DNA from: Candidatus Latescibacterota bacterium
GTDB lineage: Bacteria; Latescibacterota; UBA2968
Reading direction: 5' to 3'
Length of the DNA: 64,000 bases
Assembly (NCBI GenBank): GCA_965204375.1
Contig: OZ241986.1
Coordinates: 5,888,001 to 5,952,000, forward strand
This document shows positions 1 to 64,000 of this stretch, piece by piece (positions within the stretch are counted from its first letter, which is position 1; every line of letters starts with the position of its first letter). The notes under the pieces are model-generated. The model saw nothing but the letters and a program-made list of their open reading frames with translations. It had not been told where the DNA came from and did not search any database. The position numbers were made by a program, and so were the translations under genes.

Positions 1-186
1 TGTACGCCCGATGGGGTGCCATTTCTCGGTCGCGCTCCCGGGGTTGAGAATGTGATCGTGGCTGCCGGTCATGCGATGATTGGCATTTCTCTGGGTCCTA
101 TTACTGGGAAGCTGGTGGCAGAACTGATTTCCGATGAGATACCATCTGTTGATCTGTCTGCATTAGAGGTGGATCGCTTTGGGTAG
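1..186 (+). CDS. FAD-dependent D-amino acid oxidase/dehydrogenase family, C-terminal part (runs off window start)
   Basis: Frame +1 reads CTPDGVPFLGRAPGVENVIVAAGHAMIGISLGPITGKLVAELI...DRFG*, the typical DAO/DadA C-terminus. Confidence 0.85.
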   Translation, partial: CTPDGVPFLGRAPGVENVIVAAGHAMIGISLGPITGKLVAELISDEIPSVDLSALEVDRFG

Positions 187-214
187 GTTGTGTTATTTTT
201 TGAGAGGATTCGTT

Positions 215-1030
215 ATGTATAGAGTTTCTTACGATGGCAGCAATAAGAAGGTGATGTGGCAGGAGATGTGGCGGCACGAGTTTGAAGACGCTTTGGAGCG
301 CGATCCCGTGGTGATTGTGCCGGTGGGATCTGTGGAGCAGCACGGGCCGCATTGTCCGATGGATGTGGATATTTCAGCGCCGTTCTATATGGCGGTGGCT
401 GTGGCACAGCGCGTGGATGATTTTCCCGTGATTGTCGCGCCGCCGGTGTGGTCGGGGTTTACGCATTATAATATGGGGTTTCCCGGTACGATTAATTTGC
501 GTTTGGAGACGTTTCAGAATTTGCTGGCAGATATTTTTCGCAGTATTTATGCCAATGGGTTCAAGCGGATTATTTCTGTGAATGGACACGGGGGCAATGC
601 CGCGCCCTGTCGCGCTGTTTCGTGGCAGGTGGCAGAGGAGAATATTTTTACGCTGTCATTTAGCTGGTGGGATATGGTGGATAAGGAATTGCGGGAGTGG
701 AGTGCGACAAATGAGGGCGTGGGTCACGCCGGGGAATGGGAGACGGCTGTGCAGCTTCATTTGCGCGAACATCTGGTTGATAAGAGCCGTATTGACAGCG
801 ATATGACGGGGACGAGACCGTTTAGCGATGAGCTGTTATTTGCGGAATTTGCCGAGCGGAGGCGGGATACGAAAAAGGATACGGGTATTATGGGCGATGC
901 GTTTGCTGCGAGTGCGGAAAAGGGCGCGCGCATTTTTGAACTGGCTTGTGAACGCCTGGAAAAGCTGGTGCGCGAATATCACGAGTTGCCCGTGCGCGAA
1001 TACCGCGAGTTCGGGTCTCACTGTATTTGA
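215..1030 (+). CDS. creatininase family amidohydrolase
   Basis: PVGSVEQHGPH, NGHGGN and GHAGEWET motifs; ATG after GAGAGG. Confidence 0.9.
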   Translation: MYRVSYDGSNKKVMWQEMWRHEFEDALERDPVVIVPVGSVEQHGPHCPMDVDISAPFYMAVAVAQRVDDFPVIVAPPVWSGFTHYNMGFPGTINLRLETFQNLLADIFRSIYANGFKRIISVNGHGGNAAPCRAVSWQVAEENIFTLSFSWWDMVDKELREWSATNEGVGHAGEWETAVQLHLREHLVDKSRIDSDMTGTRPFSDELLFAEFAERRRDTKKDTGIMGDAFAASAEKGARIFELACERLEKLVREYHELPVREYREFGSHCI

Positions 1031-1055
1031 AATTTCAGGGAGAGAGGGTACGACG

Positions 1056-2003
1056 ATGTCAAAGCTAAGAGTGGGGATTATCGGTGCGGGGGGGCACGCA
1101 CAGAGCCACTTCAGGATGATCCAGGACGAGCCGGAAATGGATTTGATTGCGGTTGCAGACCTGGATCCAGAAAGACTGGCGCATACGCGAGAAACGCACG
1201 GCGTGACGTCCCTTTTTACGAATTACCGGGAGATGATCGAGAAGGTGCAACTGGACGTGGTATATGTTGTGACCTTTCCGGGACCACTGCCCGACATTGT
1301 GATTGACTGTCTGGAGGCCGGACTGCACACCTCTGTAGAGAAGCCGCCGGGTATCAGTTCGGGTCAGACCCGACGGATGATGGCGGCCGAACAGCGATCC
1401 AGCGCCAGGGCGATCGTCTCGGTGAACCGGCGGTACATTCCAGAAGTGCTGGCGATTCGGGCCATGTTGCAAGATCGAGGCGGACCCGTTCATGTGGCGG
1501 CGACGTACAACAAGCCGCATATTGGGGACAAGGTCCGGGATGTCGGACATCTTATTCGATTGGACGCGATCCATCACGTGGATCTGTTGCGGTGGCTGGC
1601 AGGTGACGCTGTCGAGGTTTACTCAGAGGCGTGGTCTGCGCCTTCCCACCCTGCCGAGATGCGCCACAATGCCGTGATCAAGTTCGAAAGCGGCTGCGGA
1701 GGCGTGATGATGAGCCACTACGCTGTTGGATACCGCATTCAGCGGTTTGAAGCGCATGCGGAAGATTTCAGTGCTTATGTGGATCTCACGAGTGGCCCCA
1801 GGTGTGAGATCTATGCTGCCGGAGAGCCGTTCGAGGGCGAGTTGGATCTGGAATCGGTTGGTGGTCCCGACTTCAACGAGACCCGGCATTTCGTGGAGTG
1901 CATCCAAAACGATACGCAGCCGTGGAGCACGCTTGAGGATGCGATCAAGACGATGATGTTGTGCGAAGCGATTGAGGCGGGGCATAAAGGTCAACTGGAA
2001 TGA
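1056..2003 (+). CDS. Gfo/Idh/MocA family oxidoreductase
   Basis: RVGIIGAG Rossmann start, VEKP motif, DAIHHVD. Confidence 0.9.
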   Translation: MSKLRVGIIGAGGHAQSHFRMIQDEPEMDLIAVADLDPERLAHTRETHGVTSLFTNYREMIEKVQLDVVYVVTFPGPLPDIVIDCLEAGLHTSVEKPPGISSGQTRRMMAAEQRSSARAIVSVNRRYIPEVLAIRAMLQDRGGPVHVAATYNKPHIGDKVRDVGHLIRLDAIHHVDLLRWLAGDAVEVYSEAWSAPSHPAEMRHNAVIKFESGCGGVMMSHYAVGYRIQRFEAHAEDFSAYVDLTSGPRCEIYAAGEPFEGELDLESVGGPDFNETRHFVECIQNDTQPWSTLEDAIKTMMLCEAIEAGHKGQLE

Positions 2004-2054
2004 TTTTTGAGGCATAGCCGCGGTAAAGATTCCTATTACAGAAGGAGATTTTCT

Positions 2055-2966
2055 ATGCGTCGTTTCACGCGCACGCCCTATTATAGCGGGCCGGATGATC
2101 CGGCTATTGGCGAGGTGCGGGGTACGCTTGCCCTGGGCGAGACCGTGGTTATTGAGACGATTGGCGGGGCTGATAATGATTTTGAGGCTGCTGGTGAGAC
2201 CCGTGCCGGGATGATTACGTCTGGAGAAAGCCACCGCCGCTATGCCCGTCGTGGTGGTCCTTTTCGCATTGAGGGGATTGCGCCCGATGACTGGGTCGCT
2301 ATCGAGATCATCGATATTGAGGTGGGTCCCTACGGTTTTTATCGCAATGGGGGTCCCAATTGGGGCAATTGGCGCTGCGTGGCGCCTGTGCGCGATGGGT
2401 TGATCCACTTTCCGCCGGATTTTGTGGTGCCGGTGCGTCCTATGGTTGGCGTGGTTCAACTCGAACCGTGGGCTGCCCATTCGATTGACCACGGCGGCAA
2501 TATGGATTTTAATGCGGTTCAGCCGGGCAGTACTGTACATATTCGCGCCCAAAAGCCCGGGGGATTGCTCTCACTGGGCGATGTCCATGCGCGGATGGGC
2601 GATGGCGAGTTGACCGGTGCGGGTGTCGAAATCGATGCGGCGGTTACTATAAAGGTGGATCGCTCTCCCGGGTTTCCCAATAGCAGTCCGGTGGTGGAGA
2701 CGACTACGGTGGTAGAAGCTGCCGAGGAGTATCTGACGAGTGCCCGGGCGGCTGAGTGGGGCGAGGTGCTCAGGCTGGCATGGCTGGAGATGGTGGCGCT
2801 GATTATTGACCGTTACGATACCACTTATGAATACGCCAATATGATCGTGGGCACGATTGGCGATGCGCGGCCCGGCTATGCTACGGGCTATATGGGCGGT
2901 TATGTTACGTGTCAGATTGCGGTGACCAAGGAGTTGCGGCGCACCGGAGTGCCGTATGAGGCGTAG
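2055..2966 (+). CDS. acetamidase/formamidase family protein
   Basis: PVRPMVGV, HGGNMDF, LSLGDVHARMGDGE motifs; AGGAG RBS. Confidence 0.88.
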   Translation: MRRFTRTPYYSGPDDPAIGEVRGTLALGETVVIETIGGADNDFEAAGETRAGMITSGESHRRYARRGGPFRIEGIAPDDWVAIEIIDIEVGPYGFYRNGGPNWGNWRCVAPVRDGLIHFPPDFVVPVRPMVGVVQLEPWAAHSIDHGGNMDFNAVQPGSTVHIRAQKPGGLLSLGDVHARMGDGELTGAGVEIDAAVTIKVDRSPGFPNSSPVVETTTVVEAAEEYLTSARAAEWGEVLRLAWLEMVALIIDRYDTTYEYANMIVGTIGDARPGYATGYMGGYVTCQIAVTKELRRTGVPYEA

Positions 2967-3096
2967 GGGTTTTGGGCTAACACCATCTCGGATATTTCGC
3001 TATTGGTGTTAAATATGAAATTGGGTAATCTTTTAGGTGACGGCGATTCGATTTTCAGAGACCTCGGCTTTTAAGGCGGATAAGGAGGATTTTGCG

Positions 3097-3339
3097 ATGA
3101 ATTGTTTTGAGTTGGATCAAGCACAGCAACGGTTCCGTGAACTCGTTGAGCGAGCCAAGCGAGGTGAGGATGTCATTATTACGGAGCGCGATCAGCCCGT
3201 AGTTAAATTTGTGGCTATTGAGCAGGATACAACTGTAGTTCAAACAAAGCGTCGCCGGCGACCCGGAAGTGCCAAAGGGCTTGTTCATATTAGCGATGAT
3301 TTCGACGAACCGCTCGAAGATTTCCGAGAATATATGTAA
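3097..3339 (+). CDS. type II antitoxin, Phd/YefM family with DUF2281-like C-terminus
   Basis: AQQRFRELVERAKRGEDVIIT and RRPGSAKG..ISDDFDEPLEDF; overlaps the PIN toxin start. Confidence 0.85.
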   Translation: MNCFELDQAQQRFRELVERAKRGEDVIITERDQPVVKFVAIEQDTTVVQTKRRRRPGSAKGLVHISDDFDEPLEDFREYM

Positions 3340-3725
3340 TGCGCCTTTTACTCGATACGCACAGTTTTTTGTGGTACATAGAAGACGATGACAGGCTCAG
3401 CCAGAGCGCAGAGCAAATGATCTCTGATATGGATAATGAGGTGCTACTGAGCATAGGGAGCCTGTGGGAGATAGCCATTAAGTATGGTATCGGGAAGTTG
3501 AGTCTGTCGCGTGCCTTCAGTGAGTTCATCCCAGAGCAACTTCTGATAAACCAAATAGATGTTCTACCTATCTCATTACCCCATCTTGCAAGATATACCG
3601 AACTTCCTTTTTATCACCGCGACCCGTTTGACCGCTTGATCATTGCACAGGCTATGGTAGAGGACATACCTGTGGTTAGCAGAGACAGGTCCTTTCAGGA
3701 GTATTCAATTGATGTGATATGGTAA
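3339..3725 (+). CDS. vapC: VapC-family PIN domain toxin
   Basis: MRLLLDTH, SLWEIAIK, HRDPFDRLIIAQA, VSRD. Confidence 0.92.
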   Translation: MRLLLDTHSFLWYIEDDDRLSQSAEQMISDMDNEVLLSIGSLWEIAIKYGIGKLSLSRAFSEFIPEQLLINQIDVLPISLPHLARYTELPFYHRDPFDRLIIAQAMVEDIPVVSRDRSFQEYSIDVIW

Positions 3726-3830
3726 TCGCCACAGGTAAGAGCCTGTTTCTGCTTGTTTTAATAAGAGGCGTGACGAGCAACAGCCTATCATTGCGGGATG
3801 AAGTTGAGTTGCACTCAGAAGGTTTTGGTT

Positions 3831-3862
3831 GTCATTGCGGCAGGGTGTTAGCCGCAATCCAG
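3831..3862. repeat. REP-like palindrome GTCATTGCGGC-N9-GCCGCAATCCAG
   Basis: Hairpin with related copies at 8809, 17494 and ~17539. Confidence 0.8.
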
Positions 3863-4434
3863 CTGATCAGATGGAGGCACACGGCTATGGCCGCAAGACC
3901 TTTCGCTTTGAAACCGATGTTGAGGGCGAACCAGTGGTTCATCGCGTGGATGGTCAGCATCCCGATACTCACTATAATAATACATCTCGTACTGTGCTTG
4001 ACGAGATTGGACAGGTGTTTGATGTCGGGAAGAATATTTACTTTATCGTCAATAGTACAGGACTGTTTGGGGGAGGTGTCGGAGGTGGTAGGGGGAGAAG
4101 TGGTGGTTTTGCGATGGTTGCTGACGGATTTAGCTGGAAAGTGGTCGCTCATGAACTTGGACATGCCTTTAGGTTGTGGCACGATTTCAGGGATGGTGCG
4201 TACATCATGTCGTATGGACCGGGTGGGATTGTTGGTATTCCTGACTTTTTGCTATTCGTTGATCAGTTTGGGTTCAGTCGGAGTGACGGAGGATATGAAT
4301 CGCGGTTTGATCTGGATGGGAATGGTGTGATTGGGGTTGGTGATTTTTTGATTTTTGTCGATAATTTTTGGACACGGGTTGGATTATTATGTTTCGCCTT
4401 CACAACGCCAGTAGTAGGGTTGAGCCGTCCCTGA
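3863..4434 (+). pseudogene. remnant of a secreted zinc metallopeptidase with dockerin/EF-hand C-terminus
   Basis: AHELGHAFRLWH (HExxHxxxxxH) and IMSY Met-turn joined directly to DFLLFVDQFG...FDLDGNGVIGVGDFLIFVDNF; no signal peptide or good start, and the 5' end is replaced by a REP. Confidence 0.65.
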
Positions 4435-4538
4435 AATTCGATGTCCAGTTAAGGGGCAATCCGCAGGAGCTTTCAACCCACCATTTGCCCTATCTCTTGC
4501 CTTGACTCTGGCTTTCACTCTTGCCTTTTGGAAAATAC

Positions 4539-4730
4539 ATGTTTGGTCTTATCATTATATCGTGGTGGGTTTTTCTGATCATTTTAATTGTGGCTCTCTT
4601 TGTTTGGTTTGTGAGAGAGGTGTTTGATACTATCATAGAATTTGTTGAAGCAGACAAAGGGGAGCGAGTTGGTATGATTTTTTGTGCTGTCATAGCTGTA
4701 CTGTTTTTGCTTTGGTTGAAATATGGCTAA
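4539..4730 (+). CDS. small membrane protein (2 TM)
   Basis: Two hydrophobic stretches in a 63-aa ORF. Confidence 0.5.
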   Translation: MFGLIIISWWVFLIILIVALFVWFVREVFDTIIEFVEADKGERVGMIFCAVIAVLFLLWLKYG

Positions 4731-4876
4731 CATTGTATATAACTCCCATAATTTTGGTAAGAAAGTGTCATGACTTGCATCTTCTGAGATTAGACTTTTG
4801 AAATTGTTTACGGTATTGTTATGTACGATCGAACTTTTTTAACTCAGTGCTGGCATACAATCCGGAGGTGATAGAT

Positions 4877-5110
4877 ATGAATGCCCATCGCGTTGAAACG
4901 GTTATACGCCAAGATAGAACAGTTGTGCTCAAGAATTTACCTTTTCGAGAAGGCGAGCCTGTTGAAGTCCTTATTTTTTCCTGCCCTTCTCCGTCTGCAC
5001 AGGGAAAAAATAGCAGCGAGAAAGACCGATATCCACTGCGCGGCACCCCAATAAAATACCTTGATCCCACGGAACCCGTAGCGGATGGCGATTGGAGTGT
5101 ATCACAGTGA
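4877..5110 (+). CDS. putative antitoxin
   Basis: GGAGG RBS; LPFREGEPVEVLI...YPLRG..Y.DPTEPV type antitoxin; GTGA overlap with PIN toxin. Confidence 0.75.
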   Translation: MNAHRVETVIRQDRTVVLKNLPFREGEPVEVLIFSCPSPSAQGKNSSEKDRYPLRGTPIKYLDPTEPVADGDWSVSQ

Positions 5111-5499
5111 TTGTGCTTGATACACACATCTGGATTTGGTGGGTTCAGGGAGATGCTAATCTCACCAGCAAGCAAGTGGCGTGGTTGCAACAGTATGAGT
5201 CTCAAGGTCTTGGGGTGAGTGCAATATCGTGTTGGGAGGTTGCTAAATTAGTTGAGTATAATCGGCTCGTCTTGCCTTGTACCGTTGGCGAGTGGATGGA
5301 TCAGGCACTCTCATATCCAGGCATTCGGTTTCTCAATTTGACGCCACAAATTGCAATTGAGTCCACACAATTGCCTGCTGGATTCCACAAAGATCCAGCG
5401 GATCAGATTATTGTTGCTACGGCGAGAGTCCACAACTGCCAATTATTGACAGTGGATGCAAAGATACTTGATTATGGACATGTTAATACACTGAAGTAA
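5107..5499 (+). CDS. vapC: VapC-family PIN domain toxin
   Basis: IVLDTHIWIWW, SAISCWEVA, HKDPADQIIVATA, LTVD. Confidence 0.92.
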   Translation: MIVLDTHIWIWWVQGDANLTSKQVAWLQQYESQGLGVSAISCWEVAKLVEYNRLVLPCTVGEWMDQALSYPGIRFLNLTPQIAIESTQLPAGFHKDPADQIIVATARVHNCQLLTVDAKILDYGHVNTLK

Positions 5500-5527
5500 T
5501 CGTGCTGAATTCATGAAAGGATTTGCT

Positions 5528-6301
5528 ATGTATTTGTATGGAATTCGCAATGCGAGTTTGAATATGGATTGGGGAAAAGATGCTTTTGCCACAGCGGGGG
5601 ATATTGGGTTTGATGGGGTGGAGATTGTGCTGCGAGAGGAGGAGCGGCTGGATTGGCTTTTGAGTGCTGCGGGTCGGGAGGAGGTTGGGCGATGGGTTGA
5701 GGAGACGGGCGCGCAAGCGTGTTCTATCAGTTTTGCCCTGTTTCGAGAATACAAGGGAAATGAGGAAGATGAGGCTGTGCGCGACCGCGTGGTGGATCTC
5801 GTGCAAAAGGGGATTCGCGCATGTAAGGGGATGGGGGGTGTCGGTATTTTGCTTCCGTATTTCGATGCGGAGAATCGCGATATGTCGAGCGCGCATGCAG
5901 AATTGCTGATTGAGGATATGAAGCGATGTGCCCCTGTCGCTGAAGACGAGGGTATTAAGGTTGCGCTGGAGACGAGTTTTTCTCCGGGATTGTTGAGGAC
6001 GATTTGCGATGGCGTGGGGTCTGAGATGGTGGGGGTGTATCAAGATACTGCGAATGCGCTGCAATACGGGTACGATTCGGTAGATATGCTCGTTACTTTA
6101 CCTGAACACACACAATTGATTCATATTAAAGATACGCGGCGTTCTGATCTGGGCGAGGGCGATGTGGATTTTCCCGCGTGTCGAGATGCGATTGCACAGA
6201 TCGGTTATGAGGGTTGGCTGATTTTTGAAACGCCAGGAGGCGCTGATCCCATCGCATCGGGAAGGAAGAATCTGGCGTTTGCAAAAGAGATGTTTGGGTA
6301 G
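5528..6301 (+). CDS. sugar phosphate isomerase/epimerase (xylose isomerase-like TIM barrel)
   Basis: GFDGVEI, VALET, YQDTAN, IHIKD, LGEGDVDF, WLIFET. Confidence 0.88.
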   Translation: MYLYGIRNASLNMDWGKDAFATAGDIGFDGVEIVLREEERLDWLLSAAGREEVGRWVEETGAQACSISFALFREYKGNEEDEAVRDRVVDLVQKGIRACKGMGGVGILLPYFDAENRDMSSAHAELLIEDMKRCAPVAEDEGIKVALETSFSPGLLRTICDGVGSEMVGVYQDTANALQYGYDSVDMLVTLPEHTQLIHIKDTRRSDLGEGDVDFPACRDAIAQIGYEGWLIFETPGGADPIASGRKNLAFAKEMFG

Positions 6302-6314
6302 GCTGGCAGAGGGT

Positions 6315-6419
6315 GAGGGGAACGGTGTACAACTTCGACAGAAGTTCATCGAACCCTATGCGGTTACCCGCACCACCGACCAATGTCAGGCGGCCCACCT
6401 TGAACCGTTCGCCCCCTAC
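6315..6419 (-). repeat. GTAG-type REP-like palindrome with an enlarged structured loop
   Basis: GAGGGGAACGGT (6315-6326) pairs imperfectly with ACCGTTCGCCCCCTAC (6404-6419); internal hairpins; lies between convergent genes. Confidence 0.6.
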
Positions 6420-6453
6420 CTATTTTGACAAAGCTGCGCGCTCAAGGGTTTCT

Positions 6454-7425
6454 TCAAGGGTGTGGGCGCAGTTCACCCAGAGATTGCTCCCCGGGTTGGA
6501 TATATTCTACGGCTGGGCTTTCGACGCGTCCATAGGCATTCCACACTTTGAATCCGAGTAGAGACAGGAGATCGGACGATGCCTCGGCGAGGACTTCAGG
6601 AGCCGTGCCTACGGTAAAATTTTCCTGTGGACGGAATTGAGGTCCGCAGAATGTGGTGAGTATGGCCCAGCGCAGTTGGTCGCTTATATTGGCTCCCGTG
6701 CCGTGCCAGATGCGTCCGTCGAGGAATCCAACTGTGCCAGCTGGACCTTCAAGGGCGACTGTTTTAGTGGCGTTGTCATCGGGGTTGTCTGGGCGTCGCC
6801 CCCACAGGTGACTACCGGGGACGATGCGGGTGCCGCCGTTTTCTGCCGTGAAGTCGCCGATCATCCATACCACGTTGATGACGACGCGAGGCCAGATGGA
6901 TGTGGTATCGGGTGCATCTGTTTGTTCGCGGGTGATGGACCCTGCGGGTAGATGCGTTCGGTTTGCGCGCGTTGGCATGGGCATCCACCACTGGTCTGTG
7001 TGCAGGCGCATGGGAACGCCGCCGGGTTTGGCGATGTTGGCCGAATGGCTCGATAACAGATAATCATTGCCCAGTGCGTGATCTATGATGTTGCGAACCC
7101 CTGAATGTAAAAGCATGTCTTGAAATACCCGACCTTTGTTGATCAGCATCCACACGCGCTGGTTGACGCCTCCTGCAGATTGTGTAAACGCCCCTCCGCG
7201 TACCTGCCCTTTTTTATTTCTAAAATCCCCCCAGTTCTGTTTGGCACCCCCGTCTTCAAATGCGAGCCCGCGTTGTTTTTCGGCTATGGCTTGTTCTTTT
7301 AGACGGGTTTTTATTTGCAACAGATCTTCCGCATTGAGCGCGTTGGCGAGCAGGCCATAACCACAGGTGTCGAGTTGTGTTTTGACCTGTGCGAGGTCTT
7401 CGGTTGGTTGTGGAAGTTCAGACAT
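6454..7425 (-). CDS. phytanoyl-CoA dioxygenase (PhyH) family, Fe(II)/2OG-dependent
   Basis: LHTDQ (HxD), NGGTRIVPGSH, IWHGTGAN..R. Confidence 0.9.
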   Translation of the reverse strand: MSELPQPTEDLAQVKTQLDTCGYGLLANALNAEDLLQIKTRLKEQAIAEKQRGLAFEDGGAKQNWGDFRNKKGQVRGGAFTQSAGGVNQRVWMLINKGRVFQDMLLHSGVRNIIDHALGNDYLLSSHSANIAKPGGVPMRLHTDQWWMPMPTRANRTHLPAGSITREQTDAPDTTSIWPRVVINVVWMIGDFTAENGGTRIVPGSHLWGRRPDNPDDNATKTVALEGPAGTVGFLDGRIWHGTGANISDQLRWAILTTFCGPQFRPQENFTVGTAPEVLAEASSDLLSLLGFKVWNAYGRVESPAVEYIQPGEQSLGELRPHP

Positions 7426-7437
7426 GTGTATTCCTTA

Positions 7438-8733
7438 TTATCGGGGCAAAATGCCATACTGGCGCAGGGTGCTTTCCAGTGTTGGCTTGCTAAGGCGAAT
7501 GTGGTCGTCGTTTAACAGATAGGAGAAGACGTAGCCGAGGCCGAGCATAAAAATTCCGATTAAGAAGCAATATATAACTGCGCGGTCGGGGTATTGGTCT
7601 TTCAGATACCCCACGTAGAGGGGACCACAGATTCCCGCTGCTGCCCAGGCGGTTAGAATTGCCCCGTAGATTGTGGACATTTTTTTGCTGCCAAAAACGT
7701 CAAGCACAAAAGATGGCATTGTGGCAAAGCCGCCGCCAAAGCACAACAGGACATAACAGACGAGTGCGGAAAAGATCCAGGGGTTGCGTTCTGTCATTAA
7801 GATACCGAAGACGATCATCTGGCTGGCGAGCAAAATTCTGAAGACGCCAACGCGCCCTATGCGATCCGATAGCAAGCCCCAGAAGAGCCGCCCCACGCCG
7901 TTGCACAGGGAACTGACGGCGATGAGCGTGGCGCCGTACTCGGCGAGTGTTACCGGTTCCAGAGATGGATCTGCAAATCCCCAAACTTCTTGCAGGAGTT
8001 CTGACTGAAAGCTGATGACAGAGATGCCCGCGGCAATGTTAAAGAAAAATACGATCCACATGAGGACAAATTCAGAAGATCGCAGATAGGGCGCGACGGT
8101 GTCTTCGAACTCCATCGGGTCATCGTCGGCAACAGCGGGTACGGCTTTGGGATCGCTCAGCACAAAGCTGGAGGGCAAGAGGATACAGGCAAATACAATG
8201 CCGAGCCATAAGAAGACGAGGGTCAGATCCGATTCTGTTCGCAGTACGAGAAAGGGGGCCAATACTTTGCTCAAGAGAAATGCGCCCACGCCAAATCCCA
8301 TCACGACGATGCCTGTTACCAGACCCTTGCGATCTGGAAACCACTTTGCCGCGGTTGCAACCGGCGTCACATAGCCAAGCCCAATGCCCGCACCGCCGAT
8401 AACGCCGTATCCCAGGTAAAAGAGTGGGATAAAGTCAAGATGAAGGGCGAGGCTCGCGATCATATAGCCGCCGGAAAACATGATACTGCCCGCGACTGCG
8501 AGTTTGCGAGGTCCGAATCGCGGTAGCGTCGCACCTGCCCAGGCCGCGGATGTGCCGAGGGAAAAGATCGCGATACTAAAAGCCCATGCGGTTTCTGTGA
8601 ATGTCCAGCCGAGTTGTCTGACCAGAAGCGTTTGAAAGAAGCTCCACGCGTACACAGTGCCGAAACAGAGTTGCAGGAGCGTGCATAAGAGCGCGATGAC
8701 TGAACGCGGGATCTGTATTTCTCGGTTTGCCAT
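7438..8733 (-). CDS. OFA family (oxalate:formate antiporter-like) MFS transporter
   Basis: GTVYAWS, GLGYVTPV..AKWFPDRKG, NGVGRLFWG..SDRIGR, CFGGGF; multiple TM segments. Confidence 0.9.
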   Translation of the reverse strand: MANREIQIPRSVIALLCTLLQLCFGTVYAWSFFQTLLVRQLGWTFTETAWAFSIAIFSLGTSAAWAGATLPRFGPRKLAVAGSIMFSGGYMIASLALHLDFIPLFYLGYGVIGGAGIGLGYVTPVATAAKWFPDRKGLVTGIVVMGFGVGAFLLSKVLAPFLVLRTESDLTLVFLWLGIVFACILLPSSFVLSDPKAVPAVADDDPMEFEDTVAPYLRSSEFVLMWIVFFFNIAAGISVISFQSELLQEVWGFADPSLEPVTLAEYGATLIAVSSLCNGVGRLFWGLLSDRIGRVGVFRILLASQMIVFGILMTERNPWIFSALVCYVLLCFGGGFATMPSFVLDVFGSKKMSTIYGAILTAWAAAGICGPLYVGYLKDQYPDRAVIYCFLIGIFMLGLGYVFSYLLNDDHIRLSKPTLESTLRQYGILPR

Positions 8734-8750
8734 TTTTATGTGTCCGGTAG

Positions 8751-8786
8751 CGAATCAACGAATCAACGAATCAACGAATCAATGAA
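8751..8786. repeat. octamer tandem repeat (CGAATCAA)x4
   Basis: Directly visible just upstream of the MFS start. Confidence 0.85.
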
Positions 8787-8808
8787 ACAGGTAATGTACA
8801 TGAGAGCC

Positions 8809-8870
8809 GTCATTGCGGCATGGTTTTAGCCGCCACGCGCAAGCACAACGCCAGTAATCCAGAGGTTTTG
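8809..8870. repeat. REP-like GTCATTGCGGC element with ~22-nt insertion
   Basis: GTCATTGCGGC..GCCGC[CACGCGCAAGCACAACGCCAGT]AATCCAGAGGTTTTG. Confidence 0.7.
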
Positions 8871-8874
8871 AGTG

Positions 8875-8957
8875 GTAGGGCGGGGTTCGTCTATGAACTG
8901 GTCTGAGAAACGACCAGTTTTACCCCGCTCCGTCTATTCGTCTATTCGTCTATTCGT
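8875..8957. repeat. GTAG-REP with nested hairpin plus (GTCTATTC)n tandem repeat
   Basis: GTAGGGGCGGGGTT...ACTGGTC-TGAGAAAC-GACCAGT...ACCCCGCTC; homologous to 30650-30720. Confidence 0.8.
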
Positions 8958-9653
8958 TTCTTTCCCCTCAGAAACATAGAGGAAGAGGTTAGCCAGATGC
9001 CCAACCTCGTCGTCGCGCGATAGCAATTTTTCATCCGAGGCACCATTTTCACCGCGCGCGCGACTCACTGCATAAGCGAGGAGGTCGCCGAGGGGATTCG
9101 CCGCGAGGTTGACGAGCCATATAGCTGCAAAGAATCCTACTACGAGTATGATGCAGATGAGATAGACCTGCCTTCCGATTGCTCTTTGAATTTTCAGCGC
9201 AATCAACCCCGTGTCCATGCCCACGTGAACTGTGCCGGCAATGCCCGCGAGGATCGGACTGCCAACCTCTACGAAATCGCCCATTCCTGGCAGATTGCGT
9301 TCAATGGCTTCTGTTTTGAATGGGTCGTCTGTTCGAATGACTTCGGGAATACCAGGCACGAATGTGTGGGCGAGAAATTCACCTGATTCATCTGTGATAT
9401 AGATGTATTTGATGCTCTGGATTTCGACAAACTGATCGATGAGCGACTGCAAAGCCGCGAGGTCCCGATTTAAGAGAATATCGACACTGGAATCGGCGAT
9501 GGTCTTCGCGATATTCTTGCTGTTATTCTCGTATTCTTCTGACAGGTGTGTATCGACTGTGTAAATACACAGGGCGGATGTTGACAGGCTGATCACACCA
9601 AATAGCGCGAAGATGCCGAACCGCGTTTTTTGAAAGAGTTTTTTGATTTTCAT
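8934..9653 (-). CDS. membrane sensor-like protein (TM-periplasmic domain-TM-HAMP) with no output domain
   Basis: Two TM segments; C-terminal NPL..L....SRDDEVGHLA HAMP signature; ATGA overlap with upstream SBP. Confidence 0.75.
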   Translation of the reverse strand: MKIKKLFQKTRFGIFALFGVISLSTSALCIYTVDTHLSEEYENNSKNIAKTIADSSVDILLNRDLAALQSLIDQFVEIQSIKYIYITDESGEFLAHTFVPGIPEVIRTDDPFKTEAIERNLPGMGDFVEVGSPILAGIAGTVHVGMDTGLIALKIQRAIGRQVYLICIILVVGFFAAIWLVNLAANPLGDLLAYAVSRARGENGASDEKLLSRDDEVGHLANLFLYVSEGKETNRRIDE

Positions 9654-10972
9654 TTTATGCCAAACCTGTCTTCCCAATTATCCAGCGTGACAAAACGGTC
9701 GTTTTCGACAACTGTGTAATAGACTCGCTGTAACCCCTGTCGTCGGTCTGGTCCAAAAGAGACCTGTTCGCCGATGCCCAGATCGAAATCTCGAATGCTG
9801 AAGACCGCGTCTTCGAGCTGGCTTCGCTGTGGGGTGTCGCCGAGGCGGCGCAGAATTTCAACCATCAATTTGGCGTTGAGAAATCCCTCGAGGCTGACAA
9901 AGCTGTGCGCGAAGGGGGTGTAGTCTTCTGTCACCAGTTCTTCAGGTGGTTGCGGGGCGTATTGTTGCATCATTTCGCGGTACTCCTGGACGGCTGGCGT
10001 GGATGTTTCTTCGTAGCTGGGCACGACCTGAGAGTTTACGAGCAGTTGCGTGTATGAGTCGCTGTTGTCCTGTCCTTCTGTGAGGAGTTTCAAGAGGTTT
10101 TCACTTCCGACAAAGGACAGGTTGGCAATGGGAACGCGCAGGCCCAGGTTGACGGCGTCGCGCGCAAAGGCCGCACAAGCTGCATAGGCTCCAATGCAGA
10201 TCACTGCTTCCGGGTCTGATGCTTTTAGTATTTCGACCTGTTTTCGCATGCTGCCGGTAAATTTTTCTCCGCGCCGGTACGTGGCTTCGCCCACTATTTG
10301 TTCTCCGTGCCGCTTCAGGGCACTTCTTACGCCTGCCCATCCACTGCGACCATAAGCATCGGCTTGATAGAATACGGCAATGCGTTTTCGGTTGATGCGA
10401 ACAAAATTATCCACGAGACCGGCGGTTTCCTGGCGGTAGGAAGCGCGCAGATTAAAGGCAAAGTCGCCATAAGGTGGTTCTCGTTGCGGTTGCGCGCCGG
10501 TGAATGGAAAGAATAAGAAGATGTTTTTGTCCTGGAATTTTTTGAGCATGGGGAGCACGCGGGTTACGGTGGGCGTTCCGACATAACCGAAGAGCAAAAA
10601 TACTTCGTCTTCCAACATCAATTTCAGGGTGTTTTTGACAGAGGGGTCGGGCTGGTAGCCGTCGTCATAGGTTTTGAGAACTACTTTGCGTCCCGCAATA
10701 CCCCCTTGCTGATTGATGTGTGTGAAGTACGCACTGGCACCGCGATACAGTTCGATGCCCAAACCCCGGGATGGACCGGAGAATGCAGCGGATACGCCGA
10801 GTATGATCTCGGTGTCGGTGATGCCAGATGATGTCCGTGTCATGGTGTGCCTCCTTGTTTGTGGTTCAAGCTGGCCGGTGTTGGCGACCACTGTCAGAGT
10901 TTTCAACCAGGGGGCGATCGCGCAACAGGCAAGACCGGAACGGATGAGTGCTCTTCTCGTTATTGGTTTCAT
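9650..10972 (-). CDS. periplasmic substrate-binding protein (branched-chain amino acid/PBP type 1), Tat-like signal
   Basis: TRRALI N-terminus; GVSAAFSGP, YDDGYQP, GYVGTPT, NLRASY. Confidence 0.88.
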   Translation of the reverse strand: MKPITRRALIRSGLACCAIAPWLKTLTVVANTGQLEPQTRRHTMTRTSSGITDTEIILGVSAAFSGPSRGLGIELYRGASAYFTHINQQGGIAGRKVVLKTYDDGYQPDPSVKNTLKLMLEDEVFLLFGYVGTPTVTRVLPMLKKFQDKNIFLFFPFTGAQPQREPPYGDFAFNLRASYRQETAGLVDNFVRINRKRIAVFYQADAYGRSGWAGVRSALKRHGEQIVGEATYRRGEKFTGSMRKQVEILKASDPEAVICIGAYAACAAFARDAVNLGLRVPIANLSFVGSENLLKLLTEGQDNSDSYTQLLVNSQVVPSYEETSTPAVQEYREMMQQYAPQPPEELVTEDYTPFAHSFVSLEGFLNAKLMVEILRRLGDTPQRSQLEDAVFSIRDFDLGIGEQVSFGPDRRQGLQRVYYTVVENDRFVTLDNWEDRFGIK

Positions 10973-11008
10973 ACGGGATATGCTCTTTCGCAGGATGCCC
11001 AGACTTGA

Positions 11009-11809
11009 TCATTCTTCAAGTGTTGGGCGATTTAGCCGCGTGTGATAGGGCGGTTCCATGACCGCGCGTTGTCGTTCGTTTGCCCATTCGGGTATGTCGT
11101 AGGCGCGTACATACGCCATGTTGCCGGCGGTGTAGCGGGTGAGCGTTGACCGCCGTGGATGGTCCGCTTTCCAGGGCAGGGTGCCGTGTGTGACGGCTTC
11201 TGTGAAGATGATTGCGTCGCCTGCCTTACAGGTGATCTGGCGGATGTGTTCCTGGTGTTTCTGGTAGAGACGCATTTCCTGCGGACAGGGATAATTGCTT
11301 TTGTGCGATCCCGGGATGAGAGAGAGACCGCCGTCGCCCGGGTTGACATCGGTGAGTTGGATGGAGACGACGGTGAGGCCGTTGTGCATTTTGCCGTTTT
11401 TAAAAATATAATACTGGTTGGGGTCAAATCCAGGTCCAGAGGAGCCGTGAAACCGATGGCCTTCGGCGCCTTTATCCATCCAGAGTAGGAACATCTGGTG
11501 GTCGATGCGAAAGCCTTTGCCGAGTATTTCGTTGAGGTAGGGCACTATGAGGGGGTGCGCCAGCATGTCGCGGAAGGGATTGCACCAGGGTTCGTCCCAG
11601 TGGATGAGGCTGCCGAGTTCGCCGCGACCATGCGTGCCCTCAAGGGCTGGTGATTCGCCGTCGAGACGCTGTTCTCTCGGGCGAGTGCGCCCTTTGTCGA
11701 GGTGGCGGTCAACCGCTTCGTTCGCCAGGGCGAGTTCGTCTTCGGTTAAAACGTTTTCAACGACGAGATACCCGTTGAGGTCAAAGAGATATTTTTCGTC
11801 TTCAGTCAT
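11009..11809 (-). CDS. phytanoyl-CoA dioxygenase (PhyH) family protein
   Basis: YLFDLNGYLV, DGGLSLIPGSHK, FTEAVTHGT. Confidence 0.85.
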   Translation of the reverse strand: MTEDEKYLFDLNGYLVVENVLTEDELALANEAVDRHLDKGRTRPREQRLDGESPALEGTHGRGELGSLIHWDEPWCNPFRDMLAHPLIVPYLNEILGKGFRIDHQMFLLWMDKGAEGHRFHGSSGPGFDPNQYYIFKNGKMHNGLTVVSIQLTDVNPGDGGLSLIPGSHKSNYPCPQEMRLYQKHQEHIRQITCKAGDAIIFTEAVTHGTLPWKADHPRRSTLTRYTAGNMAYVRAYDIPEWANERQRAVMEPPYHTRLNRPTLEE

Positions 11810-11832
11810 TGTAAATCTTCCGATTCAGGGTT

Positions 11833-11860
11833 TTCAATATTTGTGCGGACGACGAGCGTA
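11833..11860. repeat. 28-bp direct repeat copy (RDD 3'-end duplicate)
   Basis: TTCAATATTTGTGCGGACGACGAGCGTA identical to 12754-12781. Confidence 0.9.
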
Positions 11861-11869
11861 TTTTTGGGC

Positions 11870-12361
11870 TTATTTGAAAATTGGGTCTGTTGTTCGAAAT
11901 TTGAGATTGTCTTTTGTCTCGATTTCAGTAATGACCTTCCTCACATCGGCTTGCATCAAAATCCCATGTACCCATAACGCACGCAAAATTTCAGTCAAGT
12001 TGACGCAATCTATTCCGTTTCCCAGGCAGTGATGCTTAACCCGTCGCTCGTTGCTAACAAAAATGGCACTCAACCGCTTGCAGAGTGCCATTGACTCGCG
12101 CTCTCCTGCACCAAGCGTCCAGGGCAAGGTCGCCATGAACCTTTGGTCAACAGCCGTCGGATGATATGTTACGATTCGCCCTTGAGAATGCAACGCCATG
12201 ATGTGTTGTGCAAAGTCAAATCCCTTAGCGACACCCGTTTGGAGTTCGTTCTCTACAGCAGCGGAAATGCTGAGCAGGTCCTCATTAAGTACTGTAAACA
12301 GCAAGGGTAGCTGTTGAATTTTAGCGAATATGGAAAGCACATCTGTATCAATAAAAACCAC
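11870..12361 (-). CDS. PIN-domain toxin-like protein (DUF3368-like)
   Basis: FIDTDVLS, LGAGERESMALC, VSNE. Confidence 0.8.
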   Translation of the reverse strand: MVFIDTDVLSIFAKIQQLPLLFTVLNEDLLSISAAVENELQTGVAKGFDFAQHIMALHSQGRIVTYHPTAVDQRFMATLPWTLGAGERESMALCKRLSAIFVSNERRVKHHCLGNGIDCVNLTEILRALWVHGILMQADVRKVITEIETKDNLKFRTTDPIFK

Positions 12362-12393
12362 GACTAAGCCCCTTTGGCGCTGTCGTTTGATTT

Positions 12394-12714
12394 CTACTGT
12401 CGTTTGATGAGCGAAATACCTGCTTGCAAGCCTTCGGTTTCATCGACTTCGACAATTTTTGATATGCCTTTCGCTTCCAGCATGGCTTCAAACTCAAAAC
12501 GGTGGATTCCAGCCAATTCCGCGGCTCTGGCGAGCGTCACTTCATGCTGTTGATAGAGCAAAATTGCGGCATCAAGGCGAGATTCCTTTTTGGTAGTGAC
12601 CAGTTTTTTAAGGGCATCGGTTATCAACGCATGCGCGTCGGCATAAAGCCCCGCGTCAATCAGGGCGTTCACTTCTTTCTCGAGGTCGGGTGAGTGAATT
12701 TCGATCTGGAGCAT
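12394..12714 (-). CDS. UPF0175 family putative antitoxin
   Basis: AILLYQQHEVTLARAAELAGIHRFEF..L..KGI. Confidence 0.82.
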   Translation of the reverse strand: MLQIEIHSPDLEKEVNALIDAGLYADAHALITDALKKLVTTKKESRLDAAILLYQQHEVTLARAAELAGIHRFEFEAMLEAKGISKIVEVDETEGLQAGISLIKRQ

Positions 12715-13239
12715 GGCTATCGCTTCCTTTTGTGGCGATCAATCGTCAAGGTCTTCAATATTTGTGCGGACGACGAGCGTACTGGCAATAAAGTCGTGCA
12801 GGGCACGGCGTTTCTCATTTGTGAGCATGGTAAACAATTCTACTGCATACCATAATAAAAACATTGAGGTAAGTAAGGCAAGTCCTCTTGGGGGAATACT
12901 CGTTGTTCCAATTGCGAAATAGTAAGCATGGTACACTGTGAAGGCGATGATAAATAAAGTAGGGATGCTATCCCGCATTATGGCGTGTCTGAAAGATATG
13001 GGATTATGTGTTTTGGCATCAACGATTTTAACTCGGGTAACCATTTTGCCGATGGTTTGCCCATACGTTCCATGCAGGTATATGCTATAAATTATCCATA
13101 GAAGAGATCGTAGAGATGAAACGGTTAAGAGTAACCAAACAGAGCTGTCGGGTTTCTGAATAAAATCGAGGATGGTGTGCAATGGCCATACTGCAAGACT
13201 ATCGACAAAGCTTGCCCAGAATCTGGGACAAAAGGTTAA

Positions 13240-14950
13240 CCTGAAAAATTCATAAAAAAGGTAGTTTCCTTATTCAAGTTATTGTATTATTATAGGTTAT
13301 GGCAATAACCATTGAACAATAAACTTGGAGGAAACTACCGTGGGTTCCCAAGATAATCATCACAAGGTTCCTTTGGCAAGCATTTTCGGCAAACGTGTCA
13401 ATATCGCCTTTGATGGGGGCATCCTCACCAGTGATAGCGGCGCCTTATTGCTTCGAGAGGTGGAGGCCAGATCAGGTCTATTAGCACGCATCGGTGATGC
13501 CATCACGGATCGCCGGCATAAAAGTTATGTGGCTCATCGTGTGGCAGAGTTGATTAAACAGCGCGTGTTCCAGATTGCCTGCGGGTATGAAGATGCCAAT
13601 GATTGCAATGCCTTACGCAGTGATCCCGGCATCAAGGCTGCCTGTGGTGTCTTGCCCCTTTCAGGTGCCGACTTAGCCAGTCAACCGACGATGAGTCGTT
13701 TTGAGAACCAGATCAGGAGAAGCGAGTTGTATCGCATTGCCTGTGCCTTCCTCGATTGTTTTATCGCCTCTTATGCCCAGCCCCCTGCTGCGATTATCTT
13801 AGATATCGATGATACACAGGATACAGTTTATGGGACACAGCAGTTGTCCCTATTCAATGGGTATTTGGGTGCCTATTGCTATCAGCCCTTGCACATTTAT
13901 GAAGGACAAACCGGCAAGTTGATCACCACAGTTTTGCGTCCCGGTGTGCGACCAACAGGCCAACAGATTGTCGCCATACTCAAGCGTTTGGTGGCCTATC
14001 TGCGTCAGGCTTGGCCTGATGTGGCGATCATCTTGCGGGGTGATGCCCACTTTTCTTGTCCACAAGTCCATCAGTTGTGTGCCGATAGTGACCTGTATTT
14101 TATCCTTGGACAGACCAGCAATGCGAAGTTGAGACAGTTGGCAAAGCCCCTGATTGAGCAGGCGAAAAGGCTTTATGCACATACAAAGAAGCCTGTGCGT
14201 CTTTTTACCTCGTTTTGCTATCAAGCAAAGAGTTGGAACAAGGCACAACGCATCGTATGCAAGGTAGAAATCAGTGACCGAGGCCAAAACACCCGCTTTG
14301 TCGTGACCAACCTTGAAAGTTCACAAGCCTCCTTTATCTACCAAAGCGTGTATTGTGCGCGCGGACAGATGGAAAACTTCATTAAAAATCACAAAACCTT
14401 TCTCCACTCTGACCGCACATCCTGTCACAGCTTTACTGCCAATCAGTTCCGTCTCTTCCTCCATTCGGCTGCCTATGTCCTGATACAGACATTGGCGCAA
14501 ATCGGATTGAAAGGCACAACGTGGACAAACGCGCAGGTCAATACCATACAAAATCGCTTTCTCAAAGTCGCCGGACGCATCTGTGAATTGAAAACGAAGA
14601 TTACGTTCCATTTGCCTGCGTCCTTTCCAGTGCAACATCTGTATCATAAAATCCTACACAATCTGGCAAAGGCTTTCCCCTAACGCAAAATACGGGGGAG
14701 GGGAGGCAGACACCATCACTTGCTGACTGGACACGACACATACACCGCCTTGTGCAAAGACGCGGCAGGCAAGGGGCGTGTCTGTCCTTTTTGCCAACCA
14801 CAGGCACGCACACCCGATGAAATGGACCAAACAGACCCCTGTAAAGACCCAATCGAGTCCGACAAGAACAGAAAAACAATGAACGAGAGCTTGGAACACC
14901 GAAATGATTACATAATTATCCTATTCTTCAACTTTCATGAATTAGTCGGG
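13240..14950 (+). mobile_element. IS1380 family insertion sequence
   Basis: Imperfect IRs CCTGAAAAATTCATAAAA / CCCGACTAATTCATGAAA (14/18), flanked by TTAA duplication at 13236-13239 and 14951-14954. Confidence 0.93.
13340..14683 (+). CDS. IS1380 family DDE transposase
   Basis: FDGGILTSDSG, GYEDAND, LASQPTMSR, LDIDDT, LRGDA, YCARGQMENFIK. Confidence 0.95.
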   Translation: MGSQDNHHKVPLASIFGKRVNIAFDGGILTSDSGALLLREVEARSGLLARIGDAITDRRHKSYVAHRVAELIKQRVFQIACGYEDANDCNALRSDPGIKAACGVLPLSGADLASQPTMSRFENQIRRSELYRIACAFLDCFIASYAQPPAAIILDIDDTQDTVYGTQQLSLFNGYLGAYCYQPLHIYEGQTGKLITTVLRPGVRPTGQQIVAILKRLVAYLRQAWPDVAIILRGDAHFSCPQVHQLCADSDLYFILGQTSNAKLRQLAKPLIEQAKRLYAHTKKPVRLFTSFCYQAKSWNKAQRIVCKVEISDRGQNTRFVVTNLESSQASFIYQSVYCARGQMENFIKNHKTFLHSDRTSCHSFTANQFRLFLHSAAYVLIQTLAQIGLKGTTWTNAQVNTIQNRFLKVAGRICELKTKITFHLPASFPVQHLYHKILHNLAKAFP

Positions 14951-15107
14951 TTAAATACTGTTTCTCTGAAGGAACCTTGAGATTCTTATAAAACAACCAC
15001 ACAATCAATGAAGGGACAAAAAAGATACATAACGCAAGCCAATTGGGAGATACATACAAGATACACCTCCTGTTGTATCTTGTTCGGGTAGATACGGATA
15101 ATTGTAT

Positions 15108-15388
15108 TTATGATTTTCTTTTGTTTTTTTCTGATTGCAGCAATAAATCAAACCATTTAAGCAAATCGTCTTTGATTTCATCAAGATCGGCTGCTAAATT
15201 ATAATGCTTCAAAATATATATAGAATTCTTCATAGTTCATTATTTGGGTTAAGATAAAATGCTAATATATTGCTACTTACGTTTTCATAGTGGGGATAAC
15301 CTGTTATATCAAATATGCTTTTTGAGATATCGGGAATTGACTCAAACTCAAAAAGCAATTCCCAATAATCATCATAGCTACTGGTCAT
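15108..15388 (-). pseudogene. internally deleted PD-(D/E)XK nuclease (PDDEXK_4-like) remnant
   Basis: AT-rich; MTSSYDDYWELL...IFDITGYPHYENVSSNILAFYLNPNNE then out-of-frame C-terminal tail ...KDDLLKWFDLLLQSEKNKRKS*. Confidence 0.6.
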
Positions 15389-15456
15389 TGTGATATTTCC
15401 GTCAATTATAACGTTTCAGGTTTGGTGCTATCGTTTCTTTTTTATGGATCGTGAGA

Positions 15457-16902
15457 TTATTTCACTAAACTCGCATACGCTTCTCGTCCCTGGCGGAACA
15501 GGTCTTTGACTTCTTCGCGTTGCTGGTCGGTGTTGTAGCGTCCATAGGTGTCGATCCATTTGAGCGCGTCTTCGATGCCGTTGAGGAAATACTGTGCGGA
15601 TTCGTTGCGCTCGGCAGGTGGACGACCACAGGTAAGATAAACCGGGCTGCTGTGCGCGTAGATCGATTGGTCAAAGCTGTCGCGCTGGTTGCCCCACAGC
15701 CGGGCTGCGACCCAGCCGTCGCGATTGATATTTACCCGATGGCGAATGGCACCCTCGCGTTTACCTTCGGGATAGTTTTCTCTGTGGATGATACGGCCAT
15801 TCATCGCGATTTCAGCGCAGTGAATGGGGTAAAAGGATGTGAATGTGGATTCTATGTCGAGCGAGCCGCCAGAAGGCAATTCGACCGTGGCACCCATGGG
15901 GTGGTCGTTTACGTTTAGATCAATGGCGGGACCATTGGTGATAAAGGTGTTGCCCGATTTCATACCGGCAATCCAGTTTTCGTAGGAGAACGCGCCTTTG
16001 GTGTTGACATAGACGCGGTTGTTGGAGCAGACGAACCAGTCGGTGCCGGTAGAGGCAGGCAAGGCGATGCCGCAGTTGAGCAGTTTATACCACAGGTCGT
16101 ATTCGGGGTCCATCCAGAAGGGGTCGAACAGGTTGAAGGCGTCCAGTTTGCCCAGTGCCGCGGCAATAGGGGCTTCCATACCGCGACCGTTGTGACACCA
16201 TATTACAATGCCGCCTTGATCGCGGGCTTCGTCGCAGCAAAAGCACAGCGGGGGATAGTCGGGGTCGAATTGCGCGGTGAGGATGTGGCCGCGGCTGACG
16301 GGTTGGATGAGGTTGCGGATGTTGAGGAACATGACGTGCCCATATCCGAACCCCCAGGGCGAGTTTTCGCCGTAGTGGCGGTTTTCTTCGCCGATGTCGA
16401 GTACGTGGTGTGCAGTGGTAAATTCGTTCATCACGCCGATGGGATATTTGTTGCTGGCGTAGGGGAGTTGTCTTCTGTCGAGGACGCTTACGACGGTGAC
16501 GTTGTAGCCTTCCACGCTACAGTCAATGGCGAGTCGGTCGTCGGGACGGGTTTCTTTTTCGTCGTAGTGGATGTGCGTGTTGCCCGGATACCAGTTGTTT
16601 TTTTGGGGAATATACCAGCGGTTGAGGGCGATTTCGACGTCTTTGACGCCGTTTTCCGGCATTTCGACTACGGTGCGGATGGGTTCGTATTCCGTGCCGC
16701 GTTCGACCAGTATGTCGGTGCGCCCGCGCGAGGCTTGAACTTCAAATTCGCCATCGCAGAAAAAGAAGGGCGTGCCGGGTCCGCGTTTGAGCATGGCATC
16801 GCGCGGGTGGCAAAAACGACCGTTGGCGGTCAGGACGTGTACTTTGGCGTTGATGTGTTCGCCTGTCGCGCTGTCGATAATATGTCCGTGCAGGGTGCCC
16901 AT
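15457..16902 (-). CDS. CehA/McbA family (PHP-like) metallohydrolase
   Basis: WYPGNTHIH, GEE, GH, WCH, TGTD, G.TFITNGP, AHSSPVY. Confidence 0.8.
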   Translation of the reverse strand: MGTLHGHIIDSATGEHINAKVHVLTANGRFCHPRDAMLKRGPGTPFFFCDGEFEVQASRGRTDILVERGTEYEPIRTVVEMPENGVKDVEIALNRWYIPQKNNWYPGNTHIHYDEKETRPDDRLAIDCSVEGYNVTVVSVLDRRQLPYASNKYPIGVMNEFTTAHHVLDIGEENRHYGENSPWGFGYGHVMFLNIRNLIQPVSRGHILTAQFDPDYPPLCFCCDEARDQGGIVIWCHNGRGMEAPIAAALGKLDAFNLFDPFWMDPEYDLWYKLLNCGIALPASTGTDWFVCSNNRVYVNTKGAFSYENWIAGMKSGNTFITNGPAIDLNVNDHPMGATVELPSGGSLDIESTFTSFYPIHCAEIAMNGRIIHRENYPEGKREGAIRHRVNINRDGWVAARLWGNQRDSFDQSIYAHSSPVYLTCGRPPAERNESAQYFLNGIEDALKWIDTYGRYNTDQQREEVKDLFRQGREAYASLVK

Positions 16903-17000
16903 CGTACGCTCCGGTTATTCGAGATGTTTCTGCAATAGCGTTTCGAGAATTCGATCAAATATTCCTTGCAGCCCCTCTCAGAGCCACAAGGAACGCCTGA

Positions 17001-17420
17001 TTATAAGTCGAGCTTGTCTGCAAATGCCAGCATTTTTGCTTCAACCTCCTGGGCAATCGGTTGTAGTGTTTCCTGGTCGATCTCGATTTGCTGTATCCTT
17101 TCATCCAAATTTGTCGTGAGACAAAAACGCAGGTTGTGTGTCAAGTCGTGCATCGCGTGCTCAATATGGTCTCGAACCGTTCCGGGAGGGTACATCCATT
17201 GCCTTGCCCGGGTCTGTTTCAGGTTGATGTGGCAGTGACCTTTCCCGCCGTGTTTTTTTGCCTCTCCAAAGCAGTCCAGACGCAAAACTTCCTGATTGTA
17301 TGCATAAACAGATGCTGCGGGTCCGTAACCCGCGCGGTCGTTCCGCCAATAGACTTCCAATCGCACATCGTCTTGTATCGGATATGTCGTCCGATCTTGT
17401 CTGCCTGGTTGTGTATCCAT
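17001..17420 (-). CDS. hypothetical protein
   Basis: 139-aa ORF with AGGAG RBS; EVLRLDCF...GHCH motif. Confidence 0.7.
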   Translation of the reverse strand: MDTQPGRQDRTTYPIQDDVRLEVYWRNDRAGYGPAASVYAYNQEVLRLDCFGEAKKHGGKGHCHINLKQTRARQWMYPPGTVRDHIEHAMHDLTHNLRFCLTTNLDERIQQIEIDQETLQPIAQEVEAKMLAFADKLDL

Positions 17421-17493
17421 GACAGTTCTCCTTTATTTTGGCCCGTTATGGCCTGTGAGCAGCTTGGTGGATGACGTATTGCTCCTTGAGCTT

Positions 17494-17590
17494 GTCATTG
17501 CGGCAGGGTTTTAGCCGCAATCCAGAAGGTTTTGGGGACTATTGCGGCACGGTGTTGAACCGCCACGCCGCAGGCACGACGAAGTAATCC
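17494..17590. repeat. tandem pair of GTCATTGCGGC REP-like palindromes
   Basis: GTCATTGCGGCAGGGTTTTAGCCGCAATCCAGAAGGTTTTGG followed by a degenerate copy carrying the 22-nt insertion. Confidence 0.8.
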
Positions 17591-17624
17591 ACGATGTATC
17601 AGATTTTGAACATGTCAATGTATT

Positions 17625-18188
17625 TCATGAAGTAATTGCATGTTCTGAGAGTTTGCCGACAAATTCATCGGACGGCAAAATTTCGACCTCATCGACAATG
17701 TTGGGTGATAAAACACCTTTCAGTTCATTGGATAAAGGATCTTTCAGATTGCGAAAAAATCTTGCGTCCCTTGTCGAATACCTGCCACTAACCACGATCC
17801 AGAACTTGTAATTTTTTGCTTCCAGAAGTTCTTTCGCGTCTTCGCATACCGCAGATAGGCGACATAATACGAGCATTGATCCATAAGCTTTTAGTCGATT
17901 TTCTTGACGGATGTACCTGTCGATAAATTGCTTTTGATCGGTGCTTTCGAGATAATGATATTCGTTTTGCAAATTCCTGTGCTGATCTATGAGCCTGGTT
18001 TCTTCGATCAAGATAATAGTATCGTCCTTGCTGAGCAGGAAATAATCACAGCAATTACAAGGACCTAAACCAACATCTTTCCGCATATCAGGTTGCGGCG
18101 ATTCGCCATCCATGCGGTATGCACGGTGGTCTTTAAGAGGTGTACCAGCAAGTTCAATCGGTTCCAGGAATTTTTCGAGGTCAATCAT
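17625..18188 (-). CDS. hypothetical protein, possible restriction-endonuclease-fold partner of the ATPase
   Basis: CDYF...IILIEET resembles PD-(D/E)xK; ATGA overlap with ATPase. Confidence 0.65.
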   Translation of the reverse strand: MIDLEKFLEPIELAGTPLKDHRAYRMDGESPQPDMRKDVGLGPCNCCDYFLLSKDDTIILIEETRLIDQHRNLQNEYHYLESTDQKQFIDRYIRQENRLKAYGSMLVLCRLSAVCEDAKELLEAKNYKFWIVVSGRYSTRDARFFRNLKDPLSNELKGVLSPNIVDEVEILPSDEFVGKLSEHAITS

Positions 18189-19567
18189 ATCCCCTCAATG
18201 TACAGATCAGAGAAGGGCTTGGTCAATTCATGCATAATCTTTCCCATCTTCGTTTCAAAATCCTCTTCAGCTTTATCTTTTTTGACAGGAAATTGGTTGA
18301 GTGCAATTAGTTGTTCATCGTCCGGGTTCTTCTTTACATGAACGTCCAGCCATTGGAGGATATCTGCGCTGTGCGTGGCAATCACGACGTTTACGCCTTG
18401 GCGGGACAACTCAAAGAGACTTTCTGCCATGACGACCTGCCAGGCTGGATGCAGGTGTGCTTCTGGCTCATCAATAAAGAGAAATGTCCCTTTATCCAGT
18501 ACCTTGCGCTCAATCAACAATGCCAGGATGCCGAGATTAGCGATTCCCATCGCGGTGACAGGCAATGAGAAATTGCGACCATTTTCTTGGAAGGATAAAT
18601 TGCTAGTTTCGGAAATTGCAATCTTTCCCCCCATGACATTTTTTCCAGTCAGCTTTGCATATACATTCGGGAAGGCCATGGCCCCGGTGTATTCAAACTT
18701 CAATGCGCTTGCAAGATCATAAAAATATCCCGGAACACCACTGAGTGTTCCCCTGCCGTATCGCTGTTGAACGTAATCCTTGGTGTTTTCCAACGAGGTT
18801 TTCAATTTCCAGTAAACTGGTGATTCCAGATAGATTACTCTGGAGTACTGTTGCAATTGCTTTACCCAGGATCTATCTATTGCGAATCCGATCCTCTCGT
18901 CCGCGAATGAGATTTTTCCAAAGTTCTCAACCACGACCTCTGATGGTGTTCCTTCTTTCCTTCTTAGATCAGAAACAATTGAAACTTGAAAGTTCTGAAT
19001 CAGATTTTGTGAAAGTTCATAATCTATACCTGCAATAAGAAAATTTTCCGCTTTTGTTTGGTGAAGTTCCTTTTTTACCTTGATCAATGAATTTGTCAGT
19101 CTATCCAGGTCTCTCTGTCTCCTCTCTGCACTTTTTTTTGTAGAACCTTGCGGGATCTCAGCGGCTATTTGTTCCATTTGTTCCATTTGGCTGATAAGGT
19201 CAGGAATAATATCTTCTAAAACGATATCCTCGCTCTCGAACTCTTCAATGGAAGCCTTCTTTACAAGAGCTTCTAATTTTTCAGCTCCATTTTGCATTGA
19301 AGACTGCCACGAGAACATAGCCTTATCAGAAAGCTCCTCTGGGTACAGCCTCATCGACATCATTATGTAATCATAAACTGGCCTGAACAGATTGTTTAGA
19401 TATGTCTCGACATGGTTCGCGTTCATTGCGTTAAATAGCGAATACAGGAGTTTGGAGACAAAGCTCTTTCCCGTATTATTTGGTCCTGCAAATACAGTGA
19501 ACTGGCCGATGCAGACTTCCACATCTTCGAGTTTGCCGATATTTTTGATTTTTACTTTGAAAGCCAT
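18185..19567 (-). CDS. AAA_15/AAA_21-type ABC ATPase
   Basis: IKNIG, Walker A GPNNTGKS, Walker B/D-loop FIDEPEAHLHP, H-loop IATHS; no TM partner. Confidence 0.9.
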   Translation of the reverse strand: MAFKVKIKNIGKLEDVEVCIGQFTVFAGPNNTGKSFVSKLLYSLFNAMNANHVETYLNNLFRPVYDYIMMSMRLYPEELSDKAMFSWQSSMQNGAEKLEALVKKASIEEFESEDIVLEDIIPDLISQMEQMEQIAAEIPQGSTKKSAERRQRDLDRLTNSLIKVKKELHQTKAENFLIAGIDYELSQNLIQNFQVSIVSDLRRKEGTPSEVVVENFGKISFADERIGFAIDRSWVKQLQQYSRVIYLESPVYWKLKTSLENTKDYVQQRYGRGTLSGVPGYFYDLASALKFEYTGAMAFPNVYAKLTGKNVMGGKIAISETSNLSFQENGRNFSLPVTAMGIANLGILALLIERKVLDKGTFLFIDEPEAHLHPAWQVVMAESLFELSRQGVNVVIATHSADILQWLDVHVKKNPDDEQLIALNQFPVKKDKAEEDFETKMGKIMHELTKPFSDLYIEGI

Positions 19568-19724
19568 GGCAAGTTTGATTGATAAGTTGGATGCAGGCTT
19601 TGTGGTGTTTGTTCAGGGCATCGCCAAAATCCCATAAAGTTAAGATACATATCTTAGGATAAAAAGAAAAGTCCCGCTTTTACCATTGTTTTTTGTGGCG
19701 GGGCGTTCTGTATTTATCCACAGG

Positions 19725-21299
19725 CTATTGATTATCTATCTGGGAGCGAACTATGCATTCTATGTGATCGACGATGATATCCTCTTCGATATTTTCCGCA
19801 GATTTTGAGATGGTCAGGCCCAGGTGGTTGTCGCCATAAATAAATGGCGGGTTTGATAGGGCGATTGTACACGATGGAGGTTGGTCATCATCGGGCCATG
19901 TCCATGTCAGGTTTTGAGATGGGATTTTTGTGCCGTTGATGTCAACTGTGAGTGCGTCGTCTTTTGACAAGCCCTGTGTAAAGAAGGTCAGGATGTTTTC
20001 TGAGGGAATGGGTTCTGAGGGGAGATGTTCACACAGGCGAAATCTGAAGGTGTCTCGTTGTCCCGTTTTTTGGCGGGAGAGGACGAGTTCTTCTTTGATA
20101 TAGACCTCGCCCAAACTTTTGCTATTTGCCCAGAGTGAACGGAATGTGTAGTGTCGATCTGGGCCGATGCTTTGCGGGTTTTTTAATTCTACGAGGTCGT
20201 TCATCGCCGCTGGATACATTGCGGGGTTTTTTGCACCATTAGTTCCCGGGGGTTCAAACTGGGGTCCCCAGTGAAAGAAGTAATTCTGGGTCGAGAAGCC
20301 GTCGGCTCCTGCGGCATAGAAGTTTTGCAATGCGGCGCGGTATTGGGGCATGTCCATGAGAAATTCTGTATCTATACTGAGTCTGGGTTGTACCTGGGGA
20401 TAGACATAACAGTTGTGTTGCCGGGCTATTGATACAAAGTCTTCGTATTTTTCGTTGAAATCGGTGAATCCAAAATCTCCAGGTGCAACATAGTCGATCA
20501 GGCCCTCTTTGATCCAGGTGGGTACGTCTAAGCTCAGATTTTTACAGCCCGCCATTTGCTGGGGTACGCGAACGCCGAGGATGAGGTTTCGGTCTCTACC
20601 TTTTGGGGAATGGGCATTGTCCAGCATGTTGCGGACTTGTCGGATAAAGCCGTTCATGGTGCTGTGGCTGTGTGATAGTTCAGCTCTGGGAAAACATTCT
20701 GCAAGGCGGGTGAAGTTAAATTCCATGCCGTCGATGTCGAAGCGGTTGGCGACTTCTTCCATGATGTCGAGGAGAAAGGCGCGCACTTCTGGTATGGCGT
20801 AGTTTAAGGAGCATCCGTATTTGCGGCTTTCGGGCGGTGCGCGTCTGGTGGAGGGTTTGTATTCTCTGAGTACCCATTCGGGTTTTTCGTCGCAGAGTTT
20901 TTTGAAGAATTCTGTGTGGTGGCCGTGGCGGTCGTTCATTCGAAAACCAGCGATAAATTCCAGGCCCTGCTTATGGCATTCGTCGATATAGACTTCGACG
21001 GGCATAATCCCGCTGTCCATTATGGGTATCAGGCGCTGGTGCTGGTGCCGGATGTCGTAAGGGCATTTGTCGGTTCGCCAGAACATGGTCATTGCTTCGG
21101 CGAAGATTTCCTGTACGAGGGTGTCGATACTTCCCGCAGAGGCGTAATTGCGAACGATCTGACGCAGTTCTTCGGGTTTGGCCGCGGGGACACTGAAGTG
21201 GCTGGTGGTGTTTGAAGGGTCGCTGACGTAGATGAGACGGCGCGTGCCACGGGGTTGAAAGCGGCCCAGGTGCGGGGATGATGTTTGTGAAGTTGGCAT
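19725..21299 (-). CDS. glycoside hydrolase-like TIM-barrel protein (family 10-like/GHL10)
   Basis: FRMNDRH, LNYAIPEVR, FDIDGMEFNFTR, LDVPTWIKEGLID. Confidence 0.65.
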   Translation of the reverse strand: MPTSQTSSPHLGRFQPRGTRRLIYVSDPSNTTSHFSVPAAKPEELRQIVRNYASAGSIDTLVQEIFAEAMTMFWRTDKCPYDIRHQHQRLIPIMDSGIMPVEVYIDECHKQGLEFIAGFRMNDRHGHHTEFFKKLCDEKPEWVLREYKPSTRRAPPESRKYGCSLNYAIPEVRAFLLDIMEEVANRFDIDGMEFNFTRLAECFPRAELSHSHSTMNGFIRQVRNMLDNAHSPKGRDRNLILGVRVPQQMAGCKNLSLDVPTWIKEGLIDYVAPGDFGFTDFNEKYEDFVSIARQHNCYVYPQVQPRLSIDTEFLMDMPQYRAALQNFYAAGADGFSTQNYFFHWGPQFEPPGTNGAKNPAMYPAAMNDLVELKNPQSIGPDRHYTFRSLWANSKSLGEVYIKEELVLSRQKTGQRDTFRFRLCEHLPSEPIPSENILTFFTQGLSKDDALTVDINGTKIPSQNLTWTWPDDDQPPSCTIALSNPPFIYGDNHLGLTISKSAENIEEDIIVDHIECIVRSQIDNQ

Positions 21300-21320
21300 T
21301 TGGTCCGTCCTTGTTCGCGT

Positions 21321-21761
21321 TTATGGTGGGGCTGTGCGTTGCGGTTGCGCGCCATCGGGCAGGGGAGGAACGTCGATGCCTGCCTTCGGCAGGGTGCCGG
21401 TCATTTCCTGCTGCGGGTGTGCAATAAAGCCCGCAGCACAGCAGTAGATCATTTTCAGGGGTACGTCGCCCGTGTTGGTGAGTTGATGATATTCTCCCGG
21501 GGGTATGTACACGGCCTGACCGGCTTTCAGAGTTTGTCTTTCGGTTCCAAGACACATTTCGCCTTCGCCTTCGATGACGAAGTAGATTTCTTCTTGTGCC
21601 TGATTGTGCCAGGGCACCTGTCCCCCGTTGGGTTCGAAGGTGACGAATCCAACGGAGAATTCCTCTGTGGGGATAGGGGTGCCAGCACCTGCAACAGGCT
21701 GTGTTCTTCTGCGTGCGGGAAATTGTCGGCCTTCAATCTCGCGCAGGTCTGAGATGATCAT
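21321..21761 (-). CDS. cupin domain protein
   Basis: PWHNQAQEEIYFVIEG and VYIPPGEYHQLTN. Confidence 0.88.
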   Translation of the reverse strand: MIISDLREIEGRQFPARRRTQPVAGAGTPIPTEEFSVGFVTFEPNGGQVPWHNQAQEEIYFVIEGEGEMCLGTERQTLKAGQAVYIPPGEYHQLTNTGDVPLKMIYCCAAGFIAHPQQEMTGTLPKAGIDVPPLPDGAQPQRTAPP

Positions 21762-21772
21762 GTTGGGATCCT

Positions 21773-22363
21773 TTAATCGGCTGCGACTGTTTCGCGGGTT
21801 TTCATTCTTTCTCGTTCTTCGATGAGCAGGTTCATCCAGTGTTTCATGTACTGTCCGTGGTCGTTCCACACGCGGCCGCTGACCAGATTGCCATCGATGA
21901 CGCACGGTTCATCGACGAAGATGCCGCCGCAGACTTCGAGGTCAAATTGGCATTTCCAAACGCAGGCCATGCGACGTCCTTTGACTACGCCTGCGCGACA
22001 CGGGATTTCAACGCCGTGACAGACGCTGGCAACGGGTTTGTTGTGTTCAAAGAAATAGCGCGTGATGCGGATGAGGTCGGGGTCGTCGCGGATGTATTCG
22101 GGGGCGCGTCCACCAGAGAAGAAGATGCCGACGTATTCGGAGGGGTCAACGTCTCGAAAGGCGATGTCGGCGTTGATCGAATACCCTTTCCATTCTTCGG
22201 TGATGTCCCAGCCGGGAGAGATTTCGTGGAGTACCATTTGATAGCGCCGCTTGTCTGGTCCCGCGACAACGGGGGTGAAGCCGTCTTCCTGTATTCTGAG
22301 AAATGGGTATAGCGTATCGACGGTTTCTGTGGCGTCTCCAACGATGATGAGTACTTTGTCCAT
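21773..22363 (-). CDS. DJ-1/PfpI family protein
   Basis: GGRAPEYIR, SVCHG nucleophile elbow, DGNLVSGR. Confidence 0.92.
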   Translation of the reverse strand: MDKVLIIVGDATETVDTLYPFLRIQEDGFTPVVAGPDKRRYQMVLHEISPGWDITEEWKGYSINADIAFRDVDPSEYVGIFFSGGRAPEYIRDDPDLIRITRYFFEHNKPVASVCHGVEIPCRAGVVKGRRMACVWKCQFDLEVCGGIFVDEPCVIDGNLVSGRVWNDHGQYMKHWMNLLIEERERMKTRETVAAD

Positions 22364-22377
22364 GACGGTCTCCTTTG

Positions 22378-22856
22378 TTAAATATCGACGAGGATGGTTT
22401 TATGCTCCTGAGCAGATCGCATAATGGCGTCGGCGGTTGCAACATATTTTCTGCCCTGTTCAGGTGTGACGATGAGGGAGGCTTCGCCTCTGATTGCAGC
22501 GAAAATATTTCGATAAAAGGGGCGGCTTTGCAAGTGAAATTTGGGTGGGTCCGGGATCTTTTGTATTTCCTTTTCTTTGCCGTCCATTCTTTTGTGGAGC
22601 CAGTGTTCGTGGTTTCGATCGATCATTACCATGAGGTCGCCTTTTTCACAGGCGATGTGAAAGCGAGGAAATGCGCGAGAAATTTGTCGATGTCGCGATA
22701 GCCCTCACAGCCGTATTCGCTTTTGGCATGTGCGAGGCGTTCTTCTCGGGTATCGCAAACCGCAATCAATTCGCATTCTTCCATTCCCGATAAACACGGG
22801 GCGTGCAGATTTTCTGCAATGGCTCCCCAACCGATAATTCCAGTGCCAATACGCAT
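22378..22856 (-). pseudogene. Gfo/Idh/MocA oxidoreductase with large internal deletion
   Basis: N-terminus GIIGWGAIA..H...AVCD joined out of frame (~22665) to C-terminus PRFHIACEKG...FYRNIFAAIRG...VTPEQ..AIMRSA. Confidence 0.8.
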
Positions 22857-22952
22857 GGTTGCCTCTGAATTTGTGCTTTTGCGGGATTCCTATCGGGTAA
22901 ATTAGCCCCTTAAAAATAGAAATCAAACTATTTTTTTTCAATGTTATAACAT

Positions 22953-22989
22953 AAAAAAAGCGACCAGGGGCAAAAGCCCAGGGTCGCTT
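22953..22989 (-). terminator. intrinsic terminator after ino1
   Basis: AAGCGACC..GGGC stem with 7-T tail on the minus strand. Confidence 0.7.
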
Positions 22990-23047
22990 AGAATATAAGA
23001 TAAACACAGTGCCTGCCAAATGGCAAGCACTGTGCGGGAGAGAGGTT

Positions 23048-24133
23048 TTACTCTTTCAAGCCGTACTGGCGAATAAAATCACTCGTCATTTCGCGTGCTT
23101 GATCGTCGCTGAATTGTTTGGGAGGTGATTTCATCAGGTAAGACGAGGGTCCCATCAAGGGGCCTTTGAGGCCGTGGTTGAGGGCGAGTTTGCAGAGCCT
23201 GACTGCGTCGATGACCACGCCCGCTGAGTTCGGTGAGTCCCAGACTTCGAGTTTGAGCTCCAGGTTGAGTGGTACGCCGCCAAAGGTTTCGCCTTCCATG
23301 CGGATATGACACCATTTGCGGTCTTCCAGCCAGGGGATGTGATCGCTGGGGCCAACGTGGATATTGTCTTTGCCCAGGTCGTAGTCGAGCTGAGAGGTGA
23401 CGGCCTGTGTTTTGGAGATTTTTTTGGATTCTAAGCGTTCGCGTTCGAGCATGTTGTAAAAGTCGGTGTTGCCACCAAAATTGAGTTGATACGTTTTACT
23501 GAGTTTGACGCCGCGTTCGCGGAACAGGCGGGTGAGCACGCGGTGGGTGATGGTGGCACCGACCTGTGACTTGATGTCGTCTCCGATGAGGGGTAAGCCG
23601 CGTTTTTCAAAGCGCTCGGGCCAGTGTCCGGCACTGGCGATAAAGACGGGCATGCAGTTGACGAAGGCACACCCGGCTTGCAGGACTTGTTCTACATACC
23701 ACTTGGTGGCCTGTTCGCTGCCTACGGGCAGGTAATTGACGACGACGTCTGTGCGCGTGGCTTTGAGGATTTCGGCAATATCATCGGTGTCGCCTTCGGC
23801 TTTTGTGATGACTTGATCGAGGTATTTGCCCAGGCCATCGTGGGTCATGCCGCGGTAAACGGGAACGTCGAGGTGGGGGACATCGGCAAATTTGATGGTG
23901 TTGTTGGGATGTGCAAAGATGGCTTCGCTCAAGTCTTTGCCTACTTTTTCCGCATTGACGTCAAAGGCAGCAGAAAATTCAATGTCGCGGATGTGATAGC
24001 CGCCCAGGTTGGGGTGCATCAATCCGGGGATGAAATCATCTTCAGAAGCGTTTTTGTAGTATTCGATGCCCTGTACAAGGGAGGATGCACAGTTGCCTGC
24101 GCCGATGATGGCGACTCGGACTTTGGAGGACAT
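23048..24133 (-). CDS. ino1: myo-inositol-1-phosphate synthase
   Basis: [50 protein letters not shown]. Confidence 0.96.
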
Positions 24134-24228
24134 GTGTTTCTCCTTAAAGAGAAAGGTGTTTAAGGTATTGTCGGACAAAATGTCTGTGATTTTTTCTTAT
24201 TAGACAAATCAATAATTGCTATATTATT

Positions 24229-24245
24229 TATAGACAAAATCTATA
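24229..24245. promoter_or_regulatory. LysR-type T-N11-A box in the divergent ino1/lysR promoter region
   Basis: TATAGA-CAAAA-TCTATA palindrome; related site TAGACAAATCAATA at ~24201. Confidence 0.65.
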
Positions 24246-24271
24246 GATTGTGTTTTGAATTGGAGCGAGAT

Positions 24272-25195
24272 ATGAATCTTTATCATTTGCGCTATTTTTT
24301 GTCTGTTGCACAGACCGGGAGTTTTAGCCAGGCAGCACGGGAGATGCATGTGACTCAGCCAACGGTGAGCAGTGGTATTGCCGAATTGGAAAAAACAATG
24401 GGGGTGAGGCTTTTTAACCGGGGTGGTAAGCGCGTGGCGCTGACGATGGAAGGGCGCACGCTGGTGAATTATGCGATGCAGATCCAGGATCTGGTCGAAG
24501 AGGTAGAAGACCACTTGCAGCGGCGCGATGTGTTGCCTGGGGAGGGGTTTCAGTTTGGCGCAATTGATGCGGCTGTGACGTATTTGTTGCCGGATATTTT
24601 GAAGGATTACAGGCGTGTTTATCCCGATGTTTCTCTGTCTGCACAGGTGGCGCCGTCGCGTTATCTGGTGGATGATCTGCTGATGAATCGCTCTGAGTTT
24701 GCGGTTATTTCACTGCCTTATGATCATCCGCGCGTGGAGACGGTGTCGATTTATCGAGATTCTATGCCGCTTGTGGTGGGGGCATCTCATCCTTTTGCTG
24801 TGCGAAAAAGCGCGACTTTGCAAGAGGTGGTGCAAGAGCCTTTGATCCTGTTTCACACGGATTCTATATCGCGCAAAATTGTGGATGAGCGATTCGCAGA
24901 AGCAGGCGTGTCTCCCGGCGTGGTGATGGAGATGCGAAGCCCAGAGGCAATGCGAAAGCTGGTGGAAGTTGGTGTTGGGATTTCTTTTTTGTCTATGCTA
25001 ACTGTGCAGGAATCCCTGGATGTCGGGGCGTTAAAGGTGGTGGATGTGGAAGGGGTGGCATTTAGCCGCGAGATCGGCGTGGCGTGGAGGCGTGGACGCT
25101 ATTTTAGTGCGGCGATTCGCCATTTGATTGAGGCGATTTTTGAAGCATACCAGGGGCTGGATATCTGGCAAAAGAAGGTGGGGAGTGCAAAGTGA
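24272..25195 (+). CDS. LysR family transcriptional regulator
   Basis: LRYFLSVAQTGSFSQAAREMHVTQPTVS..I..LE...GVRLFNR. Confidence 0.95.
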   Translation: MNLYHLRYFLSVAQTGSFSQAAREMHVTQPTVSSGIAELEKTMGVRLFNRGGKRVALTMEGRTLVNYAMQIQDLVEEVEDHLQRRDVLPGEGFQFGAIDAAVTYLLPDILKDYRRVYPDVSLSAQVAPSRYLVDDLLMNRSEFAVISLPYDHPRVETVSIYRDSMPLVVGASHPFAVRKSATLQEVVQEPLILFHTDSISRKIVDERFAEAGVSPGVVMEMRSPEAMRKLVEVGVGISFLSMLTVQESLDVGALKVVDVEGVAFSREIGVAWRRGRYFSAAIRHLIEAIFEAYQGLDIWQKKVGSAK

Positions 25196-25205
25196 GTGGC
25201 GTATG

Positions 25206-26375
25206 CTAAAACTTGAATGTTTTGCGTTCGGTTTGTGTAAGGGTTTGTTCGATGAGGGGGGCGAGGTCGAGCGTGGATTCGATTTCGAGGACTTTTTCCA
25301 AATTGGCGCGCGTTTCCGGGTGTTTGGGTACAAAGACAGAGCAACAATCTTCGTAGGGTTCGATGGAGATTTGATATGTGTCAATGCGTCGCGCTTCATT
25401 GATGATTTCTTCTTTGTTGTCACCGGCCAGGGGACGCAAGATGGGCAGTGGGGTCACTTCTTCGATAGCGCGCATGTTCGATAGGGTTTGCGAGGCGACC
25501 TGTCCGACGTTTTCGCCTGTGACGAGTGCCTGGGCATTTACTTTTTCGGCAATGGTTTCTGCAATGCGCAGCATGGCGCGGCGGTAGAGAATGACGCGGT
25601 AGCTCGCAGGTGCTCGCGTCATGATGTGGCGTTGAATTTCGACAAATGGTACCAGGTAGAGGTCCGACACGTATTGATGCCGGGTGAGGAGTCTCACGAG
25701 GTCTTCGGTGTTACGCTGGGAGTTGCGATTGGTATAGGGCTGGCTGTGAAAGTGTACATAGGTCAGTTTGACACCGCGTTTCATAATTTTGTAAGAAGCC
25801 ACGGGTGAGTCAATGCCCGAAGAGATGAGGCTTACTGCGCTTTCATTGGACCCGACGGGCAAACCCCCTGGTGCCGGAATTTTTTCGGCGTAGATAAATA
25901 TGCGTTGTGGGGCAATTTCAATAAAACAGGTGAGGTCAGGGTTGTCCATCAGGACGCGGGCACCCGACAGAGTTTGAATATGCTTGCCCACGTCCCGGTT
26001 GATTTGGTCCGAATTGAGCGGAAAGGTTTTGTCGCCGCGTCTGGTGACAATTTTGAAGGATTCGAAATCGGTTTTTTGTGCAAGTGTCCAGGTCGTTTCT
26101 CGAATGGCTTCGATATTGCGTTTGGCGATAACTGCTTCGGAAAAGTTGGCGATGCCAAAGACTGTCAGGAGTCGTTCGCGGATAACATCTATGGGTGATT
26201 CTGAGGTGAGTGAGAGCATCATGCGACCCGATAGACGCTCGACCTTTCCACAGGGTACGCCTTTGAGTGCGCGGTTGATGTTGGTCATCAGATGCCGTTC
26301 AAATTTGCCCCGATTTTTGCCTTTGAGGCCAATTTCGTGATAGTGTATGAGTATGAAGCGGTCGTTGGTCGTCAT
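25206..26375 (-). CDS. thiI: tRNA 4-thiouridine synthase (THUMP + PP-loop, no rhodanese domain)
   Basis: YHEIGLKGKNR, GGLPVG, SSGIDSPVA, GQVASQT, EDCC. Confidence 0.95.
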   Translation of the reverse strand: MTTNDRFILIHYHEIGLKGKNRGKFERHLMTNINRALKGVPCGKVERLSGRMMLSLTSESPIDVIRERLLTVFGIANFSEAVIAKRNIEAIRETTWTLAQKTDFESFKIVTRRGDKTFPLNSDQINRDVGKHIQTLSGARVLMDNPDLTCFIEIAPQRIFIYAEKIPAPGGLPVGSNESAVSLISSGIDSPVASYKIMKRGVKLTYVHFHSQPYTNRNSQRNTEDLVRLLTRHQYVSDLYLVPFVEIQRHIMTRAPASYRVILYRRAMLRIAETIAEKVNAQALVTGENVGQVASQTLSNMRAIEEVTPLPILRPLAGDNKEEIINEARRIDTYQISIEPYEDCCSVFVPKHPETRANLEKVLEIESTLDLAPLIEQTLTQTERKTFKF

Positions 26376-26383
26376 GAGATGGG

Positions 26384-27949
26384 TCAGGATTTAAGGGATA
26401 AATCGCGCTGGAGAATAACGAGGGTTATATCGTCGGTGCGCTGCGCTTTGCCAATAAAGGATTTGACATCGGCGACGAGGTCGGCAATCAGGTCTGTGGG
26501 TGTCCGATCTATGGATGCGCGTTCGAGGCAACGTATAAATCGGTCGTCGTCAAAGAAGTTGCGTTTGGCATTTTGGGCTTCGACGACACCATCGGAGTAG
26601 AGCACGAGGCGATCACCGGGCGCGAGTGTTAAATGCTCAACTCGATAGGGAGTTTGGGGGCGTACGAGTGCCGGAATGCCAAGGGGATATCCCACGAGAT
26701 CGATAAATTGAGATCGGTTGGATAGATGGATCGGTGGACAGTGTCCTGCGCTTGCAAGCGTGACTTCGCCTGTGGGTACGTCGAGCACAGCGATGCAGCA
26801 TGTGATAAATGTGGCCTGGTCAATCTGACCTTCCAGTGAGTCATTAAGACCGTCGAGAATATCGGCTGGTGCAACGCGATTTTGGCATTCATAGCGGAGC
26901 ATTTCATTGAAACGCACGGCGGTCACGGCTGCTTCCATGGCTTTGCCAGAGACATCGGCAACGACTATGCCGAGTTTTGTTTTGTCTTCATCCAACCAGC
27001 GGTACGCATAGTAATCCCCTCCCACGCTGTTGGCGGGAATACACGTTCCGTCGAGTGCAAAACCCGGCAGGTCGGGGCTGGATTGCGGCAACAGACCCAT
27101 TTGCATGTCGTGTGCTGTTTGCAATTCATCGCGCATTTCCGAAAATTGTTGTTTGTAGCTCTCCCACTGTCGCGCTTCTTCGCAAAGGGTCTGGTTGTAG
27201 GCCGATGCAAAAATCCCGAGTGCGAGGGGTTGAAAGAGGGCGAAGACACAGAACTGGACGAAGGCATTGTCGATGATATTCCTGGTGAGTGCAACTGAGC
27301 CTATGAGGATTCCGAGCGCGGTGAGTATAAGCGCGCAGTGGCGAAAGAAGCCGTAGCGTTCAACGGCTTTCCGACTTTCGACATAGGCTTCATCAATGTG
27401 TACACCCCGGTCTGCTGCCAGAAGATAGATGTAGAAGCATTTGACAACAAAAATGATGCCGGGTAAAAATAAGAGACAAGCTGCCAGAATGACGGCCCAA
27501 AAGATATTTTTTTCTTCTAATAACTTCCCAATGTGTTCTGATCCAACGGGGATAACCCAGGGCGTTCCTTGGGCAACGGCCTGTTTGAATGCATTGAGCA
27601 GAAATGCAAAGAAATCGCTGCTCATGAACACCAGTACCGAAATGATGACTAAGCCGAGAATAAAAAATAAAAAGATAAAAATGTTCATCGAAAAAAAACG
27701 GACGAAACGAATGATTTGCCCAAATAGATCTCGCATACGGGGTTTTTCCCCTTGCTGTGCGCGCAAGATCATGATGGCAAAGCCAGCATATAAGCTGCCC
27801 AGGAGCAAAGTGCCCGATATCACACTCAGGAGTATTGCCAAAAATGAAGCGAGAAACAAAATAGGCAGGTGACTCGCCCAGGAGGATATGCTGTCGTTGA
27901 GACAGCGGAAGTATTGGAGATTTGCCCGAACGGGGATATCGAGAGCCAT
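26384..27949 (-). CDS. membrane-anchored PP2C/SpoIIE serine phosphatase
   Basis: Multi-TM N-terminus; ELQTAHDMQMGLLP, VGGDYY, VADVSGK, AGH, YSDGVVEA, DDITL. Confidence 0.92.
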   Translation of the reverse strand: MALDIPVRANLQYFRCLNDSISSWASHLPILFLASFLAILLSVISGTLLLGSLYAGFAIMILRAQQGEKPRMRDLFGQIIRFVRFFSMNIFIFLFFILGLVIISVLVFMSSDFFAFLLNAFKQAVAQGTPWVIPVGSEHIGKLLEEKNIFWAVILAACLLFLPGIIFVVKCFYIYLLAADRGVHIDEAYVESRKAVERYGFFRHCALILTALGILIGSVALTRNIIDNAFVQFCVFALFQPLALGIFASAYNQTLCEEARQWESYKQQFSEMRDELQTAHDMQMGLLPQSSPDLPGFALDGTCIPANSVGGDYYAYRWLDEDKTKLGIVVADVSGKAMEAAVTAVRFNEMLRYECQNRVAPADILDGLNDSLEGQIDQATFITCCIAVLDVPTGEVTLASAGHCPPIHLSNRSQFIDLVGYPLGIPALVRPQTPYRVEHLTLAPGDRLVLYSDGVVEAQNAKRNFFDDDRFIRCLERASIDRTPTDLIADLVADVKSFIGKAQRTDDITLVILQRDLSLKS

Positions 27950-27954
27950 AATAA

Positions 27955-29364
27955 TCAGGGTTTTTCTTTGTTGAGTTTGTATTTGCGGTACAGGTGGCGA
28001 AATTGGTCGTAGCTGAGTTTGAGTTGTTTGGCGGCTTCGCGCTGGTTCCAGGAGACTTTATTGAGAATGCGCCGCAATAGACTCAGTTCAAAGGATTGCA
28101 CTTGTGATTCAAAGCCGTCGCTCAATTCGGGTGATTGGGATGCTTGTTGAGTAACTTCGGGGGGCAGATCGTCGGGTTCAATCTCTGTTCCATGGGCGAC
28201 ACAGGCCGCGCGTTCGGCCGCAAATTTGAGTTCGCGCACATTGCCAGGCCAGCGATATGTCATCAGGCGTTCTGTTGCCGCGTCGGAAAAATCGCGTTTT
28301 TGCAGGCCTGGTACTTCTTCGACGATTTGTGCGACAAAATAATTGGCTAATGCGGGAATGTCTTCTCGACGTTCGCGCAACGGGGGCATGTGCAAGACTT
28401 CAAAGCGCAATCTGTCGTAGAGGTCCTGGCGGAATCGGCCTTCGGCAATTTCCGTTTCGAGGTCGGTATTCGTGGCGGCAATAACGCGCACGTCGATAAA
28501 GATGGGGGTCGCGCTGCCCACGCGCTGGATTTCGCTGTATTCTATGGCGCGCAATACGTTTTGCTGAAATTCGGGGGTGGTATTGCCAATTTCATCGAGA
28601 AATAGGGTGCCGCCACTCGCGGCTTCAAATTTGCCCGTGCGGGCTTCTGTTGCGCCCGTATAAGCCCCTTTTTCGTGTCCAAAGAGTTCGCTTTCGAGCA
28701 ATTGGTCGGCAATGGCGGCGCAGTTGACTTTGACAAAGGGGCGGTCTTTGCGGTCACTGCCATAGTGGATGGCAGCGGCGACGAGTTCTTTGCCCGTTCC
28801 GGGTTCGCCTGTGATGAGCGCGGGCCGGGGGATGGGGGCTACGGTCTGCGCTCGCTGGAGGATTTGCTGGAGTTTGGGACTGGAGCCGATGATTTGATAA
28901 CGCTTGCCAAATTCGTCTCGGTAGAATTGGTTTTCGCGCCCCAGGTCCTGAACTTCGGCCCGCAGTTGGGCGTTTTCCCTGAGTGCTTGATACACGCGGT
29001 CGAGTTTTTCAAGGCTGAGTTCGATTTTGTCTTCGATATAAAAGTCTTTTTCAATAAAGTCTGTCGCGCCCAATCGCAATGCGGCTACGGCAGTATCTAT
29101 TGTGCCCTGTCCGGTGAGCATGATGACGGGCAGATCGGGAACCGATTCGAGCATTTGTGGTAAAATTTCGAGGCCATCGGGTTCATCGGGTCCGTAATCG
29201 AGGTCGAGAATGGCCAGTCCAATCTGATTGGGATGCTGTTGCAGATATGATAGTGCTTCGCGTCCGGTAGAGAAGGCATGGATTTTGCGCGTGTCGTCTC
29301 GCAGGCTTTGAATCAGCATGTCGAGGACTTCTATCTGGTCGTCAGCAACGATAATTTCAGTCAT
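27955..29364 (-). CDS. sigma54-dependent response regulator: REC + PspF-like AAA+ + HTH
   Basis: REC (VADD, ILD, MLTG, FIEK); GEPGTGKE, ESELFGHEKGAYTGA; PspF-like IEY, DRLRFEV and WNQREAAKQLKLSYDQFR. Confidence 0.92.
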   Translation of the reverse strand: MTEIIVADDQIEVLDMLIQSLRDDTRKIHAFSTGREALSYLQQHPNQIGLAILDLDYGPDEPDGLEILPQMLESVPDLPVIMLTGQGTIDTAVAALRLGATDFIEKDFYIEDKIELSLEKLDRVYQALRENAQLRAEVQDLGRENQFYRDEFGKRYQIIGSSPKLQQILQRAQTVAPIPRPALITGEPGTGKELVAAAIHYGSDRKDRPFVKVNCAAIADQLLESELFGHEKGAYTGATEARTGKFEAASGGTLFLDEIGNTTPEFQQNVLRAIEYSEIQRVGSATPIFIDVRVIAATNTDLETEIAEGRFRQDLYDRLRFEVLHMPPLRERREDIPALANYFVAQIVEEVPGLQKRDFSDAATERLMTYRWPGNVRELKFAAERAACVAHGTEIEPDDLPPEVTQQASQSPELSDGFESQVQSFELSLLRRILNKVSWNQREAAKQLKLSYDQFRHLYRKYKLNKEKP

Positions 29365-29376
29365 GGGACGAGGGGC

Positions 29377-30630
29377 TTATTGAATAAATTCTTCAGCTAT
29401 TGGATCGCGCGAGGTGTCGGGTACGCTGTGTTGCAGGCCAATGCTGTCGTGTTGTGTTGAGACTTCAAAATCGACGGGCAGGTCAATGCGAAAAACCGCG
29501 CCTGCGCCCGGGCGGCTGATTACGCGCAACGTGCCGCGGTGTGCTGCTGCAATGCGAGAGCATATACTCAGCCCATAGCCATTGCCCCGTTCCCGCGTTG
29601 AAAATCCGGGGTCAAATATGCGGGTTTGCAAGTTTTCGGGAATGCCGGGACCATTGTCTTCCACTTCAATATATACCGAACTGCGCTCTGTATCGGCGCC
29701 GACCTGTACTCTCACCACGCCATTATTTTCAACGGCTTCGATGGCGTTGAGGGTCAGGTTTGTGACGGCTTCAGATAACATGCCAGCATCTGCTTTTACC
29801 TGAGGTACACGAGGTTCGGCGGCAAAGATGAGTTCTTTGTCCCCTGCTCGTGCAGAGAGTTTGTGGGTCATTTTTTCAATGAGTTGGGGCACATCGACCA
29901 GCGCGGGGTTCAGGGTGTCTTGTTTCATAGATCGCAAGTAGGCAACCCATTGGCTGTAGATGTGTTCTTGTTCGTGTGCGATGTCTTTCAGATCATCCAG
30001 GCAGTCGGTATTTGGCGGTAAATTGCGTATGGCGCGACGCATTCGGCTGCCGGAGAGCCCCATCAGGTTTTTGATGCGATGGCCGTGCGTGTAGAGGCTT
30101 TCATAGACCTGTGCGCGCCCAAGGTCTATGAGTTCGAGAGATAGGCGGGCGAGAATGCTCGATGCTCTGACGCCAAATTCTTCGGTGATGCTTGCGTATT
30201 CGCGTTCCATTTGTGCCGGGCTCATGTGCTGAAAGAGCAATCGGGCGAGGTTGCGATAAGGTAGCATGTAATCGGGTTCGAGGTGTATGGCGATTTTAAA
30301 CTCGCCAAGAGCCGATAGGATTTGCCCATTTTGCATGAGCAAAACGCCCAGGTTGTTATGCCCGGGCGCAAAGAGGGGATCGGCTTCTAAACCCCGGCGG
30401 TAAACGGCTATGGCTCGAGATGCGTTTTCCGGGAAGTCATCGAGCAAGCTGCCCAACAAAAAACAGACACGGTCCATTTCTTCGCCCTGGTCATCGACAG
30501 ACAAAATGTATTCGAGGTGTTCAACCGCTTTTTTGTAGTCGCCCGAGCCTGGTGCTGCCCCGCGTGCGTGTTGCAGCGCCATTTGGAAACGGGATTCTAT
30601 GTCTGTGGCTATGTTCAGGGTGTTGGTCAT
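29377..30630 (-). CDS. soluble TPR-repeat sensor histidine kinase
   Basis: TPRs (GHNNLGVLL, YRNLA); H-box HRIKNL; N-box NLTLNA; DNGPG, FDPGFST, GYGL; no TM. Confidence 0.9.
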   Translation of the reverse strand: MTNTLNIATDIESRFQMALQHARGAAPGSGDYKKAVEHLEYILSVDDQGEEMDRVCFLLGSLLDDFPENASRAIAVYRRGLEADPLFAPGHNNLGVLLMQNGQILSALGEFKIAIHLEPDYMLPYRNLARLLFQHMSPAQMEREYASITEEFGVRASSILARLSLELIDLGRAQVYESLYTHGHRIKNLMGLSGSRMRRAIRNLPPNTDCLDDLKDIAHEQEHIYSQWVAYLRSMKQDTLNPALVDVPQLIEKMTHKLSARAGDKELIFAAEPRVPQVKADAGMLSEAVTNLTLNAIEAVENNGVVRVQVGADTERSSVYIEVEDNGPGIPENLQTRIFDPGFSTRERGNGYGLSICSRIAAAHRGTLRVISRPGAGAVFRIDLPVDFEVSTQHDSIGLQHSVPDTSRDPIAEEFIQ

Positions 30631-30649
30631 GGTTGTATGAATCTGCGGA

Positions 30650-30720
30650 ACGGGGTTCGTCTATGAACGGGGCTGGGAAACGCCCCGTTGTACCCCGCTC
30701 CGTCTATTCGTCTATTCGTC
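30650..30720. repeat. REP-like nested hairpin with (GTCTATTC)n
   Basis: CGGGGTTCGTCTATGAACGGGGC-TGGGAAAC-GCCCCGTTGTACCCCGCTCCGTCTATTCG; homologue of 8881-8957. Confidence 0.8.
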
Positions 30721-32292
30721 TTCTGTGGTATCGGGTTTGCCGTTTTCTCCAGATGCTTGTTCGCCGTTCATTTTGCCCAGAAATTCGGGCAATTCAAGCC
30801 CGGCGAGACGCGCCAGATCGTGCATGGGCGGTATGGCACCCATGAGGCGTTGTCCCAGGTTGGACATGCCACTCTCGCCATTGCCGCTGTCCCAGACCAT
30901 CACTTTGTCGATGGGCAAGTTGCTAATGGCTTCGGCCTGGATGTTGGCGACTTCGGTGAGACGTTCGATGATTAGAAAGGCCGCTGCTGCCTGGTCGTTG
31001 CTGCCACAGGCTTCAACGAGTTGTCTGTATCCTTCGGCTTTGGCATTGAGAATGGCCTGAGTCCCTTCGGCTTCGGCCTGTTTTTCTGCGAGAATGGCAG
31101 CGGCTTCACCTTCGGCAATAAGTCGTCGCTGTTCTTTTTCGGCTTCTGCTTGAACGACCTGGCGTTCTTTTTCGGCTTCTGCCTGAACGACGATTTCTGC
31201 GCGTAAACGCGCTTCTTCGCGCAGTGCTCGGGCTTCTTCGGCTGCTTTTTCCGCGGTTTCCTGGGCGACGCGAATAGCGCCGTCAGTGGCTTTGGTCGCT
31301 TCTTCTGCTTGCCGGCGCGCTTCTTCTTCTGCCACGCGTTGTCCCGCGCGATAGCCGGCTGTTTTTGCTTCTGCTTCTGTTTCTGCCTGTACGGCTTCTG
31401 CTTCGAGAGCTGCGACATTTTGGCGTTTGTCTCGCCCGGCTTCTGCTTCGCCGATTTCTGCTTCTGATTCGAGTGCTGCGACCTGTCGTCGCCTGTCTCT
31501 CGCAGCTTCAGATTCACCAATTTCTGCTTCTGATTCGAGTGCTGCGACCTGTCGGCGTCTGTTTCGCGCTGCTTCTGCTTCGCCAACTTCAGCTTCTGAT
31601 TCGGCAGCGGCGACGTCCCGACGCCGATCGCGTGCGCGTTCGGCCACACCAACCTGCCCGTGTCGTTCTTGTTCGGCTACGTCGATAGATGCTTGATTCA
31701 CGGCTTCAGCCGCTGCTTTTTGGCCGATGGCTTTGATGTAGCCGCTTTCGTCATCGAGGTCTTTGATGTTGACGTTGATGACGGAGAGACCAATTTTTTC
31801 CATTTCAGTGGAGACGGCGTCATTTACTTTGGTCATGAATGCCTGTCGGTCCTGGTTGATTTCTTCAATTTGCATGGTTGCAATGACTGCGCGCATCTGA
31901 CCGAGGATGATGTCTTGTGCCTGGCTTTGAACTTGTTCGCGGGAAAGGCCCAGGAGGCGGATGGCCGCGTTTTGCATGATGCCGGGTTGATTGGAGACGG
32001 CTGCTGTGACTGTGGTGGGCACGGATACGCGGATGTTTTCCTGTGATAGCGCGTTGTCCAGGTCAATGGGTACGACAAAGGGTTCGAGGTCGAGGTAGTC
32101 GTAGTCCTGCAATAGGGGCAGGATAAAAGCTGCGCCGCCGTGTACACATTTTGCGGCTGTGCCACCCCCTGTTTTGCCGTAGATGACGAGTATTTTGTTG
32201 GATGGACAGCGTTTGTAACGCGAGATAAATGTGAGGAACAGCAATAATACAACGGCTGATAGGATGACGGTGAGGATGAATTCAGTGGGCAT
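30712..32292 (-). CDS. flotillin (SPFH/Band 7) family protein
   Basis: N-terminal TM, SRYKRCPS, GG.AF..P, GQMRAVIA, EA-rich coiled coil with 22-aa repeats. Confidence 0.93.
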   Translation of the reverse strand: MPTEFILTVILSAVVLLLFLTFISRYKRCPSNKILVIYGKTGGGTAAKCVHGGAAFILPLLQDYDYLDLEPFVVPIDLDNALSQENIRVSVPTTVTAAVSNQPGIMQNAAIRLLGLSREQVQSQAQDIILGQMRAVIATMQIEEINQDRQAFMTKVNDAVSTEMEKIGLSVINVNIKDLDDESGYIKAIGQKAAAEAVNQASIDVAEQERHGQVGVAERARDRRRDVAAAESEAEVGEAEAARNRRRQVAALESEAEIGESEAARDRRRQVAALESEAEIGEAEAGRDKRQNVAALEAEAVQAETEAEAKTAGYRAGQRVAEEEARRQAEEATKATDGAIRVAQETAEKAAEEARALREEARLRAEIVVQAEAEKERQVVQAEAEKEQRRLIAEGEAAAILAEKQAEAEGTQAILNAKAEGYRQLVEACGSNDQAAAAFLIIERLTEVANIQAEAISNLPIDKVMVWDSGNGESGMSNLGQRLMGAIPPMHDLARLAGLELPEFLGKMNGEQASGENGKPDTTEDE

Positions 32293-32306
32293 AGGGTCCC
32301 CTTTGT

Positions 32307-32915
32307 TTAGGATTGAATGGGTTCTACTTCGACTGTGGTTATGTCGAGTGTTCGCAATACGCGAACCGGCGTTTTATTCTGGATGGACTGCCCGTCTTTG
32401 CTGCGTGCAGAGACGTAGTTGACAGCCCCGCTTTCCATTACGCGAATTTGACCGGCGCCATTTTCGGGGATGTCGATATAGACTTCGCCTTCATTGCCGA
32501 TACAGGACGATAGGTTTCGGTTATGCGATTCGGAGAGTTGTTGCACTTTGTAGAAGAAATATGCAACCAGGACCATCCCTGCGCCGCCCCATACGAGGCC
32601 GCGAAGAACCGATTCTTCGATTGAGAGGCCCAGGTCGAGGTAGAGTGCGCCCGCCCAGCCAAAGAGCATGCCAAAGGCTATTACAGAACGCAGCGAGAGC
32701 AGTTGAAAGGTGGCGACACCGTGATCATAAGGACTATTATCGACATCTGGCCCCGCATCGTTGGCATTGAAGCTGTCATGGTCCATGACGTCTGCGGAAT
32801 CGCCCAGGCCGATGAGTGTTGTGATAAATTGCCAGAGAAACAAAAGGGTGAAGAAGACAGCACAGCCATAGAATGCCTGATTGAGAGGCGCGAGTTCTGA
32901 CCACCATGCCTGCAT
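32307..32915 (-). CDS. NfeD-like membrane protein (flotillin partner)
   Basis: 3 TM plus C-terminal OB-fold IGNEGEVYIDIP..G.GQI; directly upstream of flotillin. Confidence 0.85.
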   Translation of the reverse strand: MQAWWSELAPLNQAFYGCAVFFTLLFLWQFITTLIGLGDSADVMDHDSFNANDAGPDVDNSPYDHGVATFQLLSLRSVIAFGMLFGWAGALYLDLGLSIEESVLRGLVWGGAGMVLVAYFFYKVQQLSESHNRNLSSCIGNEGEVYIDIPENGAGQIRVMESGAVNYVSARSKDGQSIQNKTPVRVLRTLDITTVEVEPIQS

Positions 32916-33020
32916 ATTAACCTCCAGAAATCGATTGCGCGTTCCATCAACTATTTTAGGTGTAGGAATCTGTTATTCTTAAATTTGTTCATGCAAGGGA
33001 CGAAAAGCAAGGGTTATTTC

Positions 33021-33611
33021 TTATCCGGGTTGTAAGCCGAGTTTGCGAAATTCGCTTTTGAGCTGGCGGCGGGCGCGGCACAGCCAGGTTTTTACGGTTC
33101 CAAGCGGAACGCGAAGTGCCTGTGTAATTTCTTCGTAGGACCAGTCCATGACGTAGCGCAGCCACATGGCTTTGCGATAGCGTTCGGGCAAGTTTTGTAT
33201 GCTTTTGTGGACCAATTGTATGCGTTCGCGTTTTTCTACGATCTGGTCTGGTAGCGCGCCGGGTATGAGGTCGCGGAGGACGTTGTGTACGACTTCGGGG
33301 TCTTCGGTTTGATAGACCCAGTTTTGCCGCACTTGCTGCGAGCGGAGGTGCGATCGATAGACGTTGAGGGCAATTTGCGTGAGCCAGGTCGAAAATGCTG
33401 CCTGGCCTTTGAATGTGTGGAGCGAGCGATAGGCGCGAAAAAATGTGTCTTGCATCAGGTCGTCAACGGTGTCGCGGTCTGAAAGGCGCTGTGCGAGGGT
33501 GCCGTAGATCTGACTTTGATATTTGTGGTAGAGCGTTTCAAATGCCCGGCGGTCGCCAGAGAGGGATGCGCGAATCAGGTTTTGATCCTGTGTTTTCACT
33601 TTTTTCTCCAT
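33021..33611 (-). CDS. ECF RNA polymerase sigma factor
   Basis: GDRRAFETLY, DLMQDTFFRAY, FSTWL..IA.N, LP..YR, SYEEI...L..PLGTVKT.L.RAR. Confidence 0.93.
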   Translation of the reverse strand: MEKKVKTQDQNLIRASLSGDRRAFETLYHKYQSQIYGTLAQRLSDRDTVDDLMQDTFFRAYRSLHTFKGQAAFSTWLTQIALNVYRSHLRSQQVRQNWVYQTEDPEVVHNVLRDLIPGALPDQIVEKRERIQLVHKSIQNLPERYRKAMWLRYVMDWSYEEITQALRVPLGTVKTWLCRARRQLKSEFRKLGLQPG

Positions 33612-33669
33612 TCGTTAAGGTAATTCGTTAATTACTACTCTTTTGATTGTGATAAGACGGATTTTTCCG

Positions 33670-33840
33670 TCAGTCTCTTCTGAGCAAGCGATAACCGATC
33701 GCAATACATATAGCGGCGATGAGAAGTCCGATCAGGTGCAAGATTGATTCCAGTAGAGAGCCGATGAGTGGGAAGAGAACTGTAAAGGCAATATAGCCGC
33801 CGATGACGATGAATAAGATGCCGATGAGTTTTGCCAACAT
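33670..33840 (-). CDS. small 2-TM membrane protein (56 aa, absent from ORF track)
   Basis: AAAGGA RBS; MLAKLIGILFIVIGGYIAFTVLFPLIGSLLESILHLIGLLIAAICIAIGYRLLRRD*. Confidence 0.8.
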   Translation of the reverse strand: MLAKLIGILFIVIGGYIAFTVLFPLIGSLLESILHLIGLLIAAICIAIGYRLLRRD

Positions 33841-33871
33841 GGGATGTCCTTTTTATTTTTGAGGTTGTCCG

Positions 33872-34231
33872 TCAATCCGAGATGGTCTGCGGAGGTGGAG
33901 ATGGTGTAGCGAGTGATTTGCTTTCGAGACGCTCGAGTTTGTCGTCGTTGGTGATGACGATGTCCTGCAGGTCAATGAGGCGTTTTTCGAGTTCTTTCAC
34001 GCGTTTTGTCAGTTTTTCAGACAGGTTGTTGTTTTTTATTGATCTATTTCTTCGTTCGTCTTCTGACGCAAATGTGAATGTGATAGTAAAAAAGGTGATG
34101 AAAGCCATAGCCCCCCAGGCTGCCGCCAGGCCGAGACCACCTCCCAATGTTGGGTTTTCGATATAGACAATTGTGCCGCTTGCAAGAATAATCAGGCTGA
34201 TACCAACCGTGATTGTAAGAAAGATACGCAT
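33872..34231 (-). CDS. PspB-like membrane protein (2 TM + coiled coil), paralogue 3
   Basis: RVKELEKRLIDLQDIVITNDDKL tail shared with neighbours. Confidence 0.75.
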   Translation of the reverse strand: MRIFLTITVGISLIILASGTIVYIENPTLGGGLGLAAAWGAMAFITFFTITFTFASEDERRNRSIKNNNLSEKLTKRVKELEKRLIDLQDIVITNDDKLERLESKSLATPSPPPQTISD

Positions 34232-34248
34232 GGTGCCCTCCCTGTAAA

Positions 34249-34482
34249 TTAGCGCGCAGTGGGTGATCGGTCGAATTTTTCGTCCATGGTGATGAGGATA
34301 TCCTGAATGTCTGTGAGCCTGCGGTCGAGTTCATCTATTCTCGCATTCAAGCGTTCTTCTGCATCGCTGGGAATGGACCCTTTGGTGCGGCGATCAATGT
34401 ATTTGTGTACTGCTGACGCAATGGCGCCTACAATGATGATCATCAATATGCCACCCATAGTGACACCAATAACATTAGTCAT
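34249..34482 (-). CDS. PspB-like membrane protein (1 TM + coiled coil), paralogue 2
   Basis: AGGAGG RBS; SIPSDAEERLNARIDELDRRLTDIQDILITMDEK. Confidence 0.8.
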   Translation of the reverse strand: MTNVIGVTMGGILMIIIVGAIASAVHKYIDRRTKGSIPSDAEERLNARIDELDRRLTDIQDILITMDEKFDRSPTAR

Positions 34483-34493
34483 TTTACCCCTCC

Positions 34494-34697
34494 TTATCTT
34501 CTGCTGAGTTTTTCATCAATGGTGATCATGACATCTTGAATGTCTGTGAGTCTGCGTTCGAGTTCGTCCATTCTCGCGTTTATGCGTTCTTCTGCATCGC
34601 TGGGGATGGACCTTCTGGTGCGGTGCTCGACGTATTTGTATGCCGCTGATGCGAGAATGATTATCGCTACCATCATTCCAATTTCAAACATTACCAT
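34494..34697 (-). CDS. PspB-like membrane protein (1 TM + coiled coil), paralogue 1
   Basis: GGAGG RBS; SIPSDAEERINARMDELERRLTDIQDVMITIDEK. Confidence 0.8.
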   Translation of the reverse strand: MVMFEIGMMVAIIILASAAYKYVEHRTRRSIPSDAEERINARMDELERRLTDIQDVMITIDEKLSRR

Positions 34698-34718
34698 TAT
34701 TTTGCCCTCCCACACACA

Positions 34719-35387
34719 TTAGAGTTCATCGATGGGTCTCGCGCGGTATTTTTCATCCCAGCGTTCGATTTCCGGAAAATGGTAAACGACCAGTCCCGAA
34801 TCTGAGATTCGCATTTCCGCATGACCACTTATGGTTAATTCTCGCAGGATTTCTTCGGTTTTTTCAACTGTTATTCTGGTGTCCATGGCAGCTTCTGTTA
34901 CGGTGAGGCTGCCCCCTTTTTCTCGGGCGAGACGGAGTATGCGATGCTGATTTTTGGCATGTGCTTTTTTGTCTCCCGATCTTTTGACCCGGCGACCTGC
35001 CCACCATATAAGTTGAGAGAAGACGATTATACAGAGGCCAACACTGAGTTCTTCGTGTCTGAATGGATTTGTGTCTGCCCAGGGGGGATGTTCTACCAGT
35101 GTAATGAGTACGAGCATGAGGCCGCAAAATCCCATAAGTGCGGCCATTCCTATTAAACCATAAGCGAAGAGATAACGCATGGCACAACTCCCATCGGTGG
35201 CGAGGTCAGAGAGGCGGTCGGGCACGCGCTTGAATGAATTGGTTGCGGTTTGGAAATCGCTGCTCGCGCTGTGAACGCGCGCCTCCCAATTTCCCTTCCA
35301 TTTCTTTTTTATTTTTCGCTCCGCATTGTTGACCGCGCGGTCAATTTTGCTGGCGATTTCATCGGCGAGTTTTTCCAGGTCACGCAT
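34719..35387 (-). CDS. membrane protein: N-terminal helical region, 2 TM, C-terminal winged-helix-like domain
   Basis: RILRLAREKGGSLTVTEAAM......E..L..L...G......SDSG.VVYHF; overlaps pspA stop. Confidence 0.75.
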   Translation of the reverse strand: MRDLEKLADEIASKIDRAVNNAERKIKKKWKGNWEARVHSASSDFQTATNSFKRVPDRLSDLATDGSCAMRYLFAYGLIGMAALMGFCGLMLVLITLVEHPPWADTNPFRHEELSVGLCIIVFSQLIWWAGRRVKRSGDKKAHAKNQHRILRLAREKGGSLTVTEAAMDTRITVEKTEEILRELTISGHAEMRISDSGLVVYHFPEIERWDEKYRARPIDEL

Positions 35388-36057
35388 CTTTTTGTCCCAT
35401 TTTCTTTTTTAGTGCATTGAGTTCGTCTTCTACTGTGCTTTTGCGCTCGAGTTTGGAAAATTCTTCTTCCAGAGAGGGGTCAGCACTCGCCATTTCTTGA
35501 TGGGCTTCGGCTTCGGCTTCTTCGGTTTCGATGCGCTGGCGGAACCGTTCAAAGCTCGAAAATGCGTCTTCACCTACTCCCGAGAGGCCCCTGGCGATTT
35601 GCTTGCGGGCTTCGGCTGCACGACGTCGGGCAATTAGAGTGCCCTGGCGGGTGCGGGCTTCGTCGAGTTTGGCTTTGAGTTGGGTGAGTTGTTGTTTGAG
35701 TTGGGACGAGGTTTTACGGCTTTCTTCGAGGGCGACTTCAAGGTCGTGTGTGGCTTCCTGATTTGCAGCTTTGCGCTCGAGGGCGCGGCGGGCAAGGTCG
35801 TCTTCGCCGGCTTCAACGGCTAATTCGGCTTTTTTTTGCCAGGCTTCGATTTGATCCTGTTTTTCGAGATATTGTCTTTCCAGGCGTTTTTCATTCGCTA
35901 CAGCCGTGCCGACTGAGGCAGTGGCTTTGTTGACGGCTTCTTCCATTTCCAGAATCATCTGGCGGATCATTTTTTCCGGGTCTTCGGCGCGGGTAATCAG
36001 GTCGTTGACGTTGGCTTTGACGATGTCGGCCATTCTGTAAAAAATTCCGCGTGCCAT
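35380..36057 (-). CDS. pspA: phage shock protein A (PspA/IM30)
   Basis: GIFYRMADIVKANVNDLITRAEDPEKMIRQMILEME; AELAVEAGEDDLARRAL; VEDELNALKKKM. Confidence 0.95.
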   Translation of the reverse strand: MARGIFYRMADIVKANVNDLITRAEDPEKMIRQMILEMEEAVNKATASVGTAVANEKRLERQYLEKQDQIEAWQKKAELAVEAGEDDLARRALERKAANQEATHDLEVALEESRKTSSQLKQQLTQLKAKLDEARTRQGTLIARRRAAEARKQIARGLSGVGEDAFSSFERFRQRIETEEAEAEAHQEMASADPSLEEEFSKLERKSTVEDELNALKKKMGQKDA

Positions 36058-36125
36058 GATTTACTCCTTTCACAAGGTGCTACATTTATGGGATTCTGAT
36101 GTTTTTTGTTGTCGCATTCTTTTTA

Positions 36126-36141
36126 TGCAAAGTCTATGCCA
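36126..36141 (-). promoter_or_regulatory. sigma54 (-24/-12) promoter of the pspA operon
   Basis: Minus strand TGGCATAGACTTTGCA vs consensus TGGCAC-N5-TTGCA, ~70 bp upstream of pspA ATG. Confidence 0.88.
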
Positions 36142-36215
36142 GGAGTGTGATGTGATATTAAATGTTGTTTTTTATATACATAGATGTTTTAGAGAAATGG
36201 GACAGGTCGATAGAG

Positions 36216-36254
36216 TTGGTAAAAATTGCCATGTGTGCTGGCGAAAGAGACCAA
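36216..36254. promoter_or_regulatory. two putative bEBP enhancer (UAS) sites
   Basis: TGG-N9-CCA at 36217-36231 and 36239-36253, 22 bp apart, ~100-140 bp upstream of the sigma54 start. Confidence 0.65.
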
Positions 36255-36374
36255 ATTTTCAATTTTTAGAGGGTCATATCTTGTCTTTTTTTTCTAAAAG
36301 GTCTATTATCTATCGGTTTGTCGCAAGTTGGTCTCAAATGTCACTACTTTTTTACTTTATATACTGAATTTTTT

Positions 36375-37886
36375 ATGCTTCGATATATCCGAGTGTCTTT
36401 ATTGGCCTGCTTCCTTTTGTCGTGTGCGGCACATGCGCCTGCTTTAACAGAGACTTATGTGGTGCAAAGAGGGGATTCTCTGTGGGAAATTGCCGATCAG
36501 TTTTCCATGAGTGTGGCCGAACTCAAGCGGAGCAATGGGTTAAAGTCGCATCACATTTATCCCGGACAAAGACTGCTCATTCGCTCACAAAGGCTTCCCA
36601 TGCGCTCCTCCAGTGGGGTAGAATACGTGGTGAGAAGGGGAGATTCGCTTTCTAAAATCGCCGCGCGGTTTTCTATGAGTGTGTCCGAACTGAAGCGTAT
36701 CAATGGTTTGAGGTCGAATAATATTTATCCCGGACAAAGGCTTCGTATCCGCTCTTCTGCAGCGCAACCGTCTCGCTCCCGTTCTTATACTGAGCAATCG
36801 TCTCGCACCACAGTGCAACCGTCTCGCTCCCGTCCATCTTCTGGCTACGTAGAAATGGACTATGTGGTGAGAAGGGGGGATACACTTTCTAAAATTGCCG
36901 CACAATATTCTATGGGCCTGACTGAACTCAAGCGGAGCAATGGTATCCGGGCAGATCGCATTTATGTGGGCCAGAGGTTAAAGATACGGACTCGGTTAAC
37001 AAAGATCACGATGGATAATGGGCCGTATTATTTTTATCGTCCCAAAGCTGCTGTGCAACGCAGTCGGAGATATCGGGAAGTGCCCCCCAAAAAGCCGATT
37101 GAAGATTATAGGAGTGCCCGCAATTTGATGGGCGTGTTTAATGCAAATATTAATTCTGATATGCGTCGAGATAGCCGATCACAGCCGTTGAAAGGCTGGC
37201 GCATTGTGCTCGACCCGGGGCATGGTGGACGCGACCCGGGTGCTATTGTTTCCAATTTAGATGGCAATAATCGTTCGGTTTATGTGGTCGAAGACGAATT
37301 TGTTTACGATATCGCGTTGCGTTTGTACCAAAAACTGAGGCTTGCAGGTGCCGAGGTGGAGATGACGGTGATTAGTCCAAATCATCTCATTCGGGAAAAT
37401 AATCCGCCTGCAAGGACGTTTGTACACGAACAAAACGAAGTCTATAACGATGTAAGTGTCAACAGAAGAAATAGTTTTTCAGTGCGTCCGGGGCTTGATA
37501 ATATTGTACAGCGGGTAAAAATAGCCAACCGTTTCTTTGCAAGGCGCGGGAAGACTCTGTTTATATCCCTGCATGCAGACAACACGCCCAATCGCTCAAA
37601 GGGTCCGCTGGTTATTTATTGGAGCAGGCGCGGGAAGATCGATTCCCGGTCCCGGTCATTTGCGCGGATTATGGAAAGGGCACTCGATCTGCCAGATGTG
37701 CCCGCTCAAATTGGGGGACGCAATCTGGCGGTGTTGCGGGGCAATCTGGCGCAGGCAGAAATTCTGGTGGAGATACGCAATGTACACCATAAAGGCGAAG
37801 CATGGGCATTGCGGTCCCACAAGAGGCGCGACTCCGATGCGAATCGAATTTTTCGCGGGATATTAAATTACGCGAAGAGGTATTAG
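36375..37886 (+). CDS. 3xLysM + N-acetylmuramoyl-L-alanine amidase (Amidase_3)
   Basis: Signal peptide; three YVV.RGD.L..IA LysM repeats; VLDPGHGG, SLHAD, LVE. Confidence 0.92.
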   Translation: MLRYIRVSLLACFLLSCAAHAPALTETYVVQRGDSLWEIADQFSMSVAELKRSNGLKSHHIYPGQRLLIRSQRLPMRSSSGVEYVVRRGDSLSKIAARFSMSVSELKRINGLRSNNIYPGQRLRIRSSAAQPSRSRSYTEQSSRTTVQPSRSRPSSGYVEMDYVVRRGDTLSKIAAQYSMGLTELKRSNGIRADRIYVGQRLKIRTRLTKITMDNGPYYFYRPKAAVQRSRRYREVPPKKPIEDYRSARNLMGVFNANINSDMRRDSRSQPLKGWRIVLDPGHGGRDPGAIVSNLDGNNRSVYVVEDEFVYDIALRLYQKLRLAGAEVEMTVISPNHLIRENNPPARTFVHEQNEVYNDVSVNRRNSFSVRPGLDNIVQRVKIANRFFARRGKTLFISLHADNTPNRSKGPLVIYWSRRGKIDSRSRSFARIMERALDLPDVPAQIGGRNLAVLRGNLAQAEILVEIRNVHHKGEAWALRSHKRRDSDANRIFRGILNYAKRY

Positions 37887-37890
37887 GATA

Positions 37891-40077
37891 TTACGGAGAA
37901 AATCGCTTTAGGCGCAGGGCATTGGTGACAACGGAGACAGAAGAGAGGGCCATAGCAGCTGCGGCGAGCATGGGACCACCCAGGGGATTGAGCAGGCCCA
38001 ACGCAGCAACGGGAATGAGAAGGGTGTTGTAGGCAAATGCCCAGAAGAGATTTTGGCGAATGATGCGCATGGTTTGCCGCGATAGCCGGATAGATGTGGC
38101 TATGGCCGATAGGTTACCCGACATGAGGATCATGCCCGCGCTTTCTATGGCAATGTCTGTGCCCGAACTCAGGGCGATGCCGACATTGGCCTGGGCGAGT
38201 GCAGGGGCGTCGTTGATGCCATCGCCAACCATGCCTACATTTACATTTTTTTTCTGGAGTTGCGCGACTTTGTGAGCTTTGTCCTGGGGCATGACCTCGG
38301 CAAAGACCTGATCGATGTTGAGCTGTTGCCCAATGGCTTTGGCCGTGCGCGCATTGTCGCCTGTCACGAGGGAGACTTCAAGGCTCAGGTACTGGAGGTC
38401 TCGAACGGCTTGCGCGGCGTCGGCTTTCAGGTTGTCTGAAATGGCGATGAGGCCCGCAGGCTGATCATCGATGGTGACGAATACGGCGGTTTTGCCCTCG
38501 GCTTCGAGTTTTTCGGCTGGATATTTTGCGCGGTCAGATATGGTGCGTGGGTTGCCGAGCACGACGCGCTGTCCGTCAATTGTAGCGGCAATACCAACGC
38601 CGGGTATGGCTTCAAAATCTGTGGTTGGATGCAGGGAGAGGCCGGCTTCTTGCGCGGCGCGAACAATGGCTTCGCCAAGGGGGTGTTCCGATCCTTTTTC
38701 TGCAGAGGCTGCGAGTTTGAGTATGTGATTGCGGTGGTAATTTTCTGCGGGGATAATATCGGTGACAGTGGGTTTGCCCTCTGTTAGCGTGCCTGTTTTG
38801 TCCAGGACAATGGCATTGAGGCGGTGTGCATTTTCGAGCACATCGCCTCCTTTTATGAGGATGCCGAGTTGCGCGCCCCGTCCTGTGCCGACTGCGATGG
38901 CAGTGGGGGTGGCCAATCCCATTGCACAAGGGCATGCGATGATGAGGACGACTACGGCATTGATGAGAGCGGTTTCGATTCCAAAGCCAAAAATCCACCA
39001 CAGGGCGCAGGTCAGCAGGGCGATGGCGAATATGATCGGGACAAAGATACTGGCGACGCGGTCGGCGAGATGTTGTATGGGTGCTTTAGATCCCTGTGCT
39101 TGTCGCACGAGATCAATGATTTGAGACAAGACTGTATCGGCACCGATCTGTGTTGCTTTGAAGATAAAACTACCGGTTGTGTTGCGCGTTCCGCCTGTGA
39201 CTGTGTCGCCTAATTGTTTGTCAACGGGTAAGGATTCGCCCGTGAGCATGGATTCGTCAATTGCGGATTGTCCATTTTGTATGAGGCCATCGACAGGGAT
39301 GTTTTCACCGGGCCGAACGCGAATGTGATCGCCGACCTGGATGTGTTCAACGGGTGTTTCAACATCCCGACCGTTGCGAACGATGTGGGCGGTTTTGGGG
39401 CGCAGGTTGAGGAGTTTTCGGATGGCGGACGATGTTTGGCCCCTGGCGCGCGTTTCGAGCAGACGACCGAGCAGGACGAGTGTAATGATCATGGCAGAGG
39501 TGTCGAAGTAGGTCTGGATGTTCTGCGTGCCGAGTGGGGCAAAGGTTACTGCGGTGCTGTAAAAATAAGCGGCGAGGGTTCCCGCAGCTATCAGGCTGTT
39601 CATGTCGGCTGTGCGATGGCGCAGTGCAGCCCATGCCCCTTTGAGAAAACGCCAGCCACATAAGAATTGAACTGGTGTGGCCAATGCAAAGAGCAATATG
39701 TGAATGTAATGGGGAGGTGTGTTCGCGCCCCACATGGTGCGGGTCATGCCCGTCGCCATGATGAGTGCGGAGAAGATTGCGGCGACAGTGAATAGAGAAC
39801 GCAACTTGCGATATTCGATGGTGCGTTCGATTTGCTCGGTGTCTTCCGAAGTGTGAGAAGAGGCTTTGTAACCCGCACTGGAGACGGCATTTACGAGCGT
39901 GCCTAACGGGACGGCTTTGTGATGAACCGTGGCCTGATGGGTGGCAAAGTTGACCTGGGCATCTGCGACGCCGGAGATGGTCTTGAGGGCATCTTCAACC
40001 CGCGCCACACAGGCGGCACAACTCATGCCTTCGATGGAGAGGGTCAGGGTTTGTATGGGATGTTCGGTTTTTGTCAT
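37891..40077 (-). CDS. copA: Cu(I)-type heavy-metal P1B ATPase
   Basis: GMSCAAC, TGES, CPC, DKTGT, HP, GDGIND, YN and MxxSS. Confidence 0.92.
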
Positions 40078-40097
40078 GGGCAGTTGTGAAAGCTATT

Positions 40098-41216
40098 TTA
40101 TTTGAGGTTTTCGGGGTTTAGCCCTTTGAGGTCCTCTACGACAAAACGTCCGTCTTTGCGAATGCACTCGTCGTCGAAGTAGATTTCTCCACCGCCGTAT
40201 TCGGGGGTTTGGATGAAGACCATGTCCCAGTGTACGGCAGAGCGGTTGCCGTTGTCTGCGTCATCTTGATAGGCATTGCCAGGTGTAAAGTGGAATGATC
40301 CCGATATTTTTTCGTCGAAGAGAATATCGAGCATAGGCGATGTGATATAGGGGTTGAATGCGATGGCAAATTCGCCAATATAACGCGCGCCTGCATCGGT
40401 GTCGAGAATATCGTTGAGTTTATCGGTATCATTTGCGGTCGCGTCGATGATTTTACCCGCTTGAAAGGTCAGTTTGATATCTGAAAATGTCGTACCGCGA
40501 TAGATGGTGGGAACGTTGAAATGGATGTGACCTTTTACGGAATGTTTAACCGGTGCGGTGAAACACTCGCCATCGGGGATGTTCCGAAGTCCCGTACACG
40601 GTCTGACTGGTATGTTTTTGATGCTAAAGGATAGATCGGTATCGACTCCTGTGATGCGCACGCGCTCGGTTCGTTCCATGCGGTTTTGGAGGGGTACGAC
40701 CGCTTCGGCCATTTTGCCATAGTCGAGCGTGCAGACGTCAAAGTAAAAATCTTCAAAAGCTTCAGTACTTTGTTGTGCCTGTTGTGCCATAGAAGGCGTG
40801 GGCCATCGCAAGACTACCCATTTGGTATGCGGTACACGGATAGCAAAATGCACGGGTTTGAGCCAGTGTTTTTCGTAAATATTCATCGCGGTGCTGGATA
40901 CATCTGATAATTCTGAGATGTTGCGGCTGCCGCGCAGACCGATATAGGCCTGTACTCGCTTCATTCGGAAGGCTTCGTAATCGCCTGCTTGTTGCATAGT
41001 GGCGACATCTCCTGCATGGATGAGTTCGCGTTGGATGCGGTTATTTTTTATGGATATTAGGGGAATACCGCCAACTTCGCGCACTTTGCGAATGAGTGCA
41101 ATGATCATGTCTTCGGGCATGTCGTAGCCCTGGATGAGGACGGTTTCGCCCGCTTGTAATTTTGTGGAGTGGCGAATTAAGACATCGGCGAGTTTTTCAA
41201 GGCGAGGGTCTTGCAT
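40098..41216 (-). CDS. M29 (AmpS/aminopeptidase T) aminopeptidase
   Basis: NIPDGECFTAP, IGEFA, ILFDEKI..SFH..PG.AY, SAVHWD. Confidence 0.92.
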   Translation of the reverse strand: MQDPRLEKLADVLIRHSTKLQAGETVLIQGYDMPEDMIIALIRKVREVGGIPLISIKNNRIQRELIHAGDVATMQQAGDYEAFRMKRVQAYIGLRGSRNISELSDVSSTAMNIYEKHWLKPVHFAIRVPHTKWVVLRWPTPSMAQQAQQSTEAFEDFYFDVCTLDYGKMAEAVVPLQNRMERTERVRITGVDTDLSFSIKNIPVRPCTGLRNIPDGECFTAPVKHSVKGHIHFNVPTIYRGTTFSDIKLTFQAGKIIDATANDTDKLNDILDTDAGARYIGEFAIAFNPYITSPMLDILFDEKISGSFHFTPGNAYQDDADNGNRSAVHWDMVFIQTPEYGGGEIYFDDECIRKDGRFVVEDLKGLNPENLK

Positions 41217-41317
41217 GGACTCTCCTGGGGATGATTGCGGTTGATGTTGATATGGAAATAAAAATAATATATGCTATGTTAGCAACCCCCATTATTGAAA
41301 TAAAACAGGTAGATCAC

Positions 41318-42088
41318 ATGAAATTTAGACCGTGTATTGATTTGAAAGATGGCCGGGTTGTACAAATCGTGGGGGACACGTTGCGCGATGGGGAAACCCA
41401 GCGCGCGGTGACGAATTTTGAGACCGAACGCTCTCCTGCGGATTATGCACGGCTGTATCGCGAGGATGGATTTTGGGGCGGCCATGTGATTGCGCTTGGG
41501 CCGGGCAATGAAGCGGCGGCGTTGGAGGCTCTGGAGGCGTTTCCCGGGGGTCTGCATATGGGTGGGGGTATCACGCCACATAATGCGGAAAAATTTTTGC
41601 GCGCGGGTGCAAGTCATGTGATTGTGACGTCTTATGTTTTCCGCGATGGGCAAATTGATATGAGGCGGTTGGATGAGATGATACGGGCTGTGGGCAAAGA
41701 GCGTTTGGTTCTGGATTTGAGTTGTCGAAGGCGCGGTGATGATTATGTTGTTGTAACGGATCGCTGGCAAAGATTCACGGATGTGACTGTCGGTGAGGAG
41801 ACTTTGAGTGCGTTGGCCGGTTATTGTGCTGAGTTTTTGGTGCATGGAGTTGATGTAGAGGGCAAACGCGCAGGTGTAGAAGAACCTCTGGTGGAATTAT
41901 TGGGCAAATGGTCACCCGTGCCGGTAACTTATGCAGGTGGCGTGCGAGAGCTATCGGATATGCACCGCGTCAATGTGCTGGGCCAGGGTCGGGTAGATCT
42001 GACTATTGGCAGTGCGCTGGATATTTTTGGGGGCGATGTGGCGTATCGCGATGTTGTGGCATGGGCGAGGGGGAAGAGTGAAGTGTGA
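41318..42088 (+). CDS. hisA: phosphoribosylformimino-AICAR-P isomerase, HIS6 (eukaryote-like) type
   Basis: KFRPCIDL..G.V.QIVG, GGHVI.LG, GASHVIVTSYVF, LDLSCR, HGVDVEG, DLTIGSALDIFGG. Confidence 0.92.
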   Translation: MKFRPCIDLKDGRVVQIVGDTLRDGETQRAVTNFETERSPADYARLYREDGFWGGHVIALGPGNEAAALEALEAFPGGLHMGGGITPHNAEKFLRAGASHVIVTSYVFRDGQIDMRRLDEMIRAVGKERLVLDLSCRRRGDDYVVVTDRWQRFTDVTVGEETLSALAGYCAEFLVHGVDVEGKRAGVEEPLVELLGKWSPVPVTYAGGVRELSDMHRVNVLGQGRVDLTIGSALDIFGGDVAYRDVVAWARGKSEV

Positions 42089-42144
42089 AGAAAGAAGTGA
42101 GAAGTGTGAAGGGTGAAATGGTAGGGGCGAGGCAGGTCTCGCCC
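42080..42144. repeat. degenerate GAAGT heptamers plus minimal GTAG REP
   Basis: GAAGTGT-GAAGAAA-GAAGTGA-GAAGTGT-GAAGGGT, then GTAGGGGCGAG-GCAGGT-CTCGCCC. Confidence 0.65.
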
Positions 42145-42161
42145 ATCATCACGGCAGGGTT

Positions 42162-43160
42162 ATGGATCGTTTTAAGGACATAGGAGAGTTCGGATTTATT
42201 GATCGCATTGCCGCGCACGCACAGCGCAATCGGGTTCTGTGTGGAATCGGAGATGACTGCGCGGTTATGGCTGCCGGTCAGGAGCGCGTGCGATTGGTGA
42301 CGGTTGATGCGATGGTTGAGGGCGTGCACTTTCTGTCGCAGGCACCGCCAGAAGGCGTGGGGTACAAATTACTGGCTGCGAGTTTATCCGATGTGGCTGC
42401 TATGGGCGGGAAACCAACAGATGCTGTTGTGGCGGTTAGTGCGTCGGGTGATTGTGATGTGGGTTATGTGGATCGAATTTACAACGGGCTTTTTGCCTGT
42501 GCAGATCGGTTTGATGTGGCTGTTGTGGGGGGGGATACAACGCGCACGTCTGGTGCGCTGGTTTTGAGTTTGACGCTTACGGGTGAGATGGCGCGAGATC
42601 AGGTGTGTTATCGGTCTGGGGCGCAAGTGGGTGATGCGGTCTATGTATCGGGGACGTTGGGCGATGCTGCAGGTGGTTTGGGGGTGGTGTTGGGTGATGT
42701 GGATCTGCCGGGCAAGGTGAGAACCGCGTTGTTACAAAGGCACTATCGACCCGAGCCACGGTTGAATTTGGGACAGGCATTGGCGAAGACAGGTGCGGTG
42801 ACAGCGATGATCGATGTGTCGGATGGATTGGGTTCGGATTTGAGCCATGTTTGCCGGCAAAGTGGCGTGTCGGTTGTGATTCGGGCAGCGACGATTCCCA
42901 TGTCGCGGGCGTTTATAAAATTTTGTGAGGTGAGTGGTGAAAAAAAATTAGATCTGGCACTTACTGGAGGGGAAGATTTTGAGTTGCTATTTTCTGTGTC
43001 TCACACACAGGTCGATAAGGTTGAAGCACTGGCAGAGCAGTATTCTATTTGTCGCATTGGCGAGGTTGTAGCTGGCGATGGTCGTGTGATGATAGAAGAT
43101 GGGGATGGAAAGCGCGTGCTATTGGAAGAGTTGGGATATGATCATTTTGGGGAAGTGTGA
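42162..43160 (+). CDS. thiL: thiamine-monophosphate kinase
   Basis: GEFGFI, GIGDDCA, EGVHF, SD.AAMGG, GGDT, IDVSDGL, GGEDFEL. Confidence 0.95.
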   Translation: MDRFKDIGEFGFIDRIAAHAQRNRVLCGIGDDCAVMAAGQERVRLVTVDAMVEGVHFLSQAPPEGVGYKLLAASLSDVAAMGGKPTDAVVAVSASGDCDVGYVDRIYNGLFACADRFDVAVVGGDTTRTSGALVLSLTLTGEMARDQVCYRSGAQVGDAVYVSGTLGDAAGGLGVVLGDVDLPGKVRTALLQRHYRPEPRLNLGQALAKTGAVTAMIDVSDGLGSDLSHVCRQSGVSVVIRAATIPMSRAFIKFCEVSGEKKLDLALTGGEDFELLFSVSHTQVDKVEALAEQYSICRIGEVVAGDGRVMIEDGDGKRVLLEELGYDHFGEV

Positions 43161-43326
43161 AGTATGAAGTGTGAAGTATGAAGTGTGAAGTATGAAGTGT
43201 GAAGTATGAAGTGTGAAGTATGAAGTGTGAAGTATGAAGTGTGAAGTATGAAGTGTGAAGTATGAAGTATGAAGTGTGAAGTATGAAGTGTGAAGTATGA
43301 AGTGTGAAGTATGAAGTGTGAAGTAT
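43152..43326. repeat. 25 x heptamer tandem repeat GAAGTRT (alternating GAAGTGT/GAAGTAT)
   Basis: 175 bp counted directly; one phase slip near 43257-43270. Confidence 0.95.
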
Positions 43327-43360
43327 GATGAGGCACCAGCCTTTGGGCGGTGTTGGGTGG

Positions 43361-43408
43361 ACTTCTAACTTCTAACTTCTAACTTCTAACTTCTAACTTC
43401 TAACTTCT
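43361..43408. repeat. ~7 x heptamer ACTTCTA
   Basis: Directly visible; reverse complement TAGAAGT shares the GAAGT core. Confidence 0.95.
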
Positions 43409-43744
43409 CGTGACCACGCGTTGTCGCTGGCGTTTTTTTTCTGAACGCTGGCGTTTTTTTTCGAGGCGTTTTTCGATTGAAGATCGGTTGGGGCGGGTTT
43501 TGATGCGCGGTTTGCGCTTTTTGTTGCGTTCGTTCAAGCGGTTTTGCAAACGCTCGAGAGCGAGTTGTTTGTTGCGGTACTGTGAGCGGTGTTCTGTGGC
43601 GATGACCGTAATACCCGTGGGTATGTGGGTCGCGCGTACGGCGGTTTCAACTTTGTTGCGGTGTTGACCGCCAGGGCCAGACCCGCGCATGGTTTGAAAT
43701 TGGACATCCTTCAAGAGCGCGTTTTTGTCGGTGTTTTTAGGCAT
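43400..43744 (-). CDS. ArfB-like peptidyl-tRNA hydrolase (short release factor homologue)
   Basis: GSGPGGQHRNKVETAV GGQ motif, RSQ..N, basic C-terminal tail. Confidence 0.85.
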   Translation of the reverse strand: MPKNTDKNALLKDVQFQTMRGSGPGGQHRNKVETAVRATHIPTGITVIATEHRSQYRNKQLALERLQNRLNERNKKRKPRIKTRPNRSSIEKRLEKKRQRSEKKRQRQRVVTRS

Positions 43745-43834
43745 TTTGGATTATAAAAAATAAGCGGTCAGTTTTTAACGATCACCCCATGAGACGTGAT
43801 GGCGCAAAACTGACCGCTGAATTTTAATGACCTC

Positions 43835-45112
43835 TCAGGCCAGTCCTGCACGGCGAAGGGCGTCGGCCATGGCATTGTCGCTTTGAGACTCTTGCGTTTG
43901 TTTGGACTTAAATGCGGCCATGTCCTCAATTTCAGCCGTTTGCCTATCTTGTTCTTCAACGGCGCGCATCGAGAGTGAAATGCGCCTTTTACCCGAATCG
44001 ATTTCGCGGATCAAGGCTTTGACTTCTTGACCAACTGAAACGACTTCGCTGGGGTTTGAGATGCGTTTTCCCGAAACGAACTGCGAGATGTGGATCAGCC
44101 CCTCAATACCGGGTTCAATTTCGACAAAGGCACCGAAATTTTGGATTGAAACGACTTTGCCGGTGATGATGCTGCCCGATTGGTAGCGCTCTGCTATTGT
44201 ATCCCAGGGATCTTTTTCCAATGCTTTGATGGAGAGCGATATGCGCTCATTTTTTTTGCCCAGATTCTTGAGGCCGATTATTTTCACGCGCACTTCTTCG
44301 CCTTTTTTTAAGACACTGCGCGGATTTTCTACGCGGGTGTGGCTGATTTCCGAGACGTGTACCAGACCTTCAACGCCTCCGAGGTCAACAAAAGAGCCGA
44401 AGCGTTCTATGCGTGTAATGGTTCCCGTTCTTTCTTCACCTTCTGAGAGTTGTTGGCGCATCTCATCGGCTTTTTTGCGGTTTTCTTCTTCCAGATAAGC
44501 GCGGCGTGAAACGACGACATTGTTGCGTCCCCGCAGTTCAACAATTTTGAAGTTGTGGGTTTGGCCCGCATACGAAGCTGGATCGTCGCAATATCCCGTG
44601 TCGATTTGTGACATGGGGCAGAATGCGCGAAGGCCGCCGATATTCACCACAAGGCCTCCGGTATTGAAGCCGGTGACTTTGCCGGCGATGGGCATGTCGT
44701 TTTGGTGTGCTTGACGCAGGAGTTGACGGCTGGAAACGCGTAACGAAAATGCCAGGCGTATTTCGCCATCGGTGCTGGCGACAAAGGCTTCGATAGTATC
44801 GCCAGTTTTGTATTTTAATTCGCCCGATTCGTCGCGTAGTTCCTGGATGTCTATTGATGCTTCACTGCGTCCGCCAAAGTCGATAAAAGCTGTGGAGTCA
44901 CCGATTTCGCGGAGGGTTCCGGTGACTTTTTCGCCGGTAGAAACTTCGCGATGACTCTGCTTATCGCTTTCTTCGAGCAATGTGGCAAATTCGGTATCAG
45001 GTGTGTCTTCGGCGTATTTTTTGTCGAGTTCTTCGACAGTGGGCGCGTCGTCTGAAGGGGCATTGGCTGGTGTATCGCCAGCCGTTTCGCGTGTTGTTTC
45101 GGGGGTGCTCAT
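43835..45112 (-). CDS. S1 RNA-binding domain protein (ribosomal protein S1 paralogue, 4 S1 domains)
   Basis: Repeated FG.FV.....VEGL.H.S and RISLS motifs. Confidence 0.88.
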   Translation of the reverse strand: MSTPETTRETAGDTPANAPSDDAPTVEELDKKYAEDTPDTEFATLLEESDKQSHREVSTGEKVTGTLREIGDSTAFIDFGGRSEASIDIQELRDESGELKYKTGDTIEAFVASTDGEIRLAFSLRVSSRQLLRQAHQNDMPIAGKVTGFNTGGLVVNIGGLRAFCPMSQIDTGYCDDPASYAGQTHNFKIVELRGRNNVVVSRRAYLEEENRKKADEMRQQLSEGEERTGTITRIERFGSFVDLGGVEGLVHVSEISHTRVENPRSVLKKGEEVRVKIIGLKNLGKKNERISLSIKALEKDPWDTIAERYQSGSIITGKVVSIQNFGAFVEIEPGIEGLIHISQFVSGKRISNPSEVVSVGQEVKALIREIDSGKRRISLSMRAVEEQDRQTAEIEDMAAFKSKQTQESQSDNAMADALRRAGLA

Positions 45113-45310
45113 AGTTTGTAACCTGTGGAATCGTTTTTGAGGGATGGAGGTTGTTAGGCAGAATAAAGAATTTATAAAGGATATAAAAAATAAGCAACCA
45201 AATTTTCCTCCTCAGGTGAGCGTTTAAATTCATCTCGATCTTGTGCCTGCCAAAAAAAAGTAACATTTTGATCTGTGTGATGTGTTAAAAAATAAAGCGA
45301 TGGGTTGTTT

Positions 45311-45778
45311 ATGGACGTCGAATTGTTATATCAAAAATACGGTCCCATGGTGTTGCGGTGCTGTCGGCGGTTGTTGCGAGATGAAGATCGCGCCATGGAT
45401 GCCATGCAAGATGTTTTTGTGCGGGTATTGCAACGCGGGGATCATTTGAAAGTGACCTATCCGTCGAGTTTGCTATATCGCATTGCGACCAATGTGTGTT
45501 TGAATCGCATTCGAGACCAGCGGCTCGATCTGCCGGGTGATGAGAAGTTGATACACATTGCTGGGATTGAAGATATGGAATCGCGGTTGGATGCTCGGGC
45601 GATGCTGGACCGGCTTTTTGCCCGGCACAGAGATTCGACGCGAACAATTGCGGTTTTACATTTTGTGGATGGGTTAACATTGGCAGAAGTCGCTCGGGAG
45701 GTTGGGATGTCGGTTTCTGGGGTGCGAAAACGGTTGCGGAGGTTGAGAGAATCGCTGGAGAAGCTGGAGGAACTATGA
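45311..45778 (+). CDS. ECF sigma factor
   Basis: AMDAMQDVF, LYRIATNVCLN, DGLTLAEVA..VG.S..GVRKRL. Confidence 0.9.
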   Translation: MDVELLYQKYGPMVLRCCRRLLRDEDRAMDAMQDVFVRVLQRGDHLKVTYPSSLLYRIATNVCLNRIRDQRLDLPGDEKLIHIAGIEDMESRLDARAMLDRLFARHRDSTRTIAVLHFVDGLTLAEVAREVGMSVSGVRKRLRRLRESLEKLEEL

Positions 45779-46539
45779 CGAGGCGACGCGATATTTCCGA
45801 TTGGAAGCTGGAGCGTTTTCGGCTAAATGAATTGCCGGACGAAGAAATGAGAGCCATTCAAAAGGTGCTGGATGAGGATCCGAATTTGAGAGCGCGTCTG
45901 GAGGCACTGGAAGGGTCAGATCGAGAAATTCACGCGTCCTATCCGACTGATTGGGTTGCGCGGCAGGTTGCGCGCCGGTCGGAGAGGCGAGGGGTGCCGA
46001 GTATATCGCGGTTCGGTCCGCGTTTGGCATTGGCCGCGGTGGTGTTGCTCGCCGTTGTTTTTTCGATCTATTTGCCGGGGCCTGAAGTGCCACCAGCCTG
46101 GGATCGGAAAGGCATGGATGGCATTCGGTTAAAAGGCGTAAAGCCGGATTTGTTGTTGTATCGAAAAAGAGTGTCTGAGGTTGAACAATTGGCGGATAGC
46201 AGTGTGGCTTATGCAGGCGATTTGATTCAGATTTTTTATCGCGCAGCGGGCAAGCCTTTTGGGGTGATTGTGTCTGTGGATGGGCGCGGGACTGTGACGC
46301 GGCATTTGCCCGCAGCGGGAACGAGATCCGTGCGCTTGATACAGGGCGATCCCGTGCCGCTGGATTATTCTTATGAATTGGATGATGCCCCAAAGTGGGA
46401 GCGGTTTTATTTTTTGACAGCAGATACGTCTTTTGACGTGCGCGATGTGGCGCAAGCGGCAGAGGGCGGTCCCGATTCATTGAGGGTGGGAAGAGAAATT
46501 GAGCAATTTGCCATTACGCTTTACAAAGGGGGCAGGTGA
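45775..46539 (+). CDS. putative anti-sigma factor (ActD-like, single TM)
   Basis: DWKLERF.L.EL N-terminus, TM, IRLKG, SVDGRG, YELDDAP.WERF; ATGA overlap with sigma. Confidence 0.75.
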   Translation: MTRRRDISDWKLERFRLNELPDEEMRAIQKVLDEDPNLRARLEALEGSDREIHASYPTDWVARQVARRSERRGVPSISRFGPRLALAAVVLLAVVFSIYLPGPEVPPAWDRKGMDGIRLKGVKPDLLLYRKRVSEVEQLADSSVAYAGDLIQIFYRAAGKPFGVIVSVDGRGTVTRHLPAAGTRSVRLIQGDPVPLDYSYELDDAPKWERFYFLTADTSFDVRDVAQAAEGGPDSLRVGREIEQFAITLYKGGR

Positions 46540-46584
46540 TGTTGCGTCGATGGATAATATTGTTGGGGATTGGGCTGCTGTTAT
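46539..46584 (+). pseudogene. 5' stub (signal peptide) of a gene truncated at the IS left end
   Basis: MLRRWIILLGIGLLL, coupled to the anti-sigma stop, ends at TTAT. Confidence 0.55.
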
Positions 46585-48028
46585 CCTTCAGTCCGTAAAA
46601 CCCACAGCCTTTAGGCGTGGGTCGCATGGCGAAGGGCTTAAGGTTTGGGGTGCTTTAGCTCGCGGGGGTGTGGTGAAAAACCTTGCTAAAAGCATCACGA
46701 TTTGAGTATATTATCAATGTCCACTGAAAAGAAAACCAATAGCATTTTTTGTGTCTATAACAGCCCGTTTTGGTCTGATAGCTATTGGCTTTCAGTGGAC
46801 AACCAGAGCGGGCTGTTTCTTTGGTGGTTGTCCATGTATTTGACCTGCAAATACAAGCTGTATAGTCGGTGTGATCGCAACAAATATCTCCACCGAGATA
46901 TAGACGCCTTTGCTGGTGTGTATAACCACTTCATTGCGTTGCACAAGCGGTACTATCGCATGTTCGGCAAGTATCCGAGCAAGTTCACATTGATCAAGCA
47001 TTTGACAAAGCTGAAGAAGACCGCCCGCTTTGCTCATTGGTGCTTGTTGCCGTCTCAGGCATTGCAGAATGTGATTGAGCGCATAGACTTTGGCTATCAG
47101 AAGTTCTTTGCCAAAGACAACAAGCGACCACCACAATTTCGTAGCTGGTTCAAATACAAGTCCTATACACTCAAGCAAGTGGGCTACAAATTTCTTGAAG
47201 GCAACAAAGTGCGTATAGGTAAGCGAGTCTTCAGATACCACAAAAGCAGAGACTTCGATACAGACAGTATCAAGGCGGTCACAGTCAAGCGTGACCGCGT
47301 AGGTGATTTGTGGCTGTGTGTTGTTGCTCTGGCAGGAGGTATCAAGCTGGACATTGCCAAGACGGGTAAAACCGCAGGCTTTGACTTCGGCTTGAAAACA
47401 TACCTCACTGCCAGTGACGGCACACAAATACAATCGCCTTTGTTCTTTTCTCGTAATTCTCGTAAGGTCAAGCGTGCCAACCGCAACCTGTCTCGCAAGC
47501 AGAAGGGCAGCAACAACCGCCACAGAGCAAGATTAACTCTTGCCAGGGTGCATAGGCGTGTTGCCAACCAGAGGCGAGAATACCACTGGTGGCTTGCCCA
47601 CCACCTTTGCAAGCAATATGACGTCATGTGCTTTGAAAAGCTCAATATCAAAGCCATGCAAAGGCTATGGGGCAGGAAAATTAGTGACCTCGGCTTCTTT
47701 GACTTCTTGGCCACACTCAAGTATGTCGCACAAAAGACAGGCAAAAAGGTTGTGCAACTCAACCAGTGGTTGCCTACTTCTAAGACCTGCTCCGCTTGTG
47801 ACACGGTCAAAGAAGACCTTGAACTACGAGACAGAACATTCCGTTGCGATTGTGGTTTCGTCATAGACAGAGACCTCAACGCAGCAATAAACATTCACAG
47901 GTGGGGACATCCACCTTTGGAGGAGGCGACGTAAGACATAGCTCGTATAGTATGCTGTCGCTGTTGATACCACAATCCTCGCTGAAGCACCGAGAATCCC
48001 ACAGGCTTTAGCTGTGGGAGTATGTCAA
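46585..48028 (+). mobile_element. IS200/IS605 family, tnpB-only (IS1341-like) element
   Basis: Left: TTAT| ...AAAA + hairpin CCCACAGCC-TTTA-GGCGTGGG; right: GAAT + CCCACAGGC-TTTA-GCTGTGGG ... TCAA| (IS608-like ends); no tnpA. Left cut site is inferred. Confidence 0.88.
46834..47934 (+). CDS. tnpB: TnpB RNA-guided endonuclease
   Basis: RuvC I GFDFGLK, RuvC II CFEKL, Zn finger CSAC..CDC, RuvC III DRDLNAAINI. Confidence 0.95.
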   Translation: MYLTCKYKLYSRCDRNKYLHRDIDAFAGVYNHFIALHKRYYRMFGKYPSKFTLIKHLTKLKKTARFAHWCLLPSQALQNVIERIDFGYQKFFAKDNKRPPQFRSWFKYKSYTLKQVGYKFLEGNKVRIGKRVFRYHKSRDFDTDSIKAVTVKRDRVGDLWLCVVALAGGIKLDIAKTGKTAGFDFGLKTYLTASDGTQIQSPLFFSRNSRKVKRANRNLSRKQKGSNNRHRARLTLARVHRRVANQRREYHWWLAHHLCKQYDVMCFEKLNIKAMQRLWGRKISDLGFFDFLATLKYVAQKTGKKVVQLNQWLPTSKTCSACDTVKEDLELRDRTFRCDCGFVIDRDLNAAINIHRWGHPPLEEAT

Positions 48029-48318
48029 GGATTGAATGCTTATGAGGGAGATCGCATGGTGTTGTTTAATGCGATTTATTGGGTTGATGGCGAAGCTCAT
48101 TTCAGGGATGATTGGCCTCTGGATGATGTTGGCATCGGTGTATTTTTTGATGCGGGTAAGGCGTGGTTTTCAGACTGGGAGCCTGCGGGAACGCGGGTTG
48201 TAACGAATGTGGGATTTGGATTAAAGACCGATAATTTGCGCGTGTTTTTTGCCGTCCGCTGGATGCGAATGATCCGGTTGATTGGCGGGTGTGGGTGCGG
48301 TTTCGCAGGGCATTTTAG
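48029..48318 (+). pseudogene. C-terminal remnant of an Omp85/BamA-TamA-type beta-barrel
   Basis: GLNAYEGDRMVLFN..FFDAGKAW..VGFG; 1-nt frameshift near 48253 restores ...WRVWVRFRRAF* (terminal Phe). Confidence 0.7.
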
Positions 48319-48444
48319 ATTATAGCACAGAATCTCTCGGGTAGTCGTCAAAATAGGCTTTCTGGTACTCTGGGTTCTGGTGGCGATACACTGGTGCAAT
48401 TGCGTGCGATAAATGGAAATGTGAGCTTGTGGAAGTTGCAGTAA
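48319..48444 (+). pseudogene. C-terminal remnant resembling a DUF4097 beta-strand repeat protein
   Basis: NRLSGTLGSGGDTLVQLRAINGNVSLWKLQ* with no start. Confidence 0.45.
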
Positions 48445-48585
48445 AGGCGAGGTGACAGATGGACGTACATCTGTCTAAAGATGATGCTTTTCTTTTTTGC
48501 CTATTCCTGTTATGTTATTAGCGAATACCGCCATAAACGCTAATAAGCATTATTCTTATTTCATTTTTGAAAATAAGGGGGGATT

Positions 48586-49785
48586 GTGGCACCTGGCATT
48601 GATGGAAAACGCCAACCCCATGGTCGTCTGGTTCAATGTTCAGGCGGTTACTACGCGTTTGTCCCGGCACCCCTTCCACCGCCAATTGCCTGGGATGATG
48701 AACTCGTCACTGCACTTTCCCGCGCTGACCGGGCGATAGGTCGGCTCGCTGGCGAAGGCAGGCGGATGCCGAACCCGCATCTCTTCATCAAGCCATTCCT
48801 GCACAGGGAAGCAGTGCTGTCGAGTCGCATTGAGGGCACCCGGACGACTCTGGGCGAATTGCTCGCTTCACAGGCCGGAGCAAGGGTCGCGCAGAATCCT
48901 GCGGATCTGCATGAGGTCACCAACTACGTCGTCGCACTGGAATACGGCATACAGCGTCTGAATACGCTGCCTCTGTCGCTGCGTCTCATTCGAGAAATCC
49001 ACGAACAACTTATGCGCGGCGTACGGGGTGACACAGCTACTCCTGGCGAGTTTCGAAAAAGTCAGAATTGGATCGGTTCGCCTGGAAGTAGTCTGGTCAA
49101 TGCGATTTACGTGCCTCCACCTGCTGATAAATTGATGGAATGTCTTTACGCCTTCGAGTACTTCCTCCACGACGATACACTGCCTCCCCTGGTGCATGCT
49201 GCGCTTGCCCATTCTCAGTTCGAGGCCATTCACCCGTTCCTGGACGGGAATGGGCGCGTTGGACGCCTGCTTATTACGCTCCTGCTTGTCGAACAGGGGG
49301 TCATGCCCTCACCGCTTCTGTACCTGAGTGCTTATTTGGAAGCCACGCGCCAGGAGTACTACGCACGGCTGTTGGCAGTAACTCAAAATGGGGAGTGGGA
49401 AGCATGGCTGATATACTTCCTACGAGGTGTGGCGATCCAGGCCGAAGATGCTATTGGTCGGATTCAACGCATTGACGAGTTGTTCCAGCACTGGTCGGAG
49501 CAACTCGCCGGAGTCCAATCGGGACAACCAGAGAAGGTGTTGGAGTTGTTTGTCGAAAATCCCTTCTGGACTGTGAGCAAAATTGCAGAAACGCTCAAGG
49601 TCGCCTATACCACGGCTCGGCGTGCTCTGGATCGGCTGGAGGCAGCAGGCATCGTTATGTCTGTTGGGACGGCTAAGCGCAACCGGGTGTACTATGCGCG
49701 AGCCATGCTTGAGATCTTAGAGGCACCGTACATTGAGGGGCAGGATGACTCCGAAGGGGGAGATGTTAATGTGAAGGGTCATTAA
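48586..49785 (+). CDS. Fic family protein (DUF4172/Fic/HTH)
   Basis: EAVLSSRIEG inhibitory-type helix; HPFLDGNGRVGR. Confidence 0.95.
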   Translation: MAPGIDGKRQPHGRLVQCSGGYYAFVPAPLPPPIAWDDELVTALSRADRAIGRLAGEGRRMPNPHLFIKPFLHREAVLSSRIEGTRTTLGELLASQAGARVAQNPADLHEVTNYVVALEYGIQRLNTLPLSLRLIREIHEQLMRGVRGDTATPGEFRKSQNWIGSPGSSLVNAIYVPPPADKLMECLYAFEYFLHDDTLPPLVHAALAHSQFEAIHPFLDGNGRVGRLLITLLLVEQGVMPSPLLYLSAYLEATRQEYYARLLAVTQNGEWEAWLIYFLRGVAIQAEDAIGRIQRIDELFQHWSEQLAGVQSGQPEKVLELFVENPFWTVSKIAETLKVAYTTARRALDRLEAAGIVMSVGTAKRNRVYYARAMLEILEAPYIEGQDDSEGGDVNVKGH

Positions 49786-50881
49786 TCAGACGGCGAACGA
49801 CTTCGGCGGGGTCGCCAGTGAGGGCAAGCAGGTCCATCTGTCGTTGTGCCCAGGTGGGTTGGTGCGCGATGTCGAGGACGTGTTTGAGATAGGGTACGCA
49901 ATTGAGCTGTTCGGCCATGGGGAGCAGTTTTTCGACGAGTTCTTCGGTTATTTGTGGGACGGATTTGAGGTCGTGAGAGGTGGAATCAACCAGTTGTGCT
50001 GCGATGCCGTATCGCGAGGCATGCCACTTGTTTTGACGGATGAGCATAGGGTGGCTGTCGTGTTGATAAATTCCCCGGTCAATTTCGTCGGACAGGTTGC
50101 AAATTAAACACTGTATGAGTGCGACCAATCCCAATGTGTCTTCGAGAGTGCCAGGGATGTCGCAAATGCGGACTTCAACGGTGCCAAATGCGTGGTGGGG
50201 GCGCACGTCCCACCAGATTTCGCGGATGGATTCGATATAGCCGGTGTCGATGAGGTGGTTGATGAGCCAGACATATTCGCTCCAATTGCGCATTAAGGGG
50301 GGCAGCCCAGCAGTGGGGAGGCCCTCCATTATTTTTGATCGCCACGAGTGCAAGCCCGTGACCCGACCCTCCCAGAATGGGCTGTTGCAAGAAAGCGCCA
50401 GCAAGACGGGCAAATAGCGCAGTATTCGGTCGCAGATCATTATGGCTTTGTCGCCGCTGTTGACGCCCACGTGTACGTGGAGGCCAAATGTGACCAGTTG
50501 TCGGGCGGTGTCCTGGAGAAGGTTGACGAGACCCATGTATCGGTCATTGGGTGTGATTTTTTGTTCGCGCCAGGTGGAGAATGGATGTGTGCCCGACCAG
50601 TAGAGTTGAACATTCTCGGCGGCCGCTACGCTGGATAATACCTGGAGTTTGGGCTTGAGGTCGGCTTCTACGTGGCTGACACTTTCACATATATCGGTGT
50701 TGATTTCGACATAACACTGCATCAATTCGGGCTTGATTTTGTCGGCATATTCGTCGGGAATGCGATTGAGAATCGCGGCATTTTTGCTGCACAAAGCCAT
50801 GGTGTTGGCATCGACCAGAGCCAGTTCTATTTCCACGCCAAGGGTGGGTTGATTACTGGGATTAAAATCAAGCCGGGTCAT
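49766..50881 (-). CDS. YbdK family carboxylate-amine ligase (GCS2)
   Basis: TLGVEIE, ELMQCYVE, GTHPF, FGLHVHVG, WWDVRPH, GTVEVRICD. Confidence 0.92.
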   Translation of the reverse strand: MTRLDFNPSNQPTLGVEIELALVDANTMALCSKNAAILNRIPDEYADKIKPELMQCYVEINTDICESVSHVEADLKPKLQVLSSVAAAENVQLYWSGTHPFSTWREQKITPNDRYMGLVNLLQDTARQLVTFGLHVHVGVNSGDKAIMICDRILRYLPVLLALSCNSPFWEGRVTGLHSWRSKIMEGLPTAGLPPLMRNWSEYVWLINHLIDTGYIESIREIWWDVRPHHAFGTVEVRICDIPGTLEDTLGLVALIQCLICNLSDEIDRGIYQHDSHPMLIRQNKWHASRYGIAAQLVDSTSHDLKSVPQITEELVEKLLPMAEQLNCVPYLKHVLDIAHQPTWAQRQMDLLALTGDPAEVVRRLINDPSH

Positions 50882-52089
50882 GGGCTGTCTCCATTCTTTT
50901 TTCGCGATGGAGCGAAATAGTTGACGATGCTGCGCGCGAGTATTTTGGCGCCTATGACGAGGGCGCGTTCATCGATGTCGAAGTCGGGGGCATGCAGGGG
51001 CGGGGCACTGCCTCCGGCGGGCATGCATCCCAGGCGAAACAAGCTGCCGGGCACATGGTCGAGATAATTGGCAAAGTCTTCTCCCCCCATGCTCGGTCTG
51101 GCGATGGTTTGAACGTGTGTTTGGCCCAATAGATCGATGGCATTTTGGCGGATCAGTTCGGTGAGTGCGGGATCGTTGTTGACCGATGAGGGACCGGTGA
51201 GAAAGCGAACATCGATTTCCGTGTCGGTGAGATTGGCTATGCCATTGGCTATTTTGAGAATGTGGTCCATGGCATGGGCTTGAGAACTGCCACTGAGGGT
51301 GCGAAGGGTGCCGCGAAGCAGAGCCTGGCCGGGTATGACGTTGGGATTTTCGCCTGCAGAGATATGCCCAATTGATATGACAATCGGGTCGTAGGTATCT
51401 ACATTGCGAGGCAATGATTGATAGAGTGCAGTGATGACCTGAGCAGCAGCGACGATGGGGTCTCGCGTTTCCCGGGGACGCGCAGCATGACCGCCCCGGC
51501 CCTGGATGCAAATTTCTATTTCGGCACAATTGGCTGTGAGTACGCCCTTGCGTGTGCCCACAGTACCTGCTGGTCGCGAGGGATCGAGGTGAAGACTGAG
51601 CAGGCCACAGACGTTTTTGAGGGCTCCAAAGGCGATCATGTCTTTGGCGCCGCGATTGGTTTCTTCAGCAGGTTGAAAGATGGCGCGCCAGTGTACAGGC
51701 CACGGCAATACCCGGTCGCATTCCAGAAGGCCCAGAACAGCACCGAGCACGGTGGCTGTATGACCATCGTGTCCGCAGGCGTGCATCACGCCTGGTACGC
51801 GACTGCGGTAGGGTACGTTTTTGGCATCTTGTATGCGAAGTGCGTCGATATCGGCTCGCATGCCTATACGCGTTTTTTTCAATGTATTGTCGGCTATAAC
51901 GCCACAACCTCTGGGTCCCGTCTGTATATGGCATCCGGTCTGTTGTAACAATTTGACGAGATAGCGCGTGGTTTCCACTTCTCGCCCGCTGGGTTCGGGA
52001 TACATGTGCAGATCGCGGCGGACGCGTACAATTTTTTTTCGCTGAGCGTCAATGGCACGGTCGAGTTTTTGTGTCCATTTATTGGGCAT
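50878..52089 (-). CDS. M20D family amidohydrolase
   Basis: RRDLHMYPE, RADIDAL, MHACGHDGH, FQPAEE, GGEDF, LH..DF. Confidence 0.92.
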   Translation of the reverse strand: MPNKWTQKLDRAIDAQRKKIVRVRRDLHMYPEPSGREVETTRYLVKLLQQTGCHIQTGPRGCGVIADNTLKKTRIGMRADIDALRIQDAKNVPYRSRVPGVMHACGHDGHTATVLGAVLGLLECDRVLPWPVHWRAIFQPAEETNRGAKDMIAFGALKNVCGLLSLHLDPSRPAGTVGTRKGVLTANCAEIEICIQGRGGHAARPRETRDPIVAAAQVITALYQSLPRNVDTYDPIVISIGHISAGENPNVIPGQALLRGTLRTLSGSSQAHAMDHILKIANGIANLTDTEIDVRFLTGPSSVNNDPALTELIRQNAIDLLGQTHVQTIARPSMGGEDFANYLDHVPGSLFRLGCMPAGGSAPPLHAPDFDIDERALVIGAKILARSIVNYFAPSRKKNGDSP

Positions 52090-52260
52090 ATACCTTAAAA
52101 TAGGAATTATTTTTTTTTGCGCTATAAATTGTTTCGGTCGGTTCGCCTGCCCCTGAATGCCTATTTCCACTTGACTTCGCGTCGTGTATGGTTGAAATTA
52201 GACGGGCATTTTAATTTTGTAGGCTAAATAATCGGGAGATATTTCTATAAGGAGTGTATT

Positions 52261-52479
52261 ATGTGGCGCCGACAAGAAGTGCATCGCGACTTTTTCTGGA
52301 TAGGGCTTGCTGTTGGTCTTGCTCTTGGTGTTCTCGCTATTCTGGGATTTTTGTTGAAAACGGAAGCAGGGCAAAATACGCGCTCGCGCCTGGGAGAGGC
52401 CGTTCAGCGCGTGCGTAGCCGTTTTAATGGTTCCGCAAAATCTCAGGAATCACCTGCTGAAGCGGGATATATAGATTAG
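52261..52479 (+). CDS. YtxH-like small membrane protein
   Basis: AAGGAG RBS; F.IG...G...G..A..G.LL...AG..TR. Confidence 0.65.
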   Translation: MWRRQEVHRDFFWIGLAVGLALGVLAILGFLLKTEAGQNTRSRLGEAVQRVRSRFNGSAKSQESPAEAGYID

Positions 52480-52586
52480 AAGAATTTCAGGATGGGTGTG
52501 TTTCTGGATTGAACGACCCGAATAGAGAGGTGAGACGCGAGAAGTAAGACGCGAGAGCGTTTTTACTTCTTGCGTTTTTGTATCTG

Positions 52587-53087
52587 ATGAATTTGCTTTC
52601 CAAACCCGATGGCTATCCCATTTATGCCGTTGTGGAAAATGTTCGTTCACTGTTTAATGTGGGCGCGATTTTTCGCTCGGCAGATGGGATTAATGCATCG
52701 GGGATTTATTTGACGGGGTTTACGGGATGTCCCCCGCGCAGGGAAATCAGTCGCGTGGCGTTGGGCGCAGAAGAGGCCGTGCCCTGGCATTATGAACGGG
52801 ATACGGAAGAGGTAATTGGCGATTTGCGCTCACAAGGTGTTCAGGTGGTCGCATTAGAGCAAACGCCAGATAGTGTCGATTTTCGAACCTTTTGCTATCG
52901 CTGGCCGGTGGCTGTGATTTTGGGCCATGAAGTGACGGGCGTGCGTCCTGAGACACTGTGTTTGTGCGACGGCGTTGTACATATTCCAATGTTGGGAACA
53001 AAAGTGTCTCTAAATGTGTCTGTAGCTGCAGGGGTTATGCTTTATGAATTGTTGTCCGTTTTTGAAGGGCAACGAGATAGGGAGTGA
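52587..53087 (+). CDS. TrmH/SpoU family RNA methyltransferase
   Basis: ENVRSLFNVGAIFRSAD, LGHEVTG, IPM.G...SLNVSVAAG. Confidence 0.92.
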   Translation: MNLLSKPDGYPIYAVVENVRSLFNVGAIFRSADGINASGIYLTGFTGCPPRREISRVALGAEEAVPWHYERDTEEVIGDLRSQGVQVVALEQTPDSVDFRTFCYRWPVAVILGHEVTGVRPETLCLCDGVVHIPMLGTKVSLNVSVAAGVMLYELLSVFEGQRDRE

Positions 53088-53150
53088 TATACTTTTGGGA
53101 CGTGGGGTTGAGCGGACTGGCTACTGACAATTGAGAAAGGATGTATCCCG

Positions 53151-54353
53151 ATGAATTTACGCTTTTGCGCTGTGCTGTGTATGCTTATGGCCCTGAACGG
53201 AGAGGAACTGCGGGCTGAAACGCGCGTGTTTTGGGTAGCTGACGGCCCTATGGGATCGGATTTTGATGGCGATGGCAAGGTGACGTTTACCGATTTTTTG
53301 CACTTTGTCAATAGTTTTAATGCGGATCCTGAAGATGAGAGTTATGATCCCCGCACGGATTTGAATGAGGACGGGGTCACGAATTTTAACGATTTTTTGG
53401 CATTTAGTTCTTCTTATGGTCAAGCGAAGACACCTGCCGAATCGAGCGGAGATCGATATATTATTTATGTGGCGGATGTAGATGATAGTTCGGTTATGGC
53501 ACTGGATTCTGATTCACATCTGATACTCGATTATATGCCCTATCGCGGTCCGGGTGGGGTAATGGTGTCTGCCGATCAGCAGTCGATTTATGTGTCGGAG
53601 GTGTTTGGCTTTTTCAAGATGGACACGCGCCATCAGGTGGAGTTTAGCGTGCCTGTTGAATCGCGGGGTAAAGCGGTACTGAGTCTCGATCAGACGCGGG
53701 CTTATGTGACCGATCAAGTACAGGATCTGGTTCGCGTAGTGGATGTAGTGAATGGCGTTACCGTAGATTCTATTCTGGTGGGCAATCGACCATTTGATGT
53801 CGCGCTCGCGCCCGATGGCACAAAGTTGTATGTGGCAAATCTAAATGATCGAAATGTGGTTGTTGTCGATCTGGCAACGATGACGGTTACGGCGAGGATA
53901 ATTATTGGTGATTTTACGGGGGAGATAGCAATTACGCAGGATGGAGCGCGCGCTTATGTGACAAATTTGACGCGCGGTGTGATTTCTGTTTTGGATCTCA
54001 ATACCAATCAGGTGGTGGGCGCGCTTCAGATTGATCAGGGGTCTTCGTTTGGTGCAGAGTTTTCGCCCGATAAAAAGTTATTGTACGTGAGCGCGGAGGG
54101 CGTGTTGTTGGAAATTGATGTGGAGCACAATTTGATTGTTCGCACATTGCGACTGGGAAATGATTCGACGGTGCTCGGGGTTTCGCCCGATGGCTCTCGA
54201 GCTTATGTTGCAACGCTTGTGCAACAGGCTGGGGGACCGGGACTTACAGTGGTGGATTTGAATGAGTGGCGAATTCTCGGGCGGTTACGGGGATTCTTTT
54301 ACCCGAGGGAGATCGCGTTTCGGACTGTGCCGAGGATTACGGGATCTCAGTGA
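53151..54353 (+). CDS. secreted dockerin/EF-hand + YncE/YVTN beta-propeller protein
   Basis: Signal peptide; DFDGDGKVTFTDF / DLNEDGVTNFNDF; repeated PDG..AYVT/AN. Confidence 0.85.
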   Translation: MNLRFCAVLCMLMALNGEELRAETRVFWVADGPMGSDFDGDGKVTFTDFLHFVNSFNADPEDESYDPRTDLNEDGVTNFNDFLAFSSSYGQAKTPAESSGDRYIIYVADVDDSSVMALDSDSHLILDYMPYRGPGGVMVSADQQSIYVSEVFGFFKMDTRHQVEFSVPVESRGKAVLSLDQTRAYVTDQVQDLVRVVDVVNGVTVDSILVGNRPFDVALAPDGTKLYVANLNDRNVVVVDLATMTVTARIIIGDFTGEIAITQDGARAYVTNLTRGVISVLDLNTNQVVGALQIDQGSSFGAEFSPDKKLLYVSAEGVLLEIDVEHNLIVRTLRLGNDSTVLGVSPDGSRAYVATLVQQAGGPGLTVVDLNEWRILGRLRGFFYPREIAFRTVPRITGSQ

Positions 54354-54389
54354 GGCGAGTGAGCAGTTTTATCTATGGAGAAAGCGACC

Positions 54390-55100
54390 TTAATGGTCGC
54401 TTTTTTTATTTGGTATCATCAGGTCGAGACATTCTGACATGAGGTGATTGATGCGTTCAAACTCGTGTTGATCTGTCAGTATTTCGCAGGCGGGCTGAAT
54501 ATAGGGCGCATCGACGATTTCGTCTCCACAGTTATCGATCAATGCCCGGGCTGCGTTGGGCGTTGTTTCCAGGTGGAATTGCAATGCGAGGATCTGATCG
54601 CCTACCGAGAATGCCTGATTCTCACAGGCATGGCTTTTGGCGAGATGAGTCGCGCCAGTGGGGAGGTCATAAGTATCGCCATGCCAGTGAAAGACTTTGC
54701 CAGCCTGTGCGAGTAACGGCCCGATTTTTTCATGCGTTTGCACGCCTTCAATGGGAAACCAGCCGATTTCTTTGTGGTTATTTGGATAGACTTTGGCACC
54801 GAGTACGTCGGCTATGAGTTGGGCACCCAGGCAGATGCCCAGTACATGTGTATCGGTATCCATCGCCTGTTTCAAAAATTCCTTCTCTCGTATGAGCCAG
54901 GGGCAGTCGCATTCGTCATAGACGCCCATAGGTCCCCCCATGACGACCAGCAGGTCTATTTCATCGGCTGATGGCAATGCCTCGCCGGCAAAGAGACGCG
55001 TGCGTGAGATTTGAGCACGCCGCGTTTTTGCCCAGGATGCAATGCTACCCAGCCCTTCGAAGGGCACGTGCTGGAGATAATGTAGTTTAAGAGATGTCAA
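54390..55100 (-). CDS. class I glutamine amidotransferase
   Basis: QHVPFEG, MGGPM, LGICLGAQL, HWHGD, QFHLE. Confidence 0.92.
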   Translation of the reverse strand: MTSLKLHYLQHVPFEGLGSIASWAKTRRAQISRTRLFAGEALPSADEIDLLVVMGGPMGVYDECDCPWLIREKEFLKQAMDTDTHVLGICLGAQLIADVLGAKVYPNNHKEIGWFPIEGVQTHEKIGPLLAQAGKVFHWHGDTYDLPTGATHLAKSHACENQAFSVGDQILALQFHLETTPNAARALIDNCGDEIVDAPYIQPACEILTDQHEFERINHLMSECLDLMIPNKKSDH

Positions 55101-56085
55101 CGGGTTGTTGTGTTTTCATGGATTCGTAAATGGCGTCCATGGTTTTCATGTTGCCAATGCTGTTTTCGGGCGGGATGCGGTGCGCTTGTCCGGTGTCGAG
55201 GCAGTCGCACAAATGGTGGAGTTGATTCAGGAATTGGAAGATGGGTTCAAATTCATGGGTTTCAATGCCATCGCGGGTGTGAACTTCGAGGGTCGTGGGC
55301 TGGTTTTCGTTGTTCCAGGCGCGTTCTGTTCGCAACATGCCATCGATGCCGGAGATTTCAAAATATTGTGAGGAGGCCATTTTGAAGCTAAAGGTGAGTT
55401 GTGCGGTGACGTGATTGGGAAATTCGTAGATGGCGATAATTGTTTCATCCACTTCGCGACCAAATTCTCCCGTGGCATAGACGCGGATGGGATCGGCGTT
55501 GGCTATGAAGCGGGCGTGATGGGTATTGTAACACCCCAGATCATAGACTGCGCCACCGCCTTTTTCTTTGTTGAAACGCCAGTTGAGTTCGGGTTTTCGG
55601 CGGTCTCTTGAAACACCCGTGCAAAAGGTGCTGCGAATATTGATCAGGGGGCCAATTTTTCCACTGTCGAGAATTTCTTTGGCTTTGAGATGTAAGGGGT
55701 GATGGCGGAATTTGAAGGCTTCGGCGAGGAGGATATTGTTGGCTTTGGCGCAGGCGACCATTTCGCGGCATTCTGCAGCGGTTTGTGTGATGGGTTTTTC
55801 ACAGAGGATGGCGCGAACTTTTTGCGATTTTGCAATTTGATTGCTCAGGCTGGCGTGAAAGCGGCCCCATGTGCAGAGGATGGCGATGTCGAGGTTTTCA
55901 TTGTCGAGCATCAGGTCGAGATCTGTATAACCTTTTCGGACGTCAAATTCGCCGCGGTATCTCTCAACCGCTTCGGGCAAGACATCGCAGACTGCAACGA
56001 TTTCTGCGCGGTCAGATTGTGCAGCCGCCCGACCATGAGCACGCGAGATACCGCCAGCACCAACAATTCCAATGCGATAAGACAT
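55087..56085 (-). CDS. Gfo/Idh/MocA family oxidoreductase
   Basis: IGIVGAGGI, LCEKP, EAFKFRHHP, GGGAVYDLGCY. Confidence 0.92.
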   Translation of the reverse strand: MSYRIGIVGAGGISRAHGRAAAQSDRAEIVAVCDVLPEAVERYRGEFDVRKGYTDLDLMLDNENLDIAILCTWGRFHASLSNQIAKSQKVRAILCEKPITQTAAECREMVACAKANNILLAEAFKFRHHPLHLKAKEILDSGKIGPLINIRSTFCTGVSRDRRKPELNWRFNKEKGGGAVYDLGCYNTHHARFIANADPIRVYATGEFGREVDETIIAIYEFPNHVTAQLTFSFKMASSQYFEISGIDGMLRTERAWNNENQPTTLEVHTRDGIETHEFEPIFQFLNQLHHLCDCLDTGQAHRIPPENSIGNMKTMDAIYESMKTQQPVDIS

Positions 56086-56107
56086 GTGAAACTCCTAAAA
56101 AAGATCC

Positions 56108-56731
56108 TCAGGCCAATGTATCCAATATATGTCGCGCAACAGATTTAGCCAGTATGGCAGAGCCTTCTTTTGAAAAATGCACATTGGCGGGGAGTTGTAT
56201 ATCGTCAAGGCGTTCTATAGCATATCCATAGAGATTATGTGTGGGAATGCCGTGTGCCTCCATGACTTTTTGTGCGATGGCGTTGTATTCAACTTCGTCG
56301 CCGGGTTTGCGAAAGGACGCGCCTTCGGGAACCGGTGTGGTGGCACACCAGATCAGTTTGGCACCGGTTTGTTTGAGGCGTTTGACGAGGGAGTCGAGGT
56401 TTTGTTCGTATTGGTCTGCGGGTACTTGATGTTGGCCCTGCGGGGGATCGACGCGCTCACCCTGTTCTGTCATATAGACGATGTCGTGTAATCCCCAGTT
56501 GAAGTGGATGACATCCCAGGAACCGTCACCGAGCCAGTTTTCGATTTCTTCTGTGCCGCGCTTTGTCGGGCCGCAGTTGGTGAGCGGGCGGTGGAGATTG
56601 GCTTTGCCTTTGAGTAATTCGCGCACAGATAGGGTATAACCGATAGAGATGGAGTCCCCTATAATCAGTACGCGAGGAAGGCTGGGGTCATCTTCAATGG
56701 GTTCAAATGCAGGGTTGTTGTTGGGAGGCAT
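56108..56731 (-). CDS. SGNH/GDSL hydrolase
   Basis: [25 protein letters not shown]. Confidence 0.88.
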
Positions 56732-56754
56732 GAGGTTCTCCTTTTTATATGGGC

Positions 56755-58413
56755 TTATGCATTGTGCCAGGCGTCTTCCCAGGGCGTACCTTCGAGCGAT
56801 TCTGCGGCGATATCTCGGGGATCGCGTTTGAGCACTTGTTCTTTATATTTTTTGATGCTCAGTTTGTCGGACGATAAGGAGGTTTCTTTGCCGATGGCGC
56901 GGGTAAATGCTTCGGCGAAAGTTTCGATGCTGTCTTTTTCATCGTCGGGCAAGCGTTTGGGCCAGGGGCCGTCGTTGAGGTTGACCGTGCGGCATTCTTC
57001 TTCTGTGGGAATGCGGGCTGGACCGGGATATGAGCGCAGCCTATCGCCGTCAAGTGAATTACTCAGGCCGTGCTGGCGTTCCCAGGCGATGATTTGATTG
57101 CGAAATTTTGCCGCCAGTGCGGGGCGTTCGGCGATGAGGTTGTGCTGTTCGTGTGGATCATTTTCAAGGTCGTAGAGTTCTTCGATTCCGCCGTGGGCAA
57201 AGAAGGCATATTTGTGTTTCTGGTTGCGCGCTGAAATCCAGCGTCTTTTGCCCTTGCCGTAGTCTATAATTTCTAATTCTCGAGGCTGGGACAGGCCGCC
57301 ACCTGTTGCGCTCAGGAGATTCGCCCCTGGCAATGGGCCATGTTCTTCTGGGTACTGGAGGCCGAGTTCTTCAATGAGGGTGGGAAAGAAGTCGAGCAGG
57401 CTGACGAGGTCATCGCGTTGTTGCCCCGCCTGTGTTTTGCCGGGCCAGCGGAGGAGATATGGAATGCGGACGGAGGATTCATAAGGGCAGTTTTTTTGCG
57501 AAAGGCCGTGTTCGCCCATCATTTCACCGTGGTCTGAGACAAAGAGGATGACGGTGTTATCGGATAGGCCGAGGGTTTCGAGTTCATTCAAAATGCGACC
57601 GATGCCGTCGTCAACATGGGAGATGAGGCCATAGTAAAGAGCGCGCAGGCGGCGCAGGCGGTCTGGATCGCGATGGGCACCATCCAGACGTCCGCGGCTG
57701 CCGTAAAAATTGGGGGGCAGAGTTTCGATAGGGCGGTCGGCAAAGGGCGGAAGTTCCATGTCGGCGGGGTCGTACATGTCGTCGTACGGTTCGCAGGGTG
57801 CAAAGGGCGGATGCGGCGATATCCAGGAACTCCACAGGAAAAAGGGTTGATTGGTGCGGTAGCGCGTGTGTTCGCGGAGAAAGTCAATGGATCGGTCGGC
57901 GACCCAGGTATTTTTGTGGTGTTCAACAGGTATGCCACAGGTTTGGGGCTGGAAGAAGAGCAGATCGCGGATGCCTTTGGGAAAACGGGTGCGAACACCG
58001 TTTTCTCGCAGGTAGCGGAGGTAGTCGTCATTGACCCGGTGATCGATGCATTCTTCCATTGTGAGGAGATTTCGGAAGCCGTAGTGCCGACCGTGAAAGT
58101 GCATTTTCCCAATGCCCTGCGTCCAGTACCCGGCGCGCAGAAGAAGCGTCATGATCGTGGGAAGTTCGGGTAAGGGACCAGGTAGCGCACTGTTGTCTGT
58201 CCAGTGGTGTCGGGACATTCTGTGACCGGTGATAAAACTCATGCGTGCGGCAACGCAGACGGGGGTGGGCGTGATGGCCTGTGCAAAGCGAATACCTGAA
58301 CTGGCGAGTGCATCGAGGTTGGGCGTGCGGATTGTTGTATTTCCAGCGCAGCCCATGGCATCTGCGCGCTGCTGGTCGGTCATGAGGACGAGAATGTTGG
58401 GGCGATCTGGCAT
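56755..58413 (-). CDS. sulfatase family hydrolase
   Basis: [18 protein letters not shown] (CxAxR), GKMH, PHPP, SDHGE, ELYDL..DP.E. Confidence 0.92.
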
Positions 58414-58417
58414 GGTA

Positions 58418-59914
<1,497 letters not shown>

Positions 59915-59970
59915 CTATAGTGAAGTCGAGAAAGTTGATGAGGATTATTTTCCCTCTTTTGAGTCGAATA

Positions 59971-60006
59971 CAAAAATCCCCTTGACGCAGACACATCAAG
60001 GGGATT
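59971..60006 (-). terminator. intrinsic terminator/attenuator in the guaB leader
   Basis: 11-bp stem AATCCCCTTGA/TCAAGGGGATT with short U-tract on the minus strand, between promoter and guaB. Confidence 0.75.
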
Positions 60007-60104
60007 CAGGAGGCAGGCACAGTTACACACTCCGCTCTGAGGCCTGGCGGCGGTGTAAACCGCCGTTTTTTGCGACAACAATAAGTGTAAAACTTCTGGT
60101 GCAT
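60006..60104 (-). CDS. putative 32-aa guaB leader peptide
   Basis: GGAG upstream of ATG; [32 protein letters not shown]; stop abuts the terminator stem. Confidence 0.5.
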
Positions 60105-60139
60105 GATGGTGGTTCTCCAAATCGCGACTATATTTGCCA

Positions 60140-60168
60140 AATATACCGCTTCTCTTTTGTTCTGTCAA
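60140..60168 (-). promoter_or_regulatory. sigma70 promoter for guaB
   Basis: TTGACA-N17-TATATT on the minus strand. Confidence 0.8.
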
Positions 60169-60406
60169 TATGCGTGAAATAGAATTTTGTTCTCAAAGGT
60201 CTCTGGAAAAGGGGTTGACATCGGTCTTTACGGCTTATATTTTACTTTTAATTAACTCAAACTTCTAATATTACTCTTAGTTAATTAGTCACCTTACATT
60301 TTTAAAACTGAGATAATTAACACTTCTCATAAAACATTGTTGCAGCGTTGGATATACCGGGAACTCTATTGATTTGTATTTCGTTTAATTTGAAGCAGAT
60401 TTTGGC

Positions 60407-60435
60407 TTGACAGGTTTTTTTTCATTCATTAGATT
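60407..60435 (+). promoter_or_regulatory. sigma70-like promoter for the TPR-exbBDD-tonB operon
   Basis: TTGACA-N17-TAGATT. Confidence 0.6.
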
Positions 60436-60558
60436 CTTCAGCCCTGATACCTGTAATCGCAATGATTTTTGGATATAAATTATTCTCAACAGGGAAACGG
60501 CCTGTTATGTGTCGTTTTCTGCGAATTTTCATCCCTATATAGTATGGAGATTGGGACC

Positions 60559-61755
60559 ATGATTTTAAATTGGAAATTCCGATCTGGTTTTTTGGCTTTG
60601 TTTGGCAGTTTTTTTATTCTGGGTACAGCGTCACTTTGTTTTGCCGAAGATGGCGAACCCGAGATGACACAGGCGGATTCTCTTAAGAAGGCCAGTCAAC
60701 ACCTGTCTTTTGGTGCTCGATATCTCAAGAGCAAGCAATATGAAGACGCCGAAACACAATTTTTGAAATCATGGGGTTTTAATCCCAAAAGATCAACAAC
60801 AGCTCGATATCTGGGTAAGTTGTACGAAGAAATAGAAAAATACGAAGATGCGATTCAGTGGTATCAAAAAGCTGTTGAACTTGACCCCAAAAGCAAATAC
60901 ACGAAGATCGCACACATCGCATTGGCACGCATCTATATTATACAGGAACAGCCCGATAAAGCCATTGGGAATTATGAAGCGTTGCTGGGATTTAACCTCA
61001 CGGCAGAGGAAAAAATTAAATATTATCACGCGCTGGTCAGTTTGAATGTTGAAATAGAAGAGTACGAACAAGCATTGGAGTATGCCAAAAAGTGGGGTGA
61101 ATTGGCTCCCGATGATCCCGAAGTGCGGGATATGATTGGTAAATTACATCTGCGAACAGGCGGCGAGGACGAAGCTCTGGCCGAAATGGAAAAAGTGCTG
61201 GAGATAAATCCCGATGATTATGCTACGCTGGAAAAATTGGCGGGTATGTACGACCGAAGAGGCGATGATGATAAAGCCTTTGATGCCTTTGAAAAATTGT
61301 ATCAAAATGATGATTCGAGTATCTTCTTTTTGGAAGAGACCATTAAATTGGGCAAGAGGTTGAGTAAATCCAAAAGCTGGGTGGTTGGTCGGCTTGAAAA
61401 ATTATACGACATGGATCCCGAGAATTTGGGGGTGATCGAAGAATTAGCCGAGTTGACCGGGAGCCTCAAATGGGTCAATAAAGGTCTGAAACAAGACCCA
61501 AACAACGGTCTGTACCCCTATATGAGGGGCAACCATTATTTTAACAGGTGGGAAAATTCAAGTGCAAAACAGGATTCGATCAATGCCTTGATATGGTATA
61601 GAAGGGCGTTGAAAGACCCGCAGTGGAAGGGCAATGCCAACGCAATGATCCTGACACTTGATCCACCCCTGACAGAAGAAGAAAAGAAGCGTCGAGAATT
61701 TTTTGAGGGTAGTAAAAAGAAAAAGGAGGAGGTGGAAACAGAAGGTAAGAAGTAA
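60559..61755 (+). CDS. exported TPR repeat protein
   Basis: Signal peptide; multiple TPRs (YLGKLYEE..KYEDAI.WYQKAVELDP). Confidence 0.88.
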   Translation: MILNWKFRSGFLALFGSFFILGTASLCFAEDGEPEMTQADSLKKASQHLSFGARYLKSKQYEDAETQFLKSWGFNPKRSTTARYLGKLYEEIEKYEDAIQWYQKAVELDPKSKYTKIAHIALARIYIIQEQPDKAIGNYEALLGFNLTAEEKIKYYHALVSLNVEIEEYEQALEYAKKWGELAPDDPEVRDMIGKLHLRTGGEDEALAEMEKVLEINPDDYATLEKLAGMYDRRGDDDKAFDAFEKLYQNDDSSIFFLEETIKLGKRLSKSKSWVVGRLEKLYDMDPENLGVIEELAELTGSLKWVNKGLKQDPNNGLYPYMRGNHYFNRWENSSAKQDSINALIWYRRALKDPQWKGNANAMILTLDPPLTEEEKKRREFFEGSKKKKEEVETEGKK

Positions 61756-61815
61756 AAAGGCTTTGTGTTGTTAATCCATTTTTCGCAATTCATAACCTAA
61801 CCTGGGAGATGTGGC

Positions 61816-62436
61816 ATGGTTGATCTTTTTATTAAAGGCGGAAACTTTATGTATCCGTTGCTGGTGATGTTGTTTTTTGGTGTTGTGGTGATGATTGAGC
61901 GCTTTTACACGCTTTTTAAGGCACATATCAATGCCAAAGAGTTTATGGTAGAGCTTCAGGATGCCCTCAAGCAGAATGGGCCAGAAGGTGCTGCCGAGTT
62001 GTGTTCCAATACGCGCGGCCCGGTCGCCACGGTGTTGCACGCAGGGCTGTTGCGTTTGGATCGCGGTATTGAACATGTGGAAAAGTCGATTGAAGAATCC
62101 GGCGCTATCGAAATGGCGTTTCTCGAGCGTGGTCTCGTGTGGCTTTCCACGGTCGCAAATCTGGCACCTCTTGTCGGCTTCCTTGGCACTGTGTCGGGTA
62201 TGATCCGGGCTTTTAACGATATTGCCGCTGCTGGCGATGTTGATCCCAGTGTTGTGGCCGGTGGTATTTCTGAAGCTTTGATTACAACAGCTTCGGGCCT
62301 GGTGGTTGCTATTCCAGTACAGGCTGCATACAATTTCTTCCTGTCAAAGATTGACAAGATCATCATCGATCTCCAGGAAAGTTCCAATCAATTTGTCGAT
62401 GACCTGATTCAGTTGGGCTACGGCAAGGAGGACTAA
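61816..62436 (+). CDS. exbB: MotA/TolQ/ExbB proton channel
   Basis: APLVGFLGTVSGMI.AF, GISEALITTASGL. Confidence 0.9.
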   Translation: MVDLFIKGGNFMYPLLVMLFFGVVVMIERFYTLFKAHINAKEFMVELQDALKQNGPEGAAELCSNTRGPVATVLHAGLLRLDRGIEHVEKSIEESGAIEMAFLERGLVWLSTVANLAPLVGFLGTVSGMIRAFNDIAAAGDVDPSVVAGGISEALITTASGLVVAIPVQAAYNFFLSKIDKIIIDLQESSNQFVDDLIQLGYGKED

Positions 62437-62439
62437 AAC

Positions 62440-62844
62440 ATGGCCCTTCAGAGACGCGAAAAATCTTCACCTGAAATCCCCACCGGGTCTATGGCTGATA
62501 TCGTGTTTTTGTTGCTGGTGTTTTTTCTGGTGACGACCACGATGAACCAGGATAAGGGTATTGGTATGCACTTGCCTCCGCCGGGCGAGTCCAAGAAAAT
62601 CCAGAAGAAGAACATTTGCAACATCTGGGTCAATGTCAATGGGGATATTCTCATCAATTTGGAACAAAGTGTGCCGTTGAATATGCTTCGAGCAGATATT
62701 GAGCAGCGATTGGCGCAAAATGATAAGCTGATCATTTCATTAAAGGCAGACGAAGAAACGCCCTATGAGCAATTCATTGATGTGCTCGACGAGATTAAAT
62801 TGTCAGGGGCAGATAAAATTTCGCTCGCCTCGCCCAGTGAGTAA
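62440..62844 (+). CDS. exbD: ExbD/TolR family protein
   Basis: SMADIVFLLLVFFLV. Confidence 0.9.
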   Translation: MALQRREKSSPEIPTGSMADIVFLLLVFFLVTTTMNQDKGIGMHLPPPGESKKIQKKNICNIWVNVNGDILINLEQSVPLNMLRADIEQRLAQNDKLIISLKADEETPYEQFIDVLDEIKLSGADKISLASPSE

Positions 62845-62859
62845 GTTCAGGAGGTTTTC

Positions 62860-63267
62860 ATGAATTTTAAGAAAAAAGGTGGTGTCTCACACAGCATCCC
62901 CACCGGGTCTATGGCCGACATTACTTTTTTGCTGCTCATTTTCTTTATGGTATCTACGGTTTTTGTCCGCTACCGCGTGACGGGCATTATTATGCCCAAG
63001 GCCGAAAAAATCGAAGAACTCAAGAAACGTCGTCACATCAACTATCTATGGGTTTCTGCTGATCGCAAAATCTATATTGACGACAAGCTGGCGAATCTCG
63101 ATCAGATAGCCGGGATTTTTTACGACCGCCGCCTCAAAGATCCCCGCATGGTCGTATCACTCAAATGTGACTACCGCGCGCCTTATGGATTGATCAGCAG
63201 TGTGATGGAAGAATTGCGCAAGGCCGATGCGCTACGCATCAACTTTGCGACCAACCGAGAGGGGTAA
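62860..63267 (+). CDS. exbD: ExbD/TolR family protein
   Basis: SMADITFLLLIFFMV. Confidence 0.9.
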   Translation: MNFKKKGGVSHSIPTGSMADITFLLLIFFMVSTVFVRYRVTGIIMPKAEKIEELKKRRHINYLWVSADRKIYIDDKLANLDQIAGIFYDRRLKDPRMVVSLKCDYRAPYGLISSVMEELRKADALRINFATNREG

Positions 63268-63270
63268 GCT

Positions 63271-63918
63271 ATGGCAATGATTCGGGGAAAAGCACCAGAA
63301 GCCGATTTGCGACGTTCTTACAATAAGGTTTTTGGATATTGCACATTGATCACGTTTGTCCTGCACACCGCCGTGGCTGTGATTTTTCCAACTTTTGAAG
63401 CCTCTGCGAGTGATCGCAAGAAGAAACAGATCATTATTGAAAATGTGGATATTCCAGAAACCCGGCAGATTAAACGTCCACCACCGCCGCCGCGACCTGC
63501 TGTGCCAATTGAAACAGAGAGCGACGATGTGCCCGACGACGTGACTATTGAGAGTACAGATCTCGATTTTGACGATGCAATGGTCGATATGCCGCCGCCA
63601 CCGCCACCGGGTTCATACGAGGAAGAAGAAGAAATCCTCGAGTTTTATATGGTTGAGCAAAAACCAAAAGTCATTCATCAGGTAAACCCTAAATATCCCG
63701 AAATCGCCCGCAAAGCCGGGTTGACTGGGAAAGTGTTTTTGAAGTTTTTGGTTGATAAGAATGGTCGAGTAAGCAATGTGAGCATACTTAGAGGTCAAGA
63801 AATTTTCCGGCAAGCGGCGATTGATGCTGTTTTGCAATTCAGGTTTGAACCAGCCCAACAAAATGACAAACCGGTTTCTGTTTGGATGACACAGCCGATG
63901 TCTTTCCGCTTGAACTGA
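63271..63918 (+). CDS. tonB: energy transducer TonB
   Basis: TM with His, Pro-rich linker, PKYPEIARKAG..G.V...F.VD..G TonB_C. Confidence 0.92.
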   Translation: MAMIRGKAPEADLRRSYNKVFGYCTLITFVLHTAVAVIFPTFEASASDRKKKQIIIENVDIPETRQIKRPPPPPRPAVPIETESDDVPDDVTIESTDLDFDDAMVDMPPPPPPGSYEEEEEILEFYMVEQKPKVIHQVNPKYPEIARKAGLTGKVFLKFLVDKNGRVSNVSILRGQEIFRQAAIDAVLQFRFEPAQQNDKPVSVWMTQPMSFRLN

Positions 63919-63936
63919 GGTGGCTATTTTGTTTGC

Positions 63937-63973
63937 AAAAGGCCATTGTGCAGGGCGTACAATGGCCTTTTTT
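63937..63973 (+). terminator. intrinsic terminator
   Basis: AAAAGGCCATTGT..ACAATGGCCTTTTTT. Confidence 0.85.
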
Positions 63974-64000
63974 GTGTAAATATGTAAACAATACTTGACA

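Follow-up and report, generated by a model that had tools for sequence, protein, structure and literature searches.

In enterobacteria the phage-shock protein PspA is encoded behind a sigma-54 promoter with upstream sites, small membrane proteins, PspB and PspC among them, are encoded downstream of pspA, and the regulon includes a second, unlinked promoter (pspF divergent from pspABCDE, with pspG as an orphan). The activator, PspF, is receiver-less, and PspA brakes it by inhibiting its AAA+ domain; W56 of PspF is needed for this control. In Bacillus subtilis a PspA homolog is placed under an envelope-stress ECF sigma factor (the SigW regulon, with pspA-ydjGHI and yuaF-floT-yuaI) or a two-component system (LiaIH-LiaFSR), and the NfeD–flotillin pair is tied to the same envelope-stress response as the PspA homolog. 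An ECF sigma factor that has no cognate anti-sigma and stands under a sigma-54 promoter is known from the HrpR/S–HrpL cascade of Pseudomonas syringae. A sigma-54/PspF psp operon also exists outside the Gammaproteobacteria: in Desulfovibrio vulgaris PspF (DVU2989), according to PMC4641369, is of the canonical type without an N-terminal domain and controls DVU2988–2986.

How does the locus of Candidatus Latescibacterota compare? We examined a stretch of 64,000 nucleotides (the window) from an uncultivated, sponge- and coral-associated bacterium whose whole phylum is uncultivated. Thirteen co-oriented minus-strand open reading frames span 25206–36057 with intergenic gaps of −8 to 105 nt, and the promoter and upstream sites described below are on the minus strand as well; the positions of these genes, of a −24/−12 promoter and of two TGG-N9-CCA sites were all confirmed as originally predicted. 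As in enterobacteria, PspA stands behind a sigma-54 type promoter with upstream sites, small membrane proteins are encoded downstream of pspA, the activator is closest to PspF, and a second, unlinked promoter shares the design. Unlike in enterobacteria, the activator bears a receiver, is encoded on the same strand at the 3′ end and has its own soluble TPR kinase; the canonical receiver-less activator with W56 and the canonical PspB and PspC are absent, other membrane partners are present, and an ECF sigma factor, an nfeD–flotillin pair and a PP2C phosphatase are inserted. The Bacillus systems are approached in having a PspA homolog together with an ECF sigma factor and a two-component system. 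They differ in that the activator here is of the NtrC type and not REC-HTH, the kinase is soluble, the ECF gene is located within the pspA operon and has no RsiW-like anti-sigma, and none of the 13 proteins was hit by the LiaI/LiaF membrane domain, Toastrack or REC-HTH regulator models, in keeping with the original statement that Lia components are lacking. We conclude that this is a conserved, real and apparently undescribed variant of the phage-shock operon, in which a kinase and a phosphorylated activator seem to provide the switch in place of the classic PspA–PspF brake. On balance we favor the reading that one class of Candidatus Latescibacterota has here its own, lineage-specific module for envelope stress of the phage-shock type, with a sigma-54 core, His-Asp control and later additions.

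Is the promoter more than a chance match? The sigma-54 type −24/−12 element TGGCAT-N5-TTGCA (TGGCATAGACTTTGCA, 36126–36141), found by motif search and conserved upstream of pspA, predicts a transcription start near 36115, 58 nt 5′ of the pspA ATG. It is the sole −24/−12 match in the window, where 0.25 are expected and at least one appears in 24 of 100 shuffles; taken alone, the motif is not beyond chance. Farther upstream lie two putative activator sites, site 1 (TGGTCTCTTTCGCCA, 36239–36253), a TGG-N9-CCA palindrome, and site 2 (TGGCAATTTTTACCA, 36217–36231), 22 bp away center to center. A pair of TGG-N9-CCA sites at 7 nt spacing occurs once in the window (0.01 expected). Between the sites and the promoter lies an A/T-rich block, TATATAAAAAACAACA (36163–36178), possibly a site of DNA bending. 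We surveyed 57 loci with 250 nt or more of sequence ahead of pspA. All 57 carry a −24/−12 match 64–111 nt before the ATG; at least one TGG-N9-CCA site lies farther upstream in 48 and at least two in 29, while the exact motif is absent from nine. Because they are conserved across loci, we judge the promoter and site motifs to be real. The predicted sigma-54 promoter before pspA is borne out to this extent; rpoN is present in the genome, and the promoter would depend on RpoN.

Both strands of the genome were scanned for a −24/−12 match with a TGG-N9-CCA site 50–220 nt upstream. There are 16 hits, and paired sites occur solely before this pspA. The hit most similar to the operon promoter precedes an orphan pspA (genome positions 5701396–5702067), with TGGCACAGATATTGCA at −67, TGGTCTTTATCACCA at −157 and, between site and promoter, the identical 16-nt A/T block. 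All 19 same-genus loci in which the ATG is clean, the genome's own counted, share this promoter design; among six more distant loci both motifs are found in one, the TGG-N9-CCA site alone in four and neither in one. Rfam gave no match within 24500–37000.

What kind of activator might act at these sites? The gene at 27955–29364 encodes a protein of 469 residues with the architecture REC-AAA+-HTH and a GAYTGA loop (Response_reg at residues 4–111, Sigma54_activat, AAA_lid_14). The match to HTH_8 is weak (E = 0.0013; 18.8 bits against a cut-off of 22), and the C-terminal region aligns with the HTH of PspF through the last residue. The gene for a soluble histidine kinase of 417 residues with TPR and HATPase_c domains (29377–30630) ends 12 nt upstream. 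Pfam detected no HisKA domain in the kinase and hydropathy no hydrophobic segment; NtrB and PrsK models align to it from residue 183–184, in the H-box region. The features of an NtrC-type two-component activator are all present: a receiver with an acceptor aspartate, the AAA+ loop, an HTH region and an adjacent kinase. The original description of a two-component PspF stands: the PspF-like activator bears a receiver, and the gene of its kinase adjoins it.

Does PspA nevertheless retain its brake, inhibiting the AAA+ domain of this activator as in E. coli, with receiver and kinase as a secondary input? The activator is the genome's best PspF match among 19 hits (263 versus 231 bits) and is 44% identical to E. 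coli PspF across the AAA+ and HTH domains. Moreover, PspA (225 residues, 35380–36057; PF04012, E = 1.1e-46) is 38% identical to E. coli PspA and conserves its N-terminal amphipathic helix, the score lying below the NCBIfam equivalog cut-offs (TIGR02977, 181.5 bits where 242.95 are needed). On the other hand, the activator carries a lysine at the position of W56, its receiver keeps every phospho-acceptor residue (D9, D10, D54, T84 and K106), and the kinase stands beside the activator in 41 of 41 order-level loci with at least 7 kb of downstream sequence and likewise in all 13 loci from a sister family. We regard a retained brake as unlikely, and prefer control by the kinase and phosphorylation of the activator.

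How constant is the remainder of the cluster? The order-level set comprises 46 loci, the window included; these relatives are kin, and the locus counts are therefore not independent. A conserved core, consisting of pspA, a two-TM winged-helix protein, zero to five small TM/coiled-coil proteins, a tiny two-TM protein, the TPR kinase and the REC-AAA+-HTH activator, is present in each of the 41 order-level loci long enough to cover it. All 13 sister-family loci have it as well, with pspA, winged-helix protein, kinase and activator kept in each. The ECF sigma factor, nfeD, flotillin, PP2C, thiI and the window's flanking genes were found in none of these 13 loci. Since the sister family keeps the core and shares none of the window's flanks, the core has been retained without general synteny.

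The other genes are less constant. The pair formed by a short, YuaF/YqiJ-like NfeD (32307–32915) and a FloT-like SPFH/Band 7 flotillin of 526 residues (30712–32292; Band_7, E = 2.2e-27) occurs in 36 of the 41 loci that reach the activator, and nfeD is always paired with the flotillin gene. The NfeD label rests on a C-terminal domain that is sub-threshold in Pfam (PF01957, E = 0.0082) and on three hydrophobic segments by hydropathy. The accessory phosphatase, a polytopic membrane PP2C/SpoIIE protein (26384–27949; PF07228, E = 2.2e-45, and hydropathy), is present in 19 of the 30 loci that extend far enough, and the RNA contigs of a close relative lack it (joint 26370 to 27959). The last gene, thiI, encodes tRNA 4-thiouridine synthase (25206–26375; TIGR00342, 378 bits, above cut-off); in the sister family its position is retained, with unrelated genes intervening. 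We conclude that ECF sigma, nfeD–flotillin and PP2C are later additions to the core, the ECF gene in the order only, and that thiI is a syntenic neighbor, possibly read through. The predicted conservation of the arrangement thus applies to the core and fails for ECF sigma, nfeD–flotillin, PP2C and thiI as constant parts; a functional ‘super-operon’ of 13 genes was not upheld, in view of the unrelated genes that intervene at thiI in the sister family, PP2C in 19/30, nfeD–flotillin missing from 5/41 and ECF sigma in 0/13 sister-family loci.

Could the cluster consist of independent units joined by synteny, one from pspA to the ECF gene, a second of nfeD–flotillin and a third of kinase, activator, PP2C and thiI, the activator having its main target elsewhere? 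The genes flanking the cluster are themselves syntenic within the order. The gap is 105 nt long ahead of nfeD and 81 nt long ahead of the kinase gene, and in close relatives a different sequence takes the place of the latter. Upstream of nfeD, conserved blocks of sequence and a match of sigma-70 type point to internal promoters. Yet pspA and the activator stay together in the sister family where no flanks are shared, and the genome scan puts paired sites only at this pspA, with its closest hit at the orphan pspA. Separate units seem to us improbable, and a single sigma-54 module remains the preferred reading. No terminator-like site was found in the minus-strand intergenic gaps of the cluster, nor any convincing conserved ECF-type promoter motif upstream of nfeD, the ECF gene or the kinase gene.

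The RNA libraries that contain this stretch or close relatives are sponge and coral metatranscriptomes. The data are assembled contigs, from which a single transcript, its strand and its start are not resolvable. Contigs of relatives bridge the junctions between pspA and the winged-helix gene, through sB2-sB3-sTM-ECF-nfeD, between kinase and activator and between activator and PP2C. One contig, of 10,463 nt, reaches from inside thiI roughly to the predicted start, and one relative's contig ends some 48 nt past 36072, a weak hint on the start. Another, of 12,073 nt, extends past the promoter into the amidase gene, which is divergently oriented, so that DNA carry-over or merged transcripts are possible. 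Cotranscription and positive autoregulation of the cluster are inferences.

What takes the place of PspB and PspC? Neither PspB (PF06667) nor PspC (PF04024) has a match above the Pfam cut-offs anywhere in the genome, as had been claimed for PspC. Between the winged-helix gene and the ECF gene lie four small genes. Three encode true paralogs with the common motif R..DELERRLTDIQD (alignment A3): sB1, a small TM and coiled-coil protein (34494–34715, start possibly the ATG at 34697); sB2 (34249–34482); and sB3, which has two TM segments by hydropathy and the same coiled-coil motif (33872–34231). The sB2 copy is missing in relatives from RNA contigs (joint 34242 to 34495). These three had been called PspB-like. 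The likeness is one of architecture only: the sB proteins have no PspB match in Pfam or NCBIfam, and the hhalign probability is 5.8% for E. coli PspB and 2.9% for PspC, the single-sequence templates making for low sensitivity. We therefore rejected homology to PspB or PspC as unsupported by all three. An Atlas lead for sB1 pointed to a cluster automatically named ‘PspB family’ (0.86) and to a PF06667 cluster (0.78). The fourth gene encodes sTM, of 56 residues with two membrane helices by hydropathy (33670–33840), a homolog of which is found in the sister-family loci, where the ECF sigma factor is absent. A small hairpin between sTM and the ECF gene is no more stable than shuffles (z = −1.0).

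The gene following pspA, which it overlaps by 8 nt, encodes a hairpin membrane protein of 222 residues with a cytoplasmic N-terminal helix and a C-terminal winged helix, as judged from hydropathy, an AlphaFold model and Foldseek (34719–35387). It adjoins pspA in all 46 order-level loci. Pfam and NCBIfam assign it to no family, none of its 133 homologs bears a functional name, the named ones being ‘hypothetical protein’, and hhalign against PspC gives a probability of 0.2% with a single-sequence template of low sensitivity. The AlphaFold model has a pLDDT of 71.7, with low confidence at the N-terminus; its Foldseek matches are winged-helix regulators, the best having an E value of only 2.3e-3.

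How is this protein distributed? In a survey of 168 genomes of the phylum, with PspC scored by PF04024, three families have the winged-helix protein in 29/30, 21/22 and 50/76 genomes and PspC in 0/30, 0/22 and 2/76, respectively; the remaining 11 families have the winged-helix protein in 0/39 and PspC in 26/39. The two proteins are complementary in distribution over the 168 genomes. A wider profile search returned 1361 representative proteins at E ≤ 0.001, mostly of about 150 residues. We rejected the idea that the family is a general partner of PspA: pspA is present at only 9 of 73 metagenome loci, all nine resembling the sister-family module, and the link to PspA is therefore lineage-specific. 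In three of three other wider-family loci examined, the neighbor is a double zinc-ribbon protein (PF13453).

What role might be played by the ECF sigma factor? This RpoE/SigW-like protein of 196 residues (33021–33611; Sigma70_r2, PF04542, E = 1.6e-16; Sigma70_r4_2, PF08281, E = 3.7e-16) is encoded between nfeD downstream and the 56-residue two-helix membrane protein upstream. All 42 order-level loci with 3.5 kb or more of downstream sequence have it, and none of the 13 sister-family loci does. Neither Pfam nor NCBIfam detected an anti-sigma domain among its cluster neighbors, which agrees with the initial remark that no anti-sigma is recognizable. In this it resembles HrpL, likewise an ECF sigma factor behind a sigma-54 promoter; the HrpR/S–HrpL cascade differs in serving type III secretion, in activators without receivers and in having no PspA.

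Might the missing anti-sigma be the cytoplasmic extension at the N-terminus of the winged-helix protein, so that membrane stress frees the ECF sigma factor as the main output? The long N-terminus (about 70 residues, with a conserved DGSCAMRY) occurs in the order that carries the ECF sigma factor, and the ECF-less sister family has a short form (open frames of about 154–202 residues, matching mostly from profile position ~70); the locus offers no other candidate. But this co-occurrence is probably one evolutionary event, neither an anti-sigma domain nor a zinc motif was detected, and the N-terminus is modeled at low confidence. A complex prediction of the ECF sigma factor with residues 1–75 of the winged-helix protein returned ‘no answer’ (score 0.00) and carries no weight either way. 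We consider this explanation very unlikely.

How, then, would the sigma-54 module work? Its ancestral core would be a sigma-54 dependent operon, with one or two TGG-N9-CCA sites, the A/T block and the −24/−12 promoter preceding the core genes. Membrane damage might be sensed through the small membrane proteins, through relocation of PspA to the membrane, or through both. The signal would pass to the soluble kinase, probably via its TPR domain; that such a kinase senses the membrane is pure inference. The kinase would phosphorylate the receiver of the PspF-like activator, which would assemble on the upstream sites and open the sigma-54 promoter. More PspA would be made, along with its membrane partners and with the kinase and activator themselves, closing a positive loop, and the orphan pspA, with its like promoter, would be a second target. 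Insertion of an ECF sigma factor without a recognizable anti-sigma in this genome's order would create a cascade from sigma-54 to ECF. Most members of the order also carry nfeD–flotillin, and one family the membrane PP2C.

A bolder scheme, to which we attach little probability, draws on the analogy with winged-helix ESCRT-II subunits and ESCRT-III. PspB and PspC would have been displaced by a membrane-tethered winged-helix adaptor and coiled-coil proteins that recruit the ESCRT-III-like PspA. Free PspA or adaptor would gate the TPR kinase, so that the demand for repair is read as phosphorylation, and in one order the N-terminus of the adaptor would also hold the ECF sigma factor. If true, one sensor would feed both the sigma-54 loop and the ECF branch.

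In the Psp literature searched, including passages of PMC9239133, PMC11237479, PMC4641369 and PMC3162934, we did not find this arrangement described; the web and external catalogues of PMC11237479 and PMC9239133 may list such contexts. Band 7 proteins beside pspA are noted in PMC9239133 and PMC11237479. All 11 ‘REC+’ contexts in one supplement of PMC11237479 are REC+wHTH, and the PspF contexts there are receiver-less.

The locus suggests that ordinary His-Asp signaling, and not sequestration of PspF by PspA, can connect a Psp effector with sigma-54, a wiring that bears on the origin of the receiver-less PspF. It also brings to light an unannotated family of partners, membrane proteins that combine two helices with a winged helix, found where members of the phylum are without PspC. 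With its two promoters and its single pair of kinase and activator, the system offers material for a heterologous study of envelope-stress signaling.

The minus strand of the window carries 13 tandem ORFs, from 36057 down to 25206, as the original prediction had it. Spacing is tightest where the gene after pspA overlaps it by 8 nt and widest, at 105 nt, between the ECF sigma gene and nfeD. Profile searches back the labels PspA, ECF sigma factor (RpoE/SigW-like), flotillin, kinase with TPR repeats and a HATPase_c domain (29377–30630), activator combining a receiver with sigma-54 interaction and lid domains, SpoIIE/PP2C phosphatase with about six membrane helices ahead of its domain, and ThiI. 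The nfeD label stands on a sub-threshold match (E 0.0082), but three hydrophobic segments in the same protein lend it support.

Are these genes a conserved set, or does their order reflect plain synteny? We compared 46 loci, the window included, from its own family (f1) and from another family of the same order (f2). The gene for a winged-helix membrane protein follows pspA in 46/46. Downstream, the ECF sigma gene is present in 42/42 loci with at least 3.5 kb of downstream sequence, and kinase and activator in 41/41 with at least 7 kb; nfeD–flotillin occurs in 36/41, and PP2C in 19 of the 30 loci reaching at least 1.8 kb past the activator. The sB genes, encoding small membrane and coiled-coil proteins, number 0 to 5 per locus. 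Among relatives from RNA libraries, PP2C is entirely missing from one, where 26370 is joined to 27959, and a single sB copy is missing from others, where 34242 is joined to 34495. Insertions are also seen: three ORFs (425, 142 and 280 aa) between the winged-helix gene and sB at one locus (L037:10068–12668), and a 341-aa ORF between sTM, the gene of a small membrane protein, and the ECF gene at another (L036:10619–11644). Since the f1 and f2 flanks are themselves syntenic (P-type ATPase, divergent LysM amidase, lysR, inositol-phosphate synthase), these counts by themselves could mean plain synteny. The decisive comparison is with f3, a sister family of the same class. All 13 f3 loci (L046, L099–L110) keep pspA, a short winged-helix form, kinase and activator, with 0–2 sB genes and at times sTM in between; ECF sigma, nfeD, flotillin, PP2C, thiI and the window's flanking genes are absent from all 13. 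We conclude that the core is conserved as a unit and the other genes are later additions; the proposed super-operon is reduced to this core, with ECF sigma, nfeD–flotillin and PP2C outside it. As for thiI, also counted into the super-operon, it sits after unrelated genes in f2 and is best read as a neighbour.

What of the two core regulators? Pfam finds no HisKA domain in the kinase; the NCBIfam NtrB and PrsK models align it from residues 183–184, at an H-box-like HGHRIKNLM. Its N-terminus is about 120 aa shorter in the window's genus (417–455 aa, against 531–566 aa in f2 and f3). Hydropathy detects no hydrophobic segment in kinase or activator. The activator is, as predicted, PspF-like with a receiver, complete on sequence reading; it ranks best among 19 PspF matches in the genome (263 against 231 bits) and shares 44% identity with E. 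coli PspF across the AAA+ and HTH domains. Its HTH_8 match falls below the Pfam cut-off, but the same region aligns with the E. coli PspF HTH to the last residue. W56 of PspF mediates control by PspA; in the alignment with E. coli PspF, this position is K in the activator.

The winged-helix protein next to pspA (222 aa) had no family match in profile searches, and none of its 133 sequence relatives carries a functional name, the named ones being ‘hypothetical protein’. Its AlphaFold model (pLDDT 71.7, built on 30 sequences) starts with a long, ill-defined helix at the N-terminus, continues with two long helices that take in the hydrophobic stretch, and ends in a winged helix; Foldseek returned winged-helix proteins only (MarR, ArsR, TFE and two ESCRT-II chains; best E 2.3e-3). 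Basic residues flanking the hairpin on either side suggest that both ends are cytoplasmic. Might the long N-terminus be the anti-sigma factor of the ECF sigma? It is found in families with ECF sigma, but this co-occurrence is probably one evolutionary event, and we regard such a role as quite unlikely. The wider family, two-helix winged-helix proteins of about 150 aa, numbers 1361 representatives by profile search. Some members are fused to domains of the TMEM43, RDD or adenylate cyclase type, and in 3/3 metagenome loci (L150, L159, L166) the gene that follows encodes a double PF13453 zinc-ribbon protein instead of PspA.

sB1–3 are paralogs in which one or two membrane helices precede a coiled coil; alignment reveals a coiled-coil motif, R..DELERRLTDIQD, common to all three. 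The 56-aa sTM has two membrane helices by hydropathy. Although the build of the sB proteins, originally termed PspB-like, does resemble PspB, homology to PspB or PspC is not supported, with hhalign probabilities of 5.8% against E. coli PspB and 2.9% against PspC. The protein atlas offers at most a lead to their identity.

PspC had been reported as not visible, and no PspB or PspC exceeds Pfam cut-offs anywhere in the window's own genome. The records of 45 related loci name Candidatus Latescibacterota, a few being labelled Gemmatimonadota. In a count over 168 genomes from this phylum, occurrence of the winged-helix protein is complementary to that of PspC (PF04024): 29/30 and 0/30 in f1, 21/22 and 0/22 in f2, 50/76 and 2/76 in f3, and 0/39 and 26/39 in the other 11 families, figures that are weak as statistics because they amount essentially to a single phylogenetic contrast. 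The pattern agrees with the new membrane proteins having taken the place of PspC.

The predicted sigma-54 type promoter and its two TGG-N9-CCA sites are present. TGGCAT-N5-TTGCA (36126–36141) is the sole such match in 64 kb, one per window being not beyond chance (expected 0.25); the palindromes at 36217–36231 and 36239–36253, spaced 22 bp, have a chance expectation of 0.01. The genome contains rpoN. A −24/−12 match lies 64–111 nt ahead of the pspA ATG in all 57 loci whose upstream sequence reaches at least 250 nt; 48 of them have one or more TGG-N9-CCA sites roughly 100 nt above it, and 29 have at least two. The half-sites are kept while the inner bases drift: TGGTC..CGCCA (genus), TGGTG..CACCA (f2), TGGCG..CGCCA (f3). 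A LysM N-acetylmuramoyl-L-alanine amidase gene (36318–37886, plus strand) diverges from pspA across a shared 260-nt intergenic region, its start codon 65 nt from the end of site 1, one of the palindromes. The pairing is kept in f1 and f2, and co-regulation with the operon is possible.

Scanning both strands of the genome for a −24/−12 match with a TGG-N9-CCA site 50–220 nt upstream gave 16 matches, only the window's promoter having two sites. Nearest to it in likeness is the match ahead of an unlinked, orphan pspA outside the window (5701396–5702067 of the genome; with upstream elements, L004:1338–2166 = 5701239–5702067). Here the −24/−12 match is at −67 and a single palindrome at −157, with an identical 16-nt A/T block. 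This design is kept in 19/19 same-genus loci with a clean ATG, own genome included; of six more distant orphan loci, one has both motifs, four TGG-N9-CCA alone and one neither. Judged from these motifs, the orphan pspA probably belongs to the same regulon as a second member, a parallel to E. coli pspG, the second PspF target according to PMC9239133. A third pspA paralog (L003:1017–2843; about 6166781–6168610 of the genome) stands in the order CesT_Tir_1–PspA–DUF4178, which matches the CesT/Tir-PspA class of PMC11237479.

Is the cluster transcribed as one? The minus-strand intergenic gaps contain no terminator-like site, and contigs of four RNA libraries, 90–99% like the window, span several gene junctions, a hint only, because contigs cannot reveal a single transcript, strand or start. 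One of 10,463 nt runs from within thiI up to 36072 plus 48 further letters, so its end would be near the predicted start at about 36115; another extends past the promoter into the divergently oriented gene. Room for internal promoters is left by conserved blocks ahead of nfeD and by the spacer before the kinase gene, which is replaced in RNA-library relatives. In f2 (L081–L095) the ECF–nfeD spacer holds a conserved TTGACG and then the perfect palindrome AGAATATTCT, which could serve a separate nfeD–flotillin unit as operator or promoter. The stretch from sTM to the ECF gene contains a small hairpin, GACGGAAAAATCCGTC (33656–33671), conserved within the genus and no more stable than shuffled sequence.

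Sigma-54/PspF, two-component (Lia) and ECF (SigW) control are in print, as are Band 7/NfeD neighbours of pspA (PMC9239133 and PMC11237479). The combination seen here was not found in literature searches, in keeping with the suggestion that it is possibly undescribed. In the accessible part of the PMC11237479 supplement all PspF contexts are receiver-less and the other regulators are REC+wHTH; by its own account, the paper does not cover PspF or two-component systems in its detailed analysis. From the parts, their conservation and the common promoter design, all directly observed, we interpret the locus as a Psp-type module whose PspA–PspF brake would be replaced, or at least joined, by His-Asp signalling with the soluble TPR kinase as its source. 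A membrane signal would pass to the kinase, the operon would feed back on its own regulators, and the ECF sigma, added in this order, would form a second tier. With the separate controls already in print and the combination not found, we therefore regard the locus as a variant of the known Psp kind, in an uncultivated phylum.

Follow-up and report, generated by a model that had tools for sequence, protein, structure and literature searches.

The protein encoded at 27955..29364 in the window (the whole stretch of 64,000 nucleotides analysed here, from a Candidatus Latescibacterota genome) is a receiver (REC)–AAA+–HTH enhancer-binding protein (bEBP) of the PspF-like clade, as judged from its open reading frame, Pfam, BLASTP and trees. 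It and the product of 29377..30630, a soluble TPR histidine kinase, probably constitute a two-component system that drives sigma54-dependent transcription of pspA (35380..36057) and of a 222-aa membrane protein (34719..35387), a reading to which we assign a probability of roughly 0.7. All genes, domains and promoter elements given here as ranges lie on the minus strand. PspF is the textbook example of an enhancer-binding protein that has no regulatory domain of its own and is controlled by PspA in trans, and E. coli PspF is inhibited through W56 in the segment HYLSSRW. The original prediction, made from the letters of the window, described a PspF-like activator that had gained a receiver, lacked the PspA-binding tryptophan and had its control switched from PspA sequestration to phosphorylation.

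The bEBP open reading frame starts with ATG and encodes 469 residues. The N-terminal receiver (residues 4–111; 29032..29355) matches Pfam Response_reg at 62.8 bits and carries the active-site residues D8, D9, D54, T84 and K106; among 27 family members D54 is invariant, and D8, D9, T84 and K106 are each at least 90% conserved. The linker between the receiver and the AAA+ domain (residues 110–155; 28900..29037) is predicted to be one long helix in the AlphaFold2 monomer model (mean pLDDT 86.7, pTM 0.57), with pLDDT of 59–77 over residues 121–160. The sigma54-interaction AAA+ domain and its lid (residues 158–413; 28126..28893) contain the Walker A motif GEPGTGKE and match Sigma54_activat over residues 158–321 (218.1 bits) and AAA_lid_14 over residues 330–413 (86.7 bits) in Pfam. 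In the loop GAYTGA (28651..28668), Y naturally takes the place of the F in GAFTGA, the loop that contacts sigma54, and among REC-bearing PspF-like loci GAYTGA is found in 14/42 and GAFTGA in 27/42. The C-terminal HTH (residues 418–467; 27964..28113) is modelled with helices at 418–436, 441–447 and 452–461 and bears the PspF-type recognition motif LSYDQFRHLYRKY, in which LSYDQFR (residues 450–456) fits the pattern L-[ST]-Y-[DH]-Q-F-R. Zero Pfam HTH models match this region at E ≤ 0.001, and in BLASTP the C-terminus matches the HTH of E. coli PspF end to end.

Over residues 157–464, the bEBP shares 141/321 identities (44%) with PspF of E. coli K-12 (NC_000913.3), and the BLASTP alignment pairs LHYLSSRWQGPF with IHYGSDRKDRPF. 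Both BLASTP and the family-wide alignment column identify HYGSDRK (residues 200–206; 28747..28767) as the counterpart of E. coli HYLSSRW, with W56 replaced by K206, L52 by G202, and Y51 kept as Y201. In E. coli PspF, the PspA-docking YLW patch is formed by Y51, L52 and W56 (PMC3791423); the bEBP is thus without two of these three residues (L to G and W to K). The strings listed in the original prediction were each found in the open reading frame, where APIPRPALITGEPGTGKEL is located at residue 176, HYGSDRK at 200, LRAIEY at 271, DRLRFEV at 317 and NQREAAKQLKLSYDQFR at 440; GAYTGA starts at residue 233. Its description of the receiver as intact is likewise borne out by the Response_reg match and the conserved active site, and W56 is indeed missing, as is L52.

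Phylogenetic analysis places the AAA+ domain with PspF. Trees were built with FastTree and with IQ-TREE in its 'quick' form, from which the SH-aLRT values were taken. The bEBP AAA+ domain groups with that of E. coli PspF in the FastTree tree of 152 rows (support 99) and in a quick tree of 75 rows (SH-aLRT 100), and a quick tree of 89 rows recovers the PspF-like clade as 69 versus 20 rows (SH-aLRT 100). It stands apart from E. coli NtrC, AtoC, ZraR, NorR and FhlA, and also from the other 18 bEBPs that its genome encodes. Motif counts over 152 bEBP AAA+ domains (35 from the PspF-like clade and 117 others) show the same division: DRL.F occurs in 35/35 versus 0/117, [RK]P.[LV][IVL].GE in 33/35 versus 0/117, LR.[IVL]EY in 33/35 versus 2/117, and the HTH tail Y[DH].[FLM][RKL] in 34/35 versus 0/117. 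Since the three AAA+ motifs sit in clade-defining columns, the HTH motif is the one that does not depend on the tree; of the 19 bEBPs encoded by the genome, this one alone has the PspF-type HTH. Tree and HTH motif therefore agree with the predicted PspF-type character of the AAA+ and HTH domains, and the AAA+ domain clusters with PspF, not with NtrC or AtoC.

The PspF profile of NCBIfam, to which the original prediction had also looked, did not bear out full membership. Of 23 NCBIfam models, TIGR02974 (PspF) is the one that best matches the AAA+ and HTH domains (346 bits, as compared with 335 for NifA and 292.2 for NtrC), but this score lies below the cut-off of 443.55 bits, as does that of the full-length protein (343.8 bits), which means that the bEBP does not qualify as an NCBIfam PspF equivalog. 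By comparison, E. coli PspF scores 541 bits, and the cut-off is passed by 4/4 W56-bearing representatives and by 0/6 other, non-canonical clade members. The nominal top NCBIfam match of the full-length bEBP is NtrC TIGR01818 (346.6 bits), whose cut-off of 558.6 is not reached; the bEBP has an NtrC-type architecture, yet it is not NtrC. Foldseek searches with the full bEBP model did not tell bEBP subfamilies apart, the best matches being NtrX, NtrC1 and NtrC4 and including the inactive-state structures 1ny5 and 3dzd.

The HTH pattern (from a six-row HTH alignment) matches 518 proteins, and via this pattern comparison loci were picked as the best 80 by likeness to the bEBP; 24/80 are from Latescibacterota, and related loci are not independent. 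Architecture counts rest on 77 HTH-matched loci from many phyla, with pspA no more than 10 kb away in 63/77. REC-bearing PspF-like forms account for 42/77 loci and occur in Latescibacterota, Myxococcota and Planctomycetota. W56 is present in 17/17 REC-less, divergently arranged PspFs versus 0/60 remaining HTH-matched loci, among them all REC-bearing forms (0/42); REC-less, W-less PspF-like proteins (class B) also exist in this set. The PspF-like family thus has three control architectures, only one of which uses the W56 mechanism. In a smaller set, W56 was found in 9/9 members of the canonical REC-less clade and in 0/26 and 0/11 of the other groups, the latter being outgroups, and the W56-bearing PspFs form one monophyletic REC-less clade (SH-aLRT 100). 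This restriction to the canonical clade, with absence from the outgroups, argues that W56 was gained there and not lost in the bEBP. On this distribution, W56 is a derived trait of canonical PspF.

When set against 47 other bEBP receivers, those of 33 REC-bearing PspF-like proteins, sampled from the three phyla, group as a single clade (SH-aLRT 98), so the REC fusion is old and common to the three phyla. An AU test did not reject canonical PspF as sister to all others (p 0.787), and therefore does not decide between gain and loss of the receiver relative to canonical PspF. The evolutionary half of the original prediction has to be revised in this light: the bEBP does lack the tryptophan, but a W-less segment is the general bEBP state and no loss took place, and a receiver 'gained' by this protein is at odds with an old fusion whose direction the AU test leaves undecided.

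The kinase (417 aa) matches HATPase_c (85.4 bits) and TPR models in Pfam, and its H-box reads GH184RIKNLMG, with H184 invariant in 12 orthologues. Its gene lies upstream of the bEBP gene and ends 12 nt from it. A kinase gene is found just upstream in 39/42 REC-bearing loci versus 0/35 REC-less loci, and at 7/7 loci examined in Myxococcota and Planctomycetota, REC-PspF-like genes stand beside a kinase of this TPR architecture. A search of the genome for PspB and PspC domains found neither. Given the short distance and the recurrent pairing, control by phosphorylation is plausible.

Synteny of pspA with the genes for the 222-aa membrane protein, an ECF sigma factor, the kinase and the bEBP holds in 11/11 relatives, down to 67% identity, and an orthologue is present in 39/41 genomes of the order. 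The open reading frame of the 222-aa protein overlaps the pspA stop codon, so the two are probably co-translated; it adjoins pspA in 11/11 relatives (only partial in one), and family profile searches matched its product to no known family. The ECF sigma factor gene (33021..33611; TIGR02937, 104.4 bits, cut-off 42.9) lies between pspA and the kinase gene and is present in 11/11 relatives, and an ECF sigma gene also follows pspA in Myxococcota loci. A gene pair for an NfeD-like protein and a flotillin (SPFH) (30712..32915; Band_7 96.7 bits, with a weak NfeD C-terminal match at E 0.008) is found in 9/11 relatives, and the gene of a membrane-anchored PP2C/SpoIIE phosphatase (26384..27949; PF07228, 155.4 bits), which begins 5 nt past the bEBP stop codon, in 5/11. 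Metatranscriptome contigs from four runs of three studies span the whole cluster at 90–99% likeness; one of them, 12 kb long, runs across the promoter of pspA, which makes DNA carry-over possible, and, lacking start sites, these contigs are evidence neither of transcription nor of the promoter.

The proposed target, pspA, encodes 225 aa and matches PF04012 at 159.7 bits; its TIGR02977 score of 181.5 bits is under the cut-off of 242.95. The bEBP gene, oriented in the same way, does not adjoin it and lies 6 kb downstream. Pattern search and conservation identify a sigma54 −24/−12 element, TGGCATAGACTTTGCA, 69–84 nt upstream of the pspA ATG (36126..36141). The 64-kb window holds 2 such sites versus 2.74 expected by chance, the other one at 54209, so the weight of this element rests on its position and conservation: in the alignment, GGCAC-N5-TTGC is kept upstream of pspA in 12/12 genomes. 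The genome encodes RpoN (413 bits, over the cut-off).

Further upstream lies a candidate tandem enhancer (UAS) of two TGG-N9-CCA units separated by 7 nt (36217..36253; on the strand of pspA, TTGGTCTCTTTCGCCAGCACACATGGCAATTTTTACCAA), which is conserved upstream of pspA in the relatives in the alignment of upstream regions. In its strict flanked form it has a single occurrence in the 6.34-Mb genome, and among the three pspA paralogues only the one at 35380..36057 carries it. In other phyla, too, this box precedes pspA genes that neighbour canonical or REC-less PspF-like genes, with 56 matches versus 19 in shuffles over 1.19 Mb. Genome-wide, the loose tandem box (at most one mismatch) is not specific (152 versus 69 in a shuffle; exact matches 4 versus 2), and only the position and the strict flanked form carry weight. 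At seven Myxococcota kinase–regulator–pspA loci, simple patterns revealed no convincing −24/−12 element or tandem box near pspA. Between the UAS and the promoter, the 12 aligned upstream regions share an A/T-rich block (36150..36180) with conserved AAAAACAA, which is possibly a DNA-bending (IHF-type) site; the E. coli psp promoter comprises two UAS plus IHF (PMC3709507). Compared by eye, the E. coli UAS fits the box at 9/12 specified bases, a lead only. HTH motif and tandem TGG-N9-CCA box together would make PspF-type regulators recognisable from sequence.

These features suggest the following mechanism. The kinase would autophosphorylate on H184 and pass the phosphate to D54. We infer that phosphorylation of the receiver, which the long helix links to the AAA+ domain, would permit rather than prevent hexamer assembly. 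The HTH would bind the tandem TGG-N9-CCA enhancer about 90–130 nt upstream of the −24/−12 promoter, and the GAYTGA loop would remodel the sigma54 holoenzyme.

PspA itself may act on this system through the kinase. Complex prediction of PspA with the kinase TPR domain gave ipSAE values of 0.68, 0.73 and 0.68, as compared with 0.00 for the best of three controls, all of them unrelated proteins. Contacts agree by at least 96% between runs, and partner pLDDT is at least 76. In the benchmark, the ipSAE mark was reached by 58/80 solved complexes and 2/110 mismatched pairs, a calibration that is rough here, with our own alignments. The predicted PspA contacts (residues 8–10, 41–62 and 105–123) lie in the coiled coil, which regulates PspF in E. 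coli (PMC6003685). PspA interface residues are invariant at 21/26 positions versus 109/199 elsewhere (p 0.012); the kinase-side interface is not enriched for invariance (12/24 versus 60/148 in the rest of the domain, p 0.50), and the two PspA paralogues give no specificity signal (interface identity 8/26 and 10/26 versus 59/199 and 84/199 elsewhere). The models thus suggest, at what we judge to be somewhat less than even odds, that free PspA binds the kinase TPR domain via its HR1/HR2 coiled coil. If so, the shift of PspA to damaged membrane would alter kinase output, and the PspA–PspF negative feedback of E. coli would be relocated from the activator to the kinase. The predicted contact means that PspA feedback may be rerouted one step upstream and not lost, and the switch away from PspA sequestration in the original prediction is not borne out in that form.

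Several other readings of the locus have to be weighed. A wider form of our model, in which TPR kinase and REC-PspF represent an unrecognised, widespread two-component form of the Psp system, PspA reports the membrane state to the TPR domain, and canonical PspF is derived, having lost the receiver and evolved the YLW patch with W56, is tentative and in our estimate more doubtful than not. An unlikely alternative is the recent addition of a receiver to a canonical PspF, along with loss of W56, so that control is wholly by phosphorylation, PspA has no regulatory function and the kinase responds to a different signal. The intact receiver, the absence of both W56 and L52 and the adjoining kinase gene fit such a history, as do a PspA–TPR contact that is a prediction and a kinase-side interface that is not specially conserved; however, the single receiver clade of 33 PspF-like proteins speaks against a recent fusion, the confinement of W56 to one REC-less clade (0/11 outgroups) indicates that it was gained there, and the PspA–TPR prediction passed while its controls scored 0.00. 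Phosphorylation might also be combined with direct PspA inhibition of the AAA+ domain via a surface distinct from the YLW patch. Work on E. coli PspF has suggested a further site for PspA, used by its C-terminal domain (PMC6003685), Y51 is kept, and the REC-less, W-less class B proteins must be controlled somehow; but two of the three YLW residues needed for PspA inhibition in E. coli are changed here (PMC3791423), and we regard such dual control as improbable.

More remote is an ordinary NtrC-family regulator acting at another promoter, such as that of the flotillin/NfeD pair or of the PP2C gene, with a different bEBP driving pspA. Databases call the orthologues 'NtrC family response regulator', NtrC is the nominal top full-length match (346.6 bits), pspA is 6 kb off, the genome encodes 18 other bEBPs, and another sigma54-preceded pspA paralogue lies elsewhere in it. 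This NtrC score, however, depends on the receiver, after whose removal PspF is the top model; 0/18 of the other bEBPs carry the PspF-type HTH motif or fall in the clade; the pspA enhancer has the box that accompanies PspF-type regulators in other phyla; and no further −24/−12 site was found in the cluster, the window's other one being that at 54209. We consider this explanation very improbable. Scarcely to be expected is a receiver that serves as a phosphorylation-independent pseudo-receiver dimerisation module, the kinase acting on another regulator. The β3–α3 loop after D54 is two residues longer than in Aquifex NtrC1, but the five active-site positions show conservation throughout 27 family members, only 12 nt separate the kinase gene from the regulator gene, and the pairing recurs in 39/42 REC-bearing loci.

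Our comparison with known systems reveals that the bEBP and E. coli PspF share a clade in three trees, the same AAA+ signatures and the HTH motif Y-D/H-Q-F-R. The differences are the 155-residue receiver plus linker that the bEBP adds, its lack of L52 and W56 with a score under the TIGR02974 cut-off, and the position of its gene, which is not divergently adjoining pspA but behind a kinase gene, in a genome in which no PspB/PspC domain was found. With its REC–AAA+–HTH order and predicted long REC–AAA+ helix, the bEBP resembles Aquifex NtrC1 and NtrC4 and Sinorhizobium DctD, in which the unphosphorylated receiver represses assembly. Its best solved-structure sequence matches are 4l4u (275.8 bits) and 1ny5 (269.2 bits). 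By comparison with these proteins, however, its AAA+ and HTH domains belong to the PspF-like clade, and in the alignment its linker helix is about 14 residues longer than in the solved NtrC1-type structures. The proposed target also resembles that of E. coli PspF: in each case, pspA has a sigma54 promoter accompanied by two upstream sites and an A/T-rich spacer (PMC3709507).

Desulfovibrio vulgaris DVU2989, a predicted PspF from outside the Enterobacteria, is a sigma54 activator placed in a phage-shock operon by comparative genomics (PMC4641369); it is listed as single-component, without an N-terminal domain (canonical), whereas the bEBP is a two-component response regulator. In the available text of two Psp surveys, PspF is omitted from detailed analysis (PMC11237479) and non-enterobacterial PspF is termed hard to assign (PMC9239133). 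We found no described receiver-bearing PspF relative or pspA-controlling TPR kinase in the literature, and the supplementary tables or web app of PMC11237479 may list such neighbourhoods. E. coli-type control of the phage-shock response would be one of several modes. A soluble kinase could, as a hypothesis, sense membrane stress through PspA on its TPR domain, and, if this contact holds, a negative feedback loop can move between signalling levels during evolution.

A PspA homologue placed under a two-component system has a parallel in Bacillus LiaRS–LiaIH, where envelope stress leads the LiaRS kinase/regulator pair to switch on a PspA-family gene (PMC9239133). The components nevertheless differ: LiaR is a REC–HTH protein acting at a sigma70-type promoter, while the bEBP belongs to the PspF lineage of sigma54 AAA+ activators, and LiaS is membrane-bound and works with LiaF, while the kinase encoded at 29377..30630 is soluble and carries a TPR sensor.

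Our analysis of domain content and sequence indicates that the regulator, a 469-residue protein encoded at 27955–29364 on the minus strand, belongs, as a response regulator, to a wider PspF-like family of bacterial enhancer-binding proteins (bEBPs). Pfam assigns to it a receiver (residues 4–111), a sigma54-interaction AAA+ domain (158–321) and an AAA lid (330–413). The receiver residues are D8, D9, D54, T84 and K106; across 27 family members D54 is invariant and each of the others is at least 90% conserved. The AlphaFold2 model (mean pLDDT 86.7, pTM 0.57) comprises a canonical receiver, a single long helix (110–155), the AAA+ fold and, at the C-terminus, an HTH of three helices. Residues 157–464 align with E. 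coli K-12 PspF (the annotated MG1655 record) at 44% identity (141/321), reaching both C-terminal ends, and the strings quoted in the original prediction are all present. None of the NCBIfam equivalog cut-offs is reached: the full-length protein scores 346.6 against NtrC (cut-off 558.6) and 343.8 against PspF (cut-off 443.55). With the receiver removed, PspF becomes the top of 23 models (346 bits, followed by NifA at 335, NorR at 313 and NtrC at 292), so that the proposed check against the PspF TIGRFAM gives the best model but a score short of its cut-off.

Trees of the AAA+ domain were built from the 150 best representatives of a 1.8-billion-protein library, 18 other bEBPs of the same genome, eight orthologues and six E. 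coli references, with exclusion of 28 of 183 proteins for tandem AAA+ domains and of 4 fragments; IQ-TREE supports are SH-aLRT values from quick runs. FastTree (152 rows) recovers a 35-row PspF-like clade with support 99, consisting of E. coli PspF with 11 more proteins that lack a receiver, 22 whose N-terminal extension matches a receiver in length, among them the regulator's family, and one other. In IQ-TREE (LG+C20+F+G4, 75 rows) the same 35 are split with SH-aLRT 100 from 40 others, which hold E. coli NtrC, AtoC, ZraR, NorR and FhlA and 14 bEBPs of the same genome, and none of the 18 other own-genome bEBPs lies inside the clade in the 152-row tree. Because the HTH is outside the tree columns, its motif is an independent check: Y-[DH]-x-[FLM]-[RKL] occurs in 34/35 clade members versus 0/117 others, and the strict YDQFR/YHQFR in 22/35 versus 0/117. 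Both lines of evidence bear out a PspF-type AAA+ domain that does not cluster with NtrC or AtoC. The own genome also has one receiver-less bEBP (G000:C1:3058982-3059668, a 331-aa open frame), which is not PspF-like, having a long branch and no HTH motif and scoring lowest of all 19 bEBPs with the PspF model.

The segment LHYLSSRWQGPF of the regulator aligns to IHYGSDRKDRPF of E. coli PspF. From the Y51-L52-W56 patch on which E. coli PspA docks (PMC3791423), the tyrosine alone is kept. The sigma54-contacting loop reads GAYTGA (28651–28668, minus strand) instead of GAFTGA. This variant is shared by the genus and its closest relatives (14/42 receiver-bearing loci) and is also present in 4 of 18 receiver-less loci lacking W56 and in 1 of 17 bearing it, so that F-to-Y is a naturally recurring change in the PspF-like family. 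The best solved sequence match is Aquifex NtrC1, and the inactive-state structures 1ny5 and 3dzd are among the top fold matches of the model. In NtrC1 and DctD, the unphosphorylated receiver dimer exerts negative control. The long linker helix, the NtrC1 match and these fold matches are compatible with a possible negative control of the regulator by an unphosphorylated receiver dimer.

The genes from 36057 to 25206 are all encoded on the minus strand. First comes pspA (35380–36057), followed by two membrane-protein genes (222 aa, overlapping pspA, and 119 aa), then by the genes for an ECF sigma factor, the NfeD-like protein, flotillin, a TPR and HATPase histidine kinase (29377–30630), the regulator, a PP2C phosphatase of the membrane and, finally, ThiI. 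The order of pspA, 222-aa protein, ECF sigma, kinase and regulator is kept in 11/11 relatives from the same taxonomic order (bEBP identity 67–85%), with flotillin and NfeD in 9/11 and PP2C in 5/11, and a regulator orthologue is found in 39 of 41 genomes of that order. A sigma54 element, TGGCATAGACTTTGCA (36126–36141), is located 69–84 nt 5' of the pspA ATG, and rpoN is found in the genome. Sites of this type number 2 in the 64-kb window versus 2.74 expected by chance, so the argument rests on position and conservation: GGCAC-N5-TTGC is kept in 12/12 genomes while the surrounding sequence has diverged. The same alignment conserves a tandem inverted repeat, TTGGT-N7-GCCA-N8-TGGC-N7-ACCAA (36217–36253), and, between this repeat and the promoter, an A-rich block. 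In its flanked form the repeat is unique within the 6.34-Mb genome, and among the three own-genome pspA paralogues it is found at that of the window only. The window has just one more near-match to the sigma54 consensus, TTGCACAAGCGTTGCA (54209–54224, minus strand), which lacks the -24 GG and is probably a chance match.

Several further features of the region and of the own genome were observed. Outside the window, a second pspA paralogue (223 aa; G000:C1:5701329-5712247, loci L016 and L004) has a near-consensus sigma54 element, TGGCACAGATATTGCA, ~50 nt upstream and no PspF-type box; 9 kb away, adjoining another sigma54 site, lies a receiver-bearing bEBP outside the PspF-like clade. The two pspA genes thus appear to be sigma54-dependent via different activators. 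The ECF sigma gene (33021–33611, minus strand) stands beside pspA and the kinase–regulator pair in 11/11 Latescibacterota relatives, and in Myxococcota one immediately follows pspA (L066, L086, L087, L096, L109). No recognisable anti-sigma factor adjoins it, and it may belong to the same regulon, widening the response. The gene for the 222-aa membrane protein (34719–35387, minus strand) runs over the stop codon of pspA and follows pspA in 11/11 relatives, in one as the C-terminal part only. The protein belongs to no known family, has a soluble domain at its C-terminus and is a candidate membrane partner of PspA in a genome (single contig, 96% complete) in which neither a PspB nor a PspC domain was found. 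Flotillin (30712–32292, minus strand) carries a run of near-identical 22-residue, EAEIGEAEAARDRRRQVAALES-like repeats, and metatranscriptome and metagenome contigs of relatives vary there by 66-nt steps, corresponding to differences in repeat number. The PP2C/SpoIIE phosphatase (26384–27949, minus strand), whose membrane domain is multi-pass, begins 5 nt past the regulator stop codon and is present in the genus and one sister genus (5/11 relatives) and absent from the sister family. Contigs 90–99% alike cover the cluster (26000–36600) in sponge and coral metatranscriptome libraries of three studies (X4, X16, X18, X19), indicating that relatives inhabit such host-associated communities; some metatranscriptome contigs lack the 119-aa gene region (33905–34495).

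An HTH scan of one genome per species with L[GKD][LM][ST]YDQFR gave 580 stretches, 518 of them confirmed. The 80 most like the regulator's HTH were compared, a biased sample with 24 from Latescibacterota, and the 77 with a complete AAA+ domain fall into three classes. Class A (17 loci; Spirochaetota, Verrucomicrobiota, Alphaproteobacteria, Brocadiaceae, Gemmatimonadota) has no receiver, W56 and a leucine at position 52 in 17/17, no kinase just upstream (0/17), and pspA within 10 kb in 16/17, divergent upstream in 15. Class B (18 loci; Calditrichota, Acidobacteriota, Omnitrophota, Deferribacterota) also has no receiver and no upstream kinase (0/18), lacks W56 (0/18), varies at position 52 and has pspA within 10 kb in 14/18, always just downstream. 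In L058, L060, L064, L065, L069, L078-L083, L089, L093 and L107, such activators are directly followed by pspA and then usually by a flotillin gene, with the tandem box in the 3'-terminal part of the activator gene. Class C (42 loci; Latescibacterota, Myxococcota, Planctomycetota) has a receiver, no W56 (0/42), a varied position 52, a kinase just upstream in 39/42 and pspA within 10 kb in 33/42. The neighbouring kinases checked in Myxococcota (5/5) and Planctomycetota (2/2) combine TPR repeats and HATPase as in the window. The Myxococcota order is kinase, regulator, pspA, ECF sigma, and in the 3/3 loci checked the gene downstream exceeds the Pfam cut-off for PspA_IM30. The TIGR02974 cut-off is passed by 4/4 class A representatives and 0/6 of class B or C, indicating that the curated 'PspF' model corresponds to class A.

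In a quick IQ-TREE run rooted on 20 outgroup bEBPs (89 rows), the PspF-like group (69 rows) is separated with SH-aLRT 100; class A and most of class B each form a clade of their own (both 100), on a poorly resolved backbone of receiver-bearing lineages. The 33 class C receivers form one clade (SH-aLRT 98) versus 47 receivers of other bEBPs, in a tree without P0151, P0152, P0153, P0159 and P0176, whose N-terminal regions fell below the receiver filter. The original prediction held that this activator had gained a receiver; the fusion is instead a single, ancient event outside this lineage, common to class C. Class A as sister to all the rest is not rejected by an AU test (p 0.787), the constrained tree exceeding the quick free tree by 18.8 log-likelihood units. 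Two histories are possible: one gain of the receiver once class A had diverged, or a receiver present in the ancestor and lost from both class A and class B. As for the tryptophan, its absence is real and is not a loss: W56 is missing from 11/11 outgroup sequences and 26/26 non-canonical clade members, making absence the ancestral state, and W56 is best read as having arisen on the class A stem. The initial observation is thus confirmed, and its interpretation was right in part only.

No membrane segment is predicted for the kinase. TPR repeats make up its first 170 residues, and the H-box His184 is invariant. Complex prediction with the TPR domain (1–172) and PspA, using 12-row alignments for each, gave scores of 0.68, 0.73 and 0.68 versus 0.00 for the best of three controls, which were unrelated proteins rather than other coiled coils. 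Contacts agree by at least 96% across runs, and partner pLDDT is at least 76. The same score mark is met by 58/80 solved complexes and 2/110 mismatched pairs, counts that apply only roughly here since custom alignments were supplied. The predicted interface (TPR 78–119 and 147–155; PspA 8–10, 41–62 and 105–123) involves the HR1/HR2 coiled coil, the PspF-regulating part of E. coli PspA (PMC6003685). Interface positions of PspA are invariant in 21/26 cases versus 109/199 elsewhere (p 0.012), and those of the kinase are not enriched (12/24 versus 60/148, p 0.50). The model thus lends tentative support, at slightly under even odds, to PspA binding by the TPR domain, and PspA feedback may persist at the kinase.

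Taken together, comparative genomics and one in silico complex make the sigma54 promoter of pspA the most likely target of the regulator, which would act as its activator under the soluble TPR kinase. Full-text literature searches gave no account of a PspF relative with a receiver or of pspA control by a TPR kinase, and the supplements or web app of PMC11237479 could hold such neighbourhoods. PMC11237479 leaves PspF outside its detailed analysis and mentions only ACT/PAS-bearing NtrC-like neighbours, PMC9239133 states that descriptions of PspF are confined to Enterobacteriaceae and that it is difficult to assign elsewhere, and PMC4641369 lists a Desulfovibrio PspF candidate without an N-terminal domain; the word 'receiver' is absent from PMC3041696. 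In our comparison, the window's tandem TGG-N9-CCA box recurs 5' of pspA in class A, in class B and among Latescibacterota (for example, TTGGCGTAAATCACCA...TTGGCGTATTTCACCA), with 56 matches of at most one mismatch over 77 loci versus 19 in shuffled sequence; at the Myxococcota loci, a simple pattern search found neither box nor clear promoter. The E. coli psp enhancer, laid out as two UAS plus IHF (PMC3709507), resembles by eye a degenerate copy of this tandem box.
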